In this document: piece by piece, positions 1-63,358 of the stretch | Numbering within the stretch: the first letter of the stretch is position 1 | How the letters are laid out: the number at the start of each line of letters is the position of its first letter | Source of the DNA: a virus | Taxonomy: Duplodnaviria > Caudoviricetes | IMG/VR virus record: IMGVR_UViG_3300030109_004835 | Location: 1 to 63,358 of that record | DNA length: 63,358 bases | Reading direction: 5' to 3' (one strand) | Translations under genes and position numbers: made by a program | Notes under the pieces: generated by a model | Databases searched by the model: none | What the model was told of the DNA's origin: nothing | What the model saw: the letters and a program-made list of their open reading frames with translations, nothing else

Positions 1-488
1 ATTATGCGAAGGGTGCTTGGGCTGGACTCGTAAAACGCAACATCCTCTTGAGTAGTATACCCGCGAGTCACCCTCTTCAAGACACTGAGTAACTTCTCAC
101 CCATGACTTGCCGCATAGTCTCTAAATCGTTGTCAGCAATACCTTGTTTAAGGGCAGCGCGTAACTCAGTGTTGCGGGTATATTCGTCTATAAACTCGTT
201 GAATTCTGTTTCACTAAACGTGTCAATCAGAGTGTCCAGTTCCGCAAGGGGGATTGCTTTGAACTCTGCTATGTGCCCCAGCTCCTCAGCAATAATGGAA
301 TCCATGATGCCTTTAAGGTGCAACTCGTTCTCGACTATTGCACTCTTAGCAAACAAAGCTCTCACTAGATTCTCCCGAACCACATAAATGACGGGTACTC
401 TCTCCCCGTCTTTCTCTACTACTACAGAAGCGAAGGCTTCGTCAGACCTACCTGAAAAAATACTGGGAACTTCATCTGCCGTTTCAAC
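1..488. repeat. Imperfect terminal direct repeat, copy 1 (circular overlap / strain bubble)
   Basis: Matches 62871-63358; identical over 1-77 and 421-488, about 24 substitutions between, no indels. Confidence 0.95.
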
Positions 489-3400
489 CATCGACACTGC
501 GACAGAAGGAGGGATGCTGCTCAAAGATTCTTCCACAAGTGCTTGGATTCCTGCCTCCTGTTCAGCATTCATTTCTCCTGCTTCAAGCCCGCCCTCAGAT
601 CCGAAGGGACTAAACCTTGCACCTGAGGATTTAGACTTCATAAAGTCAGGCTTCTCCACGTTGCGGTAACGCGCCCTAGCCCTATCTATTCTAGTCTCTA
701 AATCGCCAAAGAGCGTGGTTTGATCTTGGGCATTACCGATGTTGGCAAAATCTACTAGGTCGTCGAAAGCATCACGGAATTTAGCGTCTGACCGAATACC
801 AAACAAATCTAGGATTGCATCGGCTATGCGCCGGAAAAGATTCCGCTGCTCTTTTTTAGGCTGCGTACTTTTCAGTGTGCTCTGAAACGTAGAAGACGAG
901 AAGAAAGTAGCTATGAACTCTTCAAGACTCGAAAGGGCGTGGTCAAACTCAAGGTTTTCTGCGGCGGGATTCCTAGATTCTGAGGCAATCTTGTACAAAC
1001 CCTCTAACCTTTTCTTAGCCCCACGTTGTTTGGGGGTAAGCTCAGAGTCTGGTTTGGACAGAAGGTCGATAGTAAAGGCATGTAGATATTCATGGAGCAG
1101 TACGGACTCAACCCCTTGTCCGTAGAAACCGGACAGGTTGATGCTTACCATCTTTGATCCATCTGCAAACGTGGTGTAGTTACCTGCGCTCCCATCCTGT
1201 ACATCATATATAGAAAATCTGACGCGGCTAATTAAGTCTGGGTCACGTAGTAGTAACTCCGCTACCAATCGGTGCTGCCTGTTACGGCTAGACTTCTTTA
1301 TCTTATTTAAAGCGTCTATTACAGAAGACGAGTCCCCCGACACAAGGCCCAGCCTATTCACCGTGAACTGATTCTTGCGCCGATAATACTGGAGCTTCTT
1401 ACCAATAAAGATAGACGGGGCGTTATTAACTCCTAACTTAGACAACACTCCTCTGGCGACCTCCTCTGTTATCTCTGGGCGTTTCAGCATCCCTGTCTCA
1501 GAATCAATGGTCCGCAACATGGGAGAGAAATTGCTTATCAGGTTTATCGCTTCCCAATTATTTAGCACTTCTTCTTTTGCAATAGCTTCTTTCAGGCGCA
1601 GGACAAGGGGGTCGGAGGCGTGATTACGCCGCGCTACATTTAACAAATGCTCAAAGATGGGGGCAGGTTGAGTCTGTGCAAGGATGTGAGGCGGGGCCGC
1701 ATCACCTTCAACAGCATCGACAACGCGCCTCAGCGCATCAGTAAACAGTTTTTGTTTTGCTACGGTATCAGGGCCTCTTTCTCTTAGATAGTTTCTTACC
1801 CCTACGCGAATAGCCTTGGCCGCGCTTTCCATGTCGGAGGCGTTGATTGTGGCCGTCCGCCACAGAGCCTGCACTTCGTCGCCAGTAAGGTTGCCGACCC
1901 CAAATTCTTGGATCTGAGCTTCAGTAGCGATGGGTAGATCTTGCTGATCTATACCTTGTTCTGATGCCAGTTCTTGTTGGCTTGTCTCAAACTCAGTGAT
2001 AGTTTGAGAGGCGTCATAAGATATTGTAGAAATATCTGGGAATAGCAGTCCCCGTCGATCTTGGAGCCTTTTACGTGCTCTACTACCTGCATCACGTATA
2101 ATCGCATAGAGGTTCGTAACCGCAGGGTCAGAACCCTCTTTAGTATAAGCTAAGTAGTCTCTTGCTTCTTTACCAAAGAATGCGCGGATAGTTACTTCAG
2201 GCCAGTTTTCAACAAGTGTAACAGAATTGGGGGTGGTTGTAATCTTGGGGCGGTCTTTATTATCTGGGAACCCATACTTCAATAAGAACGCGGCTTTATT
2301 CTCAAGGCTATTAACTTTTTCTCCTACCGGTAGGGGCTTCCTAAACCTAGCTGTAGGTTTATAGTAAACCATACTCTCTGGTTCAATCTGTGAAGACAGT
2401 TCTTCTGTGCTTACTTCGGGGTCTATCTCATGGATGGTAACTACTTTCTGGTCGCCCTCTACTGTAACTGTCCTTTTCCTATAGGACGGGTGGTAGGTGA
2501 ATAGTTGAGTCCTTTTTTGAAGAGTAGTGTATACTTCAGCTAAAGCTAACGCCCTTAGTGTTGCGCTCTCTTCACTTGTAACCCCAACATTGAGTATTCT
2601 ACGTACCGCAAACCCGAACTCGCTAGTAGGCTTGCCTTGTACTATGCTTGAATACTCTTTAGCAAATAACGCGTTCAAAGGAGCGAGTGGCCCCCCTCTT
2701 GCCTCTTTATCTTTTTCGGAATTGAAAACAATTAGTTGCTCTCCTACGGGGTCGCCGTCTTCGTTAGTCTTACCTAGTTCTGCGTTCAGGTAGAACGAAG
2801 GGTAACCAGTGACTTCATTTATTTTTAAATGCCCTTCTAAGTAAGCAGGCAGATCCGTCAAAAGAGAGTCCCCGTAGACAGCGGACCTTTTAGTAAACTC
2901 AGCACCTTCGACAGGTATTTCAACGTCTACAGCGAAGAAAATTTTTCTGTTGGTAAGGGAGTCGAACTTTTCAACAACAGCAATGGCTGGGTTGCCAATA
3001 TACTCCCCATTTTTTATGTAAGAGTCAGGCACTCTTACTATCATCTTCTTTTTTAGAAGAGCGCGAACACTTATAGGGTTGTTATTAAAAACACCGAATG
3101 CCGTGTCAAATTCATACAATGCGCCTGACTTACGGTTAGCTTCTTTGTTTTTAAGTAAAGAGGGCTTACCCACCCCAACCATCAGTTTATTAGACTGAGC
3201 TTCTGTTAAACCAACTGTTTTAGCGGCTTTAACAGCTTCATTAACCGTTAGTACGGGATACAGTTTTTTAATACGGTTATTGATTGTCGTGTTAAGGGCA
3301 TCCCTAGTCCACTTTCTGGTCCTTGTTCCACCTTCCCCAAGCAGTGTATTTGCATTGAATGCCGCATCAGGGAAACCATAAGGTTTTTCTTTTGTTATTT

Positions 3401-6400
3401 TAACTGGAATGCCTGACCTGACATGCTGGTGTACAAGCTCTCTGATCCTGTCTCGCAAAACTCTGTTCGCATATACATCAGGGTACTCGACGTTCTCTTC
3501 AATATCTCCTTCGATACTGTCGGGATCATTCTCCGCAGTATCTTCAGATGCATTGAATTCTTCTCGAAAAACTCGTTTTGATTCTGCAAAGATGTCGCGT
3601 AGGTGGGGCTTTAGTTCTTTTTCTGTGAACGAGACGTTAGGGTCACTAAGTAATTTTTTTACCCACGCTTCAAAGTTAGCTACTTTTCGGGCTATATACG
3701 CTGCCCCAATAATAGCTAGGTCTGCAAGATCTGTCGGATCAACACCTAAATTAAAAGTAGTTCCTCTTTCGCTTCTGTCCTTTCGGCGTTGTTCAGCCAT
3801 TTGTTCCAACCTTCGGGCGACGGATTCAGTCTTAGTGATTGGTCCTTCGTCTTCTTCTAAAGACTCATCTGTTTCTTCGCTTACACTAGCTTCGTTTTCA
3901 GCTACAGCTCTAAGCACCTCTACTGCGGCTTCAGCATCTACCCCAGCTTCGGTTGCCTTCTCAGCATAGTCTTGGAGGTCTTCGTCTGATATTTTAAGTT
4001 CTTCTTGGGCGTCAGCCTCATTGCCTGCTTCGTCTATCAACGCCTGTTCTTCTGCCACTGTAGGGCTGGGAGCATAAGTAAGTGCCCCGACGACATTTGC
4101 GTGCGCTTCAGTAACCCAATAATTAAACGGTTGGTCATTAACGTCCGCTATCTGTGTTGGTTTACCGCCAAATATTAGGCCGACTGGTTCTCCCGTAGTT
4201 GGGTTTACTGTCGAAGACTTCTTAACAGTGACACCAAAAGATTTTAGTTTCTTGTTAAGAGACGTTAAAGTCAGCTCGCCCTTAGGGGGGTTATTTAAGA
4301 GCTTATTTTTTCGTTTCTCTAAAGCGTCTATAATCAAAGCATACTCTTCTTCTGTAACATCTGTAGTAGAAGATGAAGCGACGAAGGGTCTATTAGAGTA
4401 CTTAACTTTATTATCCAGTAACCTTTGGTACAAGTCGGCTGGCAGAGAAGATTTAATAGCAGCTAGTTGGTTAGTGTTCAGAGAAGGCATACTGCCCCTC
4501 CTCGCTTTTTCTGCTTCTTCTCGTGCTTTGTCTGCTTCCTCTCGTGCTTCTGCTTCTTCTGCCTCTTCTCTTTCCAGTGCTTCTACTGTAATTAGGTCTG
4601 AAGGATCTGGGTCTGGTCTAGTAAGCACTTGCGCAGAAAGATCTCTGAAGTAGTCCTCTATTTCGATAGGGGTCGGAACTTTAACCTGAGTCACAGGTAC
4701 TATCTGACCTCCTTCACGACCAGAGGTTCTGATTATTTCTTCCTCAGCAGCGGCTTCATGTTGTTCGGGAGCCGCTTTAGATACGGCGTCTACTACTTGA
4801 TCCGCTGCGTCTTTCTTGATTATGTCCCAAGCCTCGTTGATCTCCTGCATTACTTGCTCCGCTTCAGGAGCAGGATTCACATCAGGGTGATTTGTACGTA
4901 CTAAATTACGGTAAGCAGTTTGTATCTGAGCAAAAGTAGCGCCCACAGCCACGCCTAAACGGGCATAGGCTTCAACAACATTTTGGGGTTTCTCTCTTTC
5001 CTCAACAGGGGTGATCTCAGATGGTTCGGTTTGCTCTTGGGTTTGCTCTTGGGTTTGCGCGGGTTCTCGTGGGCCACTTCGGTAAAAGGGGTCGGTGGCT
5101 CTTTCTGGGTCGATGTTTGCCCTTTCCCTTTCGTCCATGATGTCCTGAACAGCATCTGCTGTCATAGGACTGTCCAGATCTCTCAATTTCTGACCGGCTT
5201 CTTTGGCGCGTTGTGTATTTATCTCCTCCGCTATTCGTGTGGCTACCTCTCTTTTAGCCGCCCTCTCACTAGTAACAGCCGACCCCCGTACGGTGCGGCC
5301 CAGTGTGTCCCTAAAGACGGGCATGCCCAATCCAAAGGCTCCTCCGTAGGCCGCCGCAATAAAAGCGCCAGTGACTCGATCTGAGAAGGGCATGTCTTCT
5401 CCAGTGAACCCCGTCTGAATGAAGCTATTGATGAACTCATCCAGTCCTTCTTCTAAAGCCTCATCAGCAAAATTTTTCCCGTGGCGAAGCATCGCATTTG
5501 TAAAGACAAAATTTTTCCACGAGCTTTTAATCCCATCCGCAGCTATTTTTGCTAAAGCCGCGTCGTAGACATCATCAGGTAATTGCCCTAGTTTCTGGAT
5601 GCTAGATCTGTGAGTAACCGTGTTGGCGACAGTGCGTTTAAGCTGTTCCCTTACTTGGGTAACACTAGCGCGACCGACGATAAAATCTTCTACACCGCCC
5701 ATTCCAATCCTGCGGAACCCAAATACAAGACTTGCTGTAACCGCAGAGGCCATGAGCCCCGCTCCCAAAGCCTTCTGATGTCTTTCTTCAGACGGCATAT
5801 CGTCAGGCAAAGCACTGTACACAGAAGCGTAAGTCATGCCTCCACTGCGGGTAGCCGCAGGTACAAGCATAGCGGGCTCCAAAACCAAACGTTTCGCTAC
5901 TACTTCGTTGTACTTTTTAATAACGTCTACAGCAGTGGCCTTTTCAAAAGCTTCTCTTGTCTCTTTATTGGCGAAGGTTTTCTTTTTCTTGCCGAACGAA
6001 GTGATTAAATCTTTGGCCAGCAGTCTGTCGGCGGCTTGCTCTGTGGTTTCTAATGCCCCTTTAACTGTTTGTCTTTTAAGGGAGCCCGCAATAATACCTG
6101 TAGCTATGCCTTTAGCAGTAAGTTTTGCCCCACTTTTAAGGGCAAGATACCCAGCCCCGCCCACACCGGTAGTCGCGGTTAAGAATGCCGTAGCCCCAAG
6201 ATCAACAGTTACAGGCGCAATCATAGACGAAAGGGTTGTGACCCATCCCACGTTGTCGCCCATCATGTTTGCCAACCGTGCTCTAGCTGCGCGTTCTCTT
6301 TGATTCTTCAGGAGAGTATCTTGAGCCAGTTTATTTGGCTCTTTTCCTCCCGCGCTTGTCGCAGCAACACCTAGCGCAGCGACCGTGTCAGTAAAAGCAT

Positions 6401-7694
6401 CTGGGATAGATCTTAGGACAGACCCCAAAGTCTCATTCCTAAACTCACTGTATTCGTTGTTCTCGAAAAACTCGTCGAAGATTTCGGCCTCTTCTTTGCC
6501 ATCAAGTAATCCTTGAGCTACTGCCTCATTCCACTTAGTGCCTAAGTATGTCCTATTTATGACTTCATTGAAGTCGTTAAACATTGCTCCGTTGAGCCTT
6601 GTTCTCCGTCGCAGTCTTAGTTTCTCTTTCTCTGGTTCAGAAAACCCTGCAATAGATTCTTCAAACTGAGATTTCTTAGCGAGAAGGTCACCATGAATAA
6701 CTTTATCCCCATAACCGTAGGTGCGGACATTGTTTGCTAGGTTCTCATCGTCGAAACTAATAGTGCCTCCTGACATGGCCATCTCGCCAGCCATGTACTC
6801 AACGGCGGCAAGGCGGTCCTTCAACGGTATAGAGGACGAATCTGGCAGTAGGTACTCAAGTTCTTCTACTACATCAGCACGAAGCTCTTCATTTAACTCT
6901 GCATTAACTCTGTCTCCAGAGTCTTTGAACCTATCGACATAACGTTTTATAGAGTTTGTAAAAGAAGTTATATCTTGGTCGCTTTTTAGGGCTGTGTTTA
7001 AAGCGAGTAAGGCATCCTCATAATGAGCCCGCTTGTGAAGTGCTACACCACTATCCCCATAAAGAGTCATCGCCTGCTGCACTCCTCGTATATCGCGGGG
7101 AGTGAGGAACCCAGCGTCCACGCTCTGTTGATAGGCTTCGTAAGTAGTCAGGCCCTCTGCCGCTGGCCCGCTTTTTAAAAAGTAACCGCCCTCAGGGTTT
7201 GCTATGCGGACAAATGGGGATGCCCCGTCTGCTCTTAGTTTGTCTACCGCGCTGTTGTAATTTCTATTTACAACGTCAGTGACATTAGCCAGTAACTCTT
7301 CTTCTTGGGCAAGAAACTCGTTAGTAGCTTCCCCGCTTCCTTTTACTTTTAAGAAAGCGTTATACGACCTGATGGCCGCACCATCTTCAGAGCTGAAATC
7401 TACAACTCCTGAACTATTGACCAGTCGTTCTTTTTCCTCAAACGTTGGTTCTGGTTCTGGCCGATTAAGTGCCTCAGAGATCTGCTCATTTTCAAGACCG
7501 GCTCCTCCTTGTTCAACAGGCGTCCGTAAAGAGTCTACTAAAGTCCCGTTTAGGAGTCGTTCTATCTCTTCGTTATAAGACCCTTCTTTAAAATACGATT
7601 CCCGTAGATGATCCGTGTGGGCGATTCTAAGGTCTACGGGGTCTGTCAGTTCGCTGGTCGCTGACCAGTCTTTGAAGTTTACAAGCTCAGGCAC
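1..7694 (-). CDS. Giant putative internal virion/ejection (large polyvalent) protein, N-terminal part; continues across the junction into 62870-59420 (~3714 aa total)
   Basis: GTG at 7694 (MPELVNFKDW...); manual translation stays open to position 1 and joins DVAFYESSPSTLRIM of the 59420 ORF in frame; contains Gly/Ala hydrophobic helices, J-domain (HPD 4881-4889) and HEYLH (1080-1094). Confidence 0.85.
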   Translation of the reverse strand, partial: MPELVNFKDWSATSELTDPVDLRIAHTDHLRESYFKEGSYNEEIERLLNGTLVDSLRTPVEQGGAGLENEQISEALNRPEPEPTFEEKERLVNSSGVVDFSSEDGAAIRSYNAFLKVKGSGEATNEFLAQEEELLANVTDVVNRNYNSAVDKLRADGASPFVRIANPEGGYFLKSGPAAEGLTTYEAYQQSVDAGFLTPRDIRGVQQAMTLYGDSGVALHKRAHYEDALLALNTALKSDQDITSFTNSIKRYVDRFKDSGDRVNAELNEELRADVVEELEYLLPDSSSIPLKDRLAAVEYMAGEMAMSGGTISFDDENLANNVRTYGYGDKVIHGDLLAKKSQFEESIAGFSEPEKEKLRLRRRTRLNGAMFNDFNEVINRTYLGTKWNEAVAQGLLDGKEEAEIFDEFFENNEYSEFRNETLGSVLRSIPDAFTDTVAALGVAATSAGGKEPNKLAQDTLLKNQRERAARARLANMMGDNVGWVTTLSSMIAPVTVDLGATAFLTATTGVGGAGYLALKSGAKLTAKGIATGIIAGSLKRQTVKGALETTEQAADRLLAKDLITSFGKKKKTFANKETREAFEKATAVDVIKKYNEVVAKRLVLEPAMLVPAATRSGGMTYASVYSALPDDMPSEERHQKALGAGLMASAVTASLVFGFRRIGMGGVEDFIVGRASVTQVREQLKRTVANTVTHRSSIQKLGQLPDDVYDAALAKIAADGIKSSWKNFVFTNAMLRHGKNFADEALEEGLDEFINSFIQTGFTGEDMPFSDRVTGAFIAAAYGGAFGLGMPVFRDTLGRTVRGSAVTSERAAKREVATRIAEEINTQRAKEAGQKLRDLDSPMTADAVQDIMDERERANIDPERATDPFYRSGPREPAQTQEQTQEQTEPSEITPVEEREKPQNVVEAYARLGVAVGATFAQIQTAYRNLVRTNHPDVNPAPEAEQVMQEINEAWDIIKKDAADQVVDAVSKAAPEQHEAAAEEEIIRTSGREGGQIVPVTQVKVPTPIEIEDYFRDLSAQVLTRPDPDPSDLITVEALEREEAEEAEAREEADKAREEAEKARRGSMPSLNTNQLAAIKSSLPADLYQRLLDNKVKYSNRPFVASSSTTDVTEEEYALIIDALEKRKNKLLNNPPKGELTLTSLNKKLKSFGVTVKKSSTVNPTTGEPVGLIFGGKPTQIADVNDQPFNYWVTEAHANVVGALTYAPSPTVAEEQALIDEAGNEADAQEELKISDEDLQDYAEKATEAGVDAEAAVEVLRAVAENEASVSEETDESLEEDEGPITKTESVARRLEQMAEQRRKDRSERGTTFNLGVDPTDLADLAIIGAAYIARKVANFEAWVKKLLSDPNVSFTEKELKPHLRDIFAESKRVFREEFNASEDTAENDPDSIEGDIEENVEYPDVYANRVLRDRIRELVHQHVRSGIPVKITKEKPYGFPDAAFNANTLLGEGGTRTRKWTRDALNTTINNRIKKLYPVLTVNEAVKAAKTVGLTEAQSNKLMVGVGKPSLLKNKEANRKSGALYEFDTAFGVFNNNPISVRALLKKKMIVRVPDSYIKNGEYIGNPAIAVVEKFDSLTNRKIFFAVDVEIPVEGAEFTKRSAVYGDSLLTDLPAYLEGHLKINEVTGYPSFYLNAELGKTNEDGDPVGEQLIVFNSEKDKEARGGPLAPLNALFAKEYSSIVQGKPTSEFGFAVRRILNVGVTSEESATLRALALAEVYTTLQKRTQLFTYHPSYRKRTVTVEGDQKVVTIHEIDPEVSTEELSSQIEPESMVYYKPTARFRKPLPVGEKVNSLENKAAFLLKYGFPDNKDRPKITTTPNSVTLVENWPEVTIRAFFGKEARDYLAYTKEGSDPAVTNLYAIIRDAGSRARKRLQDRRGLLFPDISTISYDASQTITEFETSQQELASEQGIDQQDLPIATEAQIQEFGVGNLTGDEVQALWRTATINASDMESAAKAIRVGVRNYLRERGPDTVAKQKLFTDALRRVVDAVEGDAAPPHILAQTQPAPIFEHLLNVARRNHASDPLVLRLKEAIAKEEVLNNWEAINLISNFSPMLRTIDSETGMLKRPEITEEVARGVLSKLGVNNAPSIFIGKKLQYYRRKNQFTVNRLGLVSGDSSSVIDALNKIKKSSRNRQHRLVAELLLRDPDLISRVRFSIYDVQDGSAGNYTTFADGSKMVSINLSGFYGQGVESVLLHEYLHAFTIDLLSKPDSELTPKQRGAKKRLEGLYKIASESRNPAAENLEFDHALSSLEEFIATFFSSSTFQSTLKSTQPKKEQRNLFRRIADAILDLFGIRSDAKFRDAFDDLVDFANIGNAQDQTTLFGDLETRIDRARARYRNVEKPDFMKSKSSGARFSPFGSEGGLEAGEMNAEQEAGIQALVEESLSSIPPSVAVSMVETADEVPSIFSGRSDEAFASVVVEKDGERVPVIYVVRENLVRALFAKSAIVENELHLKGIMDSIIAEELGHIAEFKAIPLAELDTLIDTFSETEFNEFIDEYTRNTELRAALKQGIADNDLETMRQVMGEKLLSVLKRVTRGYTTQEDVAFYESSPSTLRI

Positions 7695-7723
7695 AGCTAA
7701 GTCAGGTTATATGTTAATGGGAA

Positions 7724-8806
7724 TTATTCAGGGGAGGGCAACATTGCCCTTCGGATATCTCGTTCAGCTCTAGTGTCGGTCAGATCAAGGCGTTCGTCAT
7801 CCACATCCCCTCCGTAAAGGTCGTTTCTTCTAAACCGTAAGGATTTGCGGTACTCTTTAAACATCTCCATGTCAGAGTTAGGGTCTGATTCTGGGTATTT
7901 TTCTTCGATTTCTTTTTCGGTCATTGATGTACTACGCGCCAGATTCTCTACTAGCCTTTGACGATCCAGCGATTTAAACCGCGCCGGTATTTTGTTCTGA
8001 GCCATAAACGCAGCTTTGGCACCTGCATCTCCTGTAGCACTAATCCGGTCCCATTGATTTTGAACGTCGTCGCTCAATGTAGGTAAGACATCCTCAAAAG
8101 AGGATTCAGTTACACTAAGACCTTGTGCAAAGGCAGTGTCACTTTGGAGTTGCTTCTTTTTTGCATCTTGGAATTCTTCTGCCTTCTTTAACTGGTCGAT
8201 GTTTTTCTTCTCTCCGCTGAGGACATCTATACCTTCATCGAAGGTCATCTCTCCACGCAGAAGTTTTCCACCGGCAACATTAGCCTCTGGGCTAGGCAAC
8301 TGTAAAAGTCTATTAGCGAGTGTAGAAACACCTTCTTCTAGTTTACCCTCTTTAGCTTCTATATCAGCACGGGTCTTTGTCTGGTTAAGGGCTGTATTAT
8401 ACGCTTGGGCAATCAACGGTACATTAAGCAGCGCCTGAGGATTTTTTCTCCCCAGATCTTGGATCTGGTTGCGTTGTTCAAGAGGTGGCGCATCACTATC
8501 TAAAATGGCGTCGATACGATCTAAAAAAGCAGGGTCGTTATACTGCCGTTGTAGTTCTTGTTTTTCTTTCGCATCTTTAAAAGCGAGTGCAGAAGTCTTA
8601 AAAGCCATGTCCTGAGCTTGCAAGCGCATCATGTTATTCTGCATAGTCATCATGCGGTCCTGTAAAGGAGCAATGTTCTGTGCATAATTAGCCTGCATGC
8701 TCCTGTAATCAGAAGCACGCATCCCTCCTTCAGGGAAGAAGTCCCCCATGCCGGAAGCGACCTTGCTGGTCTGGATTACGTCGTCGCTATTAAAGTCTAG
8801 AGCCAT
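7724..8806 (-). CDS. Hypothetical helical protein, putative internal virion protein
   Basis: 360-aa ORF directly upstream of the giant gene; coiled-coil-like; function from position only. Confidence 0.6.
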   Translation of the reverse strand: MALDFNSDDVIQTSKVASGMGDFFPEGGMRASDYRSMQANYAQNIAPLQDRMMTMQNNMMRLQAQDMAFKTSALAFKDAKEKQELQRQYNDPAFLDRIDAILDSDAPPLEQRNQIQDLGRKNPQALLNVPLIAQAYNTALNQTKTRADIEAKEGKLEEGVSTLANRLLQLPSPEANVAGGKLLRGEMTFDEGIDVLSGEKKNIDQLKKAEEFQDAKKKQLQSDTAFAQGLSVTESSFEDVLPTLSDDVQNQWDRISATGDAGAKAAFMAQNKIPARFKSLDRQRLVENLARSTSMTEKEIEEKYPESDPNSDMEMFKEYRKSLRFRRNDLYGGDVDDERLDLTDTRAERDIRRAMLPSPE

Positions 8807-10064
8807 AGGTGTTTCTTGAAGATTGTTGGATATTAGAATCTGGAGAACCTGCTATCCCAATGTTGGATCTCATTTTTTTGTAGTCCTCCATCATCTTTTG
8901 CATATCAGCCATAAGCTGTGCTCCTTGTCTGCGTTCTGCTTCTTCGCGAGCGCGGCGTTCAGGAGTGGAGATATTGCTCCCTTCAGTTAGCCTTTGTCTT
9001 TCGGCTGCGCCGAACATTTTTTGGGCCTCGCCAGAGGCTCCTTTTCTCAACAACCTGCGGCCTGCTCTATTCATAGCCCCTGAGAAAGAACCTAACTCGC
9101 GGGGCGTCTTCCTCAAAGAGCTTCCTGCTCCTAAGCGTTGGCTAGAACTATTTTTATTTTTGACTGCTGCGAGGAACCCTTCGTCAGAAGCAAAGTCTTT
9201 TCTCCTTAACCCAGAGGTTACTAAGTTTTTTGAGAGCGGGGCACTTTTCCCCTTTCTCCCTAACTCAGTAAAATACTGTGCTATCGAACCCAGCGCACCA
9301 AATTTAGGCCCACCATCTTCTTTCGTCTTAGCTGGAGCAGCCGCCTGCATTGCTGCACGGGTAGCATCACTGTCGATAGTAGGCGTCCGCGCATTGATCT
9401 CTGCAAGCTGGGCTTCGGCCCTTTCTTGTCTTTCCCTAAAGCTTGTAAGCAAGTTCTCCCTGTTAAAAGCCTTCATATCTGATCTTTCAGAGGCGTTTAG
9501 TCTCCCATTACCGTCACTGTCAAATGCAGTAATATCAGCTTCGGTGGTTCCGAAAGCTTTTAGTCTTGCCTCTTCTTGCCGATCTGGTGAAAAGCTTTGT
9601 TCCCTTTCCTGTGGTGGGCCGAAAGCTGCGAGTCTTGCCGCCTCTTTTTTATCCGGCGAAAAGCTTCCTGTTTCAGACTTCCCCATGCTCCCAAAAAACT
9701 TGGCTTTAGGAGTGAAGTCTTCTTTGTCAGATTCTTCAGTTCTTCGTCTGCCGCTTGCTGTAAAGCCGGGAGCATCTACCCCCTCTATTTTCTCACCTTC
9801 TTTTTTATCTTCATATTTAAAATCAACTTCAGGTGCTTTAACAGGTATAGAAGGTTGAGTTGACTCAACGACTGCTTTGCCTACGTCGCCAAAAAATTCA
9901 CCCGTTGCTTTTCCCGCTGCACCTATAGCTTTACCGGTGTCTGTGACTACCTCCTCCAACGGTTTTATAGCACCTGACCCTTGGGGCCGAAGCACCCTCA
10001 CGTTTTTGCCGCCAGCCGGTTGCTTCTTCTTCTTCTTTTTATCGTCTTTGTCTCCGTTAGCCAT
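8790..10064 (-). CDS. Low-complexity putative internal virion protein with one EF-hand-like loop
   Basis: Likely ATG at 10064 (MANGDKDD) just after the upstream stop; contains DSDGNGRLNASE. Confidence 0.6.
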   Translation of the reverse strand: MANGDKDDKKKKKKQPAGGKNVRVLRPQGSGAIKPLEEVVTDTGKAIGAAGKATGEFFGDVGKAVVESTQPSIPVKAPEVDFKYEDKKEGEKIEGVDAPGFTASGRRRTEESDKEDFTPKAKFFGSMGKSETGSFSPDKKEAARLAAFGPPQEREQSFSPDRQEEARLKAFGTTEADITAFDSDGNGRLNASERSDMKAFNRENLLTSFRERQERAEAQLAEINARTPTIDSDATRAAMQAAAPAKTKEDGGPKFGALGSIAQYFTELGRKGKSAPLSKNLVTSGLRRKDFASDEGFLAAVKNKNSSSQRLGAGSSLRKTPRELGSFSGAMNRAGRRLLRKGASGEAQKMFGAAERQRLTEGSNISTPERRAREEAERRQGAQLMADMQKMMEDYKKMRSNIGIAGSPDSNIQQSSRNTYGSRL

Positions 10065-10066
10065 GA

Positions 10067-10360
10067 TTACCAAAGGTGTTTGCAAGCCCAGTAACGGGCA
10101 GTGGTTTTATCTTTTGCAGTAGCGCAGTTGTGCCTCGCTCTAAAATTAGCTCGACGTTTAGGATCTTTATGTTTTCTAAAATCGCTGTAATCGCGGTGCC
10201 CGTATGAGACTTTCTTAATTTTGTCCCCTTGCTTCCCCAGCACTACGAATTTTTTCTTCGAGCCTTTCGGGGCTCGCTTAGGCTTATTGAAGCCAGCATA
10301 GGTCTCCCCCATATACTGTATTCTACCTGAAGGTAGGCGCTTAAATCTTTTGGCAGCCAC
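10067..10360 (-). CDS. Small basic protein (DUF5754-like family of aquatic phages/NCLDV)
   Basis: KKVSYG..YSDFRKHKDPKRRANFRARH...ARYWACKHLW pattern. Confidence 0.65.
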   Translation of the reverse strand: MAAKRFKRLPSGRIQYMGETYAGFNKPKRAPKGSKKKFVVLGKQGDKIKKVSYGHRDYSDFRKHKDPKRRANFRARHNCATAKDKTTARYWACKHLW

Positions 10361-10367
10361 AAGCTAT

Positions 10368-10396
10368 AAATTACCTTTTTACCTTAAAAATGTCAA
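10368..10396 (-). promoter_or_regulatory. Sigma70-type promoter, near-leaderless
   Basis: TTGACA-17-TAATTT, then 7 nt to GTG at 10360. Confidence 0.65.
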
Positions 10397-10412
10397 TTGT
10401 AGCGAAAACGCA

Positions 10413-10508
10413 GACCTGAACTCAAAAACTCCTCTCCTAAAACACATGGTACTGATGATAAGATCATTGGTACCAAGGGTATTTGAGGAAAACTTTTTGA
10501 GTTCGGTC
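10413..10508. repeat. Long imperfect palindrome, copy 1
   Basis: GAACTCAAAAA...TGGTACTGATGAT-AAG-ATCATTGGTACCA...TTTTTGAGTTC; homologous to 48945-49030. Confidence 0.85.
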
Positions 10509-12294
10509 ATGAGATCAGACCTGTTTCGGAGTTCTCCAAAGCTGCCCCCAACGACTGGATTGTAACCCGTTTCCTGAACCCCGTACCCTGATCCTCTTTC
10601 GGTGGATCGACTGCCACGAGACCTAGACGCTGGCGAGCACAGTCGAGAGCAAGGAATGCGGCGTCGGCCAAGTCGGGGCTCCTACCAAACCGTGCCTTGA
10701 AGTCTGGCTTGGATTCAATTTTCACTTTCAAGGATCCAGTTTTAATCATGTCGTAGTTCCTAGCACACATCTCTTGGGCGAGGTCAGAGCCAATGCCGTA
10801 GATCTGTTTAGTTCTCATAAGTTCCTTACCCACAAACCATAACTCAGATACACGGTTCGTGTAGAGTTCTTCACCAGTGAGCTGGCTATTCATAGATACC
10901 CGTTTATCAGAAGCCCTACCCCCAAAAGTAACACGCATAAAATTAGGTGACCATTCTCCTGCCAAGACATCACAGAAAGGAGCCCCCGCTCCAGTGGAGT
11001 CAACCGCTACATTCTCTGGGCTGACCCCCTTTCTTTTACAGTGATCCACTATCTGCTGCACAATCTGGTAAGTTCGCGGGACTGCCTTGTTAGTAGCATC
11101 GTCATTGAGGTGGATTGAATCGGTAAACTGACAAACATATTGCCCATTTCTAGCGTAGCCTACCTCAGCGATAGATAAGATCGTCCGGTCACCGCCATTT
11201 GTGAATGCAGGGTCAACACCCGCGACTACTGTAGGTTTGCCCTCCCATTCGACCTTACCCATTGAGCCACATTTAGTTAGCTCAGATTCTGAATAAATCC
11301 CTGTCGTTTCGTCAGAGTCAAAAAAGACCGCCCTGATCATCCTCATATACCCCCGCGATTCCGGCCCCAACAGAATCCTGTCTTCTTCTAGTTTTTCCGC
11401 AGTCGGGAGCCAAGGATACTTTGTTTCCCCCAATAAAACGTTTGGGCTCCGCTCTCCGTCTAGTCTTATATACTTACCGCCCCACTTGGTGTCCCATTCG
11501 TCTGCCGTCTGTATGTCCACCGACTCCCAACCCTCTTTAGGCTCCGACCACACACCAAAAGCGTCGAACCGTGAGTTCGGGTTAGCCATTCCAATCATCT
11601 GGAAATGGGGGTTTTTTGACAGGTTAGTTAATCCCGCCTGAAGAATTGCTTCGGAAAGCTCCGAAAGCTCATCCCCAATCAAAATAACTCGTTTCTGTTT
11701 AATACCAATGAACTTACCTACCGCTTCGCGGGTCTTGCTTTTCTCAGCCGCAATCAAAGACAGGCCCGCTCTCTCGATAAGATTATCTTTTTCATCTATA
11801 TACGCAGCGTTTCCAATTGAATCCCGAATCTTGATTGGTGCCCCGTCAATCACTGACAAGAGCGATATCACTGAACCCCAAATCCTTTTTCGTGCCTCAC
11901 GCAACGTGGTTGAAGTCATGAGGATCAGGGTATCTCTGGGCTGAGACAACCAATTAACTATACCCCACGCCGCCATAGTGTGAGATTTTCCCGACGAAGC
12001 TGACCCGCCCACTGACAAATATTTATTGTGTATCGCTGAACGAATCATCTGTTCTGCCCAAGGGTGACGAATCATCATGGGTTCAGGTAAGTCGTCGTGA
12101 TTCCACAGCTCGTCACATATTCTCCAGAAATAGTACTCGCGTGCTAGAGCACGGGGGTGGTGCGCGAACCCATAAAGCAATGCCGTCAATAAACTGGTCG
12201 GAGGTATTAACAAACCCCCTACGTCCATCTTTTTTGTTTTCGGGTCGATGCGCGGCTCTATAACGCGCTTGCGTTTGGTTGGGTCGGACGGCAT
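10507..12294 (-). CDS. terL: Terminase large subunit
   Basis: Walker A GGSASSGKS, Walker B ILIGDE, nuclease GVDPA and GRSPDLADA; likely start MPSDP at 12294. Confidence 0.92.
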   Translation of the reverse strand: MPSDPTKRKRVIEPRIDPKTKKMDVGGLLIPPTSLLTALLYGFAHHPRALAREYYFWRICDELWNHDDLPEPMMIRHPWAEQMIRSAIHNKYLSVGGSASSGKSHTMAAWGIVNWLSQPRDTLILMTSTTLREARKRIWGSVISLLSVIDGAPIKIRDSIGNAAYIDEKDNLIERAGLSLIAAEKSKTREAVGKFIGIKQKRVILIGDELSELSEAILQAGLTNLSKNPHFQMIGMANPNSRFDAFGVWSEPKEGWESVDIQTADEWDTKWGGKYIRLDGERSPNVLLGETKYPWLPTAEKLEEDRILLGPESRGYMRMIRAVFFDSDETTGIYSESELTKCGSMGKVEWEGKPTVVAGVDPAFTNGGDRTILSIAEVGYARNGQYVCQFTDSIHLNDDATNKAVPRTYQIVQQIVDHCKRKGVSPENVAVDSTGAGAPFCDVLAGEWSPNFMRVTFGGRASDKRVSMNSQLTGEELYTNRVSELWFVGKELMRTKQIYGIGSDLAQEMCARNYDMIKTGSLKVKIESKPDFKARFGRSPDLADAAFLALDCARQRLGLVAVDPPKEDQGTGFRKRVTIQSLGAALENSETGLIS

Positions 12295-12327
12295 GATGGA
12301 ACTAGACACTAATCTACTTATTTTAGG

Positions 12328-12930
12328 ATGGGGGACAAGAACGAAGGCAACACCGAAATAGTGCAAAGAGCTTTAGAGATGAACGCACAGGGTATGACCA
12401 ACGCCGCTATCGGCAGACATCTTGGTGTCCATCAGGGTACTGTGAGGAGGTGGTTCCGAAAATTAGGGCTGCCCCCTAAAAAAGCGGGGTTCACGTTACC
12501 TACCGTCACGCCCGACAAAGACGAGCTTAAAGAGAAACTGGAAGTAAATCTTTCAGACATGACTCAGCAAGCAGCTACTGAAGCCCGCCTAGCTGCTTCA
12601 GAAAAAGAAGATCAAGTGCTCGCAGAAATAGCGGAGTCCCAAAACTCACCTTCTGACAAGTATCAACATTACGTTGCCGCTGCTGGGATCAAGTTACTTA
12701 GGGACAGTATGAGCATGGTGCGGGGGCCGAGGACTATCCGAGAGATGTCAGAGCTGGATCAGCTTATTAGAAGGAACCTTGGCCTAAACGCCAAAACAGG
12801 TGGAGGGGGCGGGCGAATGCAAATAGATATTTCAATTTTAAATAATTCTACAGACAAGAATGGGAGCAAACGGGTATCCGATAAACCCATTATAGACGTA
12901 GAAGAAACTAAGAAAGATGAGCTGGAGTGA
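12328..12930 (+). CDS. HTH DNA-binding protein, possible terminase small subunit
   Basis: N-terminal HTH (MTNAAIGRHLGVHQGTVRRW), helical middle, C-terminal IIDVE tail; adjacent to terL. Confidence 0.6.
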   Translation: MGDKNEGNTEIVQRALEMNAQGMTNAAIGRHLGVHQGTVRRWFRKLGLPPKKAGFTLPTVTPDKDELKEKLEVNLSDMTQQAATEARLAASEKEDQVLAEIAESQNSPSDKYQHYVAAAGIKLLRDSMSMVRGPRTIREMSELDQLIRRNLGLNAKTGGGGGRMQIDISILNNSTDKNGSKRVSDKPIIDVEETKKDELE

Positions 12931-13189
12931 TAGGTTTTCTTTAGAGTTCAACGGCCCCGAAGATTTAGAAGGCCAATACAACATAGGTATCCTTGACGAG
13001 ATAGTAGAGGCATACATGGGCGTAATAAGCCACCCCAACGGCCCGCCTATAGCTTGCTATAGCCATGAACTATCCGCGCACATTTTATCTAAAAAGTGGC
13101 GCATCACTAAAAAGTCAGCGTCTAATGTGATTGACTATATCGCTCAAAACGCTAGTGGTGATACGTCACCTGCGTTCTTAAAAACCTGA
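12917..13189 (+). CDS. Hypothetical protein
   Basis: Fills operon, overlaps upstream stop. Confidence 0.55.
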   Translation: MSWSDRFSLEFNGPEDLEGQYNIGILDEIVEAYMGVISHPNGPPIACYSHELSAHILSKKWRITKKSASNVIDYIAQNASGDTSPAFLKT

Positions 13190-13195
13190 TGTCTG

Positions 13196-13429
13196 ATGTT
13201 TCAGAACCGCTATGTAGTGGAGAACCCTTCTGTTCTCCGCAGAGAGAACTTGTTTGAAAACAAGTTTGTTTACCGCGTTACCCTTGCTAAGGGCATATAT
13301 TGCCGTGTAATACCTTCTACGTGGAAAGAAATCTGCTACCTAAGACTTCTGGAAAAAGGCGTGACTTATGAAGTCCCTAGTGAAGGGAACGGCCTTTTTA
13401 TTACATTTAAAGCAATGCCTAAAAAATGA
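13196..13429 (+). CDS. Hypothetical protein
   Basis: Fills operon; ATGA overlap with next gene. Confidence 0.55.
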   Translation: MFQNRYVVENPSVLRRENLFENKFVYRVTLAKGIYCRVIPSTWKEICYLRLLEKGVTYEVPSEGNGLFITFKAMPKK

Positions 13430-13758
13430 ATACCAAAGACTTACTTGCGATACATGAAGAAACCTGCACCGCAGCGCAGGACATTATGCGCCGCAAGAAC
13501 TCTGACTACACTGGAGGATCCAAAGCCACAGATGCGCTGGCTAACTTCAAAGCCTCTTTAGCCCTCAACCTGCACCCTGTAACCGGACTCCTGCTCCGTG
13601 TTCAGGACAAGATAATGAGGATACGGTCATTCGTGGCCGATGGAGAACTTCGCGTGATGAACGAATCTGTAGAGGATGCGTGTGATGACATTGTAAATTA
13701 CGCTATTCTGTGCAAAGCTCTGTTGCGGGAAGAAGCAGAAAACAAAAATAAAGAGTAA
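13426..13758 (+). CDS. Nucleotide-modification-associated domain 1 (DUF1599-like) protein
   Basis: RKNSDY...ANF...LRVQDKIMRI...NESVEDACDDIVNYA pattern. Confidence 0.75.
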   Translation: MNTKDLLAIHEETCTAAQDIMRRKNSDYTGGSKATDALANFKASLALNLHPVTGLLLRVQDKIMRIRSFVADGELRVMNESVEDACDDIVNYAILCKALLREEAENKNKE

Positions 13759-13976
13759 TGGAAGCCACGATCAAAGAAGCAAGAAAAACGGTGTGCGCTA
13801 GTGAATGCAAGGTATTAGCTAAATGGTTACAAGCGCGAGCGAAGCTAATCGAAGAAGGCCTTACCGATGACGAAAACACTTTAGCGGTACTTGGCCGTTA
13901 TGTTGGCCGAATCAAAGCTGACGTAGACAAAGCGGGCTGGGTAGCAGAAGTAAAAGAGCTAGAGCACCCCGAATGA
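13758..13976 (+). CDS. Hypothetical protein
   Basis: TAATG and ATGA coupling to neighbours. Confidence 0.6.
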   Translation: MEATIKEARKTVCASECKVLAKWLQARAKLIEEGLTDDENTLAVLGRYVGRIKADVDKAGWVAEVKELEHPE

Positions 13977-14467
13977 TAGTAGGTGTAGACAACGGGCTCG
14001 ATGGAGGACTATGCGCTATAGCGCAATTTAGTGGGGAGATTATTGATAAGATATCTATGCCCTGCCAGCAACGCAGCAAGAAAAGAGAAATAGACATATG
14101 TAAAATCCATCAGTGGCTCAGTGACCTGAACACTCCGTTTGTCATGGCTATTGAAGAACCACTGGCCCATGCAAAAAGTTCCCAAGCAGTCCGCTCAATG
14201 GCTATCTCATTCGGGAAGCTGCTGGGCATGGCTGAGTGTAAAGGATACGAGGTTGCAAGAATCAGTGTCCACAAATGGCAAAGGGATGTTCTGGGTTTTA
14301 TACCCAAGGGGATGACTAAAATAGCTGCCTTGAATACAGCCGAACGACTCGCCCCCGAGGAGAACTGGTTAAAGAACAAAAGATGCCGCACTCCCCACGA
14401 CGGTATGATCGACGCCTTCCTAATTGCCCATTACTACCGGCAAAGGAAAATTGTTGACAACAGCTAA
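13973..14467 (+). CDS. RuvC-like Holliday junction resolvase
   Basis: IVGVDNGLDGG, AIEEP, W.R, HDGMIDAFLIA catalytic pattern. Confidence 0.85.
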   Translation: MIVGVDNGLDGGLCAIAQFSGEIIDKISMPCQQRSKKREIDICKIHQWLSDLNTPFVMAIEEPLAHAKSSQAVRSMAISFGKLLGMAECKGYEVARISVHKWQRDVLGFIPKGMTKIAALNTAERLAPEENWLKNKRCRTPHDGMIDAFLIAHYYRQRKIVDNS

Positions 14468-14493
14468 GACTTTTGTATTTTTAACCCGTCAGT

Positions 14494-14593
14494 GTGTATT
14501 GGACTTGCGCTGGCGGTGATCCAAGACGTTTCAGAGAGACTGGGCGCCCACCATAGTTCTCCTCGTAGCGAAAACACCGCCAGCGCGATACAC
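14494..14593 (+). ncRNA. Candidate structured RNA / long stem-loop
   Basis: Perfect 12-bp inverted repeat GCGCTGGCGGTG (14507-14518) / CACCGCCAGCGC (14575-14586), plus GTGTAT/ATACAC; downstream of TTGACA(14454)-16-TATTTT. Confidence 0.4.
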
Positions 14594-14653
14594 TCTAAGA
14601 AAAAAATTGAATTAAGTCTGGGCTTTTAGCCCTCGTGTGTTAAGGCCCTATGC

Positions 14654-14914
14654 ATGCCAAAACACCACACACCGAAAAGCGTGGCTCAATTCTTTGAAGC
14701 TCACGACATACCTTTCTCAGACAAACCGTCTTTCTGGCGCAAAGCAATCAGCCCCGCGCTAGAGATGGGCTTCAAGATTGGGGAGTCTCGAAATGACGAT
14801 ATGGTTGTCATCACCCCACAGAGACACCGCAAATTATACAGAGGATTCGGGAAGTCTCAGTACAAGATGGGTATAGCCCTAGCACACGCGATGTTCAGCA
14901 ATCGCATCCACTGA
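14654..14914 (+). CDS. Hypothetical protein
   Basis: 86 aa, TGATG coupling to helicase. Confidence 0.6.
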   Translation: MPKHHTPKSVAQFFEAHDIPFSDKPSFWRKAISPALEMGFKIGESRNDDMVVITPQRHRKLYRGFGKSQYKMGIALAHAMFSNRIH

Positions 14915-16206
14915 TGAAAACGTTATTCCCGAAACAACAGGTGATCCACGACCTCTTTGTAGGTCAGCAAAAGCAGGGCAACAATACATGTGACACCTCT
15001 GACACCGGAGTAGGTAAAACGGTAGCCGCTTGCCAAATGGCAAAGACGCTTGGGCGACCTGTAGCGGTTATATGCCCTAAAGCTGTTGTGCCGTCGTGGG
15101 AAAGAGAGATGGCTGAGACAGGGCTCACCCCTGTTTTTGTCCTTAACTTTGAAAAGCTACGCACAGGGAGAACCCCCTACATGAAAAAAGCAGGGAAGAA
15201 AATTATGAGATGGGACTTGCCCGAAGACACCCTTGTATTGGTAGACGAAATACATAAGTGCAAAGGGCCTTACACCCAAAATGCCCAACTTGTTATCTCT
15301 CTTATACAGCAGGGATTTTCAGTACACGGGATGTCGGCAACAGCCGCAGAGGATCCTACCGAGATGAGGGGGCTTGGTTACATGCTGGGGCTGCATTCTC
15401 TTAATAAAACAGAGAACGGACTTAGAAGCTGGTACTCATGGATGCTCAGTAACGGGTGCGCTCAGAACGAGTGGGGTAAATGGGAGCTTATCAAAAGGTC
15501 TGTGCTGCCCCAAATACGAGACCAGATGTACAACAAGAACGTAGCCAAGCTAACAGCAGCAGATTTCCCAGACTCATTTAAAAACAACCGCGTTATCATT
15601 GAGACTATTGAGTTCAGTAACTCTTCTAAGATCAGGTCTGCTTACAAGAAAGCGGGGGTTACTCCTGAGATTGTACAACAGTATATTGAGAACGGGACGG
15701 TTGAAGACAGTGAGCATGTACTAGTAAATATCCTCCGCGCCCGCCAACTGGCAGAATCATTCAAGATCCCTGACCTTGTTGAGATGACTGATGATCTGGT
15801 AGCAGAAGGCAAGAGCGTTGTGCTATTCGTAAACTTCTCTGACACAGTTCAGACCCTGTGCCAGAACCTAAACTGCGATAGAGTCGAAGGAGGGCAATCC
15901 GCAGAAGATCGGCAGAATGCTATCGACCGTTTCCAAAACGACGAGAAGCATATATTGGTCGTCAACATTGCGGCGGGCGGCACAGGCATCTCCCTGCATG
16001 ACACAAAAGGTAACCGCCAAAGAGTGTCGTTGATATGCCCTTCTTTTTCCGCTAAGAACCATCTCCAAACTCTGGGGCGCATCCATCGTAATGGGGCCAA
16101 GAGTGACGCTATTCAAAAGATTCTTGTAGCTAACAAAAGCGTCGAAGAAGCTGTGATGAAAGCAGTAGGAAAACGGCTAAGAAACCTCAACATTCTCCAC
16201 TCATGA
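14914..16206 (+). CDS. Superfamily 2 (SNF2-like) helicase
   Basis: DTGVGKT, DEIH, SAT, GGTGISL, QTLGRIHR motifs. Confidence 0.9.
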   Translation: MKTLFPKQQVIHDLFVGQQKQGNNTCDTSDTGVGKTVAACQMAKTLGRPVAVICPKAVVPSWEREMAETGLTPVFVLNFEKLRTGRTPYMKKAGKKIMRWDLPEDTLVLVDEIHKCKGPYTQNAQLVISLIQQGFSVHGMSATAAEDPTEMRGLGYMLGLHSLNKTENGLRSWYSWMLSNGCAQNEWGKWELIKRSVLPQIRDQMYNKNVAKLTAADFPDSFKNNRVIIETIEFSNSSKIRSAYKKAGVTPEIVQQYIENGTVEDSEHVLVNILRARQLAESFKIPDLVEMTDDLVAEGKSVVLFVNFSDTVQTLCQNLNCDRVEGGQSAEDRQNAIDRFQNDEKHILVVNIAAGGTGISLHDTKGNRQRVSLICPSFSAKNHLQTLGRIHRNGAKSDAIQKILVANKSVEEAVMKAVGKRLRNLNILHS

Positions 16207-16565
16207 ACCAAACCAAACAAACACAAAAAATGCAAATAGACCTAAACACCAAAGAAATGCAGCAAGCCGTTTATAACGCAATAACCCACACGATAAGTGG
16301 GGCTATCAGCGACCTGTTCGATCCAGAAAACGTCAACGGAAACTGCTATATGCCGCAGCTTATTCGTCAGGCAATAATAGACGGCATAGACAAAGCCCTA
16401 TGCACTGGACCGGATACTCGTAATGCCATAGAGATGGGCATGAAGCGAGGTGTCGAAGAAGCAATGCGGAACACCCCTCCAATAGAAGACATCATGGACA
16501 AGCTGTCCGACATCGATGCTGATGCATTTGAGGAACGATTAAAAGAAATGCACAGTGCAGAATAA
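16203..16565 (+). CDS. Hypothetical protein
   Basis: ATGA overlap with helicase; fills operon. Confidence 0.55.
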   Translation: MNQTKQTQKMQIDLNTKEMQQAVYNAITHTISGAISDLFDPENVNGNCYMPQLIRQAIIDGIDKALCTGPDTRNAIEMGMKRGVEEAMRNTPPIEDIMDKLSDIDADAFEERLKEMHSAE

Positions 16566-17676
16566 ACCAGACCATGGTTCCAGAGGACACGCTGAGTTCT
16601 CCCCTTCTTCCCTGAAGTACGTCGCCTCATGTGCGGGGTACGAGGGGAAGGATGGGACCAGTGCAGCCGCTGAGATGGGCACACGCATCCACGAAGCGCT
16701 AGAAGTGCGGGACCCGTCTGCGCTCCATAATGAAAAGGAAACAAGTATCTATGACCAGATTGTAGAAATGGAAGCTGACTTCATGGGCAATTTTTCGTCC
16801 GTGAAGGAAGAACACAACGAAATCCAAGTCGATGTTGGGTTGGAGGGCACGGGGACATGGGGTACCTGCGACAGGTTTCTCATTCTTGAGTCCGGTACGG
16901 AGGCAGTGATGGCAGACTACAAAACGGGCATTAGCATTATCGACCCTCCTGAACATAACTGGCAGGCTAAGGCTTATACCGTAGGTGCTTTTCAAAAATA
17001 CAAAGACATAGAAAAAATTGTTTTTGTGTTTTACGTACCACAACATAACGACTCTTTACACCATACGTTCAGCCGCGATGATGTGGCCGGTCTTATTCAG
17101 GAGTTAAGCGATGTGATCAAAAAGGGCGAGGAAGTTCGCCCTAAGTGGGCCAAAGGAGATATAGACCTTAAGGACTGCACCCCGACCCAGTACTGCCGGT
17201 TCTGCAAACACGAGGACGCTTGCCCTGCATTGGGTGGGCTGGTCATCGACGTAGCAAAGAAGCTCGACTCCACGATCCCTGATGTAGATCTGGAGAACAT
17301 TGATGACCCTGCGCGTTTGTCGGAACTCTTCAACATCGCTAAGATCGTGGAGAACTGGGCTGCTCGTATCAAAGAGCGCACAATCGAAGCGGCGAAGGAT
17401 GGCGTAGAACTCGACGGTTTGAAGCTGCGCTCAATGGGGCGCACCAGAAAGATCATGGACAATGAGACCTTTGCTACCATAGCAGAAGAGCATGGTCTGG
17501 AAGCTAGAGACCTATTGGAAGCCGCTAATTTACCTCTCGCAAAGATTGCAAAACTCGTTGGCGCTCAAGCGGAAAAGGGTGGGCGGCGAGAAAAAGAGTT
17601 GAATTTTATTGACGCCTGTGAAGAAGCGGGCATTATCCGCGCCTCAGACGAACGATTTACTATCGCGAGTCGATAA
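16555..17676 (+). CDS. DUF2800/Cas4-like PD-(D/E)XK exonuclease
   Basis: HAEFSPSS..C, GTRIHE, GTCD, DYKTG, Q..AY, CRFC...C. Confidence 0.85.
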   Translation: MQNKPDHGSRGHAEFSPSSLKYVASCAGYEGKDGTSAAAEMGTRIHEALEVRDPSALHNEKETSIYDQIVEMEADFMGNFSSVKEEHNEIQVDVGLEGTGTWGTCDRFLILESGTEAVMADYKTGISIIDPPEHNWQAKAYTVGAFQKYKDIEKIVFVFYVPQHNDSLHHTFSRDDVAGLIQELSDVIKKGEEVRPKWAKGDIDLKDCTPTQYCRFCKHEDACPALGGLVIDVAKKLDSTIPDVDLENIDDPARLSELFNIAKIVENWAARIKERTIEAAKDGVELDGLKLRSMGRTRKIMDNETFATIAEEHGLEARDLLEAANLPLAKIAKLVGAQAEKGGRREKELNFIDACEEAGIIRASDERFTIASR

Positions 17677-17700
17677 TACAGAAACAAGAAACACGAAACA

Positions 17701-18354
17701 GTGAGCAAGAAACAAGAAAGTACTGCTATTGCAGAAGCCCCTAAGTCAGAATTAGCCGCTACTAACGCTAGTGGTATTACCATCGCTTCTAGCGATATTG
17801 ATGTGCCCCGTATTAACGTGGTGCAAAAGACATCCGACATCGAAGCCCCTTTGGGAGCTGTGGTGCTCGACAAGCAGCATATCCTTGCTGAAGCGGACCA
17901 GCCGGTCCCCGTAACAGTTCTATCCGTCATAAAGGGTTGGCGGGAGAACATAGATTACGACTCCGATGAGATTCCTCAGATGGCGTATACGCAGGAAGAG
18001 GCCAATCGGATTGAACAAGCCAGCGAATACGACATGCTCGAATTTGCTGAGATCACCCTCTTGTTCCAACAACCTGAGGGCAATGAAGATGAGGCCGCGT
18101 ATCCGTTCGCTATCGGCGACGAAAATTACGCTATTGGTCGCATCAATGTAGCGAAGGATGCTTACCGCCAAACGTTCAAACGTCTGGCTACATTCGCAGC
18201 CTTTAACCCAAAGGCTTCGCTACAATATAAGGTCTGGGACTTTAAAAGTTCTTTGATCAGCCGTGGTAAATATAGTTGGTTCGCGCCGTCTCTGGCTATC
18301 AGCCAATCGGAGCCTACCGACGATGTTAAAGCCTTCGTAGAAACATTCGCGTAA
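17701..18354 (+). CDS. Putative ssDNA-binding/recombination protein
   Basis: DIDVPRINVVQKTS N-motif, aromatic C-terminal YSWF; sits between exonuclease and polymerase. Confidence 0.55.
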   Translation: MSKKQESTAIAEAPKSELAATNASGITIASSDIDVPRINVVQKTSDIEAPLGAVVLDKQHILAEADQPVPVTVLSVIKGWRENIDYDSDEIPQMAYTQEEANRIEQASEYDMLEFAEITLLFQQPEGNEDEAAYPFAIGDENYAIGRINVAKDAYRQTFKRLATFAAFNPKASLQYKVWDFKSSLISRGKYSWFAPSLAISQSEPTDDVKAFVETFA

Positions 18355-18560
18355 TGGAATCTACAGAAGACTTTGTACAGGAGATGCCTTCCGACGACGA
18401 TGTCCTTAAAACGGAGATCGCTATGTTATCAGGCATGATCGCGGAGATGGATGCTAAAGTAGAAGAAGCACAAGCCAATCTACGAAAGCTATCGGTAATC
18501 CGTGATACTCTCCAGCAGCACGTTGGTGAGTCGCAACTCGATCTTGAGTTGGACGAATAA
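18354..18560 (+). CDS. Small acidic coiled-coil protein
   Basis: TAATG coupling; followed by terminator. Confidence 0.6.
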   Translation: MESTEDFVQEMPSDDDVLKTEIAMLSGMIAEMDAKVEEAQANLRKLSVIRDTLQQHVGESQLDLELDE

Positions 18561-18567
18561 CCCTTAC

Positions 18568-18607
18568 AGCCCTCCCCGACCCATCTGTCATCGGGGAGGG
18601 CTTTTTT
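18568..18607 (+). terminator. Rho-independent terminator
   Basis: AGCCCTCCCCGA / TCGGGGAGGGCT stem followed by T-run. Confidence 0.8.
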
Positions 18608-18622
18608 ACATATGACGACATT

Positions 18623-20383
18623 ATGGATACATACGCACTGGACTACGAGTCCTACTACGACAAGACCTGCTCAATTAAGAAGCTAGGCCCGCTTGGTTAT
18701 TTTTCACATCCTGACTTTGACGCATACATGGTGTCAGTTGTTGGGGACAACGGATATGAGTTTGTTGGGCACCCTAAAGACTTTGATTGGAGTCTACTTG
18801 AGGGCAACAGGGTGCTATCTCATAACGCCTCTTTTGATGAAACCCTCTACTTGTTTGGTGTAGAAAAAGGGTGGTGGCCCTCCGTGGACTTTGCTGAATG
18901 GCACTGCACAGCAGACATGGCAGCGGCTTGCGGCCTGCCCCGCTCGCTTAAAAACGCCACAGCAGAAGCTTATGGTCTTGAGGTCTCTAAAACCACACGA
19001 GACAACATGGCGGCTAAGAGGTGGGAAAACATGTCTGATGAATTCCAGCAAGAGGTAAGCAAATACGCCCTGAAAGATTCAGAGCTGTGTTTGAAGCTTT
19101 GGCAAGACTATCAGGACAAATGGCCAGACCACGAGAAGGTCATAAGTTTAACTAACCGGAGGATTGTTCAGAGAGGGCTGCCGATGGATACAGATTTACT
19201 GAAGGAACAACTAGAGACTATAAATCAAAGGTTGTTTGAAGCCGAGTCGAACATCCCTTGGGCGGGCGAAAGACCCCTACTTAGTCGCGCCGCTTTTGAT
19301 GAGGAGTGCGTTAAACATGGGATAGAGCCTCCTAAGTCTTTAGCACAGACAGACTTGGATACTCAAGAATGGTTAAGGCAGTACGGCTACAAATATAAGT
19401 GGATCGAATCGGTTACTAACTGGCGTCGTATAAATGCCATAAAGAAAAAACTGGAGTCGTTTGACTACGCTACTTTACCAGATAGCCGTTACTATGGGGG
19501 GCTTATGTATTGGGGTGGGCACACGGGGCGGTTCTCCGGCAGCGGTGGTAATTTAAACTTACAAAACCTCCCTCGCGATGAGATGTTTGGAGTAAACCTC
19601 CGCCACATGATTTGTGCGCCGAAAGGCAGGAAGTTGGTTGTCGTTGACCTGTCTCAAATTGAGGTGCGGACTTTGTGTTGGTTAGCTGAGGATAAAGCTA
19701 CCCTACATGAGATTGCCAACACTGATGACATATACGAAGCGTTCGCTATCAGGATGGGGATGTGGGACAAAGACTCAGGGTCTTTGAAGGATAAAGACCC
19801 TAAGCGGAGGCATAAAGTAAAAGCTATTGTTTTAGGTTGTGGTTACGGCGCAGGAGCCAAGAAATTCTCTGAGATGTATGACATGCCCGAAGAGGAAGCT
19901 AAAGCAGCCGTTGACCTCTACCGAAACAGGCTATCTGCTATCCCTAAATTCTGGAGGAAGATCAACAACAACCTGAGATCTTGCTATAGCGCGGTTATGC
20001 CTTACGAGGTCGCGCTGCCCTCAGGCCGAAGAATAAAGTATGGACGAACTAAGCTGGTAAGGCAGAACGGGCGGATTGGTCATGAGGCCATTGTGAGCAG
20101 AAATGGAAAACGTTTGCCGATGAAGCTGTGGGGTGGGGTTGTAGCAGAAAATCTGTCACAAGGTCTCGCCAGAGACATATTCTCAGATATGCTAGTAAGG
20201 CTGGAGGACAATGGCATAGAGTTAATTTTTCATGTGCATGATGAAGTAATCATCGAGTGCGATGAAAACCACGCTGATGAAGTTCTCAGTAAAACAATCA
20301 ACATCATGTCTACGCCCCCAGCGTGGATACCTGACATACCCTTGGCCGCAGAAGGCCAAACCCTTACGCATTATCAAAAATGA
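18623..20383 (+). CDS. polA: DNA polymerase family A (3'-5' exo + pol; Leu762 type)
   Basis: LDYES, HNASFD, TGRFSG..NLQN, DLSQIEVR, KAIVLGCGYG, HVHDE. Confidence 0.95.
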   Translation: MDTYALDYESYYDKTCSIKKLGPLGYFSHPDFDAYMVSVVGDNGYEFVGHPKDFDWSLLEGNRVLSHNASFDETLYLFGVEKGWWPSVDFAEWHCTADMAAACGLPRSLKNATAEAYGLEVSKTTRDNMAAKRWENMSDEFQQEVSKYALKDSELCLKLWQDYQDKWPDHEKVISLTNRRIVQRGLPMDTDLLKEQLETINQRLFEAESNIPWAGERPLLSRAAFDEECVKHGIEPPKSLAQTDLDTQEWLRQYGYKYKWIESVTNWRRINAIKKKLESFDYATLPDSRYYGGLMYWGGHTGRFSGSGGNLNLQNLPRDEMFGVNLRHMICAPKGRKLVVVDLSQIEVRTLCWLAEDKATLHEIANTDDIYEAFAIRMGMWDKDSGSLKDKDPKRRHKVKAIVLGCGYGAGAKKFSEMYDMPEEEAKAAVDLYRNRLSAIPKFWRKINNNLRSCYSAVMPYEVALPSGRRIKYGRTKLVRQNGRIGHEAIVSRNGKRLPMKLWGGVVAENLSQGLARDIFSDMLVRLEDNGIELIFHVHDEVIIECDENHADEVLSKTINIMSTPPAWIPDIPLAAEGQTLTHYQK

Positions 20384-22557
20384 AATACCGATACATCAAA
20401 AACCTCAGAGACCATACTGCTCATAAGACAACTGACCTTAGTAAGATCACCAAGAAAAAACCGTCGTTTAAGACGAAAGCGGATTATAGAGAGTGGTGCG
20501 CCGAAACTTCAACAGACCATATTTTCTATTCCGCCCTTGAAGGCAGAGCCCCCTCTAAACGGATTAGTAATGATAACCCTGTTCGCAAAATATACGGGGT
20601 AGTAGCGGACTATGACGCTTCTGTTAATTGGGTCGCTATTGACGAAGACCTTAAAAGCAAATGCGCCAAAGACAAAAGACCTACTTGGAGATCTAAAACG
20701 CAATCAGGGTATCTGCGCCTCGTGTGGGAATTTGACAATCCCATCCCTATAGACCCCAACATGTTTGACACATTTATGTCGAACATGATGAAGACCCTAC
20801 AACTAGATAAACTATTTGCTGGGTTTGATAGCTCCTCTCTGCGGGCTAACCAATATTTTGAGTTGGGCGAAGACTGGGTGAAAGTGGATGGTTTACTGCC
20901 ATGCAACGTTATACAAGCCGCCTTGACTAAAACGGTATCCGATAGGCCACCACAGTCTGAAGATACGTCGATACCAATCAATGTAGTGGCTGAAGAAGTA
21001 GAGGATAGATTCCCTAATCGTTGGGTAGGAGACTTTGAGTTAGGCTCTCGCGGCCCTTTGTTTTGGATCGACGATGGCGTGAACCGAGACGGGTGTCAGG
21101 TTGTGGAAGACGGGATTGTCTGCTATAGCGACCGTGCCGGTAAAGGGTTTATGTCGTGGCGGGACATATTTGGGGCCAGCTTTGTAAAAGATTACGAGGA
21201 GAAGAAACTATCGGGCCTGCTTGACGAGTACTGGTTTAATGGCCGTAGCTTTTTCAAAGTGCTTTATGACAGTGCGGTTTCGATACCGAAAGACCAACTA
21301 ATATTGGAGTTAAAGCAAGCTGGGTTTTCTCCGAGGCCCCGAAAGAATCAGCCGCTTTCTGAAGTAGAGGGGGCACTCCTTACCGTAAGTAATCAGAACC
21401 GCATAGATGAAATTGCCCCTGTTGTTTTTTCATCGGACAGAGTTGTGTCTTACAACGGCCACCGCATACTTAACTGCGCTAATATAAAACCAGTAGAACC
21501 GGATGAAGATGGCGGCAAATTAAAATGGCCTTTTCTGAACGGCTGGCTGAGTCAGCTATTTGTTAATAGCGGGGAAAGCCCCGCCTTAGATTATTTTTAC
21601 GCTTGGCTAAAACGGTTCTACGAGTCCGTCCACTCACACGAGTTTGTGCAAGGTCAGGCATTGTTATTGGTGGGGCCGACGAATAAGGGTAAGTCGCTCT
21701 TGTCCAACAGAGTCATTAGTGGCCTAGTTGGGGGTTATGCCGACGCTTCAGATTACTTGTCGGGGCAAACTAGATTCAATAAGGACTTAGGTAGAGTGGC
21801 TACGTGGGTAATTGATGACACTACTTCAGCGGCTTCATTCAGGGACCAGCGAAAAGCTACTGAGTTGATTAAACGAGCTGTGGCTAACCCACGCGTGGAG
21901 TATCAAGCAAAGTATGCAGACGCCATGTCCATACCGTGGACAGGTCGGGTGGTAATGTCTCTGAACATGGACATTAATAGTTTGTCAGTCATACCCTCTT
22001 TAGACAGCAGTAATAGGGACAAACTAATGGCTCTCCGAATCAGCCCCACTGCCACTAGCGATTTCCCAAGAAACTCCATTCTCGAAAAGACTATTGAAGA
22101 CGAGCTGCCTCACTTCGCACGTTTTCTCCTCGACTGGCAGGTCCCTAAGGAGGTGGAGGACGTTGGAAGATTCGGAGTAAAATCCTTTATCGACACCACT
22201 GTCGCTGACGCTGCTTATGACAATAGTAGTCGCAGCACTATTGCAGAACTCGTTGAGTTCTTCGTTAAAAGGTGCAGAGAACTTAATGATGCAATGACTC
22301 ATTGGAAAGGAACCCTTACAGAGTTCCAAGTTGCTGTCCACGATTTTAATAATGGGCGAGCTGTGGGAATGTCAAACAACCTCGAATTCGTACGTCGGGG
22401 GATGTCTACTCTAGAAGAGGCTGGTAAAAATAACCCCCATTTGAGGCCCGTTAAATCGCGGGGTAAGGGCGGGGGCAAGTTATGGGAGATCAATCTTGAT
22501 CCTTGTTTCGATATTGACGCGATGACTCAAAGGAATCCGGTCGGCGCAGGGATTTAA
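20380..22557 (+). CDS. Primase-helicase (PrimPol-like N-terminus + SF3/D5-like ATPase)
   Basis: VADYD and SG..RLVW in N-terminus; GPTNKGKS, RFN, VIDD, VMSLN in C-terminus. Confidence 0.8.
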   Translation: MKYRYIKNLRDHTAHKTTDLSKITKKKPSFKTKADYREWCAETSTDHIFYSALEGRAPSKRISNDNPVRKIYGVVADYDASVNWVAIDEDLKSKCAKDKRPTWRSKTQSGYLRLVWEFDNPIPIDPNMFDTFMSNMMKTLQLDKLFAGFDSSSLRANQYFELGEDWVKVDGLLPCNVIQAALTKTVSDRPPQSEDTSIPINVVAEEVEDRFPNRWVGDFELGSRGPLFWIDDGVNRDGCQVVEDGIVCYSDRAGKGFMSWRDIFGASFVKDYEEKKLSGLLDEYWFNGRSFFKVLYDSAVSIPKDQLILELKQAGFSPRPRKNQPLSEVEGALLTVSNQNRIDEIAPVVFSSDRVVSYNGHRILNCANIKPVEPDEDGGKLKWPFLNGWLSQLFVNSGESPALDYFYAWLKRFYESVHSHEFVQGQALLLVGPTNKGKSLLSNRVISGLVGGYADASDYLSGQTRFNKDLGRVATWVIDDTTSAASFRDQRKATELIKRAVANPRVEYQAKYADAMSIPWTGRVVMSLNMDINSLSVIPSLDSSNRDKLMALRISPTATSDFPRNSILEKTIEDELPHFARFLLDWQVPKEVEDVGRFGVKSFIDTTVADAAYDNSSRSTIAELVEFFVKRCRELNDAMTHWKGTLTEFQVAVHDFNNGRAVGMSNNLEFVRRGMSTLEEAGKNNPHLRPVKSRGKGGGKLWEINLDPCFDIDAMTQRNPVGAGI

Positions 22558-23053
22558 TCGGGACATGGTACCCGTCGCAAAGATAAGTAAACCCTTCTTC
22601 ATCAGACTCCCCTTTCTGTTTAAAATTTTGGGCTTTAGTTATATGGTGAAGAGTTGTCCACCCTAACAGCCAGACTTTCGATAGGTCTTTATGTACTCTA
22701 GTAAAAAAATACAAATCAGCTTGCAGCTCTTTTTTACCTTGGGTGTTTACACTAGCTACGTAATGCAGTCTAGGTTTTGTAGTGCATGTTTTTGATTTAA
22801 CATCTACTTTCTTTTTATTGAAAATATAATCGTGTGTGTAGCACTGCTCACCAACGTAGGCAGAAGAAACAACATATTTACCAAAAGCAACTTCTCCCAA
22901 AAAACCAGTCATCCGCCCTATGCCTTTAGTATAGGAGCTAGGGGGAATACCCAAAGACTGAGAACGCCGGAAGGCTTCGGCTACATCTTCTTTAGTAGGT
23001 CTAAATAATACAAACCTGTTTTTAAGTTGTTGAAATTGATCCATAAAACGCAA
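22490..23053 (-). CDS. PD-(D/E)XK nuclease-like protein
   Basis: GFLGEVAF, HDY...VDVKSK, LYFFTRV..VWLLGW pattern. Confidence 0.6.
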   Translation of the reverse strand: MRFMDQFQQLKNRFVLFRPTKEDVAEAFRRSQSLGIPPSSYTKGIGRMTGFLGEVAFGKYVVSSAYVGEQCYTHDYIFNKKKVDVKSKTCTTKPRLHYVASVNTQGKKELQADLYFFTRVHKDLSKVWLLGWTTLHHITKAQNFKQKGESDEEGFTYLCDGYHVPIKSLRRPDSFESSRQYRNKDQD

Positions 23054-23059
23054 AGAGCA

Positions 23060-23302
23060 TCATTGCCTGTACCTCCGCGTTTTTTCAGCAACTCTTTTAG
23101 GTTGTTTAACAAACTGCTTACCTTTTTTCGTGCCCTTTCGTTTAGCCGCAGTAGTAGCAGCGTATTCTTTGTCGGTAAGGGCTTTGATTGCTGCTTCTGG
23201 TAGGTACCTCTCCCCTGTTTTACTAGACTTTTTACCGCTCTTCGTGCGCCACTTCTGTTTAGTCCAGCGCTCTAAAGACTTTTGTGGGGCGCGTTTAGCC
23301 AT
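23060..23302 (-). CDS. Small basic protein (C-terminal half of DUF5872-like)
   Basis: QKSLERWTKQKW...RYLP...GKQFVKQP. Confidence 0.7.
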   Translation of the reverse strand: MAKRAPQKSLERWTKQKWRTKSGKKSSKTGERYLPEAAIKALTDKEYAATTAAKRKGTKKGKQFVKQPKRVAEKTRRYRQ

Positions 23303-23487
23303 TACATTTTTTGTTTTTTGCTCAAAAGCCTCTTAGCCCTCTTAGCAGAATCAGAACTTTTAGGTTTTTGATGGCTATACCCTTGCCGTTTCATATTCAA
23401 ATGGTCTGCAAAAGTATTAGCTTTGTACCCTTTGCCAGACTTATCGTACATCATATGAGGTTTGAAACTCTTCGGTTGTTTTTTCAT
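23302..23487 (-). CDS. Small basic protein
   Basis: FKPHMMYD...H..MK..GYSH; TAATG coupling. Confidence 0.6.
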   Translation of the reverse strand: MKKQPKSFKPHMMYDKSGKGYKANTFADHLNMKRQGYSHQKPKSSDSAKRAKRLLSKKQKM

Positions 23488-23499
23488 AGCTAATTATAC

Positions 23500-23688
23500 T
23501 TAATCTCTATAGCCCCCACCAGCTTTCTTATATCTAGCTGCTAGTAACTGAGCTTTACGCGCTGACCACTGTCCTTTTTTGCCGCCTTTTGAACCCCGTT
23601 TAATAGCTTCAAACATACGCTTCCGCATCGCGGGCTTGGTGTAATTCCCAGCTTCGTTTACACGGGACTTAGTTTTTTTCTTAGACAT
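23500..23688 (-). CDS. Small basic protein (N-terminal half of DUF5872-like)
   Basis: YTKP.MR.R...KGG..GQWSARKAQLLA..YKK.GGGY. Confidence 0.7.
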   Translation of the reverse strand: MSKKKTKSRVNEAGNYTKPAMRKRMFEAIKRGSKGGKKGQWSARKAQLLAARYKKAGGGYRD

Positions 23689-24281
23689 TACTTTGCTAGT
23701 CTCCTTTCTACCGCTTCTTGAAAAGTTTTAGCTGCTTTAGGTGCTACATGGATATTAGCTTGGATACTCTCTTGTTTTTTAAGGGCCGACGATAATTTTC
23801 TCATTCGCGGGGCTACCCCTGTCTTATCTTTGTCAGCAGCACGGTATTCATCATTGTCTAAAAACTCAGATGAAGCCTTACCAAACTCCTCGTCTTTAAT
23901 ATGCTGTATTGTTTTAGGCGAACCTGACAAGCCACCTCTGTAGAATGAGGACACAACTTGTAACTGAAGCTCAGGGTCAAAAGAGAAAAACTGCCTGCCA
24001 AAAACTCTACGGACAGAAGTTAATTTCTCGCCGACATCTTTTTTAGCGAGCTGCATCGCTTGGTCTTCGGTAATCTTCTTATTAAAGAAGGGAGATTTCT
24101 CATAATCTTTGGTAGACCCATCTCCAATTTTATGGCCAATACCTATAGTCCAAAGCCCTTTGATATCTTGGTAAGGCTCTAGCTTAATATCTTCTTCAGC
24201 TTTTAACTCATCCATCAACTCATCTACGCTAAAAGCAGGAGCCATCGGTGACACGAAAGCTTTGGTCATTTCTTTTTCCAT
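23688..24281 (-). CDS. GH24 (T4-type) lysozyme
   Basis: E-x8-D-x5-T triad: EDIKLEPYQDIKGLWTIGIGH. Confidence 0.85.
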   Translation of the reverse strand: MEKEMTKAFVSPMAPAFSVDELMDELKAEEDIKLEPYQDIKGLWTIGIGHKIGDGSTKDYEKSPFFNKKITEDQAMQLAKKDVGEKLTSVRRVFGRQFFSFDPELQLQVVSSFYRGGLSGSPKTIQHIKDEEFGKASSEFLDNDEYRAADKDKTGVAPRMRKLSSALKKQESIQANIHVAPKAAKTFQEAVERRLAK

Positions 24282-24287
24282 AATATA

Positions 24288-24599
24288 TTATCCTTTAAAT
24301 CGTTTGCAAAATCTCTCCCATGCAGGAAAAAATAGTTCTTCTATGCAGACAACTAGGCTTTCTTCTTCAAAAGAATCTAGCCGGTCCAAGCCTGAAAAAG
24401 CAAAACAGGCATGGAGCATTTCGTGTCTGATCGTTGTTTTTATTTCTGCGGTCTTTAAATGTTTATCAATTACAATTGTTTTACGTTCGTGAGAGTAATA
24501 CCCATAGTAACCTTTCGAGCGATTGTTCTCATCACTCAGATCTTCTTTTATAATCTTAACAGGAACTCCCGCTATATGGATACTTTTGGGGAGACTCAT
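24288..24599 (-). CDS. Small zincin-like metallopeptidase
   Basis: YGYY...IVID...TIRHEMLHA...EESLV. Confidence 0.7.
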   Translation of the reverse strand: MSLPKSIHIAGVPVKIIKEDLSDENNRSKGYYGYYSHERKTIVIDKHLKTAEIKTTIRHEMLHACFAFSGLDRLDSFEEESLVVCIEELFFPAWERFCKRFKG

Positions 24600-25153
24600 C
24601 CTTCGGCATATTTCTTTATTGCACGGGCATAAACCCCTGCCAGTTTACCTCGATTGTTGTTTATCATCCTCCACTCGTCGGCGTTACTCCCAAAAAATGG
24701 TTCGGCTATAACTGCTGGTGGACTTACTTTACGTAAAAAATAAGAACCCCTTTGTTTGGCAACTCTGGGTTTTGCCCCTCGTGAAGCCAAATCAGGATAA
24801 GATTCGTTCATCTCATCCCTAAGAAAGTAAGCTAATTTGCTGCCCAGCTTACTTGAGTGCCAGTACAACCACTCATGGCCAGTAGCTCTAGGCCCCGCTG
24901 AATTAAAATGAAATTCTATGACAGCGTCTACCTCATCTTCCTTTAGCTTTTTAGCTAAATAGTTAATCCCAGCAGTGTAACTTTTAACGGGGTATTGGTC
25001 GTAAATTACAAAGTCTACTTCACCCTTAAGGGGGCTGGCGACTCGACGAACCAAATCACGGTTAAAATCCCACTCCGACAAAACATATTCCCCCGCGCTG
25101 TAAGCGCCTTGGTCTCCTAAACGGGAATGCCCTACTGCCAACCCAATTTTCAT
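24596..25153 (-). CDS. N-acetylmuramoyl-L-alanine amidase (Amidase_3) endolysin
   Basis: VGH, SEWDFN, EFHFNS..ATGHE, AVIAEPFFGSN. Confidence 0.9.
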   Translation of the reverse strand: MKIGLAVGHSRLGDQGAYSAGEYVLSEWDFNRDLVRRVASPLKGEVDFVIYDQYPVKSYTAGINYLAKKLKEDEVDAVIEFHFNSAGPRATGHEWLYWHSSKLGSKLAYFLRDEMNESYPDLASRGAKPRVAKQRGSYFLRKVSPPAVIAEPFFGSNADEWRMINNNRGKLAGVYARAIKKYAEG

Positions 25154-25317
25154 TTATTAATTAAACGGTAAAGAGATGCTATTCCTACCGCGATGCCAAC
25201 AACTAGCGAGCCTACCCTCAGCCAATACTCAAACTGCTCTTGCATGCTGGTTATGAGTCCGATGACCGGAGCGGCCATCCCAATCAAAGAGTCAAATATA
25301 CGTGTGTTAAAGATCAT
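25150..25317 (-). CDS. Small two-helix membrane protein, putative holin (not in ORF track)
   Basis: MIFNTRIFDSLIGMAAPVIGLITSMQEQFEYWLRVGSLVVGIAVGIASLYRLINK; ATGA overlaps at both ends. Confidence 0.7.
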   Translation of the reverse strand: MIFNTRIFDSLIGMAAPVIGLITSMQEQFEYWLRVGSLVVGIAVGIASLYRLINK

Positions 25318-25616
25318 TCGCCTATGGTGCTAAGGGGGTCACGGTTGTAGAGCTTGTTCATTATCTGGTCCACTTCTTGCTCTAGCTCACCGATTTTTAA
25401 GTTCTGCCTAACGTCATCCGGCAACGAACCACTCCCCCATTTTCCAGCAGGCCAATCCCTCACAAAAATCGCGTGCTTTTCAACATCCTTAGCGATCATT
25501 TGGATCTGGAAGTCGTTGTGCTGGACTTCACTTTGAAGATTACTAGCCCACCAGACGATGCCCGCCGCTTGAACCGCGAGGCCAACCCCTAGTGAGACTA
25601 GAAACTTCGTGTCCAT
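25314..25616 (-). CDS. Membrane-anchored coiled-coil protein
   Basis: N-terminal hydrophobic helix then coiled coil; in lysis cluster. Confidence 0.65.
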   Translation of the reverse strand: MDTKFLVSLGVGLAVQAAGIVWWASNLQSEVQHNDFQIQMIAKDVEKHAIFVRDWPAGKWGSGSLPDDVRQNLKIGELEQEVDQIMNKLYNRDPLSTIGE

Positions 25617-25894
25617 TATTTGCCGATGATAATAGCCCTGCGATAAGAATAATCGCTGTGAAATCTGTGTTCTTCACGCCCTACGAGAACACCTTCTTTG
25701 AATTGATACGACCTACCTTTAATCAATGTGATCGTCGGGGGATCGTATAACGCGCTGGCGTTCGCGCTCGATGCGTTTGTTGACGCGCTCGATGAGCAAC
25801 TTGCTATGAGCATCGCCAATGGCAGCAAGACCATCAAGCCGATCTTCCAAAGCGTCGAGATGTCGGTCTCTTCGCAATCGCACATGTTCGACAT
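25616..25894 (-). CDS. Lipoprotein, putative o-spanin (true start probably internal)
   Basis: Hydrophobic stretch plus lipobox LIAS-C; overlaps 25719-25937 in another frame. Confidence 0.55.
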   Translation of the reverse strand: MSNMCDCEETDISTLWKIGLMVLLPLAMLIASCSSSASTNASSANASALYDPPTITLIKGRSYQFKEGVLVGREEHRFHSDYSYRRAIIIGK

Positions 25895-25937
25895 AAGCCT
25901 GAAGAGCAGCGGTTAGTAGTTTAAAGAAATGGCTCAC
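25719..25937 (-). CDS. Putative i-spanin-like coiled-coil protein
   Basis: GTGA-coupled to upstream holin-like gene; overlaps lipoprotein gene like Rz/Rz1. Confidence 0.5.
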   Translation of the reverse strand: MSHFFKLLTAALQAYVEHVRLRRDRHLDALEDRLDGLAAIGDAHSKLLIERVNKRIERERQRVIRSPDDHID

Positions 25938-26113
25938 TTACTCTTGGCTTTGCCCACATTAAGGGCGAGCCACGATACAACGGCTGAAGCGCGGGAGACC
26001 CACTTGTTGTCACTCTCGTTAGGAGTCAATGTAGCAACAAGAGAAGCTACGGCGATTACACTTGCTGCGATTTGAAGCAGGGTGTCTACGTTTTCTGTAA
26101 TATATTCGATCAT
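25934..26113 (-). CDS. Small membrane protein, putative holin (not in ORF track)
   Basis: MIEYITENVDTLLQIAASVIAVASLVATLTPNESDNKWVSRASAVVSWLALNVGKAKSK. Confidence 0.7.
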   Translation of the reverse strand: MIEYITENVDTLLQIAASVIAVASLVATLTPNESDNKWVSRASAVVSWLALNVGKAKSK

Positions 26114-26124
26114 AGGGGTAGGGG

Positions 26125-27150
26125 TTACATCATGTTGCTGGTGTATGCTCCCACACCAGAGGGGTCAAAACGAATGGCGGGCTTGGCAGCCCCGCGATGG
26201 GCGTCGAGTTGTTCGTCGAGGATATTACGGCAAACGCTCCAATGGTAGTTGGCTCTCTCAAGGTCAGCGTTCTCCTCAGCAATATTCCCGAGCATAGCAT
26301 GCTTGATAGCATTAAGACTCGACATATGGACAATGTCCGTAGGGGTAAGAAGTTGTTTAAACTTTCGCTTTAGTAAGAGACGGATCGACATTGTTGTGCT
26401 GTTCCGATTGTCGATCCGGTAACGCCGGTAGCGAGTTATGTGGTTGGCCTGTTGGATACTATCAGCCGCAACAAGCGTCTCAGATGAGCCTGTTTCTTCC
26501 CAAGTCAGTTTAACCGGAGCTGTGAGTTCTGTGTCCCCCATCCTAATTTCACTGATGCTGGTAATGCTCGTCGTGTTGGTTGTAAGGCTGGCCTGTCCGC
26601 CACAATTAAACTGACCACCCATAGCTACTGTATGATCTGCGGTTGGTGAGGAAGTGCCCGCCCCATCAGAAAAAGTTACATGCACTTTCCCTGATGCGGG
26701 AAGCGTTGTGGCTGGGCTGATAGGTTGTAATTTTAAAGAATATGTTTTCCCAGCCACAGGCTCCTCAACAGTGGGTGAGTAGCCGTCGTCCACAATACCG
26801 AAAGAAGCTAGTGTGTTCTCACCAGCACGGTCGTTTCGGCCCACGATGTTGTAATCATGGAACTGAGCCCTAATTTCTTGTGGGTAAGAATAATCTACAG
26901 TGTCACCAGTTGTGTCGAGCAAAGCCGCAATTACAGATTCTGCATGGTCGGGGATCGTGAATGTCCCACCAGAAGTAGATACAACGTGCTCAAACAAAAG
27001 ATCCCGCCACATTCCCATGCTGTATAGTCTGGGCAGGGCGAGATTCAGTTCTTTTCTAAACTGTGGGGCACCTTCAACACCTTGAGCTGCGGGTGAGCCG
27101 CATGAAGATTGAAGGGCGTCAGTTACCCCTTGAGCAGTCAACGTGGCCAT
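26125..27150 (-). CDS. Structural protein, putative head-tail adaptor
   Basis: Helical N- and C-termini with beta-rich insert; position in tail module. Confidence 0.55.
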   Translation of the reverse strand: MATLTAQGVTDALQSSCGSPAAQGVEGAPQFRKELNLALPRLYSMGMWRDLLFEHVVSTSGGTFTIPDHAESVIAALLDTTGDTVDYSYPQEIRAQFHDYNIVGRNDRAGENTLASFGIVDDGYSPTVEEPVAGKTYSLKLQPISPATTLPASGKVHVTFSDGAGTSSPTADHTVAMGGQFNCGGQASLTTNTTSITSISEIRMGDTELTAPVKLTWEETGSSETLVAADSIQQANHITRYRRYRIDNRNSTTMSIRLLLKRKFKQLLTPTDIVHMSSLNAIKHAMLGNIAEENADLERANYHWSVCRNILDEQLDAHRGAAKPAIRFDPSGVGAYTSNMM

Positions 27151-27155
27151 AACCC

Positions 27156-27184
27156 ACGCTACCAGAATAGGGGTTAAAGGTCAA
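27156..27184 (-). promoter_or_regulatory. Leaderless sigma70-type promoter
   Basis: TTGACC-17-TAGCGT-5 nt-ATG. Confidence 0.6.
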
Positions 27185-27205
27185 GATTAGGCAAAAAACC
27201 CCTAA

Positions 27206-28390
27206 CTACGGCCCGATTCTATCCATAACAGTAGGGGACCAGACCACATCACTGGTGACATTTTGTGTAATTTTATTGTCCATAGATACTGACCCTAGTT
27301 TTACATGATATGTCCCTTCAGTAGACCCATCTTGTGCTGCTTCATCCCGCCTACCAGTAGTAGAAGTCCCCATGCCAACGGATGAGATTGCAAATGGATC
27401 TGGTTCTCCTATCTGAACCCAACAATTAGTAATTTCATTGAATTTCCCTTTCTCAAGGTCTACTTCCCAAACTAAGTAAACATCTCCATATGAGCTTAAT
27501 TGATGATAAGGATCTTCATTATTTTCCCCATGAACAACTGCTTTCATGGGGTTGCCATCTTTAGTGTCTACATTAGGGACTTGCTGGGTAATATTACCTA
27601 TTTCTTCTTGGGCCGCCCCACTACAATAAGTAATCTGACCAGATACGGTGTGTGTTAAGGAACCACTTCCGTAGGTGCTGCCATCAGTGTCTTTAACCCC
27701 CGATGTTGTAGCTTCGTTAGGTTGACCGGTATTTAAACTAAGGGAGTGCTGGTGGGATGGTATAGTGTGGGTGTGGTCGTGTTCGTGGGTGTGTGACCCT
27801 ACTCCAGCGGTGTGGGTGTGGTCATGTTCGTGGGTGTGTGACATCGCCACATCATGGCCATGAGCTATATCATGTGTGTGATCTCCATACCCACTACCAC
27901 TTTGGACACCGGATGTTGTAGTAGTTTGAGACGACGTAGAACCATAACCAGAAACCGCCGCAACGTCGGTGCCGGTAGTCGCGTCATCTGGCTGGCTTGT
28001 AGTCACCGTGCCAGAACCCCCGTTTACATTTCCAGTAGTTGCGTCATCAATAGATGTCGTAACCGTATCAGATCCACTTCCAGTTGGCCCCGATCCAGTA
28101 GACCCCGAAATAGAGTGAGTGTGGTCGTGTTCGTGGGCGTGGTCGGCATGGTCCGCTACGGCAATCGCGCTGGTTTCAAACCGTAAGGTGATAACATCTA
28201 CGCGCCAATGCAGTTCACCATACGCAACCTTCGCGCCCCCGTCCCCGTGCATCAAAGCAAATGCGTGAGGACGATGAAGCAGTTCCCCCGCTGCCCTTTC
28301 GTAACTAGTTGATGATCCTTCAGCCGACCCTATCTGAGATCCTTCTGGAAACTCTGGATCAGGGATAGGGCCTAACTCAATAGGGGTCAT
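27206..28390 (-). CDS. Tail-associated protein with HxHxH-rich metal-binding repeats
   Basis: HAHEHDHTH, HTHEHDHTH x2, HTH, HQH in a Gly/Ser/Thr-rich insert. Confidence 0.65.
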   Translation of the reverse strand: MTPIELGPIPDPEFPEGSQIGSAEGSSTSYERAAGELLHRPHAFALMHGDGGAKVAYGELHWRVDVITLRFETSAIAVADHADHAHEHDHTHSISGSTGSGPTGSGSDTVTTSIDDATTGNVNGGSGTVTTSQPDDATTGTDVAAVSGYGSTSSQTTTTSGVQSGSGYGDHTHDIAHGHDVAMSHTHEHDHTHTAGVGSHTHEHDHTHTIPSHQHSLSLNTGQPNEATTSGVKDTDGSTYGSGSLTHTVSGQITYCSGAAQEEIGNITQQVPNVDTKDGNPMKAVVHGENNEDPYHQLSSYGDVYLVWEVDLEKGKFNEITNCWVQIGEPDPFAISSVGMGTSTTGRRDEAAQDGSTEGTYHVKLGSVSMDNKITQNVTSDVVWSPTVMDRIGP

Positions 28391-28393
28391 GTA

Positions 28394-29749
28394 TTAAGAA
28401 GGGTGGTGGACTTTGACTACCTCAAGTAAATAGCCGCCTCTAAATGGTTGCTGGGTAGCAGACCCATCAAAAGGGTTGCTAAGGTTTGCCCAATCAGTCG
28501 GGCTAGAAGCCTTACACCAAGGTTTAGGGAAAGCGTATTCTCCCAGTTTATGCACAGGATCATTTGTGCCTATAAAATCAGTAAGGGTGATTGCTTCTGT
28601 AAGAACATTAGATACTCGCACGCTAAATTGAATTCCGCTATACGAGGCACTAGATGTTTTAAATATGACTGGCTCAGGGGGAGTAAGAGGCTCTTTGCTC
28701 CACACTTGCAACACAGTCATCTTGGTGGCCCCGCTAAAGCCATCCTTACCTTCTTTATTTCGAACAGTCACCGTAGTGTTGCTACTGCCGTCTTTTTTAT
28801 TAGCAGTGGTAAAAATCAAATCCTCAACAACAGCGGGCCATGTAAAGTTACGGTAGGTAGTGTATTCGCGAATCTTCTTACCGCCAGAGCCGTAAGTAGT
28901 GTGGGCCTCTGCATCTTGTGGGATTACATCCTGTAGAGTTACTTTCCACCAATCATGGCTTAATTGCTCTGCTTCGTGGTTAATGCCTGATGCGTCTAGC
29001 CCCCATACAGCTTCATTTTCCCAAGCCGCAGTGCCCGCTGTTTCTTCTCCGGCTGTGTCGGTCCCTCCCCCGTGGGGTGCATTGTATTTCTCCCCTCTAT
29101 AGATTAATTTCTCTACAGTTCGTAAAACGCCTTCAGTAGCGGGGTCTAATTTCTGGGACGAAATATCTATTCTCCTGAAATAGACTCGTTGTTCAACTAC
29201 GAACAGGCCGTCTAATTCTTTATCGCCTATCCTCTTCTGTTGACGGGTCAACAGAATGTAATCTTTAGAGACCGGAACTTCGTCGGGAGCGCCGCTATTG
29301 TCGTAAGTAATAATGTCTTCCGCAGCAAACTGATTAGTCGGATCCGGCATAAGCTCTCCAGCTATGTGGTTGGCGTCTACGTCAGAAAAGGCAGACCGCA
29401 ACGTAACGTAAGTCCTTACTACGGTGTCATATTTATTACCCCCGATATCAGCTTGGCTGAACTCAAAGTTGTAATCGTCCTGCGAGGCTCTATCGGCTGC
29501 GTAGTAATACTCATACATCAGGCCATTCGCATCGGCCTGCTTGACGAAGCACAACTTGTGGTTTGGGAAGTTCTCTGTGTCAGGGTGCGCGGTCCCGTAG
29601 GCGGGGAGGTTAGCCTCTATTTCTGACGGAGTATTACCAATCTTCTGCGCGTCAACCGTCTCAAAAAACAGAAGGTCCGCTACCTTCGGTGAAACGAAAG
29701 AGAGGACCGACTGCCGCTGCGGGCTGGGCTGATTCCTAGATACAGGCAC
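28394..29749 (-). CDS. Putative tail structural protein
   Basis: 451-aa beta-rich ORF in tail module. Confidence 0.6.
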   Translation of the reverse strand: MPVSRNQPSPQRQSVLSFVSPKVADLLFFETVDAQKIGNTPSEIEANLPAYGTAHPDTENFPNHKLCFVKQADANGLMYEYYYAADRASQDDYNFEFSQADIGGNKYDTVVRTYVTLRSAFSDVDANHIAGELMPDPTNQFAAEDIITYDNSGAPDEVPVSKDYILLTRQQKRIGDKELDGLFVVEQRVYFRRIDISSQKLDPATEGVLRTVEKLIYRGEKYNAPHGGGTDTAGEETAGTAAWENEAVWGLDASGINHEAEQLSHDWWKVTLQDVIPQDAEAHTTYGSGGKKIREYTTYRNFTWPAVVEDLIFTTANKKDGSSNTTVTVRNKEGKDGFSGATKMTVLQVWSKEPLTPPEPVIFKTSSASYSGIQFSVRVSNVLTEAITLTDFIGTNDPVHKLGEYAFPKPWCKASSPTDWANLSNPFDGSATQQPFRGGYLLEVVKVHHPS

Positions 29750-29755
29750 CTGTCG

Positions 29756-29783
29756 AGTATATTCAAACAGGGCTGGATTTCAA
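29756..29783 (-). promoter_or_regulatory. Leaderless sigma70-type promoter
   Basis: TTGAAA-16-TATACT-6 nt-GTG; preceded by hairpin GGTTAAGCG/CGCTTAACC at 29786-29806. Confidence 0.6.
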
Positions 29784-29806
29784 GTGGTTAAGCGTGGCGC
29801 TTAACC

Positions 29807-29983
29807 CTATGAATCCTCCCCTTCAGGGGCTTCAACTGCTTCAAGCTGTGGTTCTTCAACCGCAATCTTATCGAATAGGTGGGTGGCAGCTTTAGCCACG
29901 TTGATGCCGCCTGCTTTCACAGCGATATCAATGAGCTGTGCCAATGCGCGACGTTCGTCGTCGGATAGTTCGATTTTTGCCAT
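29807..29983 (-). CDS. Small hypothetical protein (not in ORF track)
   Basis: MAKIELSDDERRALAQLIDIAVKAGGINVAKAATHLFDKI..., 58 aa, own promoter. Confidence 0.7.
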   Translation of the reverse strand: MAKIELSDDERRALAQLIDIAVKAGGINVAKAATHLFDKIAVEEPQLEAVEAPEGEDS

Positions 29984-29989
29984 GGAGGG

Positions 29990-30018
29990 ACGCTAGAGAG
30001 AAAGAGGTTGGGGTTCAA
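29990..30018 (-). promoter_or_regulatory. Leaderless sigma70-type promoter
   Basis: TTGAAC-17-TAGCGT-6 nt-ATG. Confidence 0.6.
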
Positions 30019-30032
30019 CTATTTTCTTTGTT

Positions 30033-33000
30033 TTAGGAGAGCGTCAGTGAGGTGGTCCTCACTTGGCCGTCCGTTCCTTTGTATTTAACCTTGATCGAAG
30101 TGTTGCTTGCAACTGTAAAGATAAGCTCTCCGTTGTTGGTAGGATCATCTGAGCTTGAGGCCGGAGTCTGGACCAGTGGCTTGTTGGCGACGACCTCTTC
30201 GCGGCTACCGCTGACAGTAAGGTAAGGAGTGATCCCGCCGCTGCCGTTGTCAGCTTGCAGCGTGATTATTTGATCCGTTGCCTGTTGCTCAAGACTCAGC
30301 TCACCGGTGTTCTGAACTAGTCGCGTATTACTTCCGTTGTGGAACAGTTGGAAATCGTTTTGGGTTCCAAGTGCAATCCTGCTATTGTCGGGGAATACAG
30401 TGTAGGTGTTTGTCCCGTCTGCCGAAATCCCCTTTAGTTCAAAGTAGGTTGTGATGTTATTATTACCATCGTCGCACTTGAAATACACTGACTTATCGTC
30501 AGCAAAGTTGCCTATCGTTAGATGACCAGTAAAGTTGTAGATCTGGCTGTCAACTGCATTGTGGTGAATCTGCAAGTCCCCCTCACCGAAGCGTAAAATT
30601 TTGTTATCTGTTATTCTTACATCCCCGTGGATGTCGAAATCAAAAGAAGGAGTGGAGGTCAACACTCCGATCCGGCCCGTGCTGGCATCAAGGCGCATGA
30701 ACTCTGTGGAGTTGGCAGCTTGAAGAACCAAGTCGGCATTCGGAGTTGTCGGCCCGACCTTCATCAGGTTGCCGGTCTGGCTGAATCTGATTTCTGCTCC
30801 AGTCGGATCGTCGGGTGAAGCAAAGACAAGGCGGCCTACATTACCAGCGGCCGTAGCGATGGTTATTCCGCCGTTGCTGTTCGACTCAACAATCAGATCA
30901 TCCGAGTTTGTATCGTAGGTAAAGCTGCCTGCACTTGCCGATTTTACGTGGAGCTTTCCTAATGGACTCGTAGTTCCTACCCCAACGCGAGCATTTTCTG
31001 AGTCGATGGCGAATGGGTATGAAGTAGTATGCCGAGAATAAAACTGTAAGTCTCCCGGTGTTGATCCGTCATCTGGCAGATACCAAGTCATCGTGCCGGT
31101 GTTCAGCATCAACAGATCATGCGTTGGGTTTCCGCCAGTGTAAGAGTCGTTTCCTAGCTGCAGCGAAACCGTGTTGTGGTTAGGCACATTCACATGAAGC
31201 TTTCCTGTCGGGGAAGACGTTCCTAAACCAAAACGCTGCGAGTTGTCTATGGTGACCGCCTTGACTCCTGTGCCTGTATATAGGCAAAGCTTGCCGCTAG
31301 AGGTAGTAGTCGCCATCGCCATTTCAGCGTTGGTGATCATGCCGAAGTAGCCAGCCCTGCCTGTCGTGTTGCCGTGATAGACTTCTAGGTATCCCGTAGC
31401 GTCGTTGGTGCTAGAGCTATTCGGGTCAGAGAGGCGAATGTGCGGATCGTTGCTCGTTCCGTTTAGGATGTGGACCTTTGTTGCAGGTGCAGCTACTCCT
31501 AGCCCAAGGTTGCCCGTATCGCGTGGGATGGTGATGACGTTGGTATCGTCAGAAAGCGTGGTGTTGTTAGTCGCGTGAACGCCGATGTTCAATGCGTTGG
31601 CGCTTCCGTCGTAATGAATAAAACCGCCTTGGAAATTGGCGCTGCCTTCAATGAGTCGAATCTTGCTTCCTTCTGCATTATTGCCGTTGCACTGGATCGC
31701 AAGCGTTGCAGTTGTTGCTCCGTTTATGTGTAGCGGATACGCCACAGAGGTAGTTCCAATGCCGACGTTTCCAGCGGAATCGATTCGCATTCTTTCCGTA
31801 GCAATACCTCCCGCTGCCGAAGCCATATTTGTGGAGAACAAAAGATCGTTCCCAGTTGTAGTAGCCCCAATACCAGAATAGCCGCCAGAACCGCCCATTA
31901 TTAGACCTGCATATCCACCAGCAAACGCATCCCTACCCAAGTGGAATCTAGCGTCTGCCCCTGTAGTATAATAGCCCTGTATTACGCCTGAGTTAGCTTG
32001 GATTCTTGTTCCAGTCGCGCTCTCGCTTCCAAGGTATAGCGTTGAAGAAACCGCCGCACTACCTGTTACCGATAATTTTTGCGCTGGGTTAGTATTACTA
32101 AGACCTAAATTCCCAGCCGACGTAAGCCTTGCTTTCTCAGAGCCTCCAGCATTGAACGCAAAATGAGTCGCGTTTGCGTGGATGTTAAAGGTCATGTCAT
32201 TTGTGCCGTCCAAATGAATATTGGTATCACTTGCAACGCTTGACCTAAGAAATGGAGAGTAAACATTGTCTGCGAATAAGTGTGCCAACGTCAAATTCGC
32301 AGCCGTTCCGCTGAATACTTCCGAAGAATTGGTTGCGTCTTTCAGCAAAGTGAATCCACCCGCGCTATCGTCCCATCCCATGAAGCCAACCTTTGCGCTG
32401 CCGTCGTAGTATCGGAATTCGATGCCCCTATCTTTGTTGTCGTCGGAAGAAGGTGCGGTGTCTCCACCCAATGTAAGAACGGGATCGTCTACCGTGACCG
32501 TAGTTGAATTGACTGTGGTCGTCGTGCCGTCCACTTGAAGATTTCCGAAGATCCTTACAAGGCCAGTGCTGTCTTCGATGCGAAGTCTTTCGGTGCTGTT
32601 TGTGCTGAAACGGATGTCTCCGTTTAATGAAATAAGGCGGTTGTGGTTGCTAGTGTGGGAAATTTGAAAATCATTCGAATTACCAAACAGTAACAGTGTC
32701 CCATCGTAAAAAGTAGTGTTCCCGTTGACCTCTGAATTTCCGCTCCACCGAATGCCGCCTGTGATGTCGAGGGTGTAGATCGGATTAGTGTTACCAATGC
32801 CGACTTTATTGTTTCCGCGATTTATAACCAGAGCGTCCGCGCTAAGGGCACTGTTGCGAATGCGGAACATATCATTGTTCGCGCCACCGGCGTATTGGTT
32901 CTCGATCGTCCAGTTCGTATATGTGCCTGACAATTGAACAACAGGACCAGAACTACCTGTTCCTTTTACAGTAACGGTCGGAGTAGCTCCTTCGACATGA

Positions 33001-35513
33001 AGGATTGATGCTGGTGACGAAGTGCCGATTCCGACTTTTCCTGACTCATCAATCAGCATTCTTTCTGTGCCGGTTACTGTGGTAGTATTGGCAGCAGTGT
33101 AAAATTTGATCTGTGTTGCTGCGTTAGCTTTGTTTGTCCCACCTCCTATGGACACACTGCTGTAATTTTGATCAGAATCACCGACCATAAACAGCACAGG
33201 TTCTTGTGCGTTTGTATAATGAGGGAATGCGACCCTTGAGAATTTGCGAGTGCTATTTGTAATTGACTGTGCGCCTACATCTCCACCCCCAACAAAAGAA
33301 AATCCGTTTTGAGGGGGTACCACCGTCAATGTGTGGCTTGGTGCCGTGACTCCTATACCGACATTTCCTCCGTTCGTCGCTAAACTAAAGTCAATGGCAG
33401 CGTTGCTGCTATTAAAGCGATTAATGTTGCCATCACCCGGATTTATTTCAAGACGGTTCCCACTGCTCTGATACATTCGAAGCTTGGGAGTGTTGCCCAT
33501 TAAGGTGTCGATGTATCCGCTTCCTGATCCGCTAGGGGTCTCAATCTTAAAGTTGGTTGTGCTGCTTCCTTGGACCGTTAGATCTGCGGTAGGTGCCGCA
33601 GTGCCGATGCCCACATGACCGTCCAGCATGGTCATCACCGTCGTGTCTGTGCCGTTCACAAACGTGTTGAACTTCAGCTCGCCGGTTGCAGTAGCGGCTA
33701 CAGGGTCGTGGATTCGGGCAGCAATCTGGGCATAGACTCTGCCGCCACCCTGATCGTTGTTAGACTGATACTGCAACGATCCGATGCTGTCATTGACCGC
33801 AGGGCTTGCGGTGTTTTTGAGCATTCGCAAGAACGTGCCAGAGGAGTCCGCATTCGTGTTTTCAACAACTACAACGGGCTTGTGAGAAGTGGCGCTGGAT
33901 ACATGGAGCAACTCTGAAGCTGCCGAAGTTCCTATCCCTACGTTGCCGCCGTCTAGGATTGTGAAAACACCAGTGTCATTATCTTCTACACGGAAGATGT
34001 GTGCTGTTCCTTTTCCATTCACCAGCAGGGTTGCGCTCTCTCCGTGGTCGCCTGTGTAACCACTCGCAGCGGCAGACTCAAAATATCCTGCGTATTGATT
34101 GTTCGAGCCAGTGCCATCTAAGACACTATGCACGCCGTAAATTCTATTCGAGGCGTGGTTTTTTGCATGTGTTATATCAACATCAATGCCATAGACACGC
34201 GAGTTACCTGAATTACTATCATCAGTCAGCTCAATATAGGCTCCTTTGACATCGCTGTTTGACGGGTAAGAGGTCAGGGCACTCTTAAAGAGATCCAGTG
34301 TTGCGCCGCTGCTGAGAGATGTGGTGACATCTAGTTTTGCTGCTGGTGCCGCGACTCCTATCCCGACGTTGCCGGTCGTATGCTTGACGACAAGCCGGTC
34401 AGTGCCGTTTTCTTGAAGGTGTATGTTTTCGCCTGATCCGGCGTTTAGCTTCAAAGCTCCGCTGCTGCTGAGAGTGTTACTTGCGAAGGTCCAGTAGTAA
34501 CCAATCTTGGCGTAGGTGTCCGACACCCCGCCGCCGATGTGGAGGAATGCGGTTGGGGAGGTTTGATTAATTCCCACATTACCCGAAGGCAAAATTCTCA
34601 TCGCCTCAGACAAAGCTGACCCTGAATGGGTCTTGAATATCATCTGGCTTCCTGAGCCGTTGCCTTGCCCCGTGATCGTTGCGGCCTCGCGTCCGGTCTC
34701 GCGCAAATAAAGAAGGTCGCCGGTTCCCTGAATTTCGACTTCACCGGCAGGTGAAGTAGTGCCAACACCAATCGCACCTACATGAAGCGTTCCGCTCGCA
34801 TCGTTTTGGGTTCCGTTACCCAGCGCGATTGTTCCGTTAGCCGTGCGAGAAAGCGATGCCGTAGGGCTGTCTATACCTGCCCCAAGTGCAACGTATTGAG
34901 CAGATACTGCGTTAAGATGATAGCCCAGACCCACATTGGAACCGTAAAGGCGCTTGCCTGTAAAGTTGATGTATGTCCCTGCCGGAGCAAGGGTCAGGTT
35001 GCCGCTTTGGGTTCCAATAGTCGGGGTTTTTACTGTGCCCGCATGGATGGTTGCTTCCGTCCCACTAAAGACTTCGTTCGAGTTCGTCGCGCTCGTCAGG
35101 AATGTAAACGCATCCGCACTGTCGTCGTAACCCATGAAGCCTCTCTTCGCGGCACCATCGTTATAAAAGAATTCTATGCCCCGATCTTTGCTATCGTTTC
35201 CCGTTAGAGGAGAGCCTTCTTGACCGCCAAGCGTAAATACGGGGTCATCAATCGTGATGACGGTTGAGTTGAATGTGGTGGCGCTGCCGTTGACCTCAAG
35301 CTCCCCGTTAATGAACAACTTATCGGCGCTCTGGTCCCACTGCATGTATTTGCCAGAGCTAGCACCAAAAAACTTTACGTCGTGGCCGTTGCCGTCGGCA
35401 CCAACATTAAGGGCACCTGAAATGGTGCCCCCCGCGTTCAGACCAACTGGTCCCTCTGAAACTACGGTTACCTGATCAAGGGTCTGGGTAACTGTGACTG
35501 ATTCGTTGGCCAT
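30033..35513 (-). CDS. Long tail fiber protein
   Basis: 1826 aa with many GNVGIGTxxP-type repeats and a duplicated DDPVxTLGG...DRGIEF...GFMG domain. Confidence 0.85.
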   Translation of the reverse strand: MANESVTVTQTLDQVTVVSEGPVGLNAGGTISGALNVGADGNGHDVKFFGASSGKYMQWDQSADKLFINGELEVNGSATTFNSTVITIDDPVFTLGGQEGSPLTGNDSKDRGIEFFYNDGAAKRGFMGYDDSADAFTFLTSATNSNEVFSGTEATIHAGTVKTPTIGTQSGNLTLAPAGTYINFTGKRLYGSNVGLGYHLNAVSAQYVALGAGIDSPTASLSRTANGTIALGNGTQNDASGTLHVGAIGVGTTSPAGEVEIQGTGDLLYLRETGREAATITGQGNGSGSQMIFKTHSGSALSEAMRILPSGNVGINQTSPTAFLHIGGGVSDTYAKIGYYWTFASNTLSSSGALKLNAGSGENIHLQENGTDRLVVKHTTGNVGIGVAAPAAKLDVTTSLSSGATLDLFKSALTSYPSNSDVKGAYIELTDDSNSGNSRVYGIDVDITHAKNHASNRIYGVHSVLDGTGSNNQYAGYFESAAASGYTGDHGESATLLVNGKGTAHIFRVEDNDTGVFTILDGGNVGIGTSAASELLHVSSATSHKPVVVVENTNADSSGTFLRMLKNTASPAVNDSIGSLQYQSNNDQGGGRVYAQIAARIHDPVAATATGELKFNTFVNGTDTTVMTMLDGHVGIGTAAPTADLTVQGSSTTNFKIETPSGSGSGYIDTLMGNTPKLRMYQSSGNRLEINPGDGNINRFNSSNAAIDFSLATNGGNVGIGVTAPSHTLTVVPPQNGFSFVGGGDVGAQSITNSTRKFSRVAFPHYTNAQEPVLFMVGDSDQNYSSVSIGGGTNKANAATQIKFYTAANTTTVTGTERMLIDESGKVGIGTSSPASILHVEGATPTVTVKGTGSSGPVVQLSGTYTNWTIENQYAGGANNDMFRIRNSALSADALVINRGNNKVGIGNTNPIYTLDITGGIRWSGNSEVNGNTTFYDGTLLLFGNSNDFQISHTSNHNRLISLNGDIRFSTNSTERLRIEDSTGLVRIFGNLQVDGTTTTVNSTTVTVDDPVLTLGGDTAPSSDDNKDRGIEFRYYDGSAKVGFMGWDDSAGGFTLLKDATNSSEVFSGTAANLTLAHLFADNVYSPFLRSSVASDTNIHLDGTNDMTFNIHANATHFAFNAGGSEKARLTSAGNLGLSNTNPAQKLSVTGSAAVSSTLYLGSESATGTRIQANSGVIQGYYTTGADARFHLGRDAFAGGYAGLIMGGSGGYSGIGATTTGNDLLFSTNMASAAGGIATERMRIDSAGNVGIGTTSVAYPLHINGATTATLAIQCNGNNAEGSKIRLIEGSANFQGGFIHYDGSANALNIGVHATNNTTLSDDTNVITIPRDTGNLGLGVAAPATKVHILNGTSNDPHIRLSDPNSSSTNDATGYLEVYHGNTTGRAGYFGMITNAEMAMATTTSSGKLCLYTGTGVKAVTIDNSQRFGLGTSSPTGKLHVNVPNHNTVSLQLGNDSYTGGNPTHDLLMLNTGTMTWYLPDDGSTPGDLQFYSRHTTSYPFAIDSENARVGVGTTSPLGKLHVKSASAGSFTYDTNSDDLIVESNSNGGITIATAAGNVGRLVFASPDDPTGAEIRFSQTGNLMKVGPTTPNADLVLQAANSTEFMRLDASTGRIGVLTSTPSFDFDIHGDVRITDNKILRFGEGDLQIHHNAVDSQIYNFTGHLTIGNFADDKSVYFKCDDGNNNITTYFELKGISADGTNTYTVFPDNSRIALGTQNDFQLFHNGSNTRLVQNTGELSLEQQATDQIITLQADNGSGGITPYLTVSGSREEVVANKPLVQTPASSSDDPTNNGELIFTVASNTSIKVKYKGTDGQVRTTSLTLS

Positions 35514-35881
35514 TATGAAACTATTTCAGGGGTTATGTCGAAAGTTAAACGGATGTGATGGATTATTTCACCACTAGCAAAAGTGCTGTTATTTGATATT
35601 TTTATATCCCCAATAACAGTAACGGATTCGTTGGGGAGTTTAGTGGCTTCAGCAGTAGACCACTTTAAGTTTATGTTTGCGGCGGTAGCGTTGAGAAGAA
35701 TTCGTAAACCAGTATTCCCCGATACTCCGGTTAAGGTGTCAATTATAGCGCCCGTCAAAGAACGGCGAATAACAAGCTTCGCTGATTTGCCAGAACTAAG
35801 GTCAACGACACTACCCCCAGAGTCTTTAAGGGTAACGTCGATCTGCTGTTGCTGTCCGCGCTGTAATTGAATATTAGCCAT
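35513..35881 (-). CDS. Small tail-associated protein (BppU N-terminal-like)
   Basis: IQLQRG...VTLKD..VVDLS pattern; coupled to fiber gene. Confidence 0.5.
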   Translation of the reverse strand: MANIQLQRGQQQQIDVTLKDSGGSVVDLSSGKSAKLVIRRSLTGAIIDTLTGVSGNTGLRILLNATAANINLKWSTAEATKLPNESVTVIGDIKISNNSTFASGEIIHHIRLTFDITPEIVS

Positions 35882-35889
35882 GGTTCAGG

Positions 35890-36207
35890 TTACGGGGTGT
35901 TTTCCTGAGAGGTCCAATCGGCACCAGCAAGCTCTGCAAGAATCTCTGCATGGGTGTAGGTGTCCATTCCCTCAAACACTTCTGGTGTCTCTCCGTCCCA
36001 CTTCAAGATGGTCTTGGTTCCGTCTACCGATAGGCGGAGGGTAGCCTTAGAGGATTCAATGGCGGCATCGATAAACGTATTGCCGACCACCACTTGCTCC
36101 GTAGTCTCTTCTCCTTCGTCGTCGACGACTACCTGCTCTTCGCTGATGTCTCCAGCGTTGATATCTTCTAGGGTCATTACAACCCACTTTCTATTTTCGT
36201 AACTCAT
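35890..36207 (-). CDS. Acidic hypothetical protein
   Basis: TLRLSVDGTKTILKW...YTHAEIL...W; follows lectin-domain gene. Confidence 0.65.
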   Translation of the reverse strand: MSYENRKWVVMTLEDINAGDISEEQVVVDDEGEETTEQVVVGNTFIDAAIESSKATLRLSVDGTKTILKWDGETPEVFEGMDTYTHAEILAELAGADWTSQENTP

Positions 36208-36209
36208 GG

Positions 36210-39200
36210 TTAATAAGGGGTGTCTGTTTGAATGTCTGAAGTTGTCATGTTGGTCATCACTGCTGAGCCGCCGACAGGTTTTAACGACACATTGTCGATT
36301 GAGCCGACGAACGCTGCGGAGTTGTTAAACATAAGATATGCCTGTGACCCGTTGCTTACTACATACACCGTCTTCCTTCCCACAGTGTCAGAGGGAATTG
36401 ATGTAGTCGCAAATGCGGAACTACCTCCATCAAGGCGCAAGCCTGAACTTCCGTTCGTAGTTACAACATCATATTCAAGCCGGTAAGCGTGGATTCCAGC
36501 AAGGTTGATGTTTGCATTTTGATAAATAGTAGAGTTTGTAGCGTCAGGCCAATTAGCGACACCACCTGTGATTTCGGCGGTTCCTGTTAAAGTCCAGTTG
36601 CTGGAAGAGGAGAAGTCTCCGTTAGTGATTTCTTCGACGCCTATGTATTGCCCGCGGAGCTGCTTGATGGACACGTTGTCTATTTTAAACGAACCTGTAC
36701 CGCCATTGATAAACACCCTAAAACTGCCAGCAAATGTTGCAGTGAACACTGCTTCGTATGTTCGGAAGGTTGAGTCATAGTCAGCACTTGTCAGGTCACG
36801 GACAACTGTCGAGTTATACGCAAGGCGCAAAGTCTGAGTTCCAGAAACGTATTGGGCGTCAAAGGTCACTTTGTAGGTGCGCCCCGCTACAAGGTTTGAC
36901 GAGGTAAAGGGAAGATAGTTTCCATACCAAGTGCCAGCGTCAGGGTGAGTAAGCAGAAGAGCACCATCAGATGCTGAAGCTTGTAAGGAACCAGCAGGTG
37001 TCCAACCTGTTGCGCCGTTGCTAAAGTCCCCATTAGTAACCTCCTCGCTTCCTTCAGCTTCCAGTCCCTGAAAGATTATATCGTTGGTCCCGTCAGCAGC
37101 AGGACTTGTCGCGTCCCCCATGCGCCACCAGTGCAGCGCCTTGTCGCTCAAGTCGTATGCTCCGTGGTTGCTAGAAATGTCTATAGGGCGTCCGCGATTG
37201 AAAAGGCTACGAATCGATTCATCATCTAGGTCCTCATGGATGGAGAATTCGTCGATGCTTCCGTTGAAAGGATAGTGTTGAGAACCAATTTTAATGCCTG
37301 TCGTAAAAGCGGTTCCAGCACCGTCCCCAGTAGAGGTCGAGGAAACAGTCTGCAAAACACCGTCACACCAAAGTTTGCTTGCAGCTATGTCATCGTGCTT
37401 TTGATACACGGTCCAGTGGTGCCATTCACCGTCGTCTTGTGCGGGGTTGTCGTTCCAGAAAATATAATATCCAGTGCCGTTATAAAGAATGGGTTTGTCT
37501 CCCCAATTAAAGAAAAACACTCCACCTACACTTGCTCCGTGGTCCCAGACGGCAGTCCTTGATGTAGTGCTACTCTTGGCCCAGAAGCTGTAATAGCGAG
37601 TCGCTAAGGTTTTGTCCACCTGTGTCACCAAGTGGTCGTTGCTTCCGTCAAAGTTAATGCTCTTGGTGTTGGCCACCGCAGGCAGCGCATAGATTTGCTT
37701 GGGTGCTTCTGTCTGTATTGTGGCGTTGTTGATAACGCCGGTGTGTCCGTTGTATTCTTTGACGCTTACGTTGTCAAAATCTGTAAAGGCATCAGCAACG
37801 CTGCTTTCATTTCGGGAACGCAACATAAGATACGATGTGGTTGTGGTAGCAGTAAAGATTCCAGACTGCGTTGTAGTGTCTCCCTGACTGTCTGAACCAC
37901 CTCCGGCACCCAGATACACAAGGTTGCCCGCTCCAGTTCCGGTGCCGACAAAAGAATCATAGTTAGGACTCGTCCCTTTTGTGGCTTCAACCGTAACCGA
38001 ATATACACCACCAACCCTAGTCGTCATAAGTTGATAGGCGTATCTGTAAGAGCTGCTGCTTGTGACTCTCAGCTTTCCGTTGACTACCGACAAAGCTCCG
38101 CCGCCAATAGTAGTCCAATCCGTAGTCCCATTGCTGAAGTCTCCGTTAGTGATCATCTCGACCTCCCCCGGATTCGTTTGGTCAAAGAGCAGGTTATTCG
38201 TCCCGTCTGCCGCAGGGTCCGATGCGTCCCCCATCTTGTAATACGCTTGGAGATTGTCCCTGTAAATGTCGTAGGCCCCAGTCTTTGTGGTGACCGGCGT
38301 GGGCTCCCCTGCGTTGTAGAGGGCCTTCACGGCGTCCGCATCGAGCACCGTGTCCCAGATAGCTACTTCATCTATGCTGCCCGTGCAACAAAACGAGGTG
38401 CTGTAATAACCCCCAATAATTACTTTGCGTCCAATAAAATCTAAATCGGTGACTGAGGGAACTGATCCTGAAGTGCTTGAAGGGGTTTGTCTTACGCCGT
38501 CAATATATACGCCAGTTTCGTCCGCGTCTCCGCCTTTAAACACAAAGCAAAGGTGCTGCCACTTATTGATATAATCAAAAGCAATAAAAATTCGGTAGCC
38601 AACATCGTTCAATCGAAACTCTAGTCGATTACTACCTGCTTGTAGAATCACATCAACCTCCCCATGGCCTTCAAAATTTGCTGTTCCAATGCTAAACAAC
38701 CCGTGATTGCTGTTTTTACTGCTATCAGTTTCGTGGACGTTGACCCACATTGAAACGGTAATCTCAGGTACGTCGTCTCCGAATGCTGCGCTTATACCTG
38801 TTCCGCAATCCACGAAGTCATCCGTCCCATCAAACGCCATGCTCTTCGCGCTCCCTGCGCTGGGCAGATTCTTGCACTGCTTGGGGACGCTTTCGGTGAC
38901 CTCTTTGACGGAGATGTTATCCCAAGCTACAGTTCCATCACTTGTTCCTGCTTGCTTTGCATAGAAACTGAATTGCGTGCTACTTCCCGCAGCGGTGAAA
39001 GTAATCTTGTGTGCGCCTAAATCGGTGCCCTCTATGAGGGTCGCGTTTGCGGTCTGATTGTAAACTTCCCACTTCGTTGAGGTGCGAGAGATTATCTGGA
39101 ATGACATCGTATATTTTCTGCCATTCACCGTTGTTATCGTCTGCGTCATTCCCCCACGGTCATCTGTCCCCACTGCGCCAGTAATAGCTGTGCCAGCACT

Positions 39201-40436
39201 CCACGTTACTGTTCCCCCTGAATACGCGGCCCAACCACTTACATCCGTATCAAACGTCCCATTAGTAACCAGCTCCGTGCCGCCGTCCGCTTGAATCTCT
39301 GGGGCATTAACAAGGGTGCCCACGTTCTGGACCTCCTTTAGACTCACGTTGTCTATTGTGAAATCACACGGGTCCGAGCCTTGCACTCTAATGTATGTGG
39401 CGCTAGATGCTGTAAATAGTTTTACAATTTTCCCATTAACTATGTCAGAAGCACCAAAGTCCTGAGCCACCGCGCCTTGCACCCGAATGATTCCTTGCAC
39501 ATAACGGCTTACCTCTATTTCAAGTTGATAGCTTTTGCCCGCTTCACTTACCACCCCCGAAGTCAGTCTCATGGTAGTAGCTGATGCCGTGAAGAAGTTG
39601 GCACTACCCAAGCCGGTTCCTCCGCTTCCTTCCCCACTACCAACTTGACTAATAACGCCGCCGCCGGAGTTGTTATTTGAGTCCTTGTGATTCCAAGTAG
39701 CGATGGTGTCAGTGTCTGTCCAAGTGCTCAGGTCACCATTAGTGACCTTCTCACTACTCAGTCCACCATTCGGTCCTTGGTCAAACAGCAGGTTCTCGTC
39801 CCCATCGCTCTTACCGTCCAGCTTGCCTTCCCCCATGCGATACCAGTGGGCAAGGTTTGGGTTAGTTCTTATTTTAGTCGGCTGCCCGTTGTTATATAAG
39901 GCGTCTATTTCGCGAGCTGTAAGTGCTGAAGAGAAGACAGCAAACTCGTCAATCGACGCATTCATAAAATCTTGGGCAGTACTTCCGTTATTTGTAACCG
40001 CGCCGATAAGCAGATTTGCGCTAGGGTTGTTAGCACTGTTTTGCGTGTACGCCAGCGTGTCACGAGCAACACCATCCAAGTAAAAAGTAGCAGTGCCCCC
40101 TTCAGCAACCATCGCTATGTGGTGCCATGTATTGACCTTGAGAAAGCTACTTAAATCGGCACCTGAACCAAGGTTGTTGGTGTTTTGCACCCCCATTCCT
40201 GCGGTCGCGTTATAAAAACCGAGGTAGAATCTTTTACCGTTGTGTGTTCCGGAAAGCTGCGCTCCCGACAAGTCACCCATCTTGACCCAATAAGCCATGG
40301 TCGCATTGGTGTGGATGAAATCGGGCTGAACACCTGTGTCCACATAGCCGTCCGACCCGTCGAACTTGGTGGAAGAACGAGTTACGAATTTCCGAAAGCG
40401 TTTTGCTTTCTGGCTATTTCCCAATCCTAAATGCAT
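36210..40436 (-). CDS. LamG/concanavalin-like and CBM-like repeat virion protein
   Basis: Three FDGxxD...WHH...IDE.A...LYN.G.P units plus repeated ExxTNGDF...IDNVSxKE modules. Confidence 0.85.
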   Translation of the reverse strand: MHLGLGNSQKAKRFRKFVTRSSTKFDGSDGYVDTGVQPDFIHTNATMAYWVKMGDLSGAQLSGTHNGKRFYLGFYNATAGMGVQNTNNLGSGADLSSFLKVNTWHHIAMVAEGGTATFYLDGVARDTLAYTQNSANNPSANLLIGAVTNNGSTAQDFMNASIDEFAVFSSALTAREIDALYNNGQPTKIRTNPNLAHWYRMGEGKLDGKSDGDENLLFDQGPNGGLSSEKVTNGDLSTWTDTDTIATWNHKDSNNNSGGGVISQVGSGEGSGGTGLGSANFFTASATTMRLTSGVVSEAGKSYQLEIEVSRYVQGIIRVQGAVAQDFGASDIVNGKIVKLFTASSATYIRVQGSDPCDFTIDNVSLKEVQNVGTLVNAPEIQADGGTELVTNGTFDTDVSGWAAYSGGTVTWSAGTAITGAVGTDDRGGMTQTITTVNGRKYTMSFQIISRTSTKWEVYNQTANATLIEGTDLGAHKITFTAAGSSTQFSFYAKQAGTSDGTVAWDNISVKEVTESVPKQCKNLPSAGSAKSMAFDGTDDFVDCGTGISAAFGDDVPEITVSMWVNVHETDSSKNSNHGLFSIGTANFEGHGEVDVILQAGSNRLEFRLNDVGYRIFIAFDYINKWQHLCFVFKGGDADETGVYIDGVRQTPSSTSGSVPSVTDLDFIGRKVIIGGYYSTSFCCTGSIDEVAIWDTVLDADAVKALYNAGEPTPVTTKTGAYDIYRDNLQAYYKMGDASDPAADGTNNLLFDQTNPGEVEMITNGDFSNGTTDWTTIGGGALSVVNGKLRVTSSSSYRYAYQLMTTRVGGVYSVTVEATKGTSPNYDSFVGTGTGAGNLVYLGAGGGSDSQGDTTTQSGIFTATTTTSYLMLRSRNESSVADAFTDFDNVSVKEYNGHTGVINNATIQTEAPKQIYALPAVANTKSINFDGSNDHLVTQVDKTLATRYYSFWAKSSTTSRTAVWDHGASVGGVFFFNWGDKPILYNGTGYYIFWNDNPAQDDGEWHHWTVYQKHDDIAASKLWCDGVLQTVSSTSTGDGAGTAFTTGIKIGSQHYPFNGSIDEFSIHEDLDDESIRSLFNRGRPIDISSNHGAYDLSDKALHWWRMGDATSPAADGTNDIIFQGLEAEGSEEVTNGDFSNGATGWTPAGSLQASASDGALLLTHPDAGTWYGNYLPFTSSNLVAGRTYKVTFDAQYVSGTQTLRLAYNSTVVRDLTSADYDSTFRTYEAVFTATFAGSFRVFINGGTGSFKIDNVSIKQLRGQYIGVEEITNGDFSSSSNWTLTGTAEITGGVANWPDATNSTIYQNANINLAGIHAYRLEYDVVTTNGSSGLRLDGGSSAFATTSIPSDTVGRKTVYVVSNGSQAYLMFNNSAAFVGSIDNVSLKPVGGSAVMTNMTTSDIQTDTPY

Positions 40437-40696
40437 TACGCAGCTTTGTAAGCAAGCACTTTGCCGCTAGTCAGTTGGAAAGCGGTGATCTGGCCGAAGA
40501 TAGAAGAACCTTCGGGGAAGACTACAGAACCCGACGCTACGGTGTCGCCGTCTAGTTCTGGCCATGTCAGTGAGGTAAACACTGTGTCTTCTAAAAAGAA
40601 GATAGAACAGAAATCACCTGTTACAGCAGTAGTCCCAGATTCAAAAGTCGCTCCGGCCTGCCCGAAGGATTGTTTTTCGATGTTGTTGGTTGCCAT
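40436..40696 (-). CDS. Small structural protein
   Basis: 86 aa beta-rich, ends LTSGKVLAY; TAATG coupling. Confidence 0.65.
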   Translation of the reverse strand: MATNNIEKQSFGQAGATFESGTTAVTGDFCSIFFLEDTVFTSLTWPELDGDTVASGSVVFPEGSSIFGQITAFQLTSGKVLAYKAA

Positions 40697-40713
40697 GATT
40701 GTTGGTTGTTAAA

Positions 40714-41343
40714 TTATGCTTCAGTGAGGGTGTATCTAAATTTAGTGATATAGACTAAATTAACTGTCGTCGAAGCGTCGTAGCCGTTCGCTGTTCCTTC
40801 ACCTGTCTTTAAATCTTTTTTAGTTACCCCATCTAACTCAAAAACAGTGCCTGTAGTAGGTGAATCAATTTCAACAAGTAGGTCGTTAGCAAAGTCTCCG
40901 CCTGATGAAGCTGTCATTATAGCAGTGCCTACATGCACTGTAGGAGAGCCTCCAAATACTATTCCCCCAGCAGTTGTAACTGAAACTACATCTGCGTTGG
41001 TAACATTACCTGCAACGTCAGCTTTTACTTTAGCGGGGCCAGTGGGACCAACTGAGATAAGGTTAGCTACTTTAGCTGGAATACTAATATCGTAATTAGT
41101 CCCATCAAAGCTAACTCCTAAGGCTCCAAAGTTATTGTCATTCTTTATGAGCAACAAACCTTCGGCCCCATCTATAGTGCCGGGATCAAGTAACGCGCCC
41201 CCGACTACCGCCCGACCACCACCAGCAGAATAGTCATGGGCCTCATTAGCATTGGTAAGAGTAGAGGCGGTCGTATTAAAAGTCTCGCTATGGTTATGTG
41301 TCCCATAGACCAAAGAAACCGAGCCTGTGATATTGGTGGCCAT
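40714..41343 (-). CDS. Putative structural protein
   Basis: 209 aa Gly/Thr-rich; promoter TTGAAC-17-TAAAGT-6 nt-ATG at 41350-41378. Confidence 0.65.
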   Translation of the reverse strand: MATNITGSVSLVYGTHNHSETFNTTASTLTNANEAHDYSAGGGRAVVGGALLDPGTIDGAEGLLLIKNDNNFGALGVSFDGTNYDISIPAKVANLISVGPTGPAKVKADVAGNVTNADVVSVTTAGGIVFGGSPTVHVGTAIMTASSGGDFANDLLVEIDSPTTGTVFELDGVTKKDLKTGEGTANGYDASTTVNLVYITKFRYTLTEA

Positions 41344-41374
41344 AAACTTACTTTACAGGATTTGGGGGTGAGGT

Positions 41375-41719
41375 TCAAGGCTTGGGCTTGGTCATCATCT
41401 TCTCGACAACCATCAAAAACCCATCCCCCTTATCGGCTTTCATCTCACCCCCGTGGCTACTCATTACGTAATCTCGTACAGAATCGAGATAATCAGTAGC
41501 GAGGATGATCTTCTTTTTAACCCATTCTTCCTGCATATGGTGGGAAGTACACTCAGACAGGTGTTGGAGAAGTTCTCCTGCATTTTTATGAAGGTTAGTA
41601 AGCTGGTGCATAACCATTTTATGGCCTTCACCAGAACCCTTATCCGTAGAATGGTGCCCTTTATTCTCTGGAGAATCGACAGGGACCATTTTACCCTGCT
41701 CACTTTTGTCGTACATCAC
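41375..41719 (-). CDS. Hypothetical protein
   Basis: EWVKKKIILATDYLDSVRDY helical motif; ATGA overlap. Confidence 0.6.
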   Translation of the reverse strand: MMYDKSEQGKMVPVDSPENKGHHSTDKGSGEGHKMVMHQLTNLHKNAGELLQHLSECTSHHMQEEWVKKKIILATDYLDSVRDYVMSSHGGEMKADKGDGFLMVVEKMMTKPKP

Positions 41720-42081
41720 TCCATCTCCCTAAACATCTTCAGGGCAAATTGGTTGGGGTTTAAGTCCGCATACTCTGGGTCACCCATTTTTTCAACTATT
41801 TGCTCCATGAGCATTGCGTGATCCTCAGTCTCAGGGTCAAATTCAGAACCAAAAATAGCCATGAATAACTCTTTAGCCATTTCAACCATTTGATCCTCTT
41901 TCTCCGTGTCCTCATCGACACCTTCTTCAGGGGCTTGTTCTGGTTCGGGTTCCTCAGCTTGCTCTGGTTCGGGCTCCTCAGCTTGCTCTGGTTCAGCCTC
42001 TTCAGGGGACTTAGAAGCCATAGCGGACTCTACCGCCTCCATGAACATCTGTTCATCATCCATATCTTTTGTCTTAGCCAT
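41716..42081 (-). CDS. Acidic protein with EPEPEQAE repeats
   Basis: 27-bp coding repeats at ~41935-42003. Confidence 0.65.
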   Translation of the reverse strand: MAKTKDMDDEQMFMEAVESAMASKSPEEAEPEQAEEPEPEQAEEPEPEQAPEEGVDEDTEKEDQMVEMAKELFMAIFGSEFDPETEDHAMLMEQIVEKMGDPEYADLNPNQFALKMFREME

Positions 42082-42093
42082 CGTTTTAGTAGG

Positions 42094-42140
42094 TAAAAGA
42101 AATCCCGAACCCCGAAGGGTTACTCAGGGGTTCGGGATTT
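42094..42140 (-). terminator. Rho-independent terminator
   Basis: AAATCCCGAACCCC / GGGGTTCGGGATTT stem, T-rich tail on minus strand. Confidence 0.75.
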
Positions 42141-42162
42141 ATGGTTAGGGGTGAGGGGCGGG

Positions 42163-42354
42163 TTACAGCGCGACGTTTAGTGCTGCGGCCAGCACTTTAA
42201 GTGTGACTACTTTAGCCTTTTGCTCAGACACATCAAAAACTTGAATAAGGTCATTTTCATGAATCTGGGTAGTGACATCTGTGCTGTCGCCACTCCCTAC
42301 AAGGTTAATTGAAGTGAGTGTTTCAATCGTGGGGGCATCATCAAGAGTTGGCAT
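42163..42354 (-). CDS. Small putative capsid-associated protein
   Basis: 63 aa directly downstream of capsid gene. Confidence 0.6.
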   Translation of the reverse strand: MPTLDDAPTIETLTSINLVGSGDSTDVTTQIHENDLIQVFDVSEQKAKVVTLKVLAAALNVAL

Positions 42355-42372
42355 GATATAAAGTGGTTTAGC

Positions 42373-42403
42373 GCGGGGTGGCAGTGATTAACCGCCACCC
42401 CGC
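42373..42403 (-). terminator. GC-rich hairpin after capsid gene (weak terminator/stabiliser)
   Basis: GCGGGGTGGCGGT-loop-ACTGCCACCCCGC on minus strand; no strong U-tract. Confidence 0.55.
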
Positions 42404-42418
42404 ACAAGTTATGATACC

Positions 42419-43780
42419 TTACGCAGCAGGGGTGCTGCTGGTGCGCTTGAACAAGATGACGTAACCGAAGTCAGTCTTAATTGGCTTCGATGCGCTGGCC
42501 ATAATGCCGCGGAAGAAACCAATCGTGCCATCTGGATTACGCTGAACGTCAGGGATATTCGTCCATTTGAAGTCGCCCTTGTATGATACAGGATCAAAGG
42601 CGAGGCCGTTCACATTACCAATAGGTGCCGGAATCAGAGACTCCATTACGTCTTGGTGCAGGATGTAAGCAACCTCAACATCTGCGCTGTCATAAGCGGC
42701 GTTGATCTGGACCTTGTTGTTGGTCACATCAACGTCATAAACAGGCACATTAACCAGCTTTTCACTAGAAAGTGTGAGGTTGAAACGAGGAGCCATGTCG
42801 TCAATCAGGTGGTAGAACCCTCTGAAGGACTTTTCGACACCGAGTGGAGCGATGAGGTCAGAGACCTTAGCGTTGTTGTAACGCACATCATCGCGGAACC
42901 CTGCTTCAGTCATAAGCTGATAGGAGGCCTCAGAGGAACACACGAGGGTGAACACTGGGCGACCATTCTCACGGCCAAAGGCATTGTTGCCTGCACCCTT
43001 ACGCACGAGCTGGAAGTAGATCTTATCCAGAAGAGCGTTAGAAATGTTAGCGTCGGTGTCGATAGCATCGTTGTCAGTGCCATCTCCACCAGTGGTAAGA
43101 GCAGTGTCATCAATATCAAGCAGATCACCGGATGGACCGTGTGTTGCCTTACCTTCTGCACCAGTAGTGAAACGGGAGGCGGCGGCTTTAGCATACACAA
43201 CATTGTCGCAAATCTGGTCATACTGCTGACGATAGCGGTCTTCCCAAGACTGACGAGTAGACTCCTTAAGGAGATCCATGATAGCCCGAAGCTGCTCGGC
43301 GCGGTGTGCGGCGTAGCGAAGTTCCTCGACGTTAATCCGAGGAGACTCGATCACAGCACGGCTGAGGCTGTAGGACTTGAGCTGCTTTGAGAAGTCAATG
43401 ATGTTGACGTTTGCATCTTCCGTTGGAAGGCTCGCAGTAGTCTCAGTTTGACCACCAGTGAATCCCCGTGAGGCAGAAGCTTGAGTAACGCCCAGTGCGG
43501 ACCAGTCGGTTCCGACAGACTGACCAGACCCATCTCCAAGATCTTTGTCAAGAGGAGTGATAGGCAGCGCACGATCATAAATGAGCGTGTTCAGGGTGTA
43601 GCCCATCCCTTCTGGGAAGGTCGCTTGCTTAATAAGGTCCATCCAAGGACTGGTGTGAAGAGTCGCTTTGTGGATGTCCTGCCCAATCCGACCAGCTTCC
43701 TGAGTCAGAATGGTGTTAATATTGTCAACTGCGCCATCAGCGCCGACATTGATAAGAGTTCCGGGAGGTCCGAATGCCAT
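42419..43780 (-). CDS. Major capsid protein
   Basis: 453 aa after portal and scaffold; own strong promoter, long leader and downstream hairpin. Confidence 0.75.
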   Translation of the reverse strand: MAFGPPGTLINVGADGAVDNINTILTQEAGRIGQDIHKATLHTSPWMDLIKQATFPEGMGYTLNTLIYDRALPITPLDKDLGDGSGQSVGTDWSALGVTQASASRGFTGGQTETTASLPTEDANVNIIDFSKQLKSYSLSRAVIESPRINVEELRYAAHRAEQLRAIMDLLKESTRQSWEDRYRQQYDQICDNVVYAKAAASRFTTGAEGKATHGPSGDLLDIDDTALTTGGDGTDNDAIDTDANISNALLDKIYFQLVRKGAGNNAFGRENGRPVFTLVCSSEASYQLMTEAGFRDDVRYNNAKVSDLIAPLGVEKSFRGFYHLIDDMAPRFNLTLSSEKLVNVPVYDVDVTNNKVQINAAYDSADVEVAYILHQDVMESLIPAPIGNVNGLAFDPVSYKGDFKWTNIPDVQRNPDGTIGFFRGIMASASKPIKTDFGYVILFKRTSSTPAA

Positions 43781-43869
43781 TGTATTATATAGTAAGAAAT
43801 TAAGTAGAAATAGACCTAGATCCCTACTGAGGGAAAGGCCAAGAAGAGTTGTAGGTGAATCCCGCTTCT

Positions 43870-43963
43870 TAGAACTAGTTAATGGCTAGAGCAACCAGCG
43901 TTCTTCTATAAGGGTCAGAGCCCAGTTGTGTGCAACTAGAACTATTTTATGGCTAGAGCAACC
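43870..43963 (-). repeat. Tandem 27-nt motif in capsid-gene leader
   Basis: GGTTGCTCTAGCCAT(AAAA/TAAC)TAGTTCTA at 43937-43963 and 43870-43896. Confidence 0.85.
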
Positions 43964-43984
43964 GTCGCACGCTATATGTGAGGT

Positions 43985-44013
43985 ATTATTGTGGAAAACC
44001 ATATCTGTGTCAA
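43985..44013 (-). promoter_or_regulatory. Sigma70-type promoter for capsid gene
   Basis: TTGACA-17-AATAAT, ~200 nt upstream of ATG 43780. Confidence 0.6.
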
Positions 44014-44062
44014 TACACTATTTTCTGGACATCCCTGCTCGCGAAACTTAAAACGAATTACC

Positions 44063-44272
44063 ATGAAAACTAAACTACTAGGGATTGTAGCAATTGTCCC
44101 ATTTTGTCTGGCCTCCTGCTCTACAGCAGATCTGGGTGGGCAAGTGCCCCTCCCTTTTACATCCCCATCAACGTCAGCAAAGCTGGACCTCGAACTCCGG
44201 CCTATGCCCCCCAAGTTCTGTATTGGGCTAGACTTGATTCCTACAGAAGAAGAGCCTTCAACTGAAAAGTAA
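44063..44272 (+). CDS. Small lipoprotein
   Basis: MKTKLLGIVAIVPFCLAS-C signal II/lipobox. Confidence 0.75.
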   Translation: MKTKLLGIVAIVPFCLASCSTADLGGQVPLPFTSPSTSAKLDLELRPMPPKFCIGLDLIPTEEEPSTEK

Positions 44273-44276
44273 CCGG

Positions 44277-44339
44277 ATGAAGCCAAAAAAGCCTAAGCCA
44301 AAGGGCAGCGGTAAGCCGAAGCCCAAGGGCACATACTAA
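44277..44339 (+). CDS. 20-aa Lys/Pro micropeptide
   Basis: MKPKKPKPKGSGKPKPKGTY between lipoprotein stop and terminator. Confidence 0.45.
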   Translation: MKPKKPKPKGSGKPKPKGTY

Positions 44340-44340
44340 A

Positions 44341-44380
44341 ATAAAGCCCGTCCTGAAGTAGCTGTCAGGGCGGGGTTTAT
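44341..44380. terminator. Probable bidirectional terminator
   Basis: ATAAAGCCCGTCCTGA / TCAGGGCGGGGTTTAT between convergent genes. Confidence 0.6.
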
Positions 44381-44435
44381 GTCTAAATCATCGACATGTT
44401 CTGAAAACGTGTCGATTTACCGTGACTCAAGGTTT

Positions 44436-44639
44436 TCACGGGGGTGGGTTGGGGGAACCTCTAGTATAAATCGTGTTGCCTGAAGGGTGCGAATTCTGGG
44501 GGTCGTAGATGTGTTGTTCTTTCTTCACATTGGTGAAACTCTCGTAAACTCGGAACGCGGCTTCAATCACAAGGCCGGTCAGAATCATCGTAATTGCGAC
44601 AACCACAATGGTTTCCGTAAATGTAGCCGCCTTTTTCAC
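44436..44639 (-). CDS. Small prepilin-like membrane protein
   Basis: MKKA-ATFTETIVVVAITMILTGL resembles a class III signal (G-FTLIELLVVIAIIAIL); promoter TTACAT-17-TATGAT at 44648-44676. Confidence 0.55.
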   Translation of the reverse strand: MKKAATFTETIVVVAITMILTGLVIEAAFRVYESFTNVKKEQHIYDPQNSHPSGNTIYTRGSPNPPP

Positions 44640-44699
44640 GCCCTACCATCATACCAGATAGGCGGGCTTGATGTAATTGCCCTATTGGGTGACGTATGG

Positions 44700-45902
44700 C
44701 TAACCGCCTAGAGCGGCTGCAATGCTTTCTTCAAAGCTCATCTCTCCGGTGACACCGGACGGCGAAGCTGTGCTTTTGGTCTGCCCCGACATTGCTGGTT
44801 CAGCAGACTCATAATCTGCAAGTCTGTCTGTCAAAAGCTCATTTTCTTTACGCATAGAGACGTAAGCTTTGACTACATTTGGCAAAAGCTGGGCAGATAC
44901 AGCATTATAAGCGTAATCAACGGGGTGTATTACAGAAGGGTCGCTCTCTGCGGCTTTAGTTTGGATGGCCTCCATGTCTAAATTGTCTAACCCAGCCAAG
45001 AAAGGCAGCTTTTGCCGCACCCTTTCCACCACATTTCGGGTAACATTAGCCCTTAAAGTTGCTTTTTCAGCCGCTTTTTGGGCTTCTTCTTTCTCTTCCA
45101 GAGCTTTAGCCTCGCCCAAAGCCTCCTCTGCATTGTCAAAAAGGTGCTGTCTACGTTGAACTATTGGCTCGATATCCTCTAAAATACGGTAAATCTTAGC
45201 TTTATCCCTGTCTGTAGCCTGCGGGAGTAGTTCATCAAGCTGCTCATCCTGCTGTTCTGGGTCATCTAGGGCTAATATATCGACCAAAGTGTCAGGATCT
45301 ACTTCGTATTTATCTGCAATTTGGTCTGCTTGCTCCATCAAAGCTGATAAAGGCTCGGTAATAGCCTCTTTATAGGCCTCAGTAGCCTCCAAATTAGTAA
45401 ACATTTGCTGCTGTTCAAAGTCAGCTAACTTGGTCTGTAGCTGCTCAACGTCCTTATTTTCAGCTAACCCCGTCAATTCTTTGATTTTAGCCTCATATTC
45501 TGTCTGTTGTTGACGTAAAGCCTCTAATTCGGTGCGATTAGTCTTTAGTTCTGTTTTAAGCTCCTTGAATCGAGATGCAGCTTTCGGGGTCCAGTCGTCG
45601 CCAATATCCTCAGTAAGGGCCTCGATAGGCTCTTCGCTGGTATTTTCTTCAGCAACTGGTTCTTCAGTAGGTTCTTCGGCAACTGGTTCTTCAGTAAGTT
45701 CCTCAACAACTGGTTCTTCAGTAGGTTCTTCAGCGACTGGTTCTTCAGTAGGTTCTTCAGCGACTGGTTCTTCTGCTGTATTCCCAAGCCCCGCGAGGGC
45801 TGCTTCTAATGAATCTTCAAAAGAAAGATCTTCGCCCCCTACATCAGGGAGTGCTTCTACGCTAGGTGCGTCCTCTACTACGGATTCTGTATGTGAGTCC
45901 AT
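44700..45902 (-). CDS. Capsid scaffolding protein
   Basis: Acidic, EEPVAEEPT tandem repeats (~45645-45773), coiled coil, between portal and capsid. Confidence 0.7.
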   Translation of the reverse strand: MDSHTESVVEDAPSVEALPDVGGEDLSFEDSLEAALAGLGNTAEEPVAEEPTEEPVAEEPTEEPVVEELTEEPVAEEPTEEPVAEENTSEEPIEALTEDIGDDWTPKAASRFKELKTELKTNRTELEALRQQQTEYEAKIKELTGLAENKDVEQLQTKLADFEQQQMFTNLEATEAYKEAITEPLSALMEQADQIADKYEVDPDTLVDILALDDPEQQDEQLDELLPQATDRDKAKIYRILEDIEPIVQRRQHLFDNAEEALGEAKALEEKEEAQKAAEKATLRANVTRNVVERVRQKLPFLAGLDNLDMEAIQTKAAESDPSVIHPVDYAYNAVSAQLLPNVVKAYVSMRKENELLTDRLADYESAEPAMSGQTKSTASPSGVTGEMSFEESIAAALGG

Positions 45903-46183
45903 TCGTCAATTGTTGGTTGTGGGCCTGAGTTTGGTTGTTTGGTTAGTTTTTCCAAATCATTGAAAGCATCTCTATAGCCCGCATACCAACTTAATTTATG
46001 ACTATTTTCCTGTGGGTCGGTCCCAATAGAGGAAACAGTAGGGCCAGCGGCCTCTTTAAGAATGGCAATAGCTTGCTGGAGTGCGGGTTCTCCCACGATC
46101 TCTTGCAGCTTCGATACAGCTTTTATATCATTAAACCACCACTCCAATTTAATTGGAACGGTGGGTTTCTTTTTCTGGGGCAT
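45878..46183 (-). CDS. Hypothetical protein after portal
   Basis: TAATG coupling to portal. Confidence 0.6.
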   Translation of the reverse strand: MPQKKKPTVPIKLEWWFNDIKAVSKLQEIVGEPALQQAIAILKEAAGPTVSSIGTDPQENSHKLSWYAGYRDAFNDLEKLTKQPNSGPQPTIDEWTHIQNP

Positions 46184-48408
46184 TATACTTGTTCTTCTCG
46201 GAACTCAAGAGCAGCTTTTGCATCGCGCATAGCCTGCTCTTGCTCAAACTTACGTTGCTTAATCGCCATATCGAGTTCCGCTTTTTGTTGGGCGATCTGC
46301 ATTTCAACCTGAGCCTTTTGCATCTTCATGTCAACTTCAGAAGGACCGGTTGGTTGTCCTCCAGACTCTTCAGCGGCTTGCGCTTGGTCCCGTTGGATTT
46401 TTTCTAAAGCCTTCATGGTGTTATTGATGGCTTCTTCAGCGAATTGTAAGACTTGATTTGTCTGAGACACCAGCCCTTCCAAAGCTGGGTCACCTGCGGC
46501 GAACTGGACTGTCTCGCTAATATGCTGATACAATGCTTGCAGCACAGGAAGAGCTTGCTGCGGGTCAACCTGCCCAGCGTTTATGCCTTCAATGATCTGT
46601 TGCAAGAGCGGGACATGTACCTGCAAATGTTGCCCATGCAACTCACTAGACACAACTGGGACAGGCTGACCTTGCTGCAATTGGCTATTCTCAAGAACTG
46701 CTATCTTCGTATCCACTGTTGGACGGCTCTCCACTTCCGCCGAAACATAGCGGTCGGCCAAGTCGTGACCCACGCGAGTGCTAACAATATCCCTAGTGAG
46801 ATTGCGACGACCAACATCATCGAATTGACCACTAATGCCCTGCAACTCTCGAAGAGATACAAGTCGGTTGGCGAGCGATCCGCTGCCAATGGAGCGAACC
46901 GCTTTGGTTCTTTCGACATCGAGTTTTTTGATGAATTCTGCATCTACACCTCGTTTCTCACATCTAGAATAAAAGTCCTTAACCGCTTTGTCTTGTTTCT
47001 TAGACTGGACGACTCGCCTAACCATTTCGCGCATCAGGCGATTCCAACTAGCGTAGAACAAGTTAAGGGTTGAACCACTAATGCGGGTAGCGACATCCAT
47101 GTCCGATACCACCTGCATCTGGTTCCTGTAAGGTGAACCCTGCTGAGGACCATATGGACTGATTGTATCAGTATTCAACTGTAGTTGTTGAGTCAGGTCT
47201 TGCAGGGCTGGTTGAACAGCAGTTCCCAAATTAGGAATAGCTTTCTCTACGATCTTCACGTTCGGGGACATCACGGCGTACGCCCCATAAAAAGTAAACT
47301 GCAACTCGTCCAGTGACCGCTGGTTCTCTGGCTGGATCATCACAGCCGAAGATAGCATTGCGCCATCAATCTGCTGGCAACGCAACCGGTTGCTGGTCTG
47401 GACATGGTTGAATATACGCTGGCCCAAACCACGAATAGAATGGTAAGTACCATTACTACCAACGCCGTAAGTAAACATGATGTAAGCCTGCTCAGGACTA
47501 GCGTATCGGCTGGGCTTCTTATACATGAAGTCCTTCGGCGACTGCTCCGAGCAAATGTAATGGCTCACACTTCCGTCAAGTTCCCGCACCCAGAAGTGCA
47601 GGACATCGACAGTCGGGTTCTGGATACCGGTGTGGATGTCGTTATTCTTTATCTCTGCTTGCAGGGCCTCAAACTCATTAAGCATGTTGCCACTATTAGC
47701 GCGGCCAGAATGCTTCAGATTCTTGACCATCACCCGCTTCACTTCAGCCACATCCCAACCAACGGCTTCCGCCGCCTTTTCGTTTCTGATAAAAGAGTAA
47801 AGCTCATGTAGGTGGTATTGCCTCCTACCCACTGCCACATCAATATTCTCTTCAGTAGCAGGTGTCTGTCGGGGGATCAGCATGTCGGCAAAACTGCCAA
47901 CTTTAAAACGCCAGTCGTCGGCCGAATCAAAATACGCGATCCCTACACCGTGCTTAATGAACGTTGTACAAAGGCGCAGGTAAGAGGAATGGAACTCAGG
48001 CCAGTTCCTGAACATATGCGTCAGCTCTTCCGCAACGATCTCTTCTTTCGGGCCTGTTGAGCTGCGTTCACCAACAGTAGCCTTCACATCCACGAACCGC
48101 TCCAACGAACTGTACAAATCTACATACGCGGATAACGCAACATCCAAAATCCGCTGGGCTTCTCCGAAGTTGAGGTTGGTCTTTAAAGACTGCCCGCTGA
48201 CTGCGAGCTTAGAAGCGTTGTATGGGGCAGCCCCATCAAACATCGCATCTACTCTAGCGCGGTTCACCGCCGACCCCTCATCGGCTCTATGCAAAGAGTT
48301 AAATATATTGATAGCCGACTTAACATCCTTGAGACGGGTCTCAGCAGGTTTTCCCTTTTCGTCTAGCCCCTCAAGGTCTAGATTCTCCAGTCCATACATG
48401 TCCGACAT
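46183..48408 (-). CDS. Portal protein
   Basis: 741 aa, largely helical with Gln-rich C-terminal coiled-coil barrel; promoter TTGACA-16-TATCAT at 48419-48446. Confidence 0.75.
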   Translation of the reverse strand: MSDMYGLENLDLEGLDEKGKPAETRLKDVKSAINIFNSLHRADEGSAVNRARVDAMFDGAAPYNASKLAVSGQSLKTNLNFGEAQRILDVALSAYVDLYSSLERFVDVKATVGERSSTGPKEEIVAEELTHMFRNWPEFHSSYLRLCTTFIKHGVGIAYFDSADDWRFKVGSFADMLIPRQTPATEENIDVAVGRRQYHLHELYSFIRNEKAAEAVGWDVAEVKRVMVKNLKHSGRANSGNMLNEFEALQAEIKNNDIHTGIQNPTVDVLHFWVRELDGSVSHYICSEQSPKDFMYKKPSRYASPEQAYIMFTYGVGSNGTYHSIRGLGQRIFNHVQTSNRLRCQQIDGAMLSSAVMIQPENQRSLDELQFTFYGAYAVMSPNVKIVEKAIPNLGTAVQPALQDLTQQLQLNTDTISPYGPQQGSPYRNQMQVVSDMDVATRISGSTLNLFYASWNRLMREMVRRVVQSKKQDKAVKDFYSRCEKRGVDAEFIKKLDVERTKAVRSIGSGSLANRLVSLRELQGISGQFDDVGRRNLTRDIVSTRVGHDLADRYVSAEVESRPTVDTKIAVLENSQLQQGQPVPVVSSELHGQHLQVHVPLLQQIIEGINAGQVDPQQALPVLQALYQHISETVQFAAGDPALEGLVSQTNQVLQFAEEAINNTMKALEKIQRDQAQAAEESGGQPTGPSEVDMKMQKAQVEMQIAQQKAELDMAIKQRKFEQEQAMRDAKAALEFREEQV

Positions 48409-48442
48409 TAGAAAATTTATGATACCTGTATCCTTTTCCCTG

Positions 48443-48874
48443 TCAAGAGTTGGGGTAGCAGGTGTTCATGATGCGGGACACGGGGATGTTGTGTTTTTTG
48501 CCCTCCATATTTCGTAAGCGGACATAGGGTTGGTTACCCCTGTAAGACTCCGTAACAATAAAAGGATGGCGTCCTCCTCCGCCTACAAGATTCTTAATCT
48601 TCCAAACCGCTCCATAGGGGGTCACGGCGTAGTCGGGATAATCAGGAATCGGGGCGTAGGAATCAAGAGGCAGGGTTCGGGTGCGGGCTTCAGGATCGGT
48701 GTGCCGGATACGGCGTGTAGAGCCGTCGTCGGCTTTGACCTGCGTCTGCCAACCGGAGTCGATCCAGCGGCGGGCCATTCTCTTCTTGGTCTTCGTGTTG
48801 TAGACGTAACCATTTTCAGACAGGGAGTAATCTGAAGCGCCTTGTATAGGGGTCAAGGTCTGCGTGTCGCTCAT
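48443..48874 (-). CDS. Tandem NUMOD4-like protein lacking an HNH nuclease
   Basis: PIQGASDYSLSENGYVYN and PIPDYPDYAVTPYGAVW...YVRLR...VSRIM; likely start MSDTQ at 48874. Confidence 0.6.
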   Translation of the reverse strand: MSDTQTLTPIQGASDYSLSENGYVYNTKTKKRMARRWIDSGWQTQVKADDGSTRRIRHTDPEARTRTLPLDSYAPIPDYPDYAVTPYGAVWKIKNLVGGGGRHPFIVTESYRGNQPYVRLRNMEGKKHNIPVSRIMNTCYPNS

Positions 48875-48918
48875 GCAAAGAGTTGATAAACCCATATAGC
48901 AAAAGAGTCAACTATTTT

Positions 48919-49030
48919 CTTGGTACCGATGATGGCCACAGAATGAACTTAAAAACTCCTTCCTATATACCCTTGGTACTATTGATAAGATCATTAGTAC
49001 CATATATAAATGGGGAGGACTTTTTGAGTT
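48919..49030. repeat. Long imperfect palindrome, copy 2, plus an extra half-site
   Basis: AACTTAAAAA...TGGTACTATTGAT-AAG-ATCATTAGTACCA...TTTTTGAGTT; half-site CTTGGTACCGATGAT at 48919-48933. Confidence 0.85.
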
Positions 49031-49047
49031 GGGATTTGCAAATGCGT

Positions 49048-49329
49048 TTATCTTTGCTGCCCCCGTTCCCGTATTTGCGAGATCCGTTTCTTTTTCTGAT
49101 ACCGCTCTTTTTGTTTAGCGCGTATGTGGTCACGGTTTTTACGGTAATATTCTTTGTTGTAATCCTTCCTCTTTTTACGCTCTTTTTTCCACTTATCTGG
49201 GTCTAAAGCTTTGAGTAATTCCTCTTTGCGTTCGAACACATCTTTGTTTTCGATGTAATATCGCCTCTGATACTCCAACCGTTTTTCACGGTTTTTACGG
49301 TAATACTCTTGTTTTTTAGGGTCGGGCAT
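49048..49329 (-). CDS. Basic Tyr/Lys/Arg-rich helical protein
   Basis: YYRKNR repeats; promoter TTGACA-17-TTCGCT-5 nt-ATG(49329). Confidence 0.6.
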   Translation of the reverse strand: MPDPKKQEYYRKNREKRLEYQRRYYIENKDVFERKEELLKALDPDKWKKERKKRKDYNKEYYRKNRDHIRAKQKERYQKKKRISQIRERGQQR

Positions 49330-49519
49330 TACGCAGCGAATCCCGAAATTGAGCATTTGTCAAATTTTTTCACAGAACACACCACACACATACAGCGTGT
49401 GGGAAAAAAATGCCCCCCACCCCCGTGGCGTGGGTCATGATTCATGGATCACGATTCAGGGTGCGGGATTCTGATGCAACGTTTCATGGGAAAACGTGCC
49501 GGTTGCTCCCTTTCCATGT

Positions 49520-50143
49520 ATGGCTGAAACCATACTGAAGAAAAAGGATAGCTCCTCTATTGTTGAGGAGACCTCGCAGTTCACTGAAGCTGAAAAGAAG
49601 GCTATCAAGTCCATTGCCTCACGGGGCGGTAAGATAGTGGACGAACTAGCATTTGAACGTTACAAGGTCCGCCAGCGCGGAGAGTGTGACTATCTGCTTT
49701 GTGCTCATTATCTGAGAGACGCTTCTGGCGCCGTGCTCACGGGTCTGATTGCCGCTTCTAATCCTAAGGTTCCCTTTGCGGGGATCGCCATGGAGCGGAC
49801 GAAAGGCAATCCCAAGGCCCCTGACTTTAGCAAGGTGGGGACTTCCCGTGAGATGGCAATGGCCATCTCACTGGCAAAGGAGAACTCTTCTGTTGAAGGT
49901 CCAAAGGATCTGAAGGAGAAGGACGCTCTGAAGTTCATCACCGACATCAAGTCAGGGATTAAGCCGAAAGGGAAGAAGGCCTCAGATAAGGCTCCCCCCG
50001 TTGCGGAAATCCGCGCTCTGATCGTCAATTTCCAAGATCAGCTGAGCAGCATGGACATTGCGGAACTGTGGTCGCTCTTGAAGTCTATTTCTGATAACCG
50101 GAAAGCCGATAAAAAAGCTTCTGAGAAGACCGCCAAGGCCTAA
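49520..50143 (+). CDS. Hypothetical early protein
   Basis: Likely ATG MAETIL at 49520; followed by tandem terminators. Confidence 0.65.
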   Translation: MAETILKKKDSSSIVEETSQFTEAEKKAIKSIASRGGKIVDELAFERYKVRQRGECDYLLCAHYLRDASGAVLTGLIAASNPKVPFAGIAMERTKGNPKAPDFSKVGTSREMAMAISLAKENSSVEGPKDLKEKDALKFITDIKSGIKPKGKKASDKAPPVAEIRALIVNFQDQLSSMDIAELWSLLKSISDNRKADKKASEKTAKA

Positions 50144-50154
50144 CCCCTAACCCT

Positions 50155-50229
50155 TCCCCCCTTACCCTGAAAATGGGTAAGGGGGGATTTTTGTGCCCGC
50201 GTTCCCGCATATGGGGGCGCGGGCTTTTT
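50155..50229 (+). terminator. Two tandem Rho-independent terminators
   Basis: TCCCCCCTTACCC/GGGTAAGGGGGGA+T5 and GCCCGCG.../CGCGGGC+T5. Confidence 0.8.
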
Positions 50230-50238
50230 CGTTTTAAC

Positions 50239-50457
50239 CCGCGTGCCAGTCCGCGTGCCAGTCCGCGTGTCAGATCTCATAAAACGTTTTACCACAATCC
50301 CTGATCCATGATTCCCGATCCCTGATTCAGGATCCACAGATCCTATAAAACGTTTCACGAGAATAACCCTCGTCCACACTAACCCTCGTCCGCGCATTAT
50401 ATCCCAACTACGAATATCAACCCTGATGGTAACACTCGTCCAAAATAGCCCTCGTCC
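50239..50457. repeat. Non-coding direct-repeat cluster (origin/iteron-like)
   Basis: 3x CCGCGTGCCAGT-like, 7-bp GATCC/GATTC array, 4x TAACCCTCGTCC-like. Confidence 0.75.
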
Positions 50458-50493
50458 ACGCCTATAACTCACTGAAAATAAATTAGTTACCTA

Positions 50494-50533
50494 AAAGAAA
50501 AGTATTGACAAAACACTATATTTATGTTATACT
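50494..50533 (+). promoter_or_regulatory. Strong early sigma70 promoter
   Basis: AAAGAAAAGTA-TTGACA-17-TATACT. Confidence 0.85.
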
Positions 50534-50542
50534 TCTTATACA

Positions 50543-51307
50543 GTGAGAGAACACCCTGAAACAAAAGCAAAAGCGTTGGCGAACGAGCCGATCCAACGAC
50601 TGTTGGATTCCGGTAAAACGTTTCACGCAAAACATAACAAGCTCCCTTCCCCTTCCAAGCGGGACGGTGATTATGTTGAACTCCTACCCTACACCCCCAA
50701 GCCCCCGTCACAAGGGCCAAGGCGCGGGGGTCTCACCCCACAGCAAAAGTGGCAACGATATGCCAACCTGCTCCTGAGGAGCAAGGCAGCCGCTAGGCGG
50801 TATTACGAAAAGTATAGCGAGGACATCAATTCTATCCGGCTCACCCCCAACGAGGTTTACCCCAATGCTCCTGTTGAGAAGATAGAAATCCCCGACCCCG
50901 CTGCTGTATACCGCCATGCCTTGGAGATGTGGCACGCCTTGTGTCGCAGACGGCGGGACATCAAGCAAGAGGGTGACAAGATACTGGCAAAGCGTGGAGG
51001 GTTTAAACGTTTCATGCAATACTGTGAACAGCACCCTGATGTTTATGAGGTTGAAGACGGCAAGCTCATGGGGATACGCCCCGTCCCTGATCAGCCCGTC
51101 GAGCCAGAGGGAACGCGAACCCCGCCCCCTACAAACGAGCAAGCTGGCAAAGACTCAATCCGCAAAGCCCAGAGCTTGTCCACTATCGACAAGCGCATGG
51201 CAGCAGAGCGCCAGAAGATTTCCAAGGATGACAAGCCGCGCCCTGTGATGCGGCACCATGTTGATGCTAACCCTTGGCTCTATGCCAAGCACGCAAGAAA
51301 CAAATGA
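50543..51307 (+). CDS. Hypothetical early protein
   Basis: 254 aa; GTG 9 nt after the -10 box. Confidence 0.6.
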   Translation: MREHPETKAKALANEPIQRLLDSGKTFHAKHNKLPSPSKRDGDYVELLPYTPKPPSQGPRRGGLTPQQKWQRYANLLLRSKAAARRYYEKYSEDINSIRLTPNEVYPNAPVEKIEIPDPAAVYRHALEMWHALCRRRRDIKQEGDKILAKRGGFKRFMQYCEQHPDVYEVEDGKLMGIRPVPDQPVEPEGTRTPPPTNEQAGKDSIRKAQSLSTIDKRMAAERQKISKDDKPRPVMRHHVDANPWLYAKHARNK

Positions 51308-51477
51308 AACAAAGTAAAATAGCACGGCAAGAACGTGCAGACAAAAGACAAGCAGACCGTGATGCGCGGACTGATTCGGCCCAGCTCAAGAGACTGGATA
51401 AGATTAACGGCAAGAACAAAGGCGCAAAGAAAGAGCGTGCCCGTTTAGCCAAACGCATATCGAACCCTGATTCCTGA
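51304..51477 (+). CDS. Small basic protein
   Basis: ATGA coupling (MKQSKI...). Confidence 0.55.
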   Translation: MKQSKIARQERADKRQADRDARTDSAQLKRLDKINGKNKGAKKERARLAKRISNPDS

Positions 51478-51480
51478 ACC

Positions 51481-51663
51481 ATGAGCCTTGAAGAACTAAT
51501 CAACAAGAAGTGGGACAAGGACGATCAGTCCAATCTGTCTATCGAGGAACGCAAGGCTGATGCTGTTGATCTCATCAGTAAGCCTAAGCCAAGGGTGCAA
51601 CCCGCACCCTTGGCCCCGTTCCGTGCAGCCCTTGACCAAGCATTCGAGAGGAAGAAGTCATGA
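51481..51663 (+). CDS. Hypothetical protein
   Basis: Fills early operon. Confidence 0.5.
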   Translation: MSLEELINKKWDKDDQSNLSIEERKADAVDLISKPKPRVQPAPLAPFRAALDQAFERKKS

Positions 51664-51938
51664 AGAAACTATTAGAAATCCAAACGGGAGAAGAACCACA
51701 AGGTTTGATACTGTTTGCTACCCAGAGAGAAGCCTCTCTCTTTGAAGCAAAAGAGCACCCTTGGGGGACTTATACGACGGGGTGGGTGACAGTCCGCTCC
51801 GATCAGGTCCGGCCAAGCCAGACCCACCGTAACGGTTTCCGATACACTGAAGCATACTTTGACGATGACCCAGATACTTACGATGAGTATGGGGTAAACA
51901 CAAAGAACTCGTTTAACACTCAAACGTTTGACAAGTAA
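51660..51938 (+). CDS. Hypothetical protein
   Basis: ATGA coupling. Confidence 0.55.
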   Translation: MKKLLEIQTGEEPQGLILFATQREASLFEAKEHPWGTYTTGWVTVRSDQVRPSQTHRNGFRYTEAYFDDDPDTYDEYGVNTKNSFNTQTFDK

Positions 51939-51939
51939 C

Positions 51940-52347
51940 ATGAGCGAACCGCAAACATATCGAAAGGTCGCAATACCCATGACAGAAGAACAAGCGTGTA
52001 AAACGTTTGCTTGTGAAATATGCACGGGATTCACTGAGGCCTATGAATACCTTATGGGATTCACAGACCTTGTGAAAACATATCCAGAAATGGATACCGC
52101 GTATCACAAAAGCCTCGACCTCGTTGCCCATCGAGGATGCGACGGTGAATGCTGGGAAGGAGCGACCATGTCCATAGTATGCCCATGCTGCAATGACAGA
52201 GTATACTTCGACTACTCCTGTTTCCTGCCTACCGAAATAGAATGCATGCACTGTGGCGCAGACCTCGTAAGTGGAGATCACGAGGCCCAGCTTGGCATAC
52301 GCAGGATCATCAAAGACCACAACGCTATGAGAATGCAATACAAGTAA
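51940..52347 (+). CDS. Cys-rich putative zinc-binding protein
   Basis: CEIC, CDGEC, CPCC, CMHC motifs. Confidence 0.55.
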   Translation: MSEPQTYRKVAIPMTEEQACKTFACEICTGFTEAYEYLMGFTDLVKTYPEMDTAYHKSLDLVAHRGCDGECWEGATMSIVCPCCNDRVYFDYSCFLPTEIECMHCGADLVSGDHEAQLGIRRIIKDHNAMRMQYK

Positions 52348-52366
52348 TCACCAAACAAACTGAAGT

Positions 52367-53023
52367 ATGAAACTAACATCAAGAATATGGGTAGTCACTG
52401 ACACCCACTTCTTCCACAAAGGAATCGTGAGACGGGGCGTTCGCCCTCCTGACCACAACGAACGGACAGCAGAAGCCCTCAGTAAACTGGGGCCTGACGA
52501 TATTCTCATTCACTTGGGAGACTTCGCCTTTGCTAAGAGTTCTACTGAAGCATGGCGCGATGGTATAGCTGCATCTGAAATCATGAACCGATGCCCAGCG
52601 CGGAGTAAGATCCTGCTGCTGGGTAACCATGACAACCAGCCTTACTCCTACTACATCCAGCACGGGTTTACTGCTGCAATGGAGACTATGACACTGGAGT
52701 ATGGGGGTCAGAATATCTTATTCAGTCACCACCCCATGAGACGTTTAAGCTGGGGACCGTGTTTGGATCTTCCTGATGGCATCGACCTTAACATTCACGG
52801 CCACCTGCATCTTCGCAACCACCGTGATGAGGAGTCAGCATGGCAGGATGAGAAAGACGAACGCTGGTTCCTGCTCTCGCATGAGGCAGTGGGCTACCGA
52901 CCTGTTCTGCTCGACGATATATTAGAGGGTAAGATCCCCCGTGTTCTCAAGGAAGATGCCATGAAGTATGTGCATGATCCTGAGAATGTCCGCTTTCACG
53001 ACAAGACAAACAACCAAAACTGA
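52367..53023 (+). CDS. Calcineurin-like metallophosphoesterase
   Basis: DTHFFH, HLGDF, GNHD, SHHP, HGHLH. Confidence 0.9.
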   Translation: MKLTSRIWVVTDTHFFHKGIVRRGVRPPDHNERTAEALSKLGPDDILIHLGDFAFAKSSTEAWRDGIAASEIMNRCPARSKILLLGNHDNQPYSYYIQHGFTAAMETMTLEYGGQNILFSHHPMRRLSWGPCLDLPDGIDLNIHGHLHLRNHRDEESAWQDEKDERWFLLSHEAVGYRPVLLDDILEGKIPRVLKEDAMKYVHDPENVRFHDKTNNQN

Positions 53024-53111
53024 AACATGAAATGATCCTGACCATCACACTCCTTACTCTCTTGTCCATATGGGCGTGGAGAATCAAGTAACGCACAACA
53101 AGCAACACACA

Positions 53112-53498
53112 ATGAAAAGCAAACAACTGGACCTTGGTCCTAAGCGCAAGTCCCCCAACAAACGTAGGGAGAGAAACCACGTAGTGCATCTCAGGGATCC
53201 TGACCTGCACGCGAAGATAAAGAAGAAAGAACCCGTGAACCTGACTCCTGTATGGAATCCTTTTGATCCTTTACCTGAGGATAAAAAGAAGACCACAATC
53301 AAACGTCGTATGGGAAAGATCATTGATGTCAGGCAGTGGATGCCCGCTATAAAACGTTTGGCGAAGCAGCAGCTACCACTTATCGAGCTACGGGAAGAAC
53401 TACGTAGAGAACGGGAGGCTAATGAAAAGCTGACCGCCGAATTAAAAAGACAAGATGAGATTATCCTGAAGCATGAAGATAACAAAAAATCCCTTTAA
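53112..53498 (+). CDS. Hypothetical basic coiled-coil protein
   Basis: Likely ATG MKSKQL after A/C-rich leader. Confidence 0.5.
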   Translation: MKSKQLDLGPKRKSPNKRRERNHVVHLRDPDLHAKIKKKEPVNLTPVWNPFDPLPEDKKKTTIKRRMGKIIDVRQWMPAIKRLAKQQLPLIELREELRREREANEKLTAELKRQDEIILKHEDNKKSL

Positions 53499-53829
53499 AG
53501 GGAAAGTAGCGACGACCGTCATTGATCTATCAGACAAGAACGGTAAGCGGACTGGTGTACAATATCACGATACCATTATCGTGGAGTTCACCGACCATGA
53601 GGTGAAGCTAAACGCCACAGACCCCGACGGGGAATCGTGGCTCACGCCTACAACTAAGTTACGTATGAACCAAATATCAGAACAATATGATCTTGGCTTC
53701 AATGTATATCAGAAGTATGGGAGCTGGTGGGTTGAACCCAAGAGCCCCGCTCACAGTAGCAAACCTCAGAAACGTCGTGGGACGGGGCCAATGATGCCCT
53801 TCGTCGATAACATGACTATAAAAAGATAG
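53473..53829 (+). CDS. Hypothetical early protein
   Basis: VQYHDTIIV...W.T.TTK.RMNQ...F.VYQK...W pattern typical of small early phage genes. Confidence 0.6.
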   Translation: MKITKNPFKGKVATTVIDLSDKNGKRTGVQYHDTIIVEFTDHEVKLNATDPDGESWLTPTTKLRMNQISEQYDLGFNVYQKYGSWWVEPKSPAHSSKPQKRRGTGPMMPFVDNMTIKR

Positions 53830-53850
53830 TTAATATATCTTTCGATCTAT

Positions 53851-53890
53851 AAAGAAAAGTATTGACAATATATACTTTATTTGGTATAAT
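53851..53890 (+). promoter_or_regulatory. Consensus sigma70 promoter
   Basis: AAAGAAAAGTA-TTGACA-17-TATAAT; first 18 bp identical to 50494-50511. Confidence 0.9.
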
Positions 53891-53952
53891 ATAGTTATGG
53901 TTAGGAAAGACCCTAATCAAAACTACAAGTTAGCAGTAAAACGTTTTACTGC

Positions 53953-54882
53953 ATGAAACAAAAACACACAGACAAAGTGCAAACTACAACACCACAAAGA
54001 CAGACCGTCCGCAAGACGGCAGAGCAGCAGAGGGAACAAAAGCAAGAGCCTAGTGGCCTCAGCATCGGAGCAACAATTAACATCTCCGCTTCATCCTTTG
54101 ATAAGAGAAGGAAGAACAAAGCAGGTGAACGGGAATATGCTGAGAAGCATGGGACTGACATTGATGCGAACGAGATGACTACTAAGCTCATCAAGAAGGA
54201 ATACCTCAAGGAGATCACCAGCCATGTGGCTAAAACAAGGGAGGGTATCAAGCATTACTCTTCCCCTTGGGATGACGGTGGTAATCGGCGGGTAGCTCCG
54301 CTCATGATCCCTAAGATGCAGGAATACATCACAAAACGTAGGATGGGATGGCAGGAGAAAGTAGACGCCTTCCTCGACAAATGGCCTGAGATCAGAAGGA
54401 ACTCTGAGAAAAGGCTGAACGGGGACTTCGCGAAGTATGCTCACCTGTATCCGGCAGAAGATGATCGTGATGGAGTTCTCCGAAACTTCAACCTCAGCAT
54501 TACCTTTGGCCCGTTAGGTGGAGCAGAGGATCTCCCTCATGACTTACGTGAAATGTGGGAAGAGGAAGATGAGCGCCGTCGTGCAGAGATCTCGCAAGAT
54601 CTTCGTAACAGGTTCTACGACAAGCTCACTCATCTCTCAAAGCGGTGCGCCGTAGCAGGTGATGAAGGCACGGCATTCCGCAAGTCCAATCTGGAGAAAG
54701 TTGTGGAACTCTGCGACATCCTACCATCAATGATGATTGACGGTGACATGAAGCTGCAAGGAGCTATTGACCAAGCACGGCATATGTTGCGGGGCATAGA
54801 CTCAGACAGTATCAAGTCATCCAAGATCGTGGCGACTGACATCAGTCAGCAAGCCAAGGAGATTGCTAATTCTCTTATGTAA
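53953..54882 (+). CDS. DUF3150-like helical protein
   Basis: PWDDGG.R, FLDKW, YP motifs; lies upstream of AAA and vWA genes. Confidence 0.6.
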   Translation: MKQKHTDKVQTTTPQRQTVRKTAEQQREQKQEPSGLSIGATINISASSFDKRRKNKAGEREYAEKHGTDIDANEMTTKLIKKEYLKEITSHVAKTREGIKHYSSPWDDGGNRRVAPLMIPKMQEYITKRRMGWQEKVDAFLDKWPEIRRNSEKRLNGDFAKYAHLYPAEDDRDGVLRNFNLSITFGPLGGAEDLPHDLREMWEEEDERRRAEISQDLRNRFYDKLTHLSKRCAVAGDEGTAFRKSNLEKVVELCDILPSMMIDGDMKLQGAIDQARHMLRGIDSDSIKSSKIVATDISQQAKEIANSLM

Positions 54883-54947
54883 CAAACAGTCGGGGGCCGC
54901 GCATCCGTTGATCACGCGAGAAGAAAATAGAAAACAAAACAAAAGAT

Positions 54948-56030
54948 ATGTCACATCACATAGAAATCACATCAGACGATATGCCCGCAGTACTGGACCG
55001 CAACCACAAGGCAGGGAATAAAAAGGCCCCCGTCTTTCAGTCCTTCTACGGCTTGGGTAAATCAATGCAAGCCGCGTTGTGGGCCGCTCGAAAGGAAGCT
55101 CATTACATCGACTATCGTGGAGCCTATAAAACGTTTAACGACGTTCGTGGGTTCGGGATCCCCAATCATGAGGAGCAGCGTATGAAGTTCTACGCTGACG
55201 AAGACCTCGACTTCAAAGATGGCGCAATGAATGTCCTCCATCTGGAGGAGATTGGTTTGGTCAGTCCCCAGACTCAGAAGGTTCTCATGCAGATGCTTCT
55301 GGAGAAGCGGGTGGGTAAGTTCTTCTTCCCTGAAGATACCTTCGTCATGGGGTCAACCAACATGCTGGCCCACAAGACAGGGGTTGAGCGTTGGCTGGCG
55401 GCATTGGCTGACAGGGTAGCGTTCTATCGTGTACGTCCTGACTTTGACTCCTATCAGAACTACCTGATGAATCATGGTAAGACGCCATACCTCTTGGCAT
55501 TCCTGAACTCCAACCCTTCTGCTCCGTATGATTTCAAGATCAAGGAGTGGGACGGTGAGTCTAACTTACCTACCTTCAGGTCATTCTCCCGACTGGACGA
55601 ACTGACTGACAGTTATGATGACATATCAGAAGCCGTGGCCGATCCTCTGTTCCGTGCTCATGCTACGTCTTGTGTCGGTCCTAAGTATGGAGAAATGTAC
55701 ACATCGTTCCTCAAGCTCACCAGCAGAGTGGGTGATGTGAACAAGATGATCGAGGATGCTGATCGTTGCAGTATCCCGCATGAGCCAGACATCAAGTGGC
55801 TTGTTGCATGTCGATCCATTGCATTGTCAAACAAGGATAACATCGACAAGGTTCTGGTCTTGGCGCATCGCCTGACAGATCCCAGCATGAACAATCCTAG
55901 TAATCTTGACATGATGGAGTCCTTCGTTGGCAACTCCATTGGACGAATCAAGAAAGACTTGCTAAAGACCCAAGCCCTCGTAAAGTGGCGGGTCAAGCAT
56001 GCCGACGAACTCTCAGGAAAGATCAGCTAA
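54948..56030 (+). CDS. MoxR-like AAA+ ATPase
   Basis: SFYGLGKS, VLHLEE, Q..LMQ, GSTN, ALADR. Confidence 0.8.
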   Translation: MSHHIEITSDDMPAVLDRNHKAGNKKAPVFQSFYGLGKSMQAALWAARKEAHYIDYRGAYKTFNDVRGFGIPNHEEQRMKFYADEDLDFKDGAMNVLHLEEIGLVSPQTQKVLMQMLLEKRVGKFFFPEDTFVMGSTNMLAHKTGVERWLAALADRVAFYRVRPDFDSYQNYLMNHGKTPYLLAFLNSNPSAPYDFKIKEWDGESNLPTFRSFSRLDELTDSYDDISEAVADPLFRAHATSCVGPKYGEMYTSFLKLTSRVGDVNKMIEDADRCSIPHEPDIKWLVACRSIALSNKDNIDKVLVLAHRLTDPSMNNPSNLDMMESFVGNSIGRIKKDLLKTQALVKWRVKHADELSGKIS

Positions 56031-56257
56031 TCTGATTCACTGTATCCTGAATCACGCATCCTGCCCCATGATTATGTGGTCAGCTACCGACCCACTTGTA
56101 GCCGCATTCTATTTCTGGCTACGAGATGTAGGCAGCACCCACATTGTCGGGGCTGGGAGCGGGAACGTTAAACTATCTAAGGAAGCGGATGAGTTACTCC
56201 GCGACCATAGAGACACGGTAAAACGTTTCACTGAAATACACAGAAAAGAAAATAAAC

Positions 56258-57532
56258 ATGAAAGCAAAAGACAAGATCGCGAAAGCGAAGAACATCATCG
56301 CGAATCATCACGACATTCTCATGCCAGCACTAGCTGCGCTAGAGGATATTATTGTTGATGATCCGAGTCTCACAGCATGTACAAATGGGGAACATATTAG
56401 ATATGGTGCCCAGTTTGTGGACACGCTGAATATCCAACAGACAGTTGGACTAATCGTCCATGAGGTATTGCATCCTCTACTGGATCACCTCACAAGATTG
56501 GCTACTCAGTTTCAGACTGACGCCCATCTCACCAACGTCGGTGCGGACTACGAGATCAATAACTTCGTAACCATATACAACGAGGAGGCTACCTTCCCCA
56601 TTGTATTACCACCCGAAGCTCATGTTGATGTCGAGAAGTATGGCACTCTGGCAGCAGAGGTTATCATCAGGAAACTCTTCGAGGATACCCCGAAACCGCC
56701 ACCGCCACCGCCGACTAACCCCAATCCCGATGGGGAGTGTGACAACCCCACTGATGGGGAGGGTGATCAGGACTCGCCTCAAGAAGGGGACAAGGAAGGC
56801 AAAGGTTCCGGCAACGGGCAACCGCAACGTCAGCCCTACTCCTCTGGTGAATTTGAACCTGCTAAAAGTTCTGCCAAGGCGAAGGAGCTATCCGACAAGT
56901 GGAAGGAGATCTTGACCAGCACTATCCAGACTGCGAAGTTACGTGGTAAGGGTGGGGGTAAGTTCATCGAGAAGCTTGGAGAACTACTAGAGCCTCCCCT
57001 TGATCTGGATGCCCTGCTGGATAAGTACACCACAGAGTTCTGTTTGTCAGATGAATCAATCCGTGCAGACAAACGCTACTTAGCCTATCACGATATCTGT
57101 ATCACAGGTATGGAAGACGAGCAGCATGGCACGTTGGTATTCGTCAAGGATACTAGCGGTAGTATAAACAAAGATATCCTAGAGTCTGTTGTCAGCATTG
57201 TGCAGGGAGCTTCCACCAAGCTCCGACCACGACGCCTTATCGTGATGGATGTAGACGCCGAGGTGCAACACGTTGAAGAGTTCGGGCCTCACGATGAGAT
57301 CCCCGCAGAAGCTAAAGGCAGAGGAGGGACAGACTTCCGACCTGCGTTTGACTTCATCGAAAACAATCTTGAGGAAGCGCGAGTCGTTATCTACTTCACT
57401 GATGGATACGGCGTGTTCCCTGAAGAAGAACCAAGTATCCCGACCTTGTGGGTGACATACGGTCTGGAAGATGATGGCTTCCCTTTTGGTCAGGTAGTCA
57501 ACATGAATGAACTAATTGACCAAGCAGTATAA
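56258..57532 (+). CDS. DUF2201-type metallopeptidase-like + vWA protein
   Basis: TACTNG, HEVLH, DYEIN; MIDAS DTSGS, GRGGTDF, YFTDGYG. Confidence 0.85.
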   Translation: MKAKDKIAKAKNIIANHHDILMPALAALEDIIVDDPSLTACTNGEHIRYGAQFVDTLNIQQTVGLIVHEVLHPLLDHLTRLATQFQTDAHLTNVGADYEINNFVTIYNEEATFPIVLPPEAHVDVEKYGTLAAEVIIRKLFEDTPKPPPPPPTNPNPDGECDNPTDGEGDQDSPQEGDKEGKGSGNGQPQRQPYSSGEFEPAKSSAKAKELSDKWKEILTSTIQTAKLRGKGGGKFIEKLGELLEPPLDLDALLDKYTTEFCLSDESIRADKRYLAYHDICITGMEDEQHGTLVFVKDTSGSINKDILESVVSIVQGASTKLRPRRLIVMDVDAEVQHVEEFGPHDEIPAEAKGRGGTDFRPAFDFIENNLEEARVVIYFTDGYGVFPEEEPSIPTLWVTYGLEDDGFPFGQVVNMNELIDQAV

Positions 57533-57550
57533 AATAAAAAGTAAAACGAA

Positions 57551-58678
57551 ATGAAGATACAAACATTCTTTGAGAAGTTGGCGGACGATCCATACGGCAG
57601 ATACGCATGTTGTGCGTTTCGCAGTATTGATGGTGTAATATTCGTGAGACAGGAATCAGGTACATTCGTTGATGGTGTAGAAGACCCCAACGATTTCCCA
57701 GTTTCTGTTATGCTAGAAGAAGGTGATGCTCGTTACCATGCCCTTGAGCCATATTGGATAATGGGGGCGGTTATAGAAGACGATGTGCTTCTCACGCACA
57801 TTGCATTCGACGAGCACCGAACGGTCAGACAAGCCTATTGGAATTCCAACTACCGTCAGAAATGGTGCAAGTCAATTGCCGGTGATCGGGTCCATGTTCA
57901 AGTTAGGGGTGGGCAACCGCCTATCCTAAAACCTCATACTCGTAAGCTCAGAAACCGGTACGGTATGATCCGAGATACTCTCCTGACTTGTATGGAGCCT
58001 AACATATATGAGCGGGCTAGGACTTTGAGCGGGAGTGTCCCGACCAAAGAAGACCTTGACCTCCTCATGCCTGTTCGCGAATGGTGGGACTGGGCTTGGG
58101 CTTATGCCATTACTGATGCAGCGAAACGTTTGACAGACTGTAACAACAAAATCGCTTCTAGTCTTACAGCAGTGTCATTCGATAACCTGACTAACCTAGA
58201 TAGTAAGCTCACGGATATCCGCGAGAAAGTATCTGCTTCAGACTTCGAGGCAGCTAAATCCTTGTTCGACCCTTTGAAAGAGCAGGTGAGTAAACTAGCC
58301 GAGCTGATACACAACGCCGAACACAAAATAAGTAACGCTAGTTTCGGGATATCCGTAGCCAAGATACCATATCAACTCTATCGACTACTCGACAGACTTG
58401 ATAAGAAAATAACCTACCTCTTCGATGACGAGTGGTACAGCGCTATGGCTATCCACACGAAGTCAGAGGAAAGTCTCCTTGAAGGGTTTGACTCGTTGGC
58501 AGAGCTGTTCGACAAGATTGGTCTGCCAATATCTGCCCCGTATGGTGTGCAGGTATGCACCGAAAACATTGGCCAGCTCGCGGTCTTGAACGACACGATC
58601 AGGGAAGTCATACTGACCCCACCTCGCGACGAGGTTAATTCTGAAGAATCAAAAGAGCCTGAAACCCTACTAGTATAA
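57551..58678 (+). CDS. Hypothetical protein
   Basis: 375-aa ORF in operon. Confidence 0.65.
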   Translation: MKIQTFFEKLADDPYGRYACCAFRSIDGVIFVRQESGTFVDGVEDPNDFPVSVMLEEGDARYHALEPYWIMGAVIEDDVLLTHIAFDEHRTVRQAYWNSNYRQKWCKSIAGDRVHVQVRGGQPPILKPHTRKLRNRYGMIRDTLLTCMEPNIYERARTLSGSVPTKEDLDLLMPVREWWDWAWAYAITDAAKRLTDCNNKIASSLTAVSFDNLTNLDSKLTDIREKVSASDFEAAKSLFDPLKEQVSKLAELIHNAEHKISNASFGISVAKIPYQLYRLLDRLDKKITYLFDDEWYSAMAIHTKSEESLLEGFDSLAELFDKIGLPISAPYGVQVCTENIGQLAVLNDTIREVILTPPRDEVNSEESKEPETLLV

Positions 58679-58679
58679 A

Positions 58680-58931
58680 GTGAAGACAACTGCCGAAATC
58701 CAAATAGGAGATGCCTTGGTTGAAATAAAAAGCCGACGAGAAGACAACGCCTCAGGCTGGTCAATCATAGTGTTTACGCCAACTGGGAGTTTCCGGTGTG
58801 TGCGACCGCACATATCCGTAGCACTCAACAGATTCGTCGATGCTATTATATCCTCAGTAGATAAAAGGTTCCTTGAGCATGAGTCAGTGGTTCAGGAAAC
58901 AAAAGATACCATACTGTCCATCATTGATTAG
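58680..58931 (+). CDS. Hypothetical protein
   Basis: Abuts neighbours. Confidence 0.5.
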   Translation: MKTTAEIQIGDALVEIKSRREDNASGWSIIVFTPTGSFRCVRPHISVALNRFVDAIISSVDKRFLEHESVVQETKDTILSIID

Positions 58932-59186
58932 ATGAGACATTACGTACAGGTAATAGAACCAATGGGGTTACCCATGTTTGTTGATGGTATGTTTGTTTCA
59001 GATGAACTGGTCGAGTACCGCGCCCATCCGATTGTTGATGGTGTTATACGAGAAAGGATGGACATAACAGATGGTGAGCCTCTTATGTTGGCTATAATAC
59101 ATCTGCTCCGGTCTACATATAATGCCAGCAATCAGATGGACGAAGGCCACAGCTCTGATCCACATGGACGTTGCAAACAAAACTAA
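58932..59186 (+). CDS. Hypothetical protein
   Basis: Abuts upstream stop. Confidence 0.5.
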   Translation: MRHYVQVIEPMGLPMFVDGMFVSDELVEYRAHPIVDGVIRERMDITDGEPLMLAIIHLLRSTYNASNQMDEGHSSDPHGRCKQN

Positions 59187-59487
59187 GGCACTACGCCAAG
59201 TCTTGATGCGGTATAGCCGCAAAGACTGGGACTGGATATGTGACTATGGTACCCGAACCAAATGGTGCAAGCTAGGTCTGCTAATCGCTAAACGCGAATT
59301 AGATATGACATGGCGGGAAGCTGGAGCCTGTTTCGGTTTAAAGCCGGAACAGGCTTCCAGAGCCGCACGTAAGTTTGAGGATAAGGTATTTGAGGAACCT
59401 GCTCTTTTCGATATGATGACTAATCTATCGTTTCGAGTGCTTGAATCCTTGGGCCAGACAAGCGGATCTCATCAAGGGCGATCCTAA
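59122..59487 (+). CDS. HTH protein (DnaA C-terminal-like); start uncertain
   Basis: LIAKRELDMTWREAGACFGLKPEQASRAARKFE. Confidence 0.5.
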   Translation: MPAIRWTKATALIHMDVANKTKALRQVLMRYSRKDWDWICDYGTRTKWCKLGLLIAKRELDMTWREAGACFGLKPEQASRAARKFEDKVFEEPALFDMMTNLSFRVLESLGQTSGSHQGRS

Positions 59488-62400
59488 GTCTTTGCCTACC
59501 TACCGCGCCATCAGGGGTTAAGCCTATTACTTGTTCTATAAATGGTGTTGGGAACACATCTCTTTCCCTCCGCCCATTCACAATGTAATTCTGTCTGCGC
59601 TTGCCCATGCCTAGAGACTTCTCACTCATCACTCTTCTAGCTTGCCGTGGTGTTAGCCCCAGCCCTTGTGCTCCCAAGTAGGTAGTGTAGATACGCTGGT
59701 CTACTTCGCGCCTCACCTTCATCCATTTGCGGATAGACCTGCGAATCTGTCCTTCGGACAACTGCCCTTTTGATTTGAGTATGTTGCGTAGTGAAGAAGC
59801 ACGGTTGCGTTCGTCCCGCGCTCTCTGTAGGTATCGGAGAAAGTGGGTCTCAGGATCATACTTGTATGGCTTAACGGGGACTATCTCCCCTATCAGAAGG
59901 GCCTTTGCTGATTTAGCAGGGTCAGGAGATGCTCCTGCATACAGAGCCTGATAAGCGGCTTGTGCTAATTTAGTAGGTGTCCTAGGGGCGTAAGCCTCTG
60001 AAAGGACGTAGCCTAACTTCTTAGCAAAGCCCACAGCCCCCTCTCCTTTTTCCGCTATCGGGCCTCCTGTGTCAGACCTCACATTCCTAGACACATCCAC
60101 TACAGAACTAAGGAATATATTCTCATCCATGAATGTCTGGGCCACGCTTCCGAATGCTTCTTCAAACCCTCTTTCAACATTACCTCTATACGCATGCTCC
60201 GAGAAACGGAGTAGAGGATCAACGCTGATAGCAAAAGGATTAACAAAAGTCATGTCCCATGAGCTAAGCTCATTACTCTTTAGACCTAATAGGGACTGAG
60301 GATTATACCAGAAAGTATTATACCTCTTATACTCTGGCGACGACCCTCGTAGAAGTTCATCTTCTTCTTCGCCAATTCCCACCAAGTGAGCGAGTAATGT
60401 TGGGAGACCAGCACTCACTCCAAGGATAACAGTGGACACTCCACTTATGCGCCTTACGCCTCTACTCCTTACGACAGGGTTGGTGCTTTTTAGCTCTTGT
60501 TTAGCCAGCTTGAAAGTGTTTTCTAGTATGCGGAAGACTTCGGTTTTGAACCGCAAGAACGGGGTAACGACAGAAGCGTACTCGCTCCTACCTATCTTCT
60601 CAACTAGGTGGTAAGCGTCTGCATACGACTGTGATGTACGACGAACCTTTTGGGCCGCAAGATACTTAAGGTCGTAATCGGAGAGGCTCCGGTATCCTGC
60701 TGGCGCGTTCGCATCAATAGAATCTGTGTTGTTATCTATGTCCCACTGCTTTGCTTTCAACAGGTTCTCTTTCTCCAGCTCGTAGTACCCGATCTTGTAG
60801 AAGGCATCAACCGATTGTGAAAGAGCCTGAAGTCTTTCCATGACAGGCTTTACTACTTTGTCTGAAAGTCCCTTCGATTTCTCAACGATCTTATTTAAAG
60901 ATTCAATTTCTTTGAGAACAGAAGACACATTCTTAGGCTTCTTGAGCAGGTCTCTAATCAAAGAAGAATAAAGATCCTGCCCGATAACATTCAATCCCGT
61001 CAGCTCTGCATAATATTCGTCGAAAGCCTTGGGGTCTTTTAGTGAGCGACCAATATCTGTGGACCTTGTAGCTATTTTAGCCATAGACACAGGGCCAAAA
61101 CCTTGGGCTGGTGCGAAGAAGAACAAGTTACCGAGAACGTTTCTCAGGTAAAACGTTACAGAGCCTAAAGTTTTAGCGGTAAGAGCGGCCCCCGTTAAGA
61201 GCCTAAGGCCTTCACCGAACGACGCGAGTTTCTGTTTAGATGTAGACAAGTTAGACTCTGCAACATCTGGCGAGTACATACGTTTCAGATCATCAAACAT
61301 ATCCTCACGGATATAGTAGTTATATGTTTCGTCGTATGTTGACTCCAGCTCTGTGGTCGCTTGCACTTTATCCCCATAAACGTATGCCTCTCCTGTCCGC
61401 ATATTGACGTAAGACTCTGGGTCTAGTTCGGGACGGTTAGTTAGCTGGGCATGGGTGAATACGAATGCGTCTTCATCGGTGGCACTTTTCGGAGCCCCTA
61501 GTTCGGCTATGTTATTGAAGTAAGCCTGTCTAGCTGTCATCTCTGTGACAACAGTAAGTGAGCGTGCCAGATTATTTATACCTGCTTCAGGGCCATAGAC
61601 GCCCATTAGTTTCTGCAATGGAGGCGGTACTTGTTGCCTTCGTCTCAGGTTATTTAGCAAAGACCTGCCTACTCCTTTTGGTAGACGATACTCTTCGCTC
61701 TTCGCCCGTTTCTCCATAGCCTTCAGATAGGTAGACATCATAGCATGGATCGGATCCCGACCTGTATCTGAAGCCTGCTCTAGCTCTTGCTTTGATTTTT
61801 CCAACGACTCTTCTTCAGTCATTGACTCCCCTTCATTTCTTGCCTTCGCACGGATTTTCTTAGCTTGGGTCTTGATCCACTGCCGACGCATATACTCGTA
61901 GGCTTCAGTGAACGCTTCCGTTGTCTTATCCGACATGATCCTATCTCTGAATCCTTCCTCTTCAAAGACCCTGTACTGGCGTGTGAGATAAACACCCACT
62001 TGGCTTTCTACTTTGGCCATTACTTTACCTTCAAGGCCGAAGGTCTTTTTCATTACTAAACTAAAGGCGTCTAGTAACAAACGTAGCTCTAATACAGAGT
62101 CAGCTAAATCAGGAGCTATTTGTCGGATGTTCTCCCGCGCGGCATCAATATCCTTGCGGACTTCTTCTTGTAGCCTCTCGCGTTCTTTACGCATCGGGGC
62201 GACCACTAACTCTCTGTATTTAGCTTTGATGTTTTCTCTAGTGAACCCAGCAGCTTCTGCTTCGCCCGCATCAGTTCTTGCTTTTAAGTCTTTCCTCCAT
62301 GACCAGTAAGACTCCCTAAGATCCTGCCTGAACTCAGGGTCTACTGTTACATTTTCGCTACTGCCCGTTGCTCTCGAAATGAGCGCGTCGTCTATTTGAG

Positions 62401-63358
62401 GATATCTTTCCCGTACTTTTTGGAAAGCGGCAAGCTTGGCATTGCTAAGTTTCTCAGACGCGTTTATAAATGCCCGCTCTTTTTTCTTTATCTCCGTAAT
62501 TCTAGGATCCGTGTCCCCAAACTTCAGAGCGCTCATACCTGTATAGCCTTGGTATTTGCCCCTAGAAAACACGCCTAGAGGCAGCTCCAAGGTATCAAAC
62601 ATTCCTTGGAACCTAGCGATCACTTGCTCTGGGGTAGTGTCATCACCGATGTCGTTAAGTGAATTATCGAAACGACGGGTTATAACATCAAACCCAGCAT
62701 TAGGGTTACGCGGGTCAAAGGGCATGTGTCTGGCGCGAGCGGCACCTCCATTGGCCAAGAACCTAAGTTCATGAGCCATGCGGTTTATCATAACCGCCAA
62801 CTCTGGGTTATCTTTCTTGAGGTTATATCGAGCAGACATCCTGCGGAATACCCCTGCGATGTACCGGAGCATTATGCGAAGGGTGCTTGGGCTGGACTCG
62901 TAAAACGCAACATCCTCTTGAGTAGTATACCCGCGAGTCACCCTCTTTAAGATGCTGAGTAACTTCTCGCCCATGACTTGCTGCATAGTCTCTAAATCAT
63001 TGTCAGCAATACCTTGTTTAAGGGCGGCGCGTAAATCAGGGTTGCGGGTATACTCGTCTACAAACTCGTTGAATTCTGTCGCACTAAACGTTTCAATCAG
63101 AGTGTTCAGTTCCGCGAGGGGGATTGCTTTGAACTCTGCTATGTGCCCCAGCTCCTCAGCAATAATAGAATCCATGATGCCTTTAAGGTGCAACTCGTTC
63201 TCCACTATTGCACTCTTAGCAAACAAGCCTCGCACTAGATTCTCTCGAACTACATAAATGACGGGTACTCTCTCCCCGTCTTTCTCTACGACTACAGAAG
63301 CGAAGGCTTCGTCAGACCTACCTGAAAAAATACTGGGAACTTCATCTGCCGTTTCAAC
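59420..63358 (-). CDS. Giant putative internal virion/ejection protein, C-terminal part
   Basis: Frame open to window end and continuous with 1-7694; helical C-terminal region (FYLRNVLGN, PFLRFKTE). Confidence 0.85.
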   Translation of the reverse strand, partial: VETADEVPSIFSGRSDEAFASVVVEKDGERVPVIYVVRENLVRGLFAKSAIVENELHLKGIMDSIIAEELGHIAEFKAIPLAELNTLIETFSATEFNEFVDEYTRNPDLRAALKQGIADNDLETMQQVMGEKLLSILKRVTRGYTTQEDVAFYESSPSTLRIMLRYIAGVFRRMSARYNLKKDNPELAVMINRMAHELRFLANGGAARARHMPFDPRNPNAGFDVITRRFDNSLNDIGDDTTPEQVIARFQGMFDTLELPLGVFSRGKYQGYTGMSALKFGDTDPRITEIKKKERAFINASEKLSNAKLAAFQKVRERYPQIDDALISRATGSSENVTVDPEFRQDLRESYWSWRKDLKARTDAGEAEAAGFTRENIKAKYRELVVAPMRKERERLQEEVRKDIDAARENIRQIAPDLADSVLELRLLLDAFSLVMKKTFGLEGKVMAKVESQVGVYLTRQYRVFEEEGFRDRIMSDKTTEAFTEAYEYMRRQWIKTQAKKIRAKARNEGESMTEEESLEKSKQELEQASDTGRDPIHAMMSTYLKAMEKRAKSEEYRLPKGVGRSLLNNLRRRQQVPPPLQKLMGVYGPEAGINNLARSLTVVTEMTARQAYFNNIAELGAPKSATDEDAFVFTHAQLTNRPELDPESYVNMRTGEAYVYGDKVQATTELESTYDETYNYYIREDMFDDLKRMYSPDVAESNLSTSKQKLASFGEGLRLLTGAALTAKTLGSVTFYLRNVLGNLFFFAPAQGFGPVSMAKIATRSTDIGRSLKDPKAFDEYYAELTGLNVIGQDLYSSLIRDLLKKPKNVSSVLKEIESLNKIVEKSKGLSDKVVKPVMERLQALSQSVDAFYKIGYYELEKENLLKAKQWDIDNNTDSIDANAPAGYRSLSDYDLKYLAAQKVRRTSQSYADAYHLVEKIGRSEYASVVTPFLRFKTEVFRILENTFKLAKQELKSTNPVVRSRGVRRISGVSTVILGVSAGLPTLLAHLVGIGEEEDELLRGSSPEYKRYNTFWYNPQSLLGLKSNELSSWDMTFVNPFAISVDPLLRFSEHAYRGNVERGFEEAFGSVAQTFMDENIFLSSVVDVSRNVRSDTGGPIAEKGEGAVGFAKKLGYVLSEAYAPRTPTKLAQAAYQALYAGASPDPAKSAKALLIGEIVPVKPYKYDPETHFLRYLQRARDERNRASSLRNILKSKGQLSEGQIRRSIRKWMKVRREVDQRIYTTYLGAQGLGLTPRQARRVMSEKSLGMGKRRQNYIVNGRRERDVFPTPFIEQVIGLTPDGAVGRQRLRIALDEIRLSGPRIQALETID
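62871..63358. repeat. Imperfect terminal direct repeat, copy 2
   Basis: Matches 1-488. Confidence 0.95.

Follow-up and report, generated by a model that had tools for sequence, protein, structure and literature searches.

What is a J-domain doing inside a giant phage protein of the kind that appears to be ejected into the host cell? The stretch of DNA analysed here (the window) is the whole 63,358-nt phage record IMGVR_UViG_3300030109_004835, and a preliminary description of it proposed that a giant protein enters the inner membrane and recruits host DnaK through a J-domain, so that the rest of the chain or the genome is pulled in or refolded. Our analysis supports this interpretation in part. 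The occurrence of a J-domain in an ejection-type protein suggests that host DnaK is borrowed for the uptake or the refolding of the giant protein; the sections below consider the gene, the domain, its relatives and the readings that compete with this one.

The giant gene and its genomic setting

The 63-kb record has overlapping ends, with 95% identity between positions 1-488 and 62871-63358. The giant gene lies on the minus strand and starts with a GTG codon at 7694; its first 2,564 codons occupy 1..7694 and the frame leaves the start of the record (ORF 7694..3), while an in-frame continuation across the overlapping ends occupies 59420..62870 (minus strand; stop codon at 59420-59422). Joined across the overlapping ends, the ORF encodes 3,714 aa, and the figure of about 2,750 residues given earlier for the part that follows the J-domain is therefore right. 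The homologous gene in a related locus, L004, is uninterrupted and encodes 3,854 aa.

The large terminase subunit (10507..12366, minus strand; PHROG 2, E 1.2e-16) heads the same-strand gene run, and two genes separate it from the giant gene (7724..10085, minus strand). They encode a basic, low-complexity protein of 431 aa and a helical protein of 360 aa, neither with an assigned function; as candidate homologues of N4 gp51 and gp52 they were rejected, there being no signal (best hhalign probability 8.7% over 18 columns). Of 81 related loci, 76 have a large terminase gene upstream of the giant gene, on the same strand and no more than 6 kb away, and no terminase match was found in the other five. 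When the giant protein and the terminase were searched by tblastn against 50,697 phage records, no match was obtained except one weak C-terminal match. One further locus, L072, was ruled out as the same phage as the window, with which it has no nucleotide similarity. No phage Hsp70 gene was found in the 63-kb record, and hence any partner of the J-domain must be the host's.

Identity of the J-domain

The J-domain peptide quoted in the preliminary description is present on the minus strand, inside the giant ORF. Pfam PF00226 (DnaJ) matches aa 909-963 (4806..4970, minus strand) with E 1.5e-11 and 44.7 bits, above the curated cut-off of 27.8 bits, and reaches 50.8 bits on a 94-aa excerpt alone; a six-frame search of the whole record recovers exactly one J-domain, at 4806-4970 on the minus strand (50.9 bits). 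Among PDB sequences, phmmer returned 36 J-domain chains at E <= 0.1, with DnaJ2 of T. thermophilus as the best (4j7z; E 7.5e-9). The AlphaFold2 (AF2) model of aa 1-1000 has a compact helical J fold here (pLDDT 87-93 for aa 901-980), and Foldseek aligns it to the J-domains of CbpA and DnaJ (3ucs, 4j7z) with a probability of 1.00, the rmsd to 3ucs_D being 1.4 A over 52 columns. The HPD tripeptide (aa 936-938; 4881..4889, minus strand), whose position had been correctly reported, lies between helices II and III and aligns with the HPD of T. thermophilus DnaJ2. Profile, model and structural alignment agree, and it is confirmed that the J-domain in the giant protein is genuine and that its HPD is intact.

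The G/F region, the CXXCXGXG zinc-finger and the C-terminal client-binding domains are absent, since Pfam searches of the 2,564-aa and 1,312-aa pieces return PF00226 only, and no client-binding or regulatory domain is recognisable by Pfam beside the J-domain. Judged by this domain content, the module is of class-C (J-domain-only) architecture and not a class A or B full-length Hsp40. The 'DnaJ domain in DNA polymerase' of the HMO-2011 type was also considered and ruled out, as that domain is described in its source as a zinc-finger central domain and not as a J-domain; the DNA polymerase of the window is without the CXXCXGXG motif. Helix II of the window J-domain probably carries fewer basic residues than that of E. 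coli DnaJ, which counts against the reading preferred below. When the segment aa 895-985 was modelled in a complex with ATP and residues 1-605 of E. coli DnaK, a control in which DnaK was replaced scored higher, so that the prediction weighs neither for nor against binding, E. coli DnaK being a stand-in that may not match the host's protein.

Relationship to ejected virion proteins

Except for the J-domain, Pfam and PHROGs return nothing on the giant protein. A conserved block at aa 2098-2317 (744..1403, minus strand) contains HEYLH (aa 2201-2205; 1080-1094, minus strand) and a conserved downstream Glu, and an HExxH motif is present in 15 of 19 homologues; its AF2 model consists of a three-strand sheet followed by the HExxH helix. 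In a search of all PDB sequences, a profile built from 37 sequences of the block found the 'Internal virion protein' 9sfn_G (E 2.8e-8) and the tetrameric ejection protein gp48 of PhiM1 (8vb2_A; E 1.7e-6). The profile also matches the HExxH region of all nine N4-like virion RNA polymerases (vRNAPs) at the expected place, with a domain E < 1e-3 in six of them, and reversed sequences, used as a control, give nothing at that region. In hhalign, an alignment of 96 family proteins against the nine vRNAPs reached a probability of 94.2% (E 1.2e-7) and paired aa 2191-2292 with gp50 aa 2225-2348. From sequence and model the block appears to be a zincin-like metallopeptidase hub domain, with weak support from Foldseek (0 matches at E <= 0.001; the protease domain of lethal factor on top, probability 0.85). 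A second motif, EELGH (aa 2470-2474; 273..287, minus strand), whose Glu and His are invariant in 37 sequences, may belong to a further unit of sheet plus helix which, in AF2 secondary structure, looks like a degenerate zincin.

Because the block is homologous to solved ejection proteins and to the C1 domain of N4-like vRNAPs, the term 'ejection-type', which the preliminary description had already applied to the giant protein, is supported, with a relationship to virion-ejected proteins that is confined to the HExxH block. Tetrameric ejection proteins of the PhiM1 gp48 type lie inside capsids and are part of the ejectosome, according to PMC11440229. These T7-like and phiKMV-like proteins (PhiM1 gp48, 8vb2; 9sfn) share a homologous HExxH block with the giant protein, but at 1,263-1,337 aa they have about one third of its size, only some 135-160 residues align, and they are without a J-domain; the giant protein, unlike them, is known from sequence alone.

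The resemblance to gp50 of N4, the virion RNA polymerase of Schitoviridae, extends over the layout of the chain. Both proteins have about 3,500-3,700 aa, a helical N-terminal part of some 900 aa with hydrophobic helices, a long flexible linker near aa 900-1000, an HExxH (C1) domain at nearly the same position (HELVH at 2228 in gp50, HEYLH at 2201 here; homologous by profile) and a large helical C-terminal part without known relatives. The gp50 HExxH domain has been defined as MPTase (PMC5512222), and the gp50 linker at 907-1007 is described as a tether between the cytoplasmic part and the membrane-associated N-terminal domain (PMC13434306). The J-domain of the giant protein takes the position of this linker between the membrane domain and the polymerase. 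However, no RNA polymerase domain was detected in the giant protein, which in this comparison is the only one with a J-domain by Pfam, and its gene follows the terminase, whereas that of gp50 stands at the end of the structural block. The N-terminal likeness is weak as well: the N-terminal module and gp50 aa 227-506 give a collinear profile match with a probability of 28.6%, and of 7.4% in another hhalign run. A hidden N4-type RNA polymerase is rejected on present evidence, with no hhalign match to gp50 aa 1000-2100, no E < 0.01 when gp50 was searched by phmmer against the giant-protein family, and no polymerase family found in Pfam or PHROGs; the central region has only five detectable homologues (six rows, one duplicate), so that a very divergent enzyme is conceivable.

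The C-terminal module of about 1,063 aa (59423..62611, minus strand) is found in 81 of 81 related loci. It contains one strongly hydrophobic segment (Kyte-Doolittle 1.93) and matches weakly a protein of phage vB_Pun_Y3 called 'ADP-ribosyltransferase', and the search for PDB or Pfam relatives (profile against PDB sequences) found none. In an ESM Atlas search with aa 1050-2564 no match reached 0.9, and an LPD23 cluster at 0.87 serves as a lead only. In relatives of the giant protein, ART-PolyVal, GNAT and DUF7178 occur in another variable region.

Polyvalent proteins as a model

The giant protein also shares features with the polyvalent proteins of Iyer et al. 2017, described as giant multidomain proteins encoded beside packaging genes, with a zincin-like hub and variable cargo, and predicted to be delivered with the DNA (PMC5512222). 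Polyvalent proteins exceed 2,000 aa and combine unrelated domains, and the giant protein has 3,714 aa with a J-domain, an HExxH block and conserved N- and C-terminal modules; linkage to packaging genes, the other hallmark, is seen in the terminase that precedes the gene at 76 of the 81 loci. The giant protein matches no LPD family of Pfam, and neither DnaJ nor Hsp70 occurs in the main text of Iyer et al. 2017.

The J-domain might accordingly be a cargo that acts in trans in host take-over and, perhaps freed by the zincin-like peptidase, perturbs the host DnaK network. Its cargo-like placement in a variable region between linkers would fit, as would the polyvalent hallmarks of the family (zincin hub; ART-PolyVal and GNAT in relatives), and a precedent is provided by Rki (gp057w) of the T4-like phage RB43, a stand-alone phage J-protein reported to work with host DnaK and to stabilise sigma-32 (PMC3486835). 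Stand-alone DnaJ/CbpA-like proteins with HPD are also described from jumbo phages (PMC7824862), and phage vB_PunP_Y3 has a DnaJ that its paper lists only as ORF2, an auxiliary gene. Rki and the jumbo-phage proteins are, however, small, separately expressed and cytoplasmic, whereas the window J-domain is part of a giant protein. Moreover, cleavage by the zincin-like domain is only putative in members of this family, nothing recognisable as a client-binding or regulatory domain adjoins the J-domain, and the few molecules delivered per infection, if N4 is a guide, would not suffice to retune an abundant chaperone except by local action. We regard such an effector as rather unlikely.

The N-terminal module and the tether

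The N-terminal module, aa 1-860 (5115..7694, minus strand), is conserved in 139 of the 150 representatives listed. Its AF2 model comprises a confidently modelled helical globule (aa 1-410) and a low-confidence helical region (aa 440-860) with hydrophobic Gly/Ala-rich segments. A profile of the module found nothing among PDB sequences, and the model of aa 1-1000 gave 0 Foldseek matches at E <= 0.001 against PDB and BFVD, only the local J-domain matches being reliable; Foldseek matches to tape-measure, polyvalent and PhiM1 proteins were discarded at TM-scores near 0.1.

Hydrophobicity was scored by Kyte-Doolittle over 19 residues with a simple threshold of 1.4, which only two segments before the J-domain reach. 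The most hydrophobic one, aa 642-660 (5715..5771, minus strand; 1.73), had been missed earlier. The other is the Gly/Ala-rich segment at aa 776-794 (5313..5369, minus strand; 1.42), with a weak hhalign match to a Gly-rich segment of N4 gp50. The preliminary description had named this segment and another Gly/Ala-rich one, aa 499-518 (6141..6200, minus strand), as hydrophobic; both are where it placed them, but the latter stays under the threshold. A Gln/Glu/Pro-rich linker, aa 861-903 (4986..5114, minus strand), then leads to the J-domain and is disordered in the AF2 model (no secondary structure, pLDDT < 50), in keeping with the flexible linker proposed before. The J-domain has disordered linkers on both flanks and lies within a variable region.

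Sec63, Pam18/Tim14 and E. coli DjlA are resident cellular J-proteins at translocons or membranes, where Hsp70 acts locally on emerging chains. By comparison, the window J-domain would arrive within the translocated substrate, and homology is claimed for the J-domain only. An arrangement similar to Sec63 and Pam18 could make the membrane-tethered J-domain, together with DnaK, an obligatory ratchet motor by which the remaining chain, and possibly the leading genome end as well, is drawn into the cell. The order of hydrophobic module, linker and J-domain fits the geometry of a translocon exit and matches the gp50 linker. We know of no action of DnaK on DNA, and this speaks against such a motor, which is further weakened by the distribution of the domain.

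Distribution and conservation of the J-domain

None of 80 further IMG/VR loci has the J-domain, one close locus besides the window does, and among 109 assessable representatives it is present in one and absent from 108. The J-domain is, as far as these sequences indicate, a clade-specific accessory of one sub-clade. Since nearly all relatives are without it, ejection and refolding work in the family without a J-domain, and the idea that it is the family's entry engine has to be given up. For the same reason, and because the HPD is lost in one relative, a ratchet motor cannot be obligatory for the family, and we consider it improbable.

Where the J-domain does occur, its signalling motif is mostly kept. 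The preliminary description had named lack of HPD conservation among relatives as grounds for refuting its proposal, and this is partly borne out: the HPD is retained in P0005, P0023 and P0162 and replaced in P0006. P0023 and P0162 are diverged fragments, with 51% and 44% identity in the J core, respectively (36% downstream in P0162), and the AYR.L, HPDV and IN.A consensus flanking the HPD is kept across these lineages. Population variants tell the same story, with J-domain and HPD kept in 16 of 16 cluster members long enough to assess. In P0006 the corresponding position holds a J-like stretch that lacks the HPD and has a J core only 16% identical (phmmer E of 2.5e-6 with 19 homologues and 2.2e-5 in a larger set). 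This stretch shows that the signalling motif can be lost here, as would be expected if the J fold were in decay or had only a structural part, as a spacer in the tether that no longer signals to DnaK. Retention of the HPD and its flanking consensus at 44-51% domain identity, and in all 16 variants, argues against this, and we consider a mere spacer highly improbable. Between the window and L004, the J region is 94-98% identical, with synonymous differences of about 0-3% compared with about 50% elsewhere, which indicates recent recombination rather than selection or constraint.

The fusion seems to be rare. A survey of giant proteins by J-domain words, on an E-value scale that is harsh for an 86-aa query, passed 2 of 76 candidates, both from the window's own clade; the preliminary description had called for such a survey, which thus recovered the window's clade and no other. 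By tblastn, the J-domain matches 25 of 50,697 phage records, ten of which carry no annotation. In the other 15 the annotated feature under the match is a DnaJ/CbpA-type chaperone (8 records) or a hypothetical protein (7 records), and none is called a virion or giant protein. No published J-domain fusion to an ejection-type protein was found in the literature.

A possible role for host DnaK in cis

The best explanation of these observations is that a class-C J module was inserted in the tether that joins the hydrophobic N-terminal module to the remaining ~2,750 residues of a virion-delivered, ejection-type protein. We tentatively favour, at somewhat less than even chances, that the J-domain recruits host DnaK in cis and so captures and refolds the ejected chain at the membrane. 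The giant protein would be packaged in the capsid and expelled via the tail as a loosely folded chain, with the N-terminal module leading and then remaining at the inner membrane, so that the small tethered J-domain would arrive early in the cytoplasm. There its HPD would activate the ATPase of host DnaK, which would clamp unfolded segments of the same chain on emergence, stop back-sliding and aggregation and aid the refolding of the large downstream domains. Packaging, entry order, membrane association, topology, DnaK stimulation and the client are all elements that we infer. The J-domain would then be an accessory improvement in one sub-clade and not the family's entry engine. About four vRNAP copies per N4 capsid are given in PMC13434306, and if equally few giant molecules are delivered, local action in cis would be favoured over titration of the DnaK pool.

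The same module could instead serve the producing cell, without any role in entry. Emerging after some 960 residues, the J-domain would recruit DnaK in cis to the next 2,750 during synthesis, or keep the protein loosely folded and competent for packaging. A real J-domain, the lack of a phage Hsp70, the position in the N-terminal third and the disordered flanks fit this equally well; the gene belongs to the terminase operon, so that many copies would be made late in infection, and no assumption on entry order or topology is needed. Yet over 95% of the relatives of the same large size, with up to 5,946 aa, fold in the absence of a J-domain, and insertion exactly at the tether, after the hydrophobic module and not at the N-terminus, is left unexplained. 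A folding aid of this kind seems unlikely as the whole account, but it is compatible with capture and refolding at the membrane, and the two are not exclusive.

Implications

The 2026 N4 structure paper treats it as unresolved by what means podovirus proteins of 1,000-3,500 residues get through a tail channel of ~30-35 A and then refold in the host, and its main text makes no mention of chaperones or DnaK (PMC13434306); the same statement leaves room for the ratchet motor considered above. With a J-domain in its tether, such a protein makes host DnaK a candidate participant; the HPD is kept in diverged lineages, and the domain lies at the point where the entering chain would first meet the cytoplasm. 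In a stronger version, which is doubtful at present, the J-domain would be tethered where the ejectosome opens into the cytoplasm, and host DnaK would act there as both ratchet and refolding machine to bring the 3,700-residue protein across the bacterial envelope. If true, this would be the first case in which Hsp70 assists the import of a protein into a bacterium, and a viral parallel to Sec63/Pam18 in which the J-domain belongs to the substrate.

Together with its 107 relatives in IMG/VR, the locus marks out a large uncultured group of ~60-kb phages with a terminase-linked giant protein that is related to N4 gp50 and has no detectable polymerase. The J-domain of one sub-clade also brings a co-chaperone module into the catalogue of cargo domains known from polyvalent and ejection proteins.

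A class C J-domain in a giant phage protein

The peptide read as a J-domain in the preliminary description is present on the minus strand inside the giant ORF, and its assignment is confirmed by Pfam, PDB-sequence, AlphaFold2 and Foldseek evidence. PF00226 (Pfam DnaJ) matches aa 909-963 of the giant protein (44.7 bits; cut-off 27.8), and a six-frame scan of the whole record finds a single J-domain at 4806-4970 (minus strand; 50.9 bits), with the HPD tripeptide at aa 936-938 (window 4881-4889, minus strand), where it had been placed. Among PDB sequences, phmmer matched 36 J-domain chains, the best being T. thermophilus DnaJ2 (E 7.5e-9). AlphaFold2 modelled aa 1-1000 from a 32-sequence alignment with a mean pLDDT of 69; the J-domain reaches 87-93 in this model and is aligned by Foldseek to the J-domains of CbpA and DnaJ with probability 1.00; aa 861-903, just before it, are without secondary structure (pLDDT <50). 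Pfam detects no G/F region, zinc-finger or DnaJ C-terminal domain in the giant protein, and hence the architecture is class C. No Hsp70 gene is encoded in the record.

The window comprises an entire IMG/VR virus record (63,358 bases) and is a phage sequence with a large terminase, family-A DNA polymerase, helicase, PD-(D/E)XK exonuclease, primase-like protein, endolysins and tail-fibre-like proteins. The giant ORF begins with GTG at 7694 (minus strand), leaves the window at its start and resumes in the same frame at 62870..59420 (minus strand). The final 162 residues of the first piece are the initial 162 of the second, so that the full protein has 3,714 aa; in L004, the contig closest to the window, the homologous gene is in one piece (3,854 aa). 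Bases 1-488 repeat 62871-63358 at 95% identity, not 100%, and this overlap of the ends shows that the "linear" record is a wrapped assembly, probably mixing two close variants, which splits the giant gene in two. Elsewhere, the protein encoded at 36210-40436 (minus strand; 1,408 aa) contains three concanavalin-A-like lectin (Laminin_G_3) stretches plus one pentaxin-like stretch, and its neighbour is a tail-fibre-like protein of 1,826 aa; both probably serve in receptor binding.

Kinship with ejection proteins

The giant protein belongs to a large family with members of 2,400-6,000 aa. One homology search gave 19 homologous proteins, while aa 1-1000 had 1,323 matches at E <= 0.001 (126 at E <= 1e-10) among 1.84 billion proteins, and IMG/VR contributed 107 relatives, from which 80 loci were retained. 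The conserved parts are an N-terminal module of ~860 aa, an HExxH block (aa 2098-2317, with conservation running on to aa 2564) and a C-terminal module of ~1,060 aa. Between them lie variable regions, where relatives carry ART-PolyVal, GNAT or DUF7178; the central region (aa 1100-2098) has just five detectable homologues. No polymerase domain was detected in the giant protein by Pfam, PHROGs, phmmer or hhalign.

Of 81 related loci, 76 have the large terminase on the same strand at most 6 kb upstream of the giant gene, from which it is separated by about two fast-evolving genes. In the window these two genes (7724-10085, minus strand) encode a 431-aa basic low-complexity and a 360-aa helical protein, each recognised in just 8/81 loci. 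Their location makes them candidates for additional internal or ejection proteins; comparison with N4 gp51 and gp52 showed no resemblance. The IMG/VR loci (L015-L094) represent a large group of uncultured phages, often on contigs of 55-65 kb, with the order terminase, two genes, giant protein (3,400-5,946 aa). Their terminases are closely related, and 25 loci share the family-A polymerase as well. Among 50,697 phage records, no isolate matched the giant protein or the terminase except for one weak match. In the isolate Pseudoalteromonas phage vB_Pun_Y3 (OR779980, 210-13584), a gene for a 3,421-aa "DdrB-like ParB" protein precedes that for an "ADP-ribosyltransferase" of 1,027 aa, which shares a portion of the C-terminal module (E 6e-7, 24% identity over 317 aa). 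The pair may correspond to a protein of the giant kind in split form.

The HExxH block links the family to known ejection proteins. Its profile, built from 37 sequences, matches the "Internal virion protein" of PDB 9sfn_G (E 2.8e-8) and PhiM1 gp48 (PDB 8vb2_A, E 1.7e-6), a tetrameric ejection protein and T7 gp16 counterpart observed inside the capsid as part of the ejectosome (PMC11440229). In N4-like virion RNA polymerases (vRNAPs) the profile finds the HExxH region at the expected place in 9/9 (domain E < 1e-3 in 6/9), and the reversed-sequence control gave no match there. Moreover, when a family alignment of 96 proteins is compared with the nine vRNAPs by hhalign, aa 2191-2292 pair with aa 2225-2348 of N4 gp50 (probability 94.2%, E 1.2e-7). 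In the AlphaFold2 model of aa 2081-2564 (pLDDT 78.5) a three-strand sheet is followed by the HExxH helix, a predicted zincin core. A second sheet-plus-helix unit follows around EELGH (aa 2470-2474, window 273-287, minus strand), with Glu and His invariant in the 37 sequences, and may be a degenerate second zincin. Foldseek gave no significant match for this model; below significance it placed the anthrax lethal factor protease domain (probability 0.85) at the top, together with a putative zinc peptidase, and lethal factor is also the structural relative given for the gp50 HExxH region (Iyer et al. 2017, PMC5512222). The HE..H motif occurs in 15/19 homologues. In one sub-group (P0017-P0021; P0018 and P0020 in the family alignment) Glu stands in place of the first His (EEYVH), and the peptidase may there be inactive or use another ligand. 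Taken from homology and synteny, the assignment of the giant protein as an "ejection-type" or polyvalent virion protein appears well supported.

The J-domain at the position of the gp50 tether

The N-terminal domain of N4 gp50 enters nanodiscs and is predicted to span the membrane with helices at residues 224-278. A flexible linker is formed by residues 907-1007, and HExxH lies in C1 (residues 2124-2375); according to the proposal for gp50, the linker keeps the polymerase and the C-terminal domain anchored to the membrane while both refold in the cytoplasm (PMC13434306). The giant protein is similar in having a hydrophobic helical region (aa 440-860), then the J-domain (aa 909-963) flanked by disordered stretches that are acidic or rich in Pro, and HEYLH further downstream at aa 2201. 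Because this order parallels that of gp50, the J-domain occupies the position of the tether. Sequence comparison offers only a hint of direct homology between the N-terminal modules (hhalign probability 28.6%, E 6e-4, collinear over 234 columns; 7.4% with gp50 as a single sequence).

Distribution and selection of the J-domain

An HMM built from 27 J-domain segments (all frames, E <= 1e-3) found no J-domain in any of the 80 IMG/VR loci; only L004, apart from these, carries one. The N-terminal module is present in 139 of 150 listed representatives, and 109 of them extend at least 200 aa past its end; P0023 is the sole carrier among these 109. The preliminary description had proposed an Hsp70-powered entry system: the tether geometry and ejection-protein nature on which it relied are now better founded, but the J-domain is an optional add-on (0/80 loci, 1/109 representatives). 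Such rarity argues against the obligatory ratchet for protein or DNA implied by that proposal, which we consider quite improbable.

Between the window (3-7694, minus strand) and L004 (2375-13939, plus strand), the DNA is 90-98% identical at aa ~630-1050 and aa >2400, with synonymous differences of ~0-3% at the identity peaks and ~50% elsewhere. This pattern marks the giant gene as a mosaic produced by recombination, and hence the HPD of the homologue P0005 is not independent evidence. Independent evidence for selection on the J-domain and its HPD comes from P0023 (54% identity overall, 51% in the J core, HPD kept), from P0162, a fragment beginning at the J-domain (J core 44% identical, HPD kept; then 36% identity to aa 1410-2045), and from population variants, in which NHPDVNP is kept in 16/16 long enough to cover the region. 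The homologue P0006, with 57% identity in the N-terminal module, has at the same place a J-like stretch (16% identity in the J core; phmmer E 2.5e-6 against 19 homologues) with HPD replaced. The J-domain was thus gained in one sub-clade, maintained in several lineages and decayed in at least one; that it is in general a decaying spacer, as P0006 alone might suggest, is scarcely plausible beside the conserved HPD.

Novelty of the combination

Stand-alone phage J-proteins are known, such as Rki (PMC3486835) and the DnaJ-domain co-chaperones of jumbo phages (PMC7824862). A full-text literature search found no publication on a J-domain in a phage ejection protein; no such fusion was found described in the accessible portions of the literature on bacteriophage polyvalent proteins and DnaJ, and that on DnaJ domains and virion or giant phage proteins held no comparable case among the matches listed. 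DnaJ and Hsp70 are absent from the main text of Iyer et al. 2017 (PMC5512222), whose supplementary domain inventory could list a J-domain. A J-domain query matched 25 of 50,697 phage records, and in no case does the annotation name a virion or giant protein. The novelty hence lies in the combination of known kinds, a class C J-protein and an ejection or polyvalent protein related to N4 gp50 and T7 gp16. The protein scan also gave P0136, a 679-aa metagenomic protein with six tandem J-domains (HPD in each), and several matches with two or three J-domains, all of them unrelated to the giant family.

Possible role during infection

A J-domain triggers ATP hydrolysis by Hsp70 via its HPD, and Hsp70 then closes on a nearby unfolded segment. 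By analogy with N4, which carries ~4 vRNAP copies per capsid (PMC13434306), few giant-protein molecules are likely delivered per infection. Since the unfolded segments closest to the J-domain are those of its own 3,714-aa chain and the molecules are few, local action in cis is favoured. The same cis action could take place during synthesis and packaging, which we regard as unlikely. A trans-acting role in host take-over, like that of Rki and possibly following zincin cleavage, is unlikely. Our tentative preference is for local cis action at the membrane, in which DnaK would capture the ejected chain and help it to refold. After ejection, the N-terminal module would remain at the inner membrane and the small J-domain would arrive early in the cytoplasm; host DnaK could then capture the chain following it, which would limit back-sliding and aggregation and aid refolding.

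Follow-up and report, generated by a model that had tools for sequence, protein, structure and literature searches.

A Lineage-Specific Palindrome in the Early Gene Block of a Marine Phage as a Putative Operator

The window, which is the whole 63,358-nt record of a novel, uncultured marine phage, contains 15 copies of the palindrome AAACGTTT, with 11 of them in a single early-type gene block. These palindromes are interpreted as operators recognized in duplex DNA by a phage-encoded protein that is specific to the lineage and would regulate the early genes, and a probability of about 0.5 is assigned to this reading on the basis of sequence comparisons. The earlier note on this DNA had proposed sites for a dimeric phage or host protein. 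The phage protein is favored by the 14-bp palindromic form of the site, its conservation, and its replacement in relatives, and a host protein is unlikely.

Enrichment and Form of the Palindrome

The 15 copies compare with 1.46 expected for the whole window (sd 1.09, shuffle maximum 4), and none of 100 dinucleotide shuffles reached 15. No 8-mer of the genome is more over-represented than AAACGTTT, at 12.4 times the composition expectation. All 11 block copies listed in the earlier note, from 50282 through 58124, are present, and eight of the 11 were confirmed as TAAAACGTTT. Three copies had been reported elsewhere; those at 5887 and 20108 are correct, but four exist, the one at 11436 having been missed and the one at 63086 given as 63026. 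The ends of the window are redundant, with the first 488 bases matching the last 488 at 95% identity. The copy at 63086 lies within the redundant end, and 14 copies therefore remain in ∼62,870 unique bases. Eleven of these occur in 12.5% of the genome (binomial p = 2.9e-8); the distribution is clustered, as had been claimed, rather than uniform. Seven block copies are wholly within ORFs and occur in ORF frames 0 and 1. Codon-shuffled controls, a check that had been proposed previously, gave a mean of 0.43 when synonymous codons were shuffled and the proteins kept (largest count 4; 0 of 2000 reached 7) and a mean of 0.14 when codon order was shuffled.

The full site is the 14-bp palindrome GTnAAACGTTTnAC, for which AAACGTTT is the invariant core. 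The flanks of the 11 block copies are symmetric, with T at −2 in 10 copies, A at +9 in nine, and C at +10 in nine, and the same pattern is seen over 55 distinct sites from nine genomes. No changed-core copies scoring at least 10/12 on the extended pattern were found within the block, where 11 of 11 copies have the exact core. The intragenic copies are palindromic over 8–10 bases only.

The Early Block and Its Copies

The early-type gene block (49520..59487, + strand) was delimited using the ORF map, PHROGs, and Pfam and includes all 11 clustered copies. Genes for a phosphoesterase (52367-53023), a MoxR-like ATPase (54948-56030), and a DUF2201/VWA-like protein (56258-57532) are located on the + strand within the block, and the remaining content includes small ORFs. 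The non-coding control region (50144..50542, +) was identified from the sequence and a terminator scan. Within it are two intrinsic terminators (50155-50187 and 50195-50224), a GC-rich 12-bp tandem repeat (about 50238-50273), two copies of AAACGTTT, short repeats of GATTC/GATCC, and CCTCGTCCAC iterons (50367-50461) that are followed by promoter P1. This layout is repeated in G002, and L142, L143, and L145 have it with repeats of different sequence.

The genome has no near-perfect, TG-extended sigma-70 promoters other than P1 (50505..50533, +) and P2 (53862..53890, +). Both consist of TTGACA and a 17-nt spacer, followed by TATACT in P1, which has a shared upstream AGAAAAGTATTGACA, and by TATAAT in P2 (12/12). 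P1 is conserved in G002, P2 is kept in 6 of 6 aligned relatives, and promoters resembling P2 are present in g9, g10, g11, g12, and L145. Transcription is predicted to start near 50540 and 53897, respectively. No terminator was found inside the operon in the terminator scan, and the AAACGTTT copies never overlap the −35 or −10 hexamers.

Copies 1 (ATAAAACGTTTTAC, 50279..50292) and 2 (ATAAAACGTTTCAC, 50345..50358) are non-coding and sit behind the two terminators and ahead of P1, ∼258 and ∼192 bp upstream of its predicted start. At the place of copy 2, G002 has three copies as 23-bp tandem repeats. Copy 3 (GTAAAACGTTTCAC, 50613..50626) is at ∼+76 relative to P1, toward the 5′ end of the first ORF (50543-51307). 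Directly ahead of it is an inverted repeat with a 7-bp stem (50591..50608, +); the stem is kept in G002, where the 4-nt loop and its encoded amino acids differ. Each clade has its own palindrome at the place of copy 3, within the first ORF after P1 at 794 in g9 and 633 in g10. L145 is an exception, with the first copy after the promoter directly ahead of the start codon rather than inside the ORF. Copy 4 (51005..51012) encodes FKRF inside ORF 50543-51307 and is kept in G002 (1/1), where the flanking synonymous bases differ. Copy 5 (CTCAAACGTTTGAC, 51919..51932) is at a junction, with the ATG at 51940 following after 10 nt, and marks a cassette boundary: contigs of run X8 skip 51937-52366 and those of run X7 skip 51936-52377. 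Copy 6 (52001..52008), inside ORF 51940-52347, is kept in 0 of 1 relatives (L136).

Copy 7 (53352..53359) is inside ORF 53070-53498 (PAIKRLA). It appears at the same codon in L147 and L148 and is absent there in six close relatives. The G002 homologue has a copy ∼33 codons further on, and a like copy in a matching context was found in four of five other close relatives (entries G001, L133, L134/L135, and L136). Copy 8 (53933..53952) is perfectly palindromic over 20 bp and is found at ∼+42 of P2; it belongs to the leader of a gene whose most probable start is GTG 53977. Copy 9 (55129..55136) is inside the ATPase gene near codon 61 (IKRL); L147 and L148 lack it in their ATPase genes, and in g9 and g10 the ATPase-associated copy is ahead of the gene instead. 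Copy 10 (56216..56233) is in a 227-nt gap and precedes the ATG at 56258 by 29 nt. In G001, G002, L132, and L133, the palindrome is perfect over 18 bp; in the window and L134-L136, the fifth position from the center is mismatched. Copy 11 (58124..58131), inside ORF 57551-58678, is kept in 0 of 5 relatives (1–3 bases off). Outside the block, the copy in the DNA polymerase gene (20108..20115) is kept in G002 (1/1), there as a 14-bp palindrome.

Conservation, Replacement, and a Candidate Reader

Conservation in relatives was observed at the orthologues of 53939 (7/7), 55129 (8/8), and 56221 (7/7). Among the eight close relatives, the core is kept at these three sites, and other copies have been gained, lost, or moved. 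Exchange of early gene cassettes among these relatives takes place precisely at the sites. Of nine more distant relatives, two have the same core and four have a different 16-bp palindrome; in the other three loci, no repeated palindrome was found in the available sequence (10 kb for L146; ∼1 kb upstream of the ATPase gene for each of L149 and L150). The replacement palindromes of these four appear at matching places: as an array ahead of the first promoter, 35–77 bp downstream of each promoter, and before the same genes. The palindrome of G009 is TGCAGTA-AA-TACTGCA, with 12 of 12 copies in the first 5.9 kb of 60.8 kb, and that of G010 is TGTCATA-AA-TATGACA, with 15 of 16 copies in the first 6.4 kb of 62.9 kb. 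L145 contains 13 copies of TGCATTA-nn-TAATGCA. The ATPases of g9 and L145 are 95% identical, yet their palindromes differ. Two complete relative records contain 2 and 0 copies of AAACGTTT. Since the specificity of the palindrome is bound to the lineage, the reader would be encoded by the phage.

In the proposed mechanism, host RNA polymerase would transcribe the block from the two strong sigma-70 promoters, as suggested by the conserved consensus matches; no RNA run was found to contain the sequence. A phage-encoded protein with 2-fold symmetric binding and lineage-dependent specificity would read GTnAAACGTTTnAC on double-stranded DNA. The proposed operators are located upstream of the first promoter, downstream of each promoter by 40–80 bp, at gene junctions, and within genes. 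Once made, the protein would occupy these sites. It may block or modulate initiation by forming loops that join the upstream copies to the downstream site, and as a roadblock it may do the same to elongation. The entire operon could thereby have its early expression timed or shut off. The short sites, being identical, would incidentally serve as homology patches for the exchange of early gene cassettes.

The best candidate for the reader of the lineage-specific repeat is the product of the last gene of the block (59164..59487, +), a 107-aa protein predicted to be a stand-alone DnaA domain IV fold (AlphaFold2 pLDDT of 90.6). The best match of the model is 3pvp_A (Z of 13.2, rmsd of 1.8 Å over 93 residues); the top six structure matches are all DnaA, and the next entry has a Z of 4.9. 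The identity of this protein between phages tracks the palindrome. Where the palindrome is the same, it is 83% for the window and G002 (ATPase 88%) and 93% for g10 and L144. Where the palindromes differ, it is 44% for g9 and L145 (ATPase 95%, other early proteins 68–91%) and 38% for g9 and g10 (ATPase 81%). As counter-evidence, the window protein is 33–39% identical to those of g11 and g12 and has a different recognition helix, though both use the AAACGTTT core, and the first gene after P1 is equally diverged between g9 and L145 (40%). DnaA domain IV binds asymmetric boxes as a monomer, and two copies of the 107-aa protein would be needed here, one per half-site. The protein could instead read other lineage-specific repeats of the control region, including the DnaA-box-like CCTCGTCCAC iterons. 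The only clear helix-turn-helix protein elsewhere in the genome (12328-12930) was excluded as the reader, as g9 and g10 share an almost identical version of this helix-turn-helix despite their different palindromes.

It is possible, if rather unlikely, that the element acts in RNA, as a short hairpin or single-stranded motif in leaders and intercistronic spacers of transcripts made by the host polymerase. The reader would then be a phage-specific RNA-binding protein, such as an antiterminator of the N/nut kind, a repressor of translation, or an endoribonuclease controlling when early mRNA is used or decays. Every clade has an element at ∼+35 to +77 downstream of each sigma-70 promoter, elements are found 4–30 nt ahead of start codons without a Shine-Dalgarno sequence, and the junction copies are mostly AA-centered on the sense strand (6/7 in g9, 9/9 in g10, and 6/7 in L145). 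The orthologues of copy 8 keep the perfect 20-bp palindrome through three compensatory states in which both arms change together (TA/TA, TT/AA, and GC/GC), and the hairpin energy is always −9.3 to −13.7 kcal/mol. These changes are not predicted by a plain operator model; template-switch correction of palindromes could yield them. In the 55-site set, pairing is enriched at the fifth position from the center (24/55 Watson–Crick, three pair types). A basic coiled-coil-like protein (53070-53498) was detected in AAACGTTT clades only.

Against action in RNA, the copies and tandem arrays ahead of P1 are behind two terminators and outside the transcript of the promoter, and intragenic copies are conserved or newly gained though unable to fold. 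The folding energy of the common 14-mer is only about −1.5 kcal/mol (−1.2 to −1.8), and most window copies are unpaired. The arm mismatches of the 55-site set have no wobble bias, with G–T (G–U in RNA) at 25 and A–C at 27. The center in relatives is AA, TT, or AT and varies even within one array, and the arms are uniform within a genome and do not covary copy by copy. The operon has no internal terminators that would need antitermination. The persistence of copies that form no hairpin, both intragenic and upstream of P1, is counted in favor of a reading on duplex DNA. The exact cores and symmetric flanks indicate that the sequence and not the structure is conserved, and the intragenic excess, together with the cores kept at orthologous sites, indicates selection on the DNA.

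Other Explanations and Known Systems

The copies might also be promoters, possibly N4-like hairpins, for a phage-specific RNA polymerase or sigma-like factor, with one per cassette, and this is considered improbable. Promoters of the T7 group are the same within a genome and different between related phages, as are the copies here. Many copies are 4–14 nt ahead of the start codons of consecutive genes, and the phage encodes a 3,714-aa protein, the size of the N4 vRNAP. However, no RNA polymerase was found in the 61 scanned ORFs, in PDB sequence searches of the giant protein, or with motif patterns. The element is downstream of strong, conserved host-type promoters, and a perfect palindrome has no direction, with seven copies being intragenic. 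The N4 hallmarks given in PMC4496689 (3-nt loop, GC-rich heptamer, and three copies at one end) are missing.

It is quite improbable that the copies are primarily signals for recombination or DNA handling, that is, for cassette exchange, packaging, replication, or DNA entry near the genome end. Exchange sites of comparable kind are attC in integrons and PeSL in T4-type phages. Homology between relatives starts or stops at copies in several pairs; G002 and L133 share only 42 nt around a copy, between unrelated genes, and contigs from two runs are without exactly the cassette 51940-52347 beside copy 5. Exchange at short identical sites is nevertheless expected for any conserved junction element, and some copies are at places that are not boundaries, namely within conserved genes and +42 and +76 from promoters. 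Four contigs end in tandem arrays, and contigs break in the tandem repeats adjoining the block, which may be an assembly effect, common at such repeats; the other end of G009 is within the portal gene. No integrase or recombinase was found among the 61 ORFs.

Sites for a host protein, or the decoy or modification sites against host defense that the earlier note had suggested, are highly improbable: the CG center flanked by AAA/TTT arms is reminiscent of LacI-family operators, with a core that we take to equal the LacI/PurR-type operator core, and the absence of GACGTC and CACGTG from the genome indicates restriction pressure, but close relatives carry unrelated palindromes at the same places, complete relatives hold few or none, methyltransferase families had 0 hits in the 61 ORFs scanned, a restriction target would be avoided rather than enriched, and the GTnAAACGTTTnAC-type pattern has 0 matches in three MAGs with related phage contigs (chance expectation well below 1, host link doubtful).

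With regard to known systems, the N4 early promoters are described in PMC4496689, which also mentions lambda N, as hairpins with conserved and variable stem bases, present in three copies with a 3-nt loop and a GC-rich heptamer centered at −11. The operators proposed here are similar in the inverted repeat, the invariant inner part, and, at some copies, the variable but paired outer stem, as well as in a phage with a ∼3,700-aa protein. They differ in being even-length, AT-rich palindromes with a CG center and many copies, and no polymerase was detected. The lambdoid nut sites (boxB hairpins) work with N proteins, with two nut sites per phage. Like the present element, they are short, phage-specific inverted repeats that follow host-type early promoters by a few tens of bases and vary in sequence between relatives. 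Here, however, there are 11–20 copies, including non-transcribed arrays and intragenic copies unable to fold, and neither an N homologue nor internal terminators were found. In Streptomyces phage phiC31, the CIRs are conserved inverted repeats that are operators of the c repressor. The likeness includes a multicopy inverted repeat within the early region, close to early promoters and between genes, and a phage-protein reader, which is putative here. Unlike phiC31, no homologue of the c repressor was detected, and the fold of the candidate reader is that of DnaA domain IV.

In the Cluster A mycobacteriophages, an immunity repressor of the L5 gp71 type stops elongation at stoperators, according to PMC9283540. 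Stoperators are asymmetric sites read by a monomer (PMC9283540). The phages that carry them are temperate with sites genome-wide, whereas the perfect palindrome here is confined to one block, with tandem arrays ahead of the promoter. The window phage looks lytic, and no integrase or repressor homologue was found in the 61 ORFs scanned. The resemblance, on the description in PMC9283540, is in the many copies of one short, phage-specific site through transcribed regions, often in short intergenic gaps, away from promoter hexamers, and differing between related phages.

Distribution of the palindrome in the phage genome

The 8-bp palindromic core AAACGTTT occurs 15 times in the window against 1.46 expected, a count reached in none of 100 shuffles, and it ranks first among the over-represented 8-mers of the genome. 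Eleven copies lie in the early block on the + strand, starting at 50282, 50348, 50616, 51005, 51922, 52001, 53352, 53939, 55129, 56221 and 58124. Each of these coordinates was placed correctly in the earlier note, and eight of the 11 do read TAAAACGTTT as it reported. Three copies had been listed outside the cluster; those at 5887 and 20108 are right, one at 11436 had been overlooked, and the copy assigned to 63026 starts at 63086, within the redundant end of the window. The copies are clustered rather than uniformly spread, with 11 of the 14 unique ones in 12.5% of the genome (p = 2.9e-8). The proposed enrichment also held against synonymous-codon shuffles: seven copies fall within ORFs versus 0.43 in the shuffles (0 of 2000 reach seven). 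The flanks lengthen the core to a 14-bp palindrome, GTnAAACGTTTnAC, and the site as a whole is symmetric, a palindrome of 8–20 bp. Sixteen matches to at least 10 of the 12 specified bases of the 14-bp pattern were found versus 2.9 in shuffles; 11 of them are in the block, all with the exact core.

The window is a complete virus record of 63,358 bases. Its first 488 bases duplicate the last 488 at 95% identity, which gives a unique length of ~62,870 bases and a circular or concatemeric assembly. The small-gene block (49.4–59.5 kb, + strand) is accompanied by a replication block (12.3–22.6 kb, + strand), a lysis and structural block (22.5–49.4 kb, – strand) and a – strand block that encodes the large terminase as well as a continuous ORF of 3,714 aa in which a J-domain is present. 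The giant ORF is obtained when the open-ended ORFs 1–7694 and 59420–63358 (– strand) are fused after removal of the 488-base redundant end. The J-domain (residues about 909–970) is the sole recognised part of the 3,714-aa protein, whose size is reminiscent of the N4 virion polymerase. No RNA polymerase was detected in it by sequence-level searches of PHROGs, Pfam and the PDB or by motif patterns. Within the small-gene block a MoxR-like ATPase gene (phrog_1297) adjoins a gene for a DUF2201 metallopeptidase/VWA-like protein (54948–57532), and the pair is kept in all clades. The hexamers GACGTC and CACGTG are absent from 62.9 kb, in which AACGTT occurs 25 times and TACGTA nine times; the absence looks like restriction-site avoidance.

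The phage is novel and marine: positions 50000–58500 had no megablast match in 50,697 phage records, and no phage DNA polymerase in the collection exceeds 27% identity to its family A enzyme. Part of the stretch is present in runs from 13 studies, and the 20 public runs in which part of it occurs are without exception labelled marine or viral metagenomes; for 49400–59300, no RNA run is listed among them. Marine metagenomes commonly contain this phage family, which has no cultured member near enough to be found. The MAGs containing TerL relatives are labelled Altibacter, Opitutae and Blastopirellula, labels that are inconsistent with one another and so indicate no host. The 14-mer pattern has no match in these three MAGs, a result of little weight as well under one is expected by chance.

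Promoters and control region of the early block

The genome has no near-perfect sigma-70 promoter with a TG extension other than two in the block. The predicted promoters P1 (50505–50533) and P2 (53862–53890) have the upstream sequence AGAAAAGTATTGACA in common, and their starts were inferred from the –10 hexamers. Relative to these starts, copies of the palindrome lie at about +76 of P1 and +42 of P2, and two copies lie ~258 and 192 bp upstream of P1. The copies at 51922 and 56221 are at gene junctions and other copies are inside genes. The block genes have A-rich leaders with no Shine-Dalgarno sequence. The first ORF after P1 has a GTG start ~9 nt past the –10 hexamer, and from this position its mRNA may be nearly leaderless. 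Several clades share a CTGAAATACA-type box that separates the palindrome from the start codon; it is seen in the window (53940–53980 and 56229–56257) and in the leaders of three related loci (L142, L143 and L145).

The non-coding region ahead of P1 also carries two terminators, a GC-rich tandem repeat and other iterons. The GC-rich repeat (50238–50273; about three units of the 12-bp GTCCGCGTGYCA) directly follows the two terminators. It has five units in the related viral contig G002 (L002 150–205), and 12–13 units of a 15-bp repeat are found at positions 1–200 of L145. Four contigs (G002, G009, G010 and G013) all terminate in or beside the GC-rich repeat region; in G002 this region is spanned by a terminal overlap that is exact over 373 bp. 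Between the AAACGTTT copies and P1, a CCTCGTCCAC-type iteron is present four times (50367–50461), and three tandem units of it are found in G002. The iteron contains a TCCACA part that resembles the DnaA box consensus; the iterons could be an origin, or could be the true target of the DnaA-like protein. A 7-bp-stem inverted repeat (50591–50608) is located in the first ORF directly ahead of the third copy of the palindrome; the stem is kept in G002, and the 4-nt loop differs together with its two encoded amino acids. Short repeats of the GATTCA, TGAATC and GGATCC type are clustered in non-coding stretches of the block at 49430–49475, 50295–50345 and 56030–56080, and similar strings are found in the control regions of relatives.

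The palindrome in related and unrelated contigs

The close relatives comprise two viral contigs and six metagenome contigs, whose ATPase genes are 82–88% identical to that of the window. Of the 20 unique copies in G002, 17 belong to the homologous block, and in G001 all six copies are within the first 4.7 kb. The majority form there is the perfect 14-mer GTTAAACGTTTAAC, the TAA of which is the stop codon of the upstream gene, with the next ATG 4–14 nt on. At orthologous positions the core is retained for the copies at 53939 (7 of 7), 55129 (8 of 8), 56221 (7 of 7), 51005 (1 of 1) and 20108 (1 of 1), and it is not retained for those at 53352 (0 of 6), 58124 (0 of 5), 52001 (0 of 1), 5887 (0 of 2) and 11436 (0 of 2). 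The gene at 53070–53498 and its G002 homologue contain one copy each, ~33 codons apart; a copy in matching context is present in four of the five other close relatives, and the more distant loci L147 and L148 have one at the position found in the window. G002 also has seven copies in 5 kb of early genes for which no alignment to the window is possible. What is maintained is thus the number of sites and their neighbourhood, not fixed positions.

Homology between the relatives begins or stops at copies. Matches bounded by a copy extend from G002 2168–2380 to L133 1–212 and from G002 2401–2842 to L136 363–799, and the match of L133 1833–2240 to L134 502–909 begins at the copy itself. Around one copy, just 42 nt are common to G002 and L133. 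Logan contigs from two other marine runs join 51937 to 52366 (X8) and 51936 to 52377 (X7), with 9 and 11 other letters between, respectively, and so lack exactly the gene 51940–52347 beside the fifth copy. The segment 51937–52366 is a natural cassette insertion or deletion. These contigs reveal joints between cassettes but no ends of DNA molecules. The sites mark where early accessory genes are exchanged.

Nine further loci with ATPases of 50–58% identity were retrieved with an alignment of 26 ATPase homologues. L147 and L148 carry the same core (GTCAAACGTTTGAC) in five copies per locus. Four of the nine carry another 16-bp palindrome: TGCAGTA-AA-TACTGCA in G009 (60.8 kb; all 12 copies fall within the first 5.9 kb), TGTCATA-AA-TATGACA in G010 (62.9 kb; all but one of the 16 copies fall within the first 6.4 kb) and identically in L144, and TGCATTA-nn-TAATGCA in L145 (13 copies with AA, TT or AT centres). 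A strand-specific AA versus TT centre in the relatives was considered and dropped, since the L145 array has both as well as the AT centre. AAACGTTT occurs twice in the complete G009 and is absent from the complete G010. No repeated palindrome was found in L149 and L150, which cover just ~1 kb upstream of the ATPase gene, or in L146, which covers 10 kb.

The layout is constant wherever a palindrome is present. Short GC-rich tandem repeats are followed by a tandem array of the palindrome, other iterons, and sigma-70 promoters with a common initial transcribed sequence leading to a palindrome at about +35 to +77, after which come a AACTGAAATACA-type leader and the start codon. The array has a 23-bp period in G002 and 24–50 bp between copies in other clades. 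Because each genome has one palindrome, uniform within the genome and different between close relatives, a phage-encoded, sequence-specific reader is indicated, and both a host factor and a purely structural signal are disfavoured. Of the earlier suggestion of binding sites for a phage or host protein, the phage half is favoured and the host half is unlikely.

The 14-mer was also found at at least 122 loci in viral contigs by an exact scan. Single matches elsewhere are at about chance level by a rough estimate of the collection size. Clustered copies are present in three unrelated records, namely in G003 (66% GC; four in 2.5 kb, L128 2407–4957), in G004 (34% GC; five cores, four as the 14-mer, between small genes at L129 4299–8442) and in G005 (two). 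Four copies each in G003 and G004 are extended to 16 bp, GGTTAAACGTTTAACC and AGTTAAACGTTTAACT, in clusters that span 2.5–4 kb. By tblastx and blastp, these three contigs have no protein in common with the window. The clusters may be coincidence, as 14-bp palindromes number only 16,384.

Reading of the site and comparison with known systems

The clustered palindromes are real. In the best reading, to which we give a probability of roughly one half, they would be operators through which a DNA-binding protein, encoded by the phage and specific to its lineage, acts on an early operon transcribed by the host. The main rival, in which the element is read at the RNA level, is rather unlikely. It draws on the 53939 site, which is always a perfect 20-bp palindrome though its arms are TA/TA, TT/AA or GC/GC and which folds at –9.3 to –13.7 kcal/mol, and on Watson-Crick pairing at the fifth position from the centre, seen in 24 of 55 distinct sites. 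However, the folding energy of the common 14-mer is about –1.5 kcal/mol, the majority of the window copies are unpaired, and arm mismatches have no wobble bias (G-T 25 versus A-C 27). Intragenic copies are palindromic in the core only, yet are conserved or gained, and copies and arrays are also located ahead of P1, behind terminators, all of which weighs against a general RNA hairpin. The finding supplies a testable regulatory code for the early genes, made up of host-type promoters and a palindrome specific to the lineage, for which a candidate reader can be named. Near-identical genomes also form a natural set of specificity swaps, suited to the study of co-change in a DNA-binding protein and its sites.

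The PHROGs search of 61 ORFs revealed no repressor, integrase, methyltransferase or RNA polymerase family, and Pfam scans of 55 ORFs revealed no repressor or integrase family. The single clear helix-turn-helix protein from the family scans, the product of 12328–12930 (+ strand; 200 aa, N-terminal helix-turn-helix), was rejected as the reader because this motif is nearly the same in G009 and G010 despite their different palindromes. It is probably the small terminase subunit. More than 540 relatives, often labelled 'transposase-like' in the sources, occur in public marine data on contigs of 40–95 kb, and the protein offers a means of gathering contigs of the entire family.

The candidate reader is a 107-aa stand-alone protein encoded at 59164–59487 (+ strand), the last gene of the early block. 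Its predicted structure (pLDDT 90.6) aligns with DnaA domain IV (3pvp_A) at Z 13.2 and an rmsd of 1.8 Å over 93 of 96 residues. DnaA accounts for all of the six best structure matches, and the next entry has Z 4.9. The model therefore has a predicted six-helix DnaA domain IV fold; Pfam Bac_DnaA_C gave no match at E below 0.5. Homologues are in the same place in G002, G009, G010, g11, g12, L144 and L145, and this fast-evolving gene is the last of the early block in every clade examined. Its identity tracks the palindrome: 83% (window and G002) and 93% (G010 and L144) for pairs with the same palindrome, and 44% (G009 and L145) and 38% (G009 and G010) for pairs with different ones, in which the ATPases are 95% and 81% identical, respectively, and other early proteins of G009 and L145 68–91%. 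Against this, the candidate is just 33–39% identical between the window and g11 or g12 despite a common core, and the first gene after P1 is equally divergent (40% between G009 and L145).

The DnaA box is an asymmetric 9-mer, TTATCCACA. The GTTTnAC half-sites of the palindrome match it at no more than 5–8 of 9 positions in a by-eye comparison and do not constitute DnaA boxes; position +11 of the site is not conserved. The CCTCGTCCAC iterons are closer to TTATCCACA than the half-sites are, and the targets of the candidate could be other lineage-specific control-region repeats, these iterons included. Only tentatively, and at a low probability, would the DnaA-domain-IV-like protein of this widespread marine phage family be a re-targetable reader, each version paired with the palindrome of its own lineage in a pre-promoter array, in a site 35–77 bp downstream of every early promoter and as punctuation of exchangeable cassettes. 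If so, specificity swaps would define mutually blind lineages of otherwise near-identical lytic phages.

Integron attC sites are served by the tyrosine recombinase IntI and have core sites GTTRRRY and RYYYAAC spaced by a folded central region; here, no recombinase was found among the 61 ORFs scanned, and the window copies, mostly GTA or ATA and not GTT, do not match the attC core. The N4 virion RNA polymerase uses hairpin promoters with a 5–7 bp stem, a 3-nt loop, a GC-rich heptamer centred at –11 and three left-end copies (PMC4496689), whereas the palindrome here is even-length and AT-rich with a CG centre and 11–20 copies, and lacks these N4 promoter features. The N4 enzyme has T7-like motifs; sequence searches of the giant protein here gave a J-domain match only, and motif patterns gave no match. 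Lambdoid nut/boxB sites, which function with N, form a stable short RNA hairpin with a defined loop; here, stable hairpins are confined to the 53939 family and part of the 56221 family, and copies outside these families fold at –1.8 to 0 kcal/mol or are unpaired, with a centre that varies in relatives. Nut sites lie downstream of early promoters and within the transcript; so do the copies at about +42 and +76 and copies in relatives, but the copies and arrays ahead of P1 do not.

Stoperators are alike in kind, with many phage-specific copies within transcribed regions there (PMC9283540) as here. Those of the L5 gp71 type are asymmetric ~13-bp sites in one orientation to transcription, whereas the site here is a symmetric palindrome of 8–20 bp; they are accompanied by a cognate immunity repressor and, in a temperate lifestyle, an integrase, neither of which was found here in PHROGs (61 ORFs) or Pfam (55 ORFs). 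The CIR operators of phiC31, which are bound by the c repressor, are also alike in kind: they are inverted repeats present in many copies near promoters of the early region and in its intergenic gaps, an arrangement that the palindrome has here as well.
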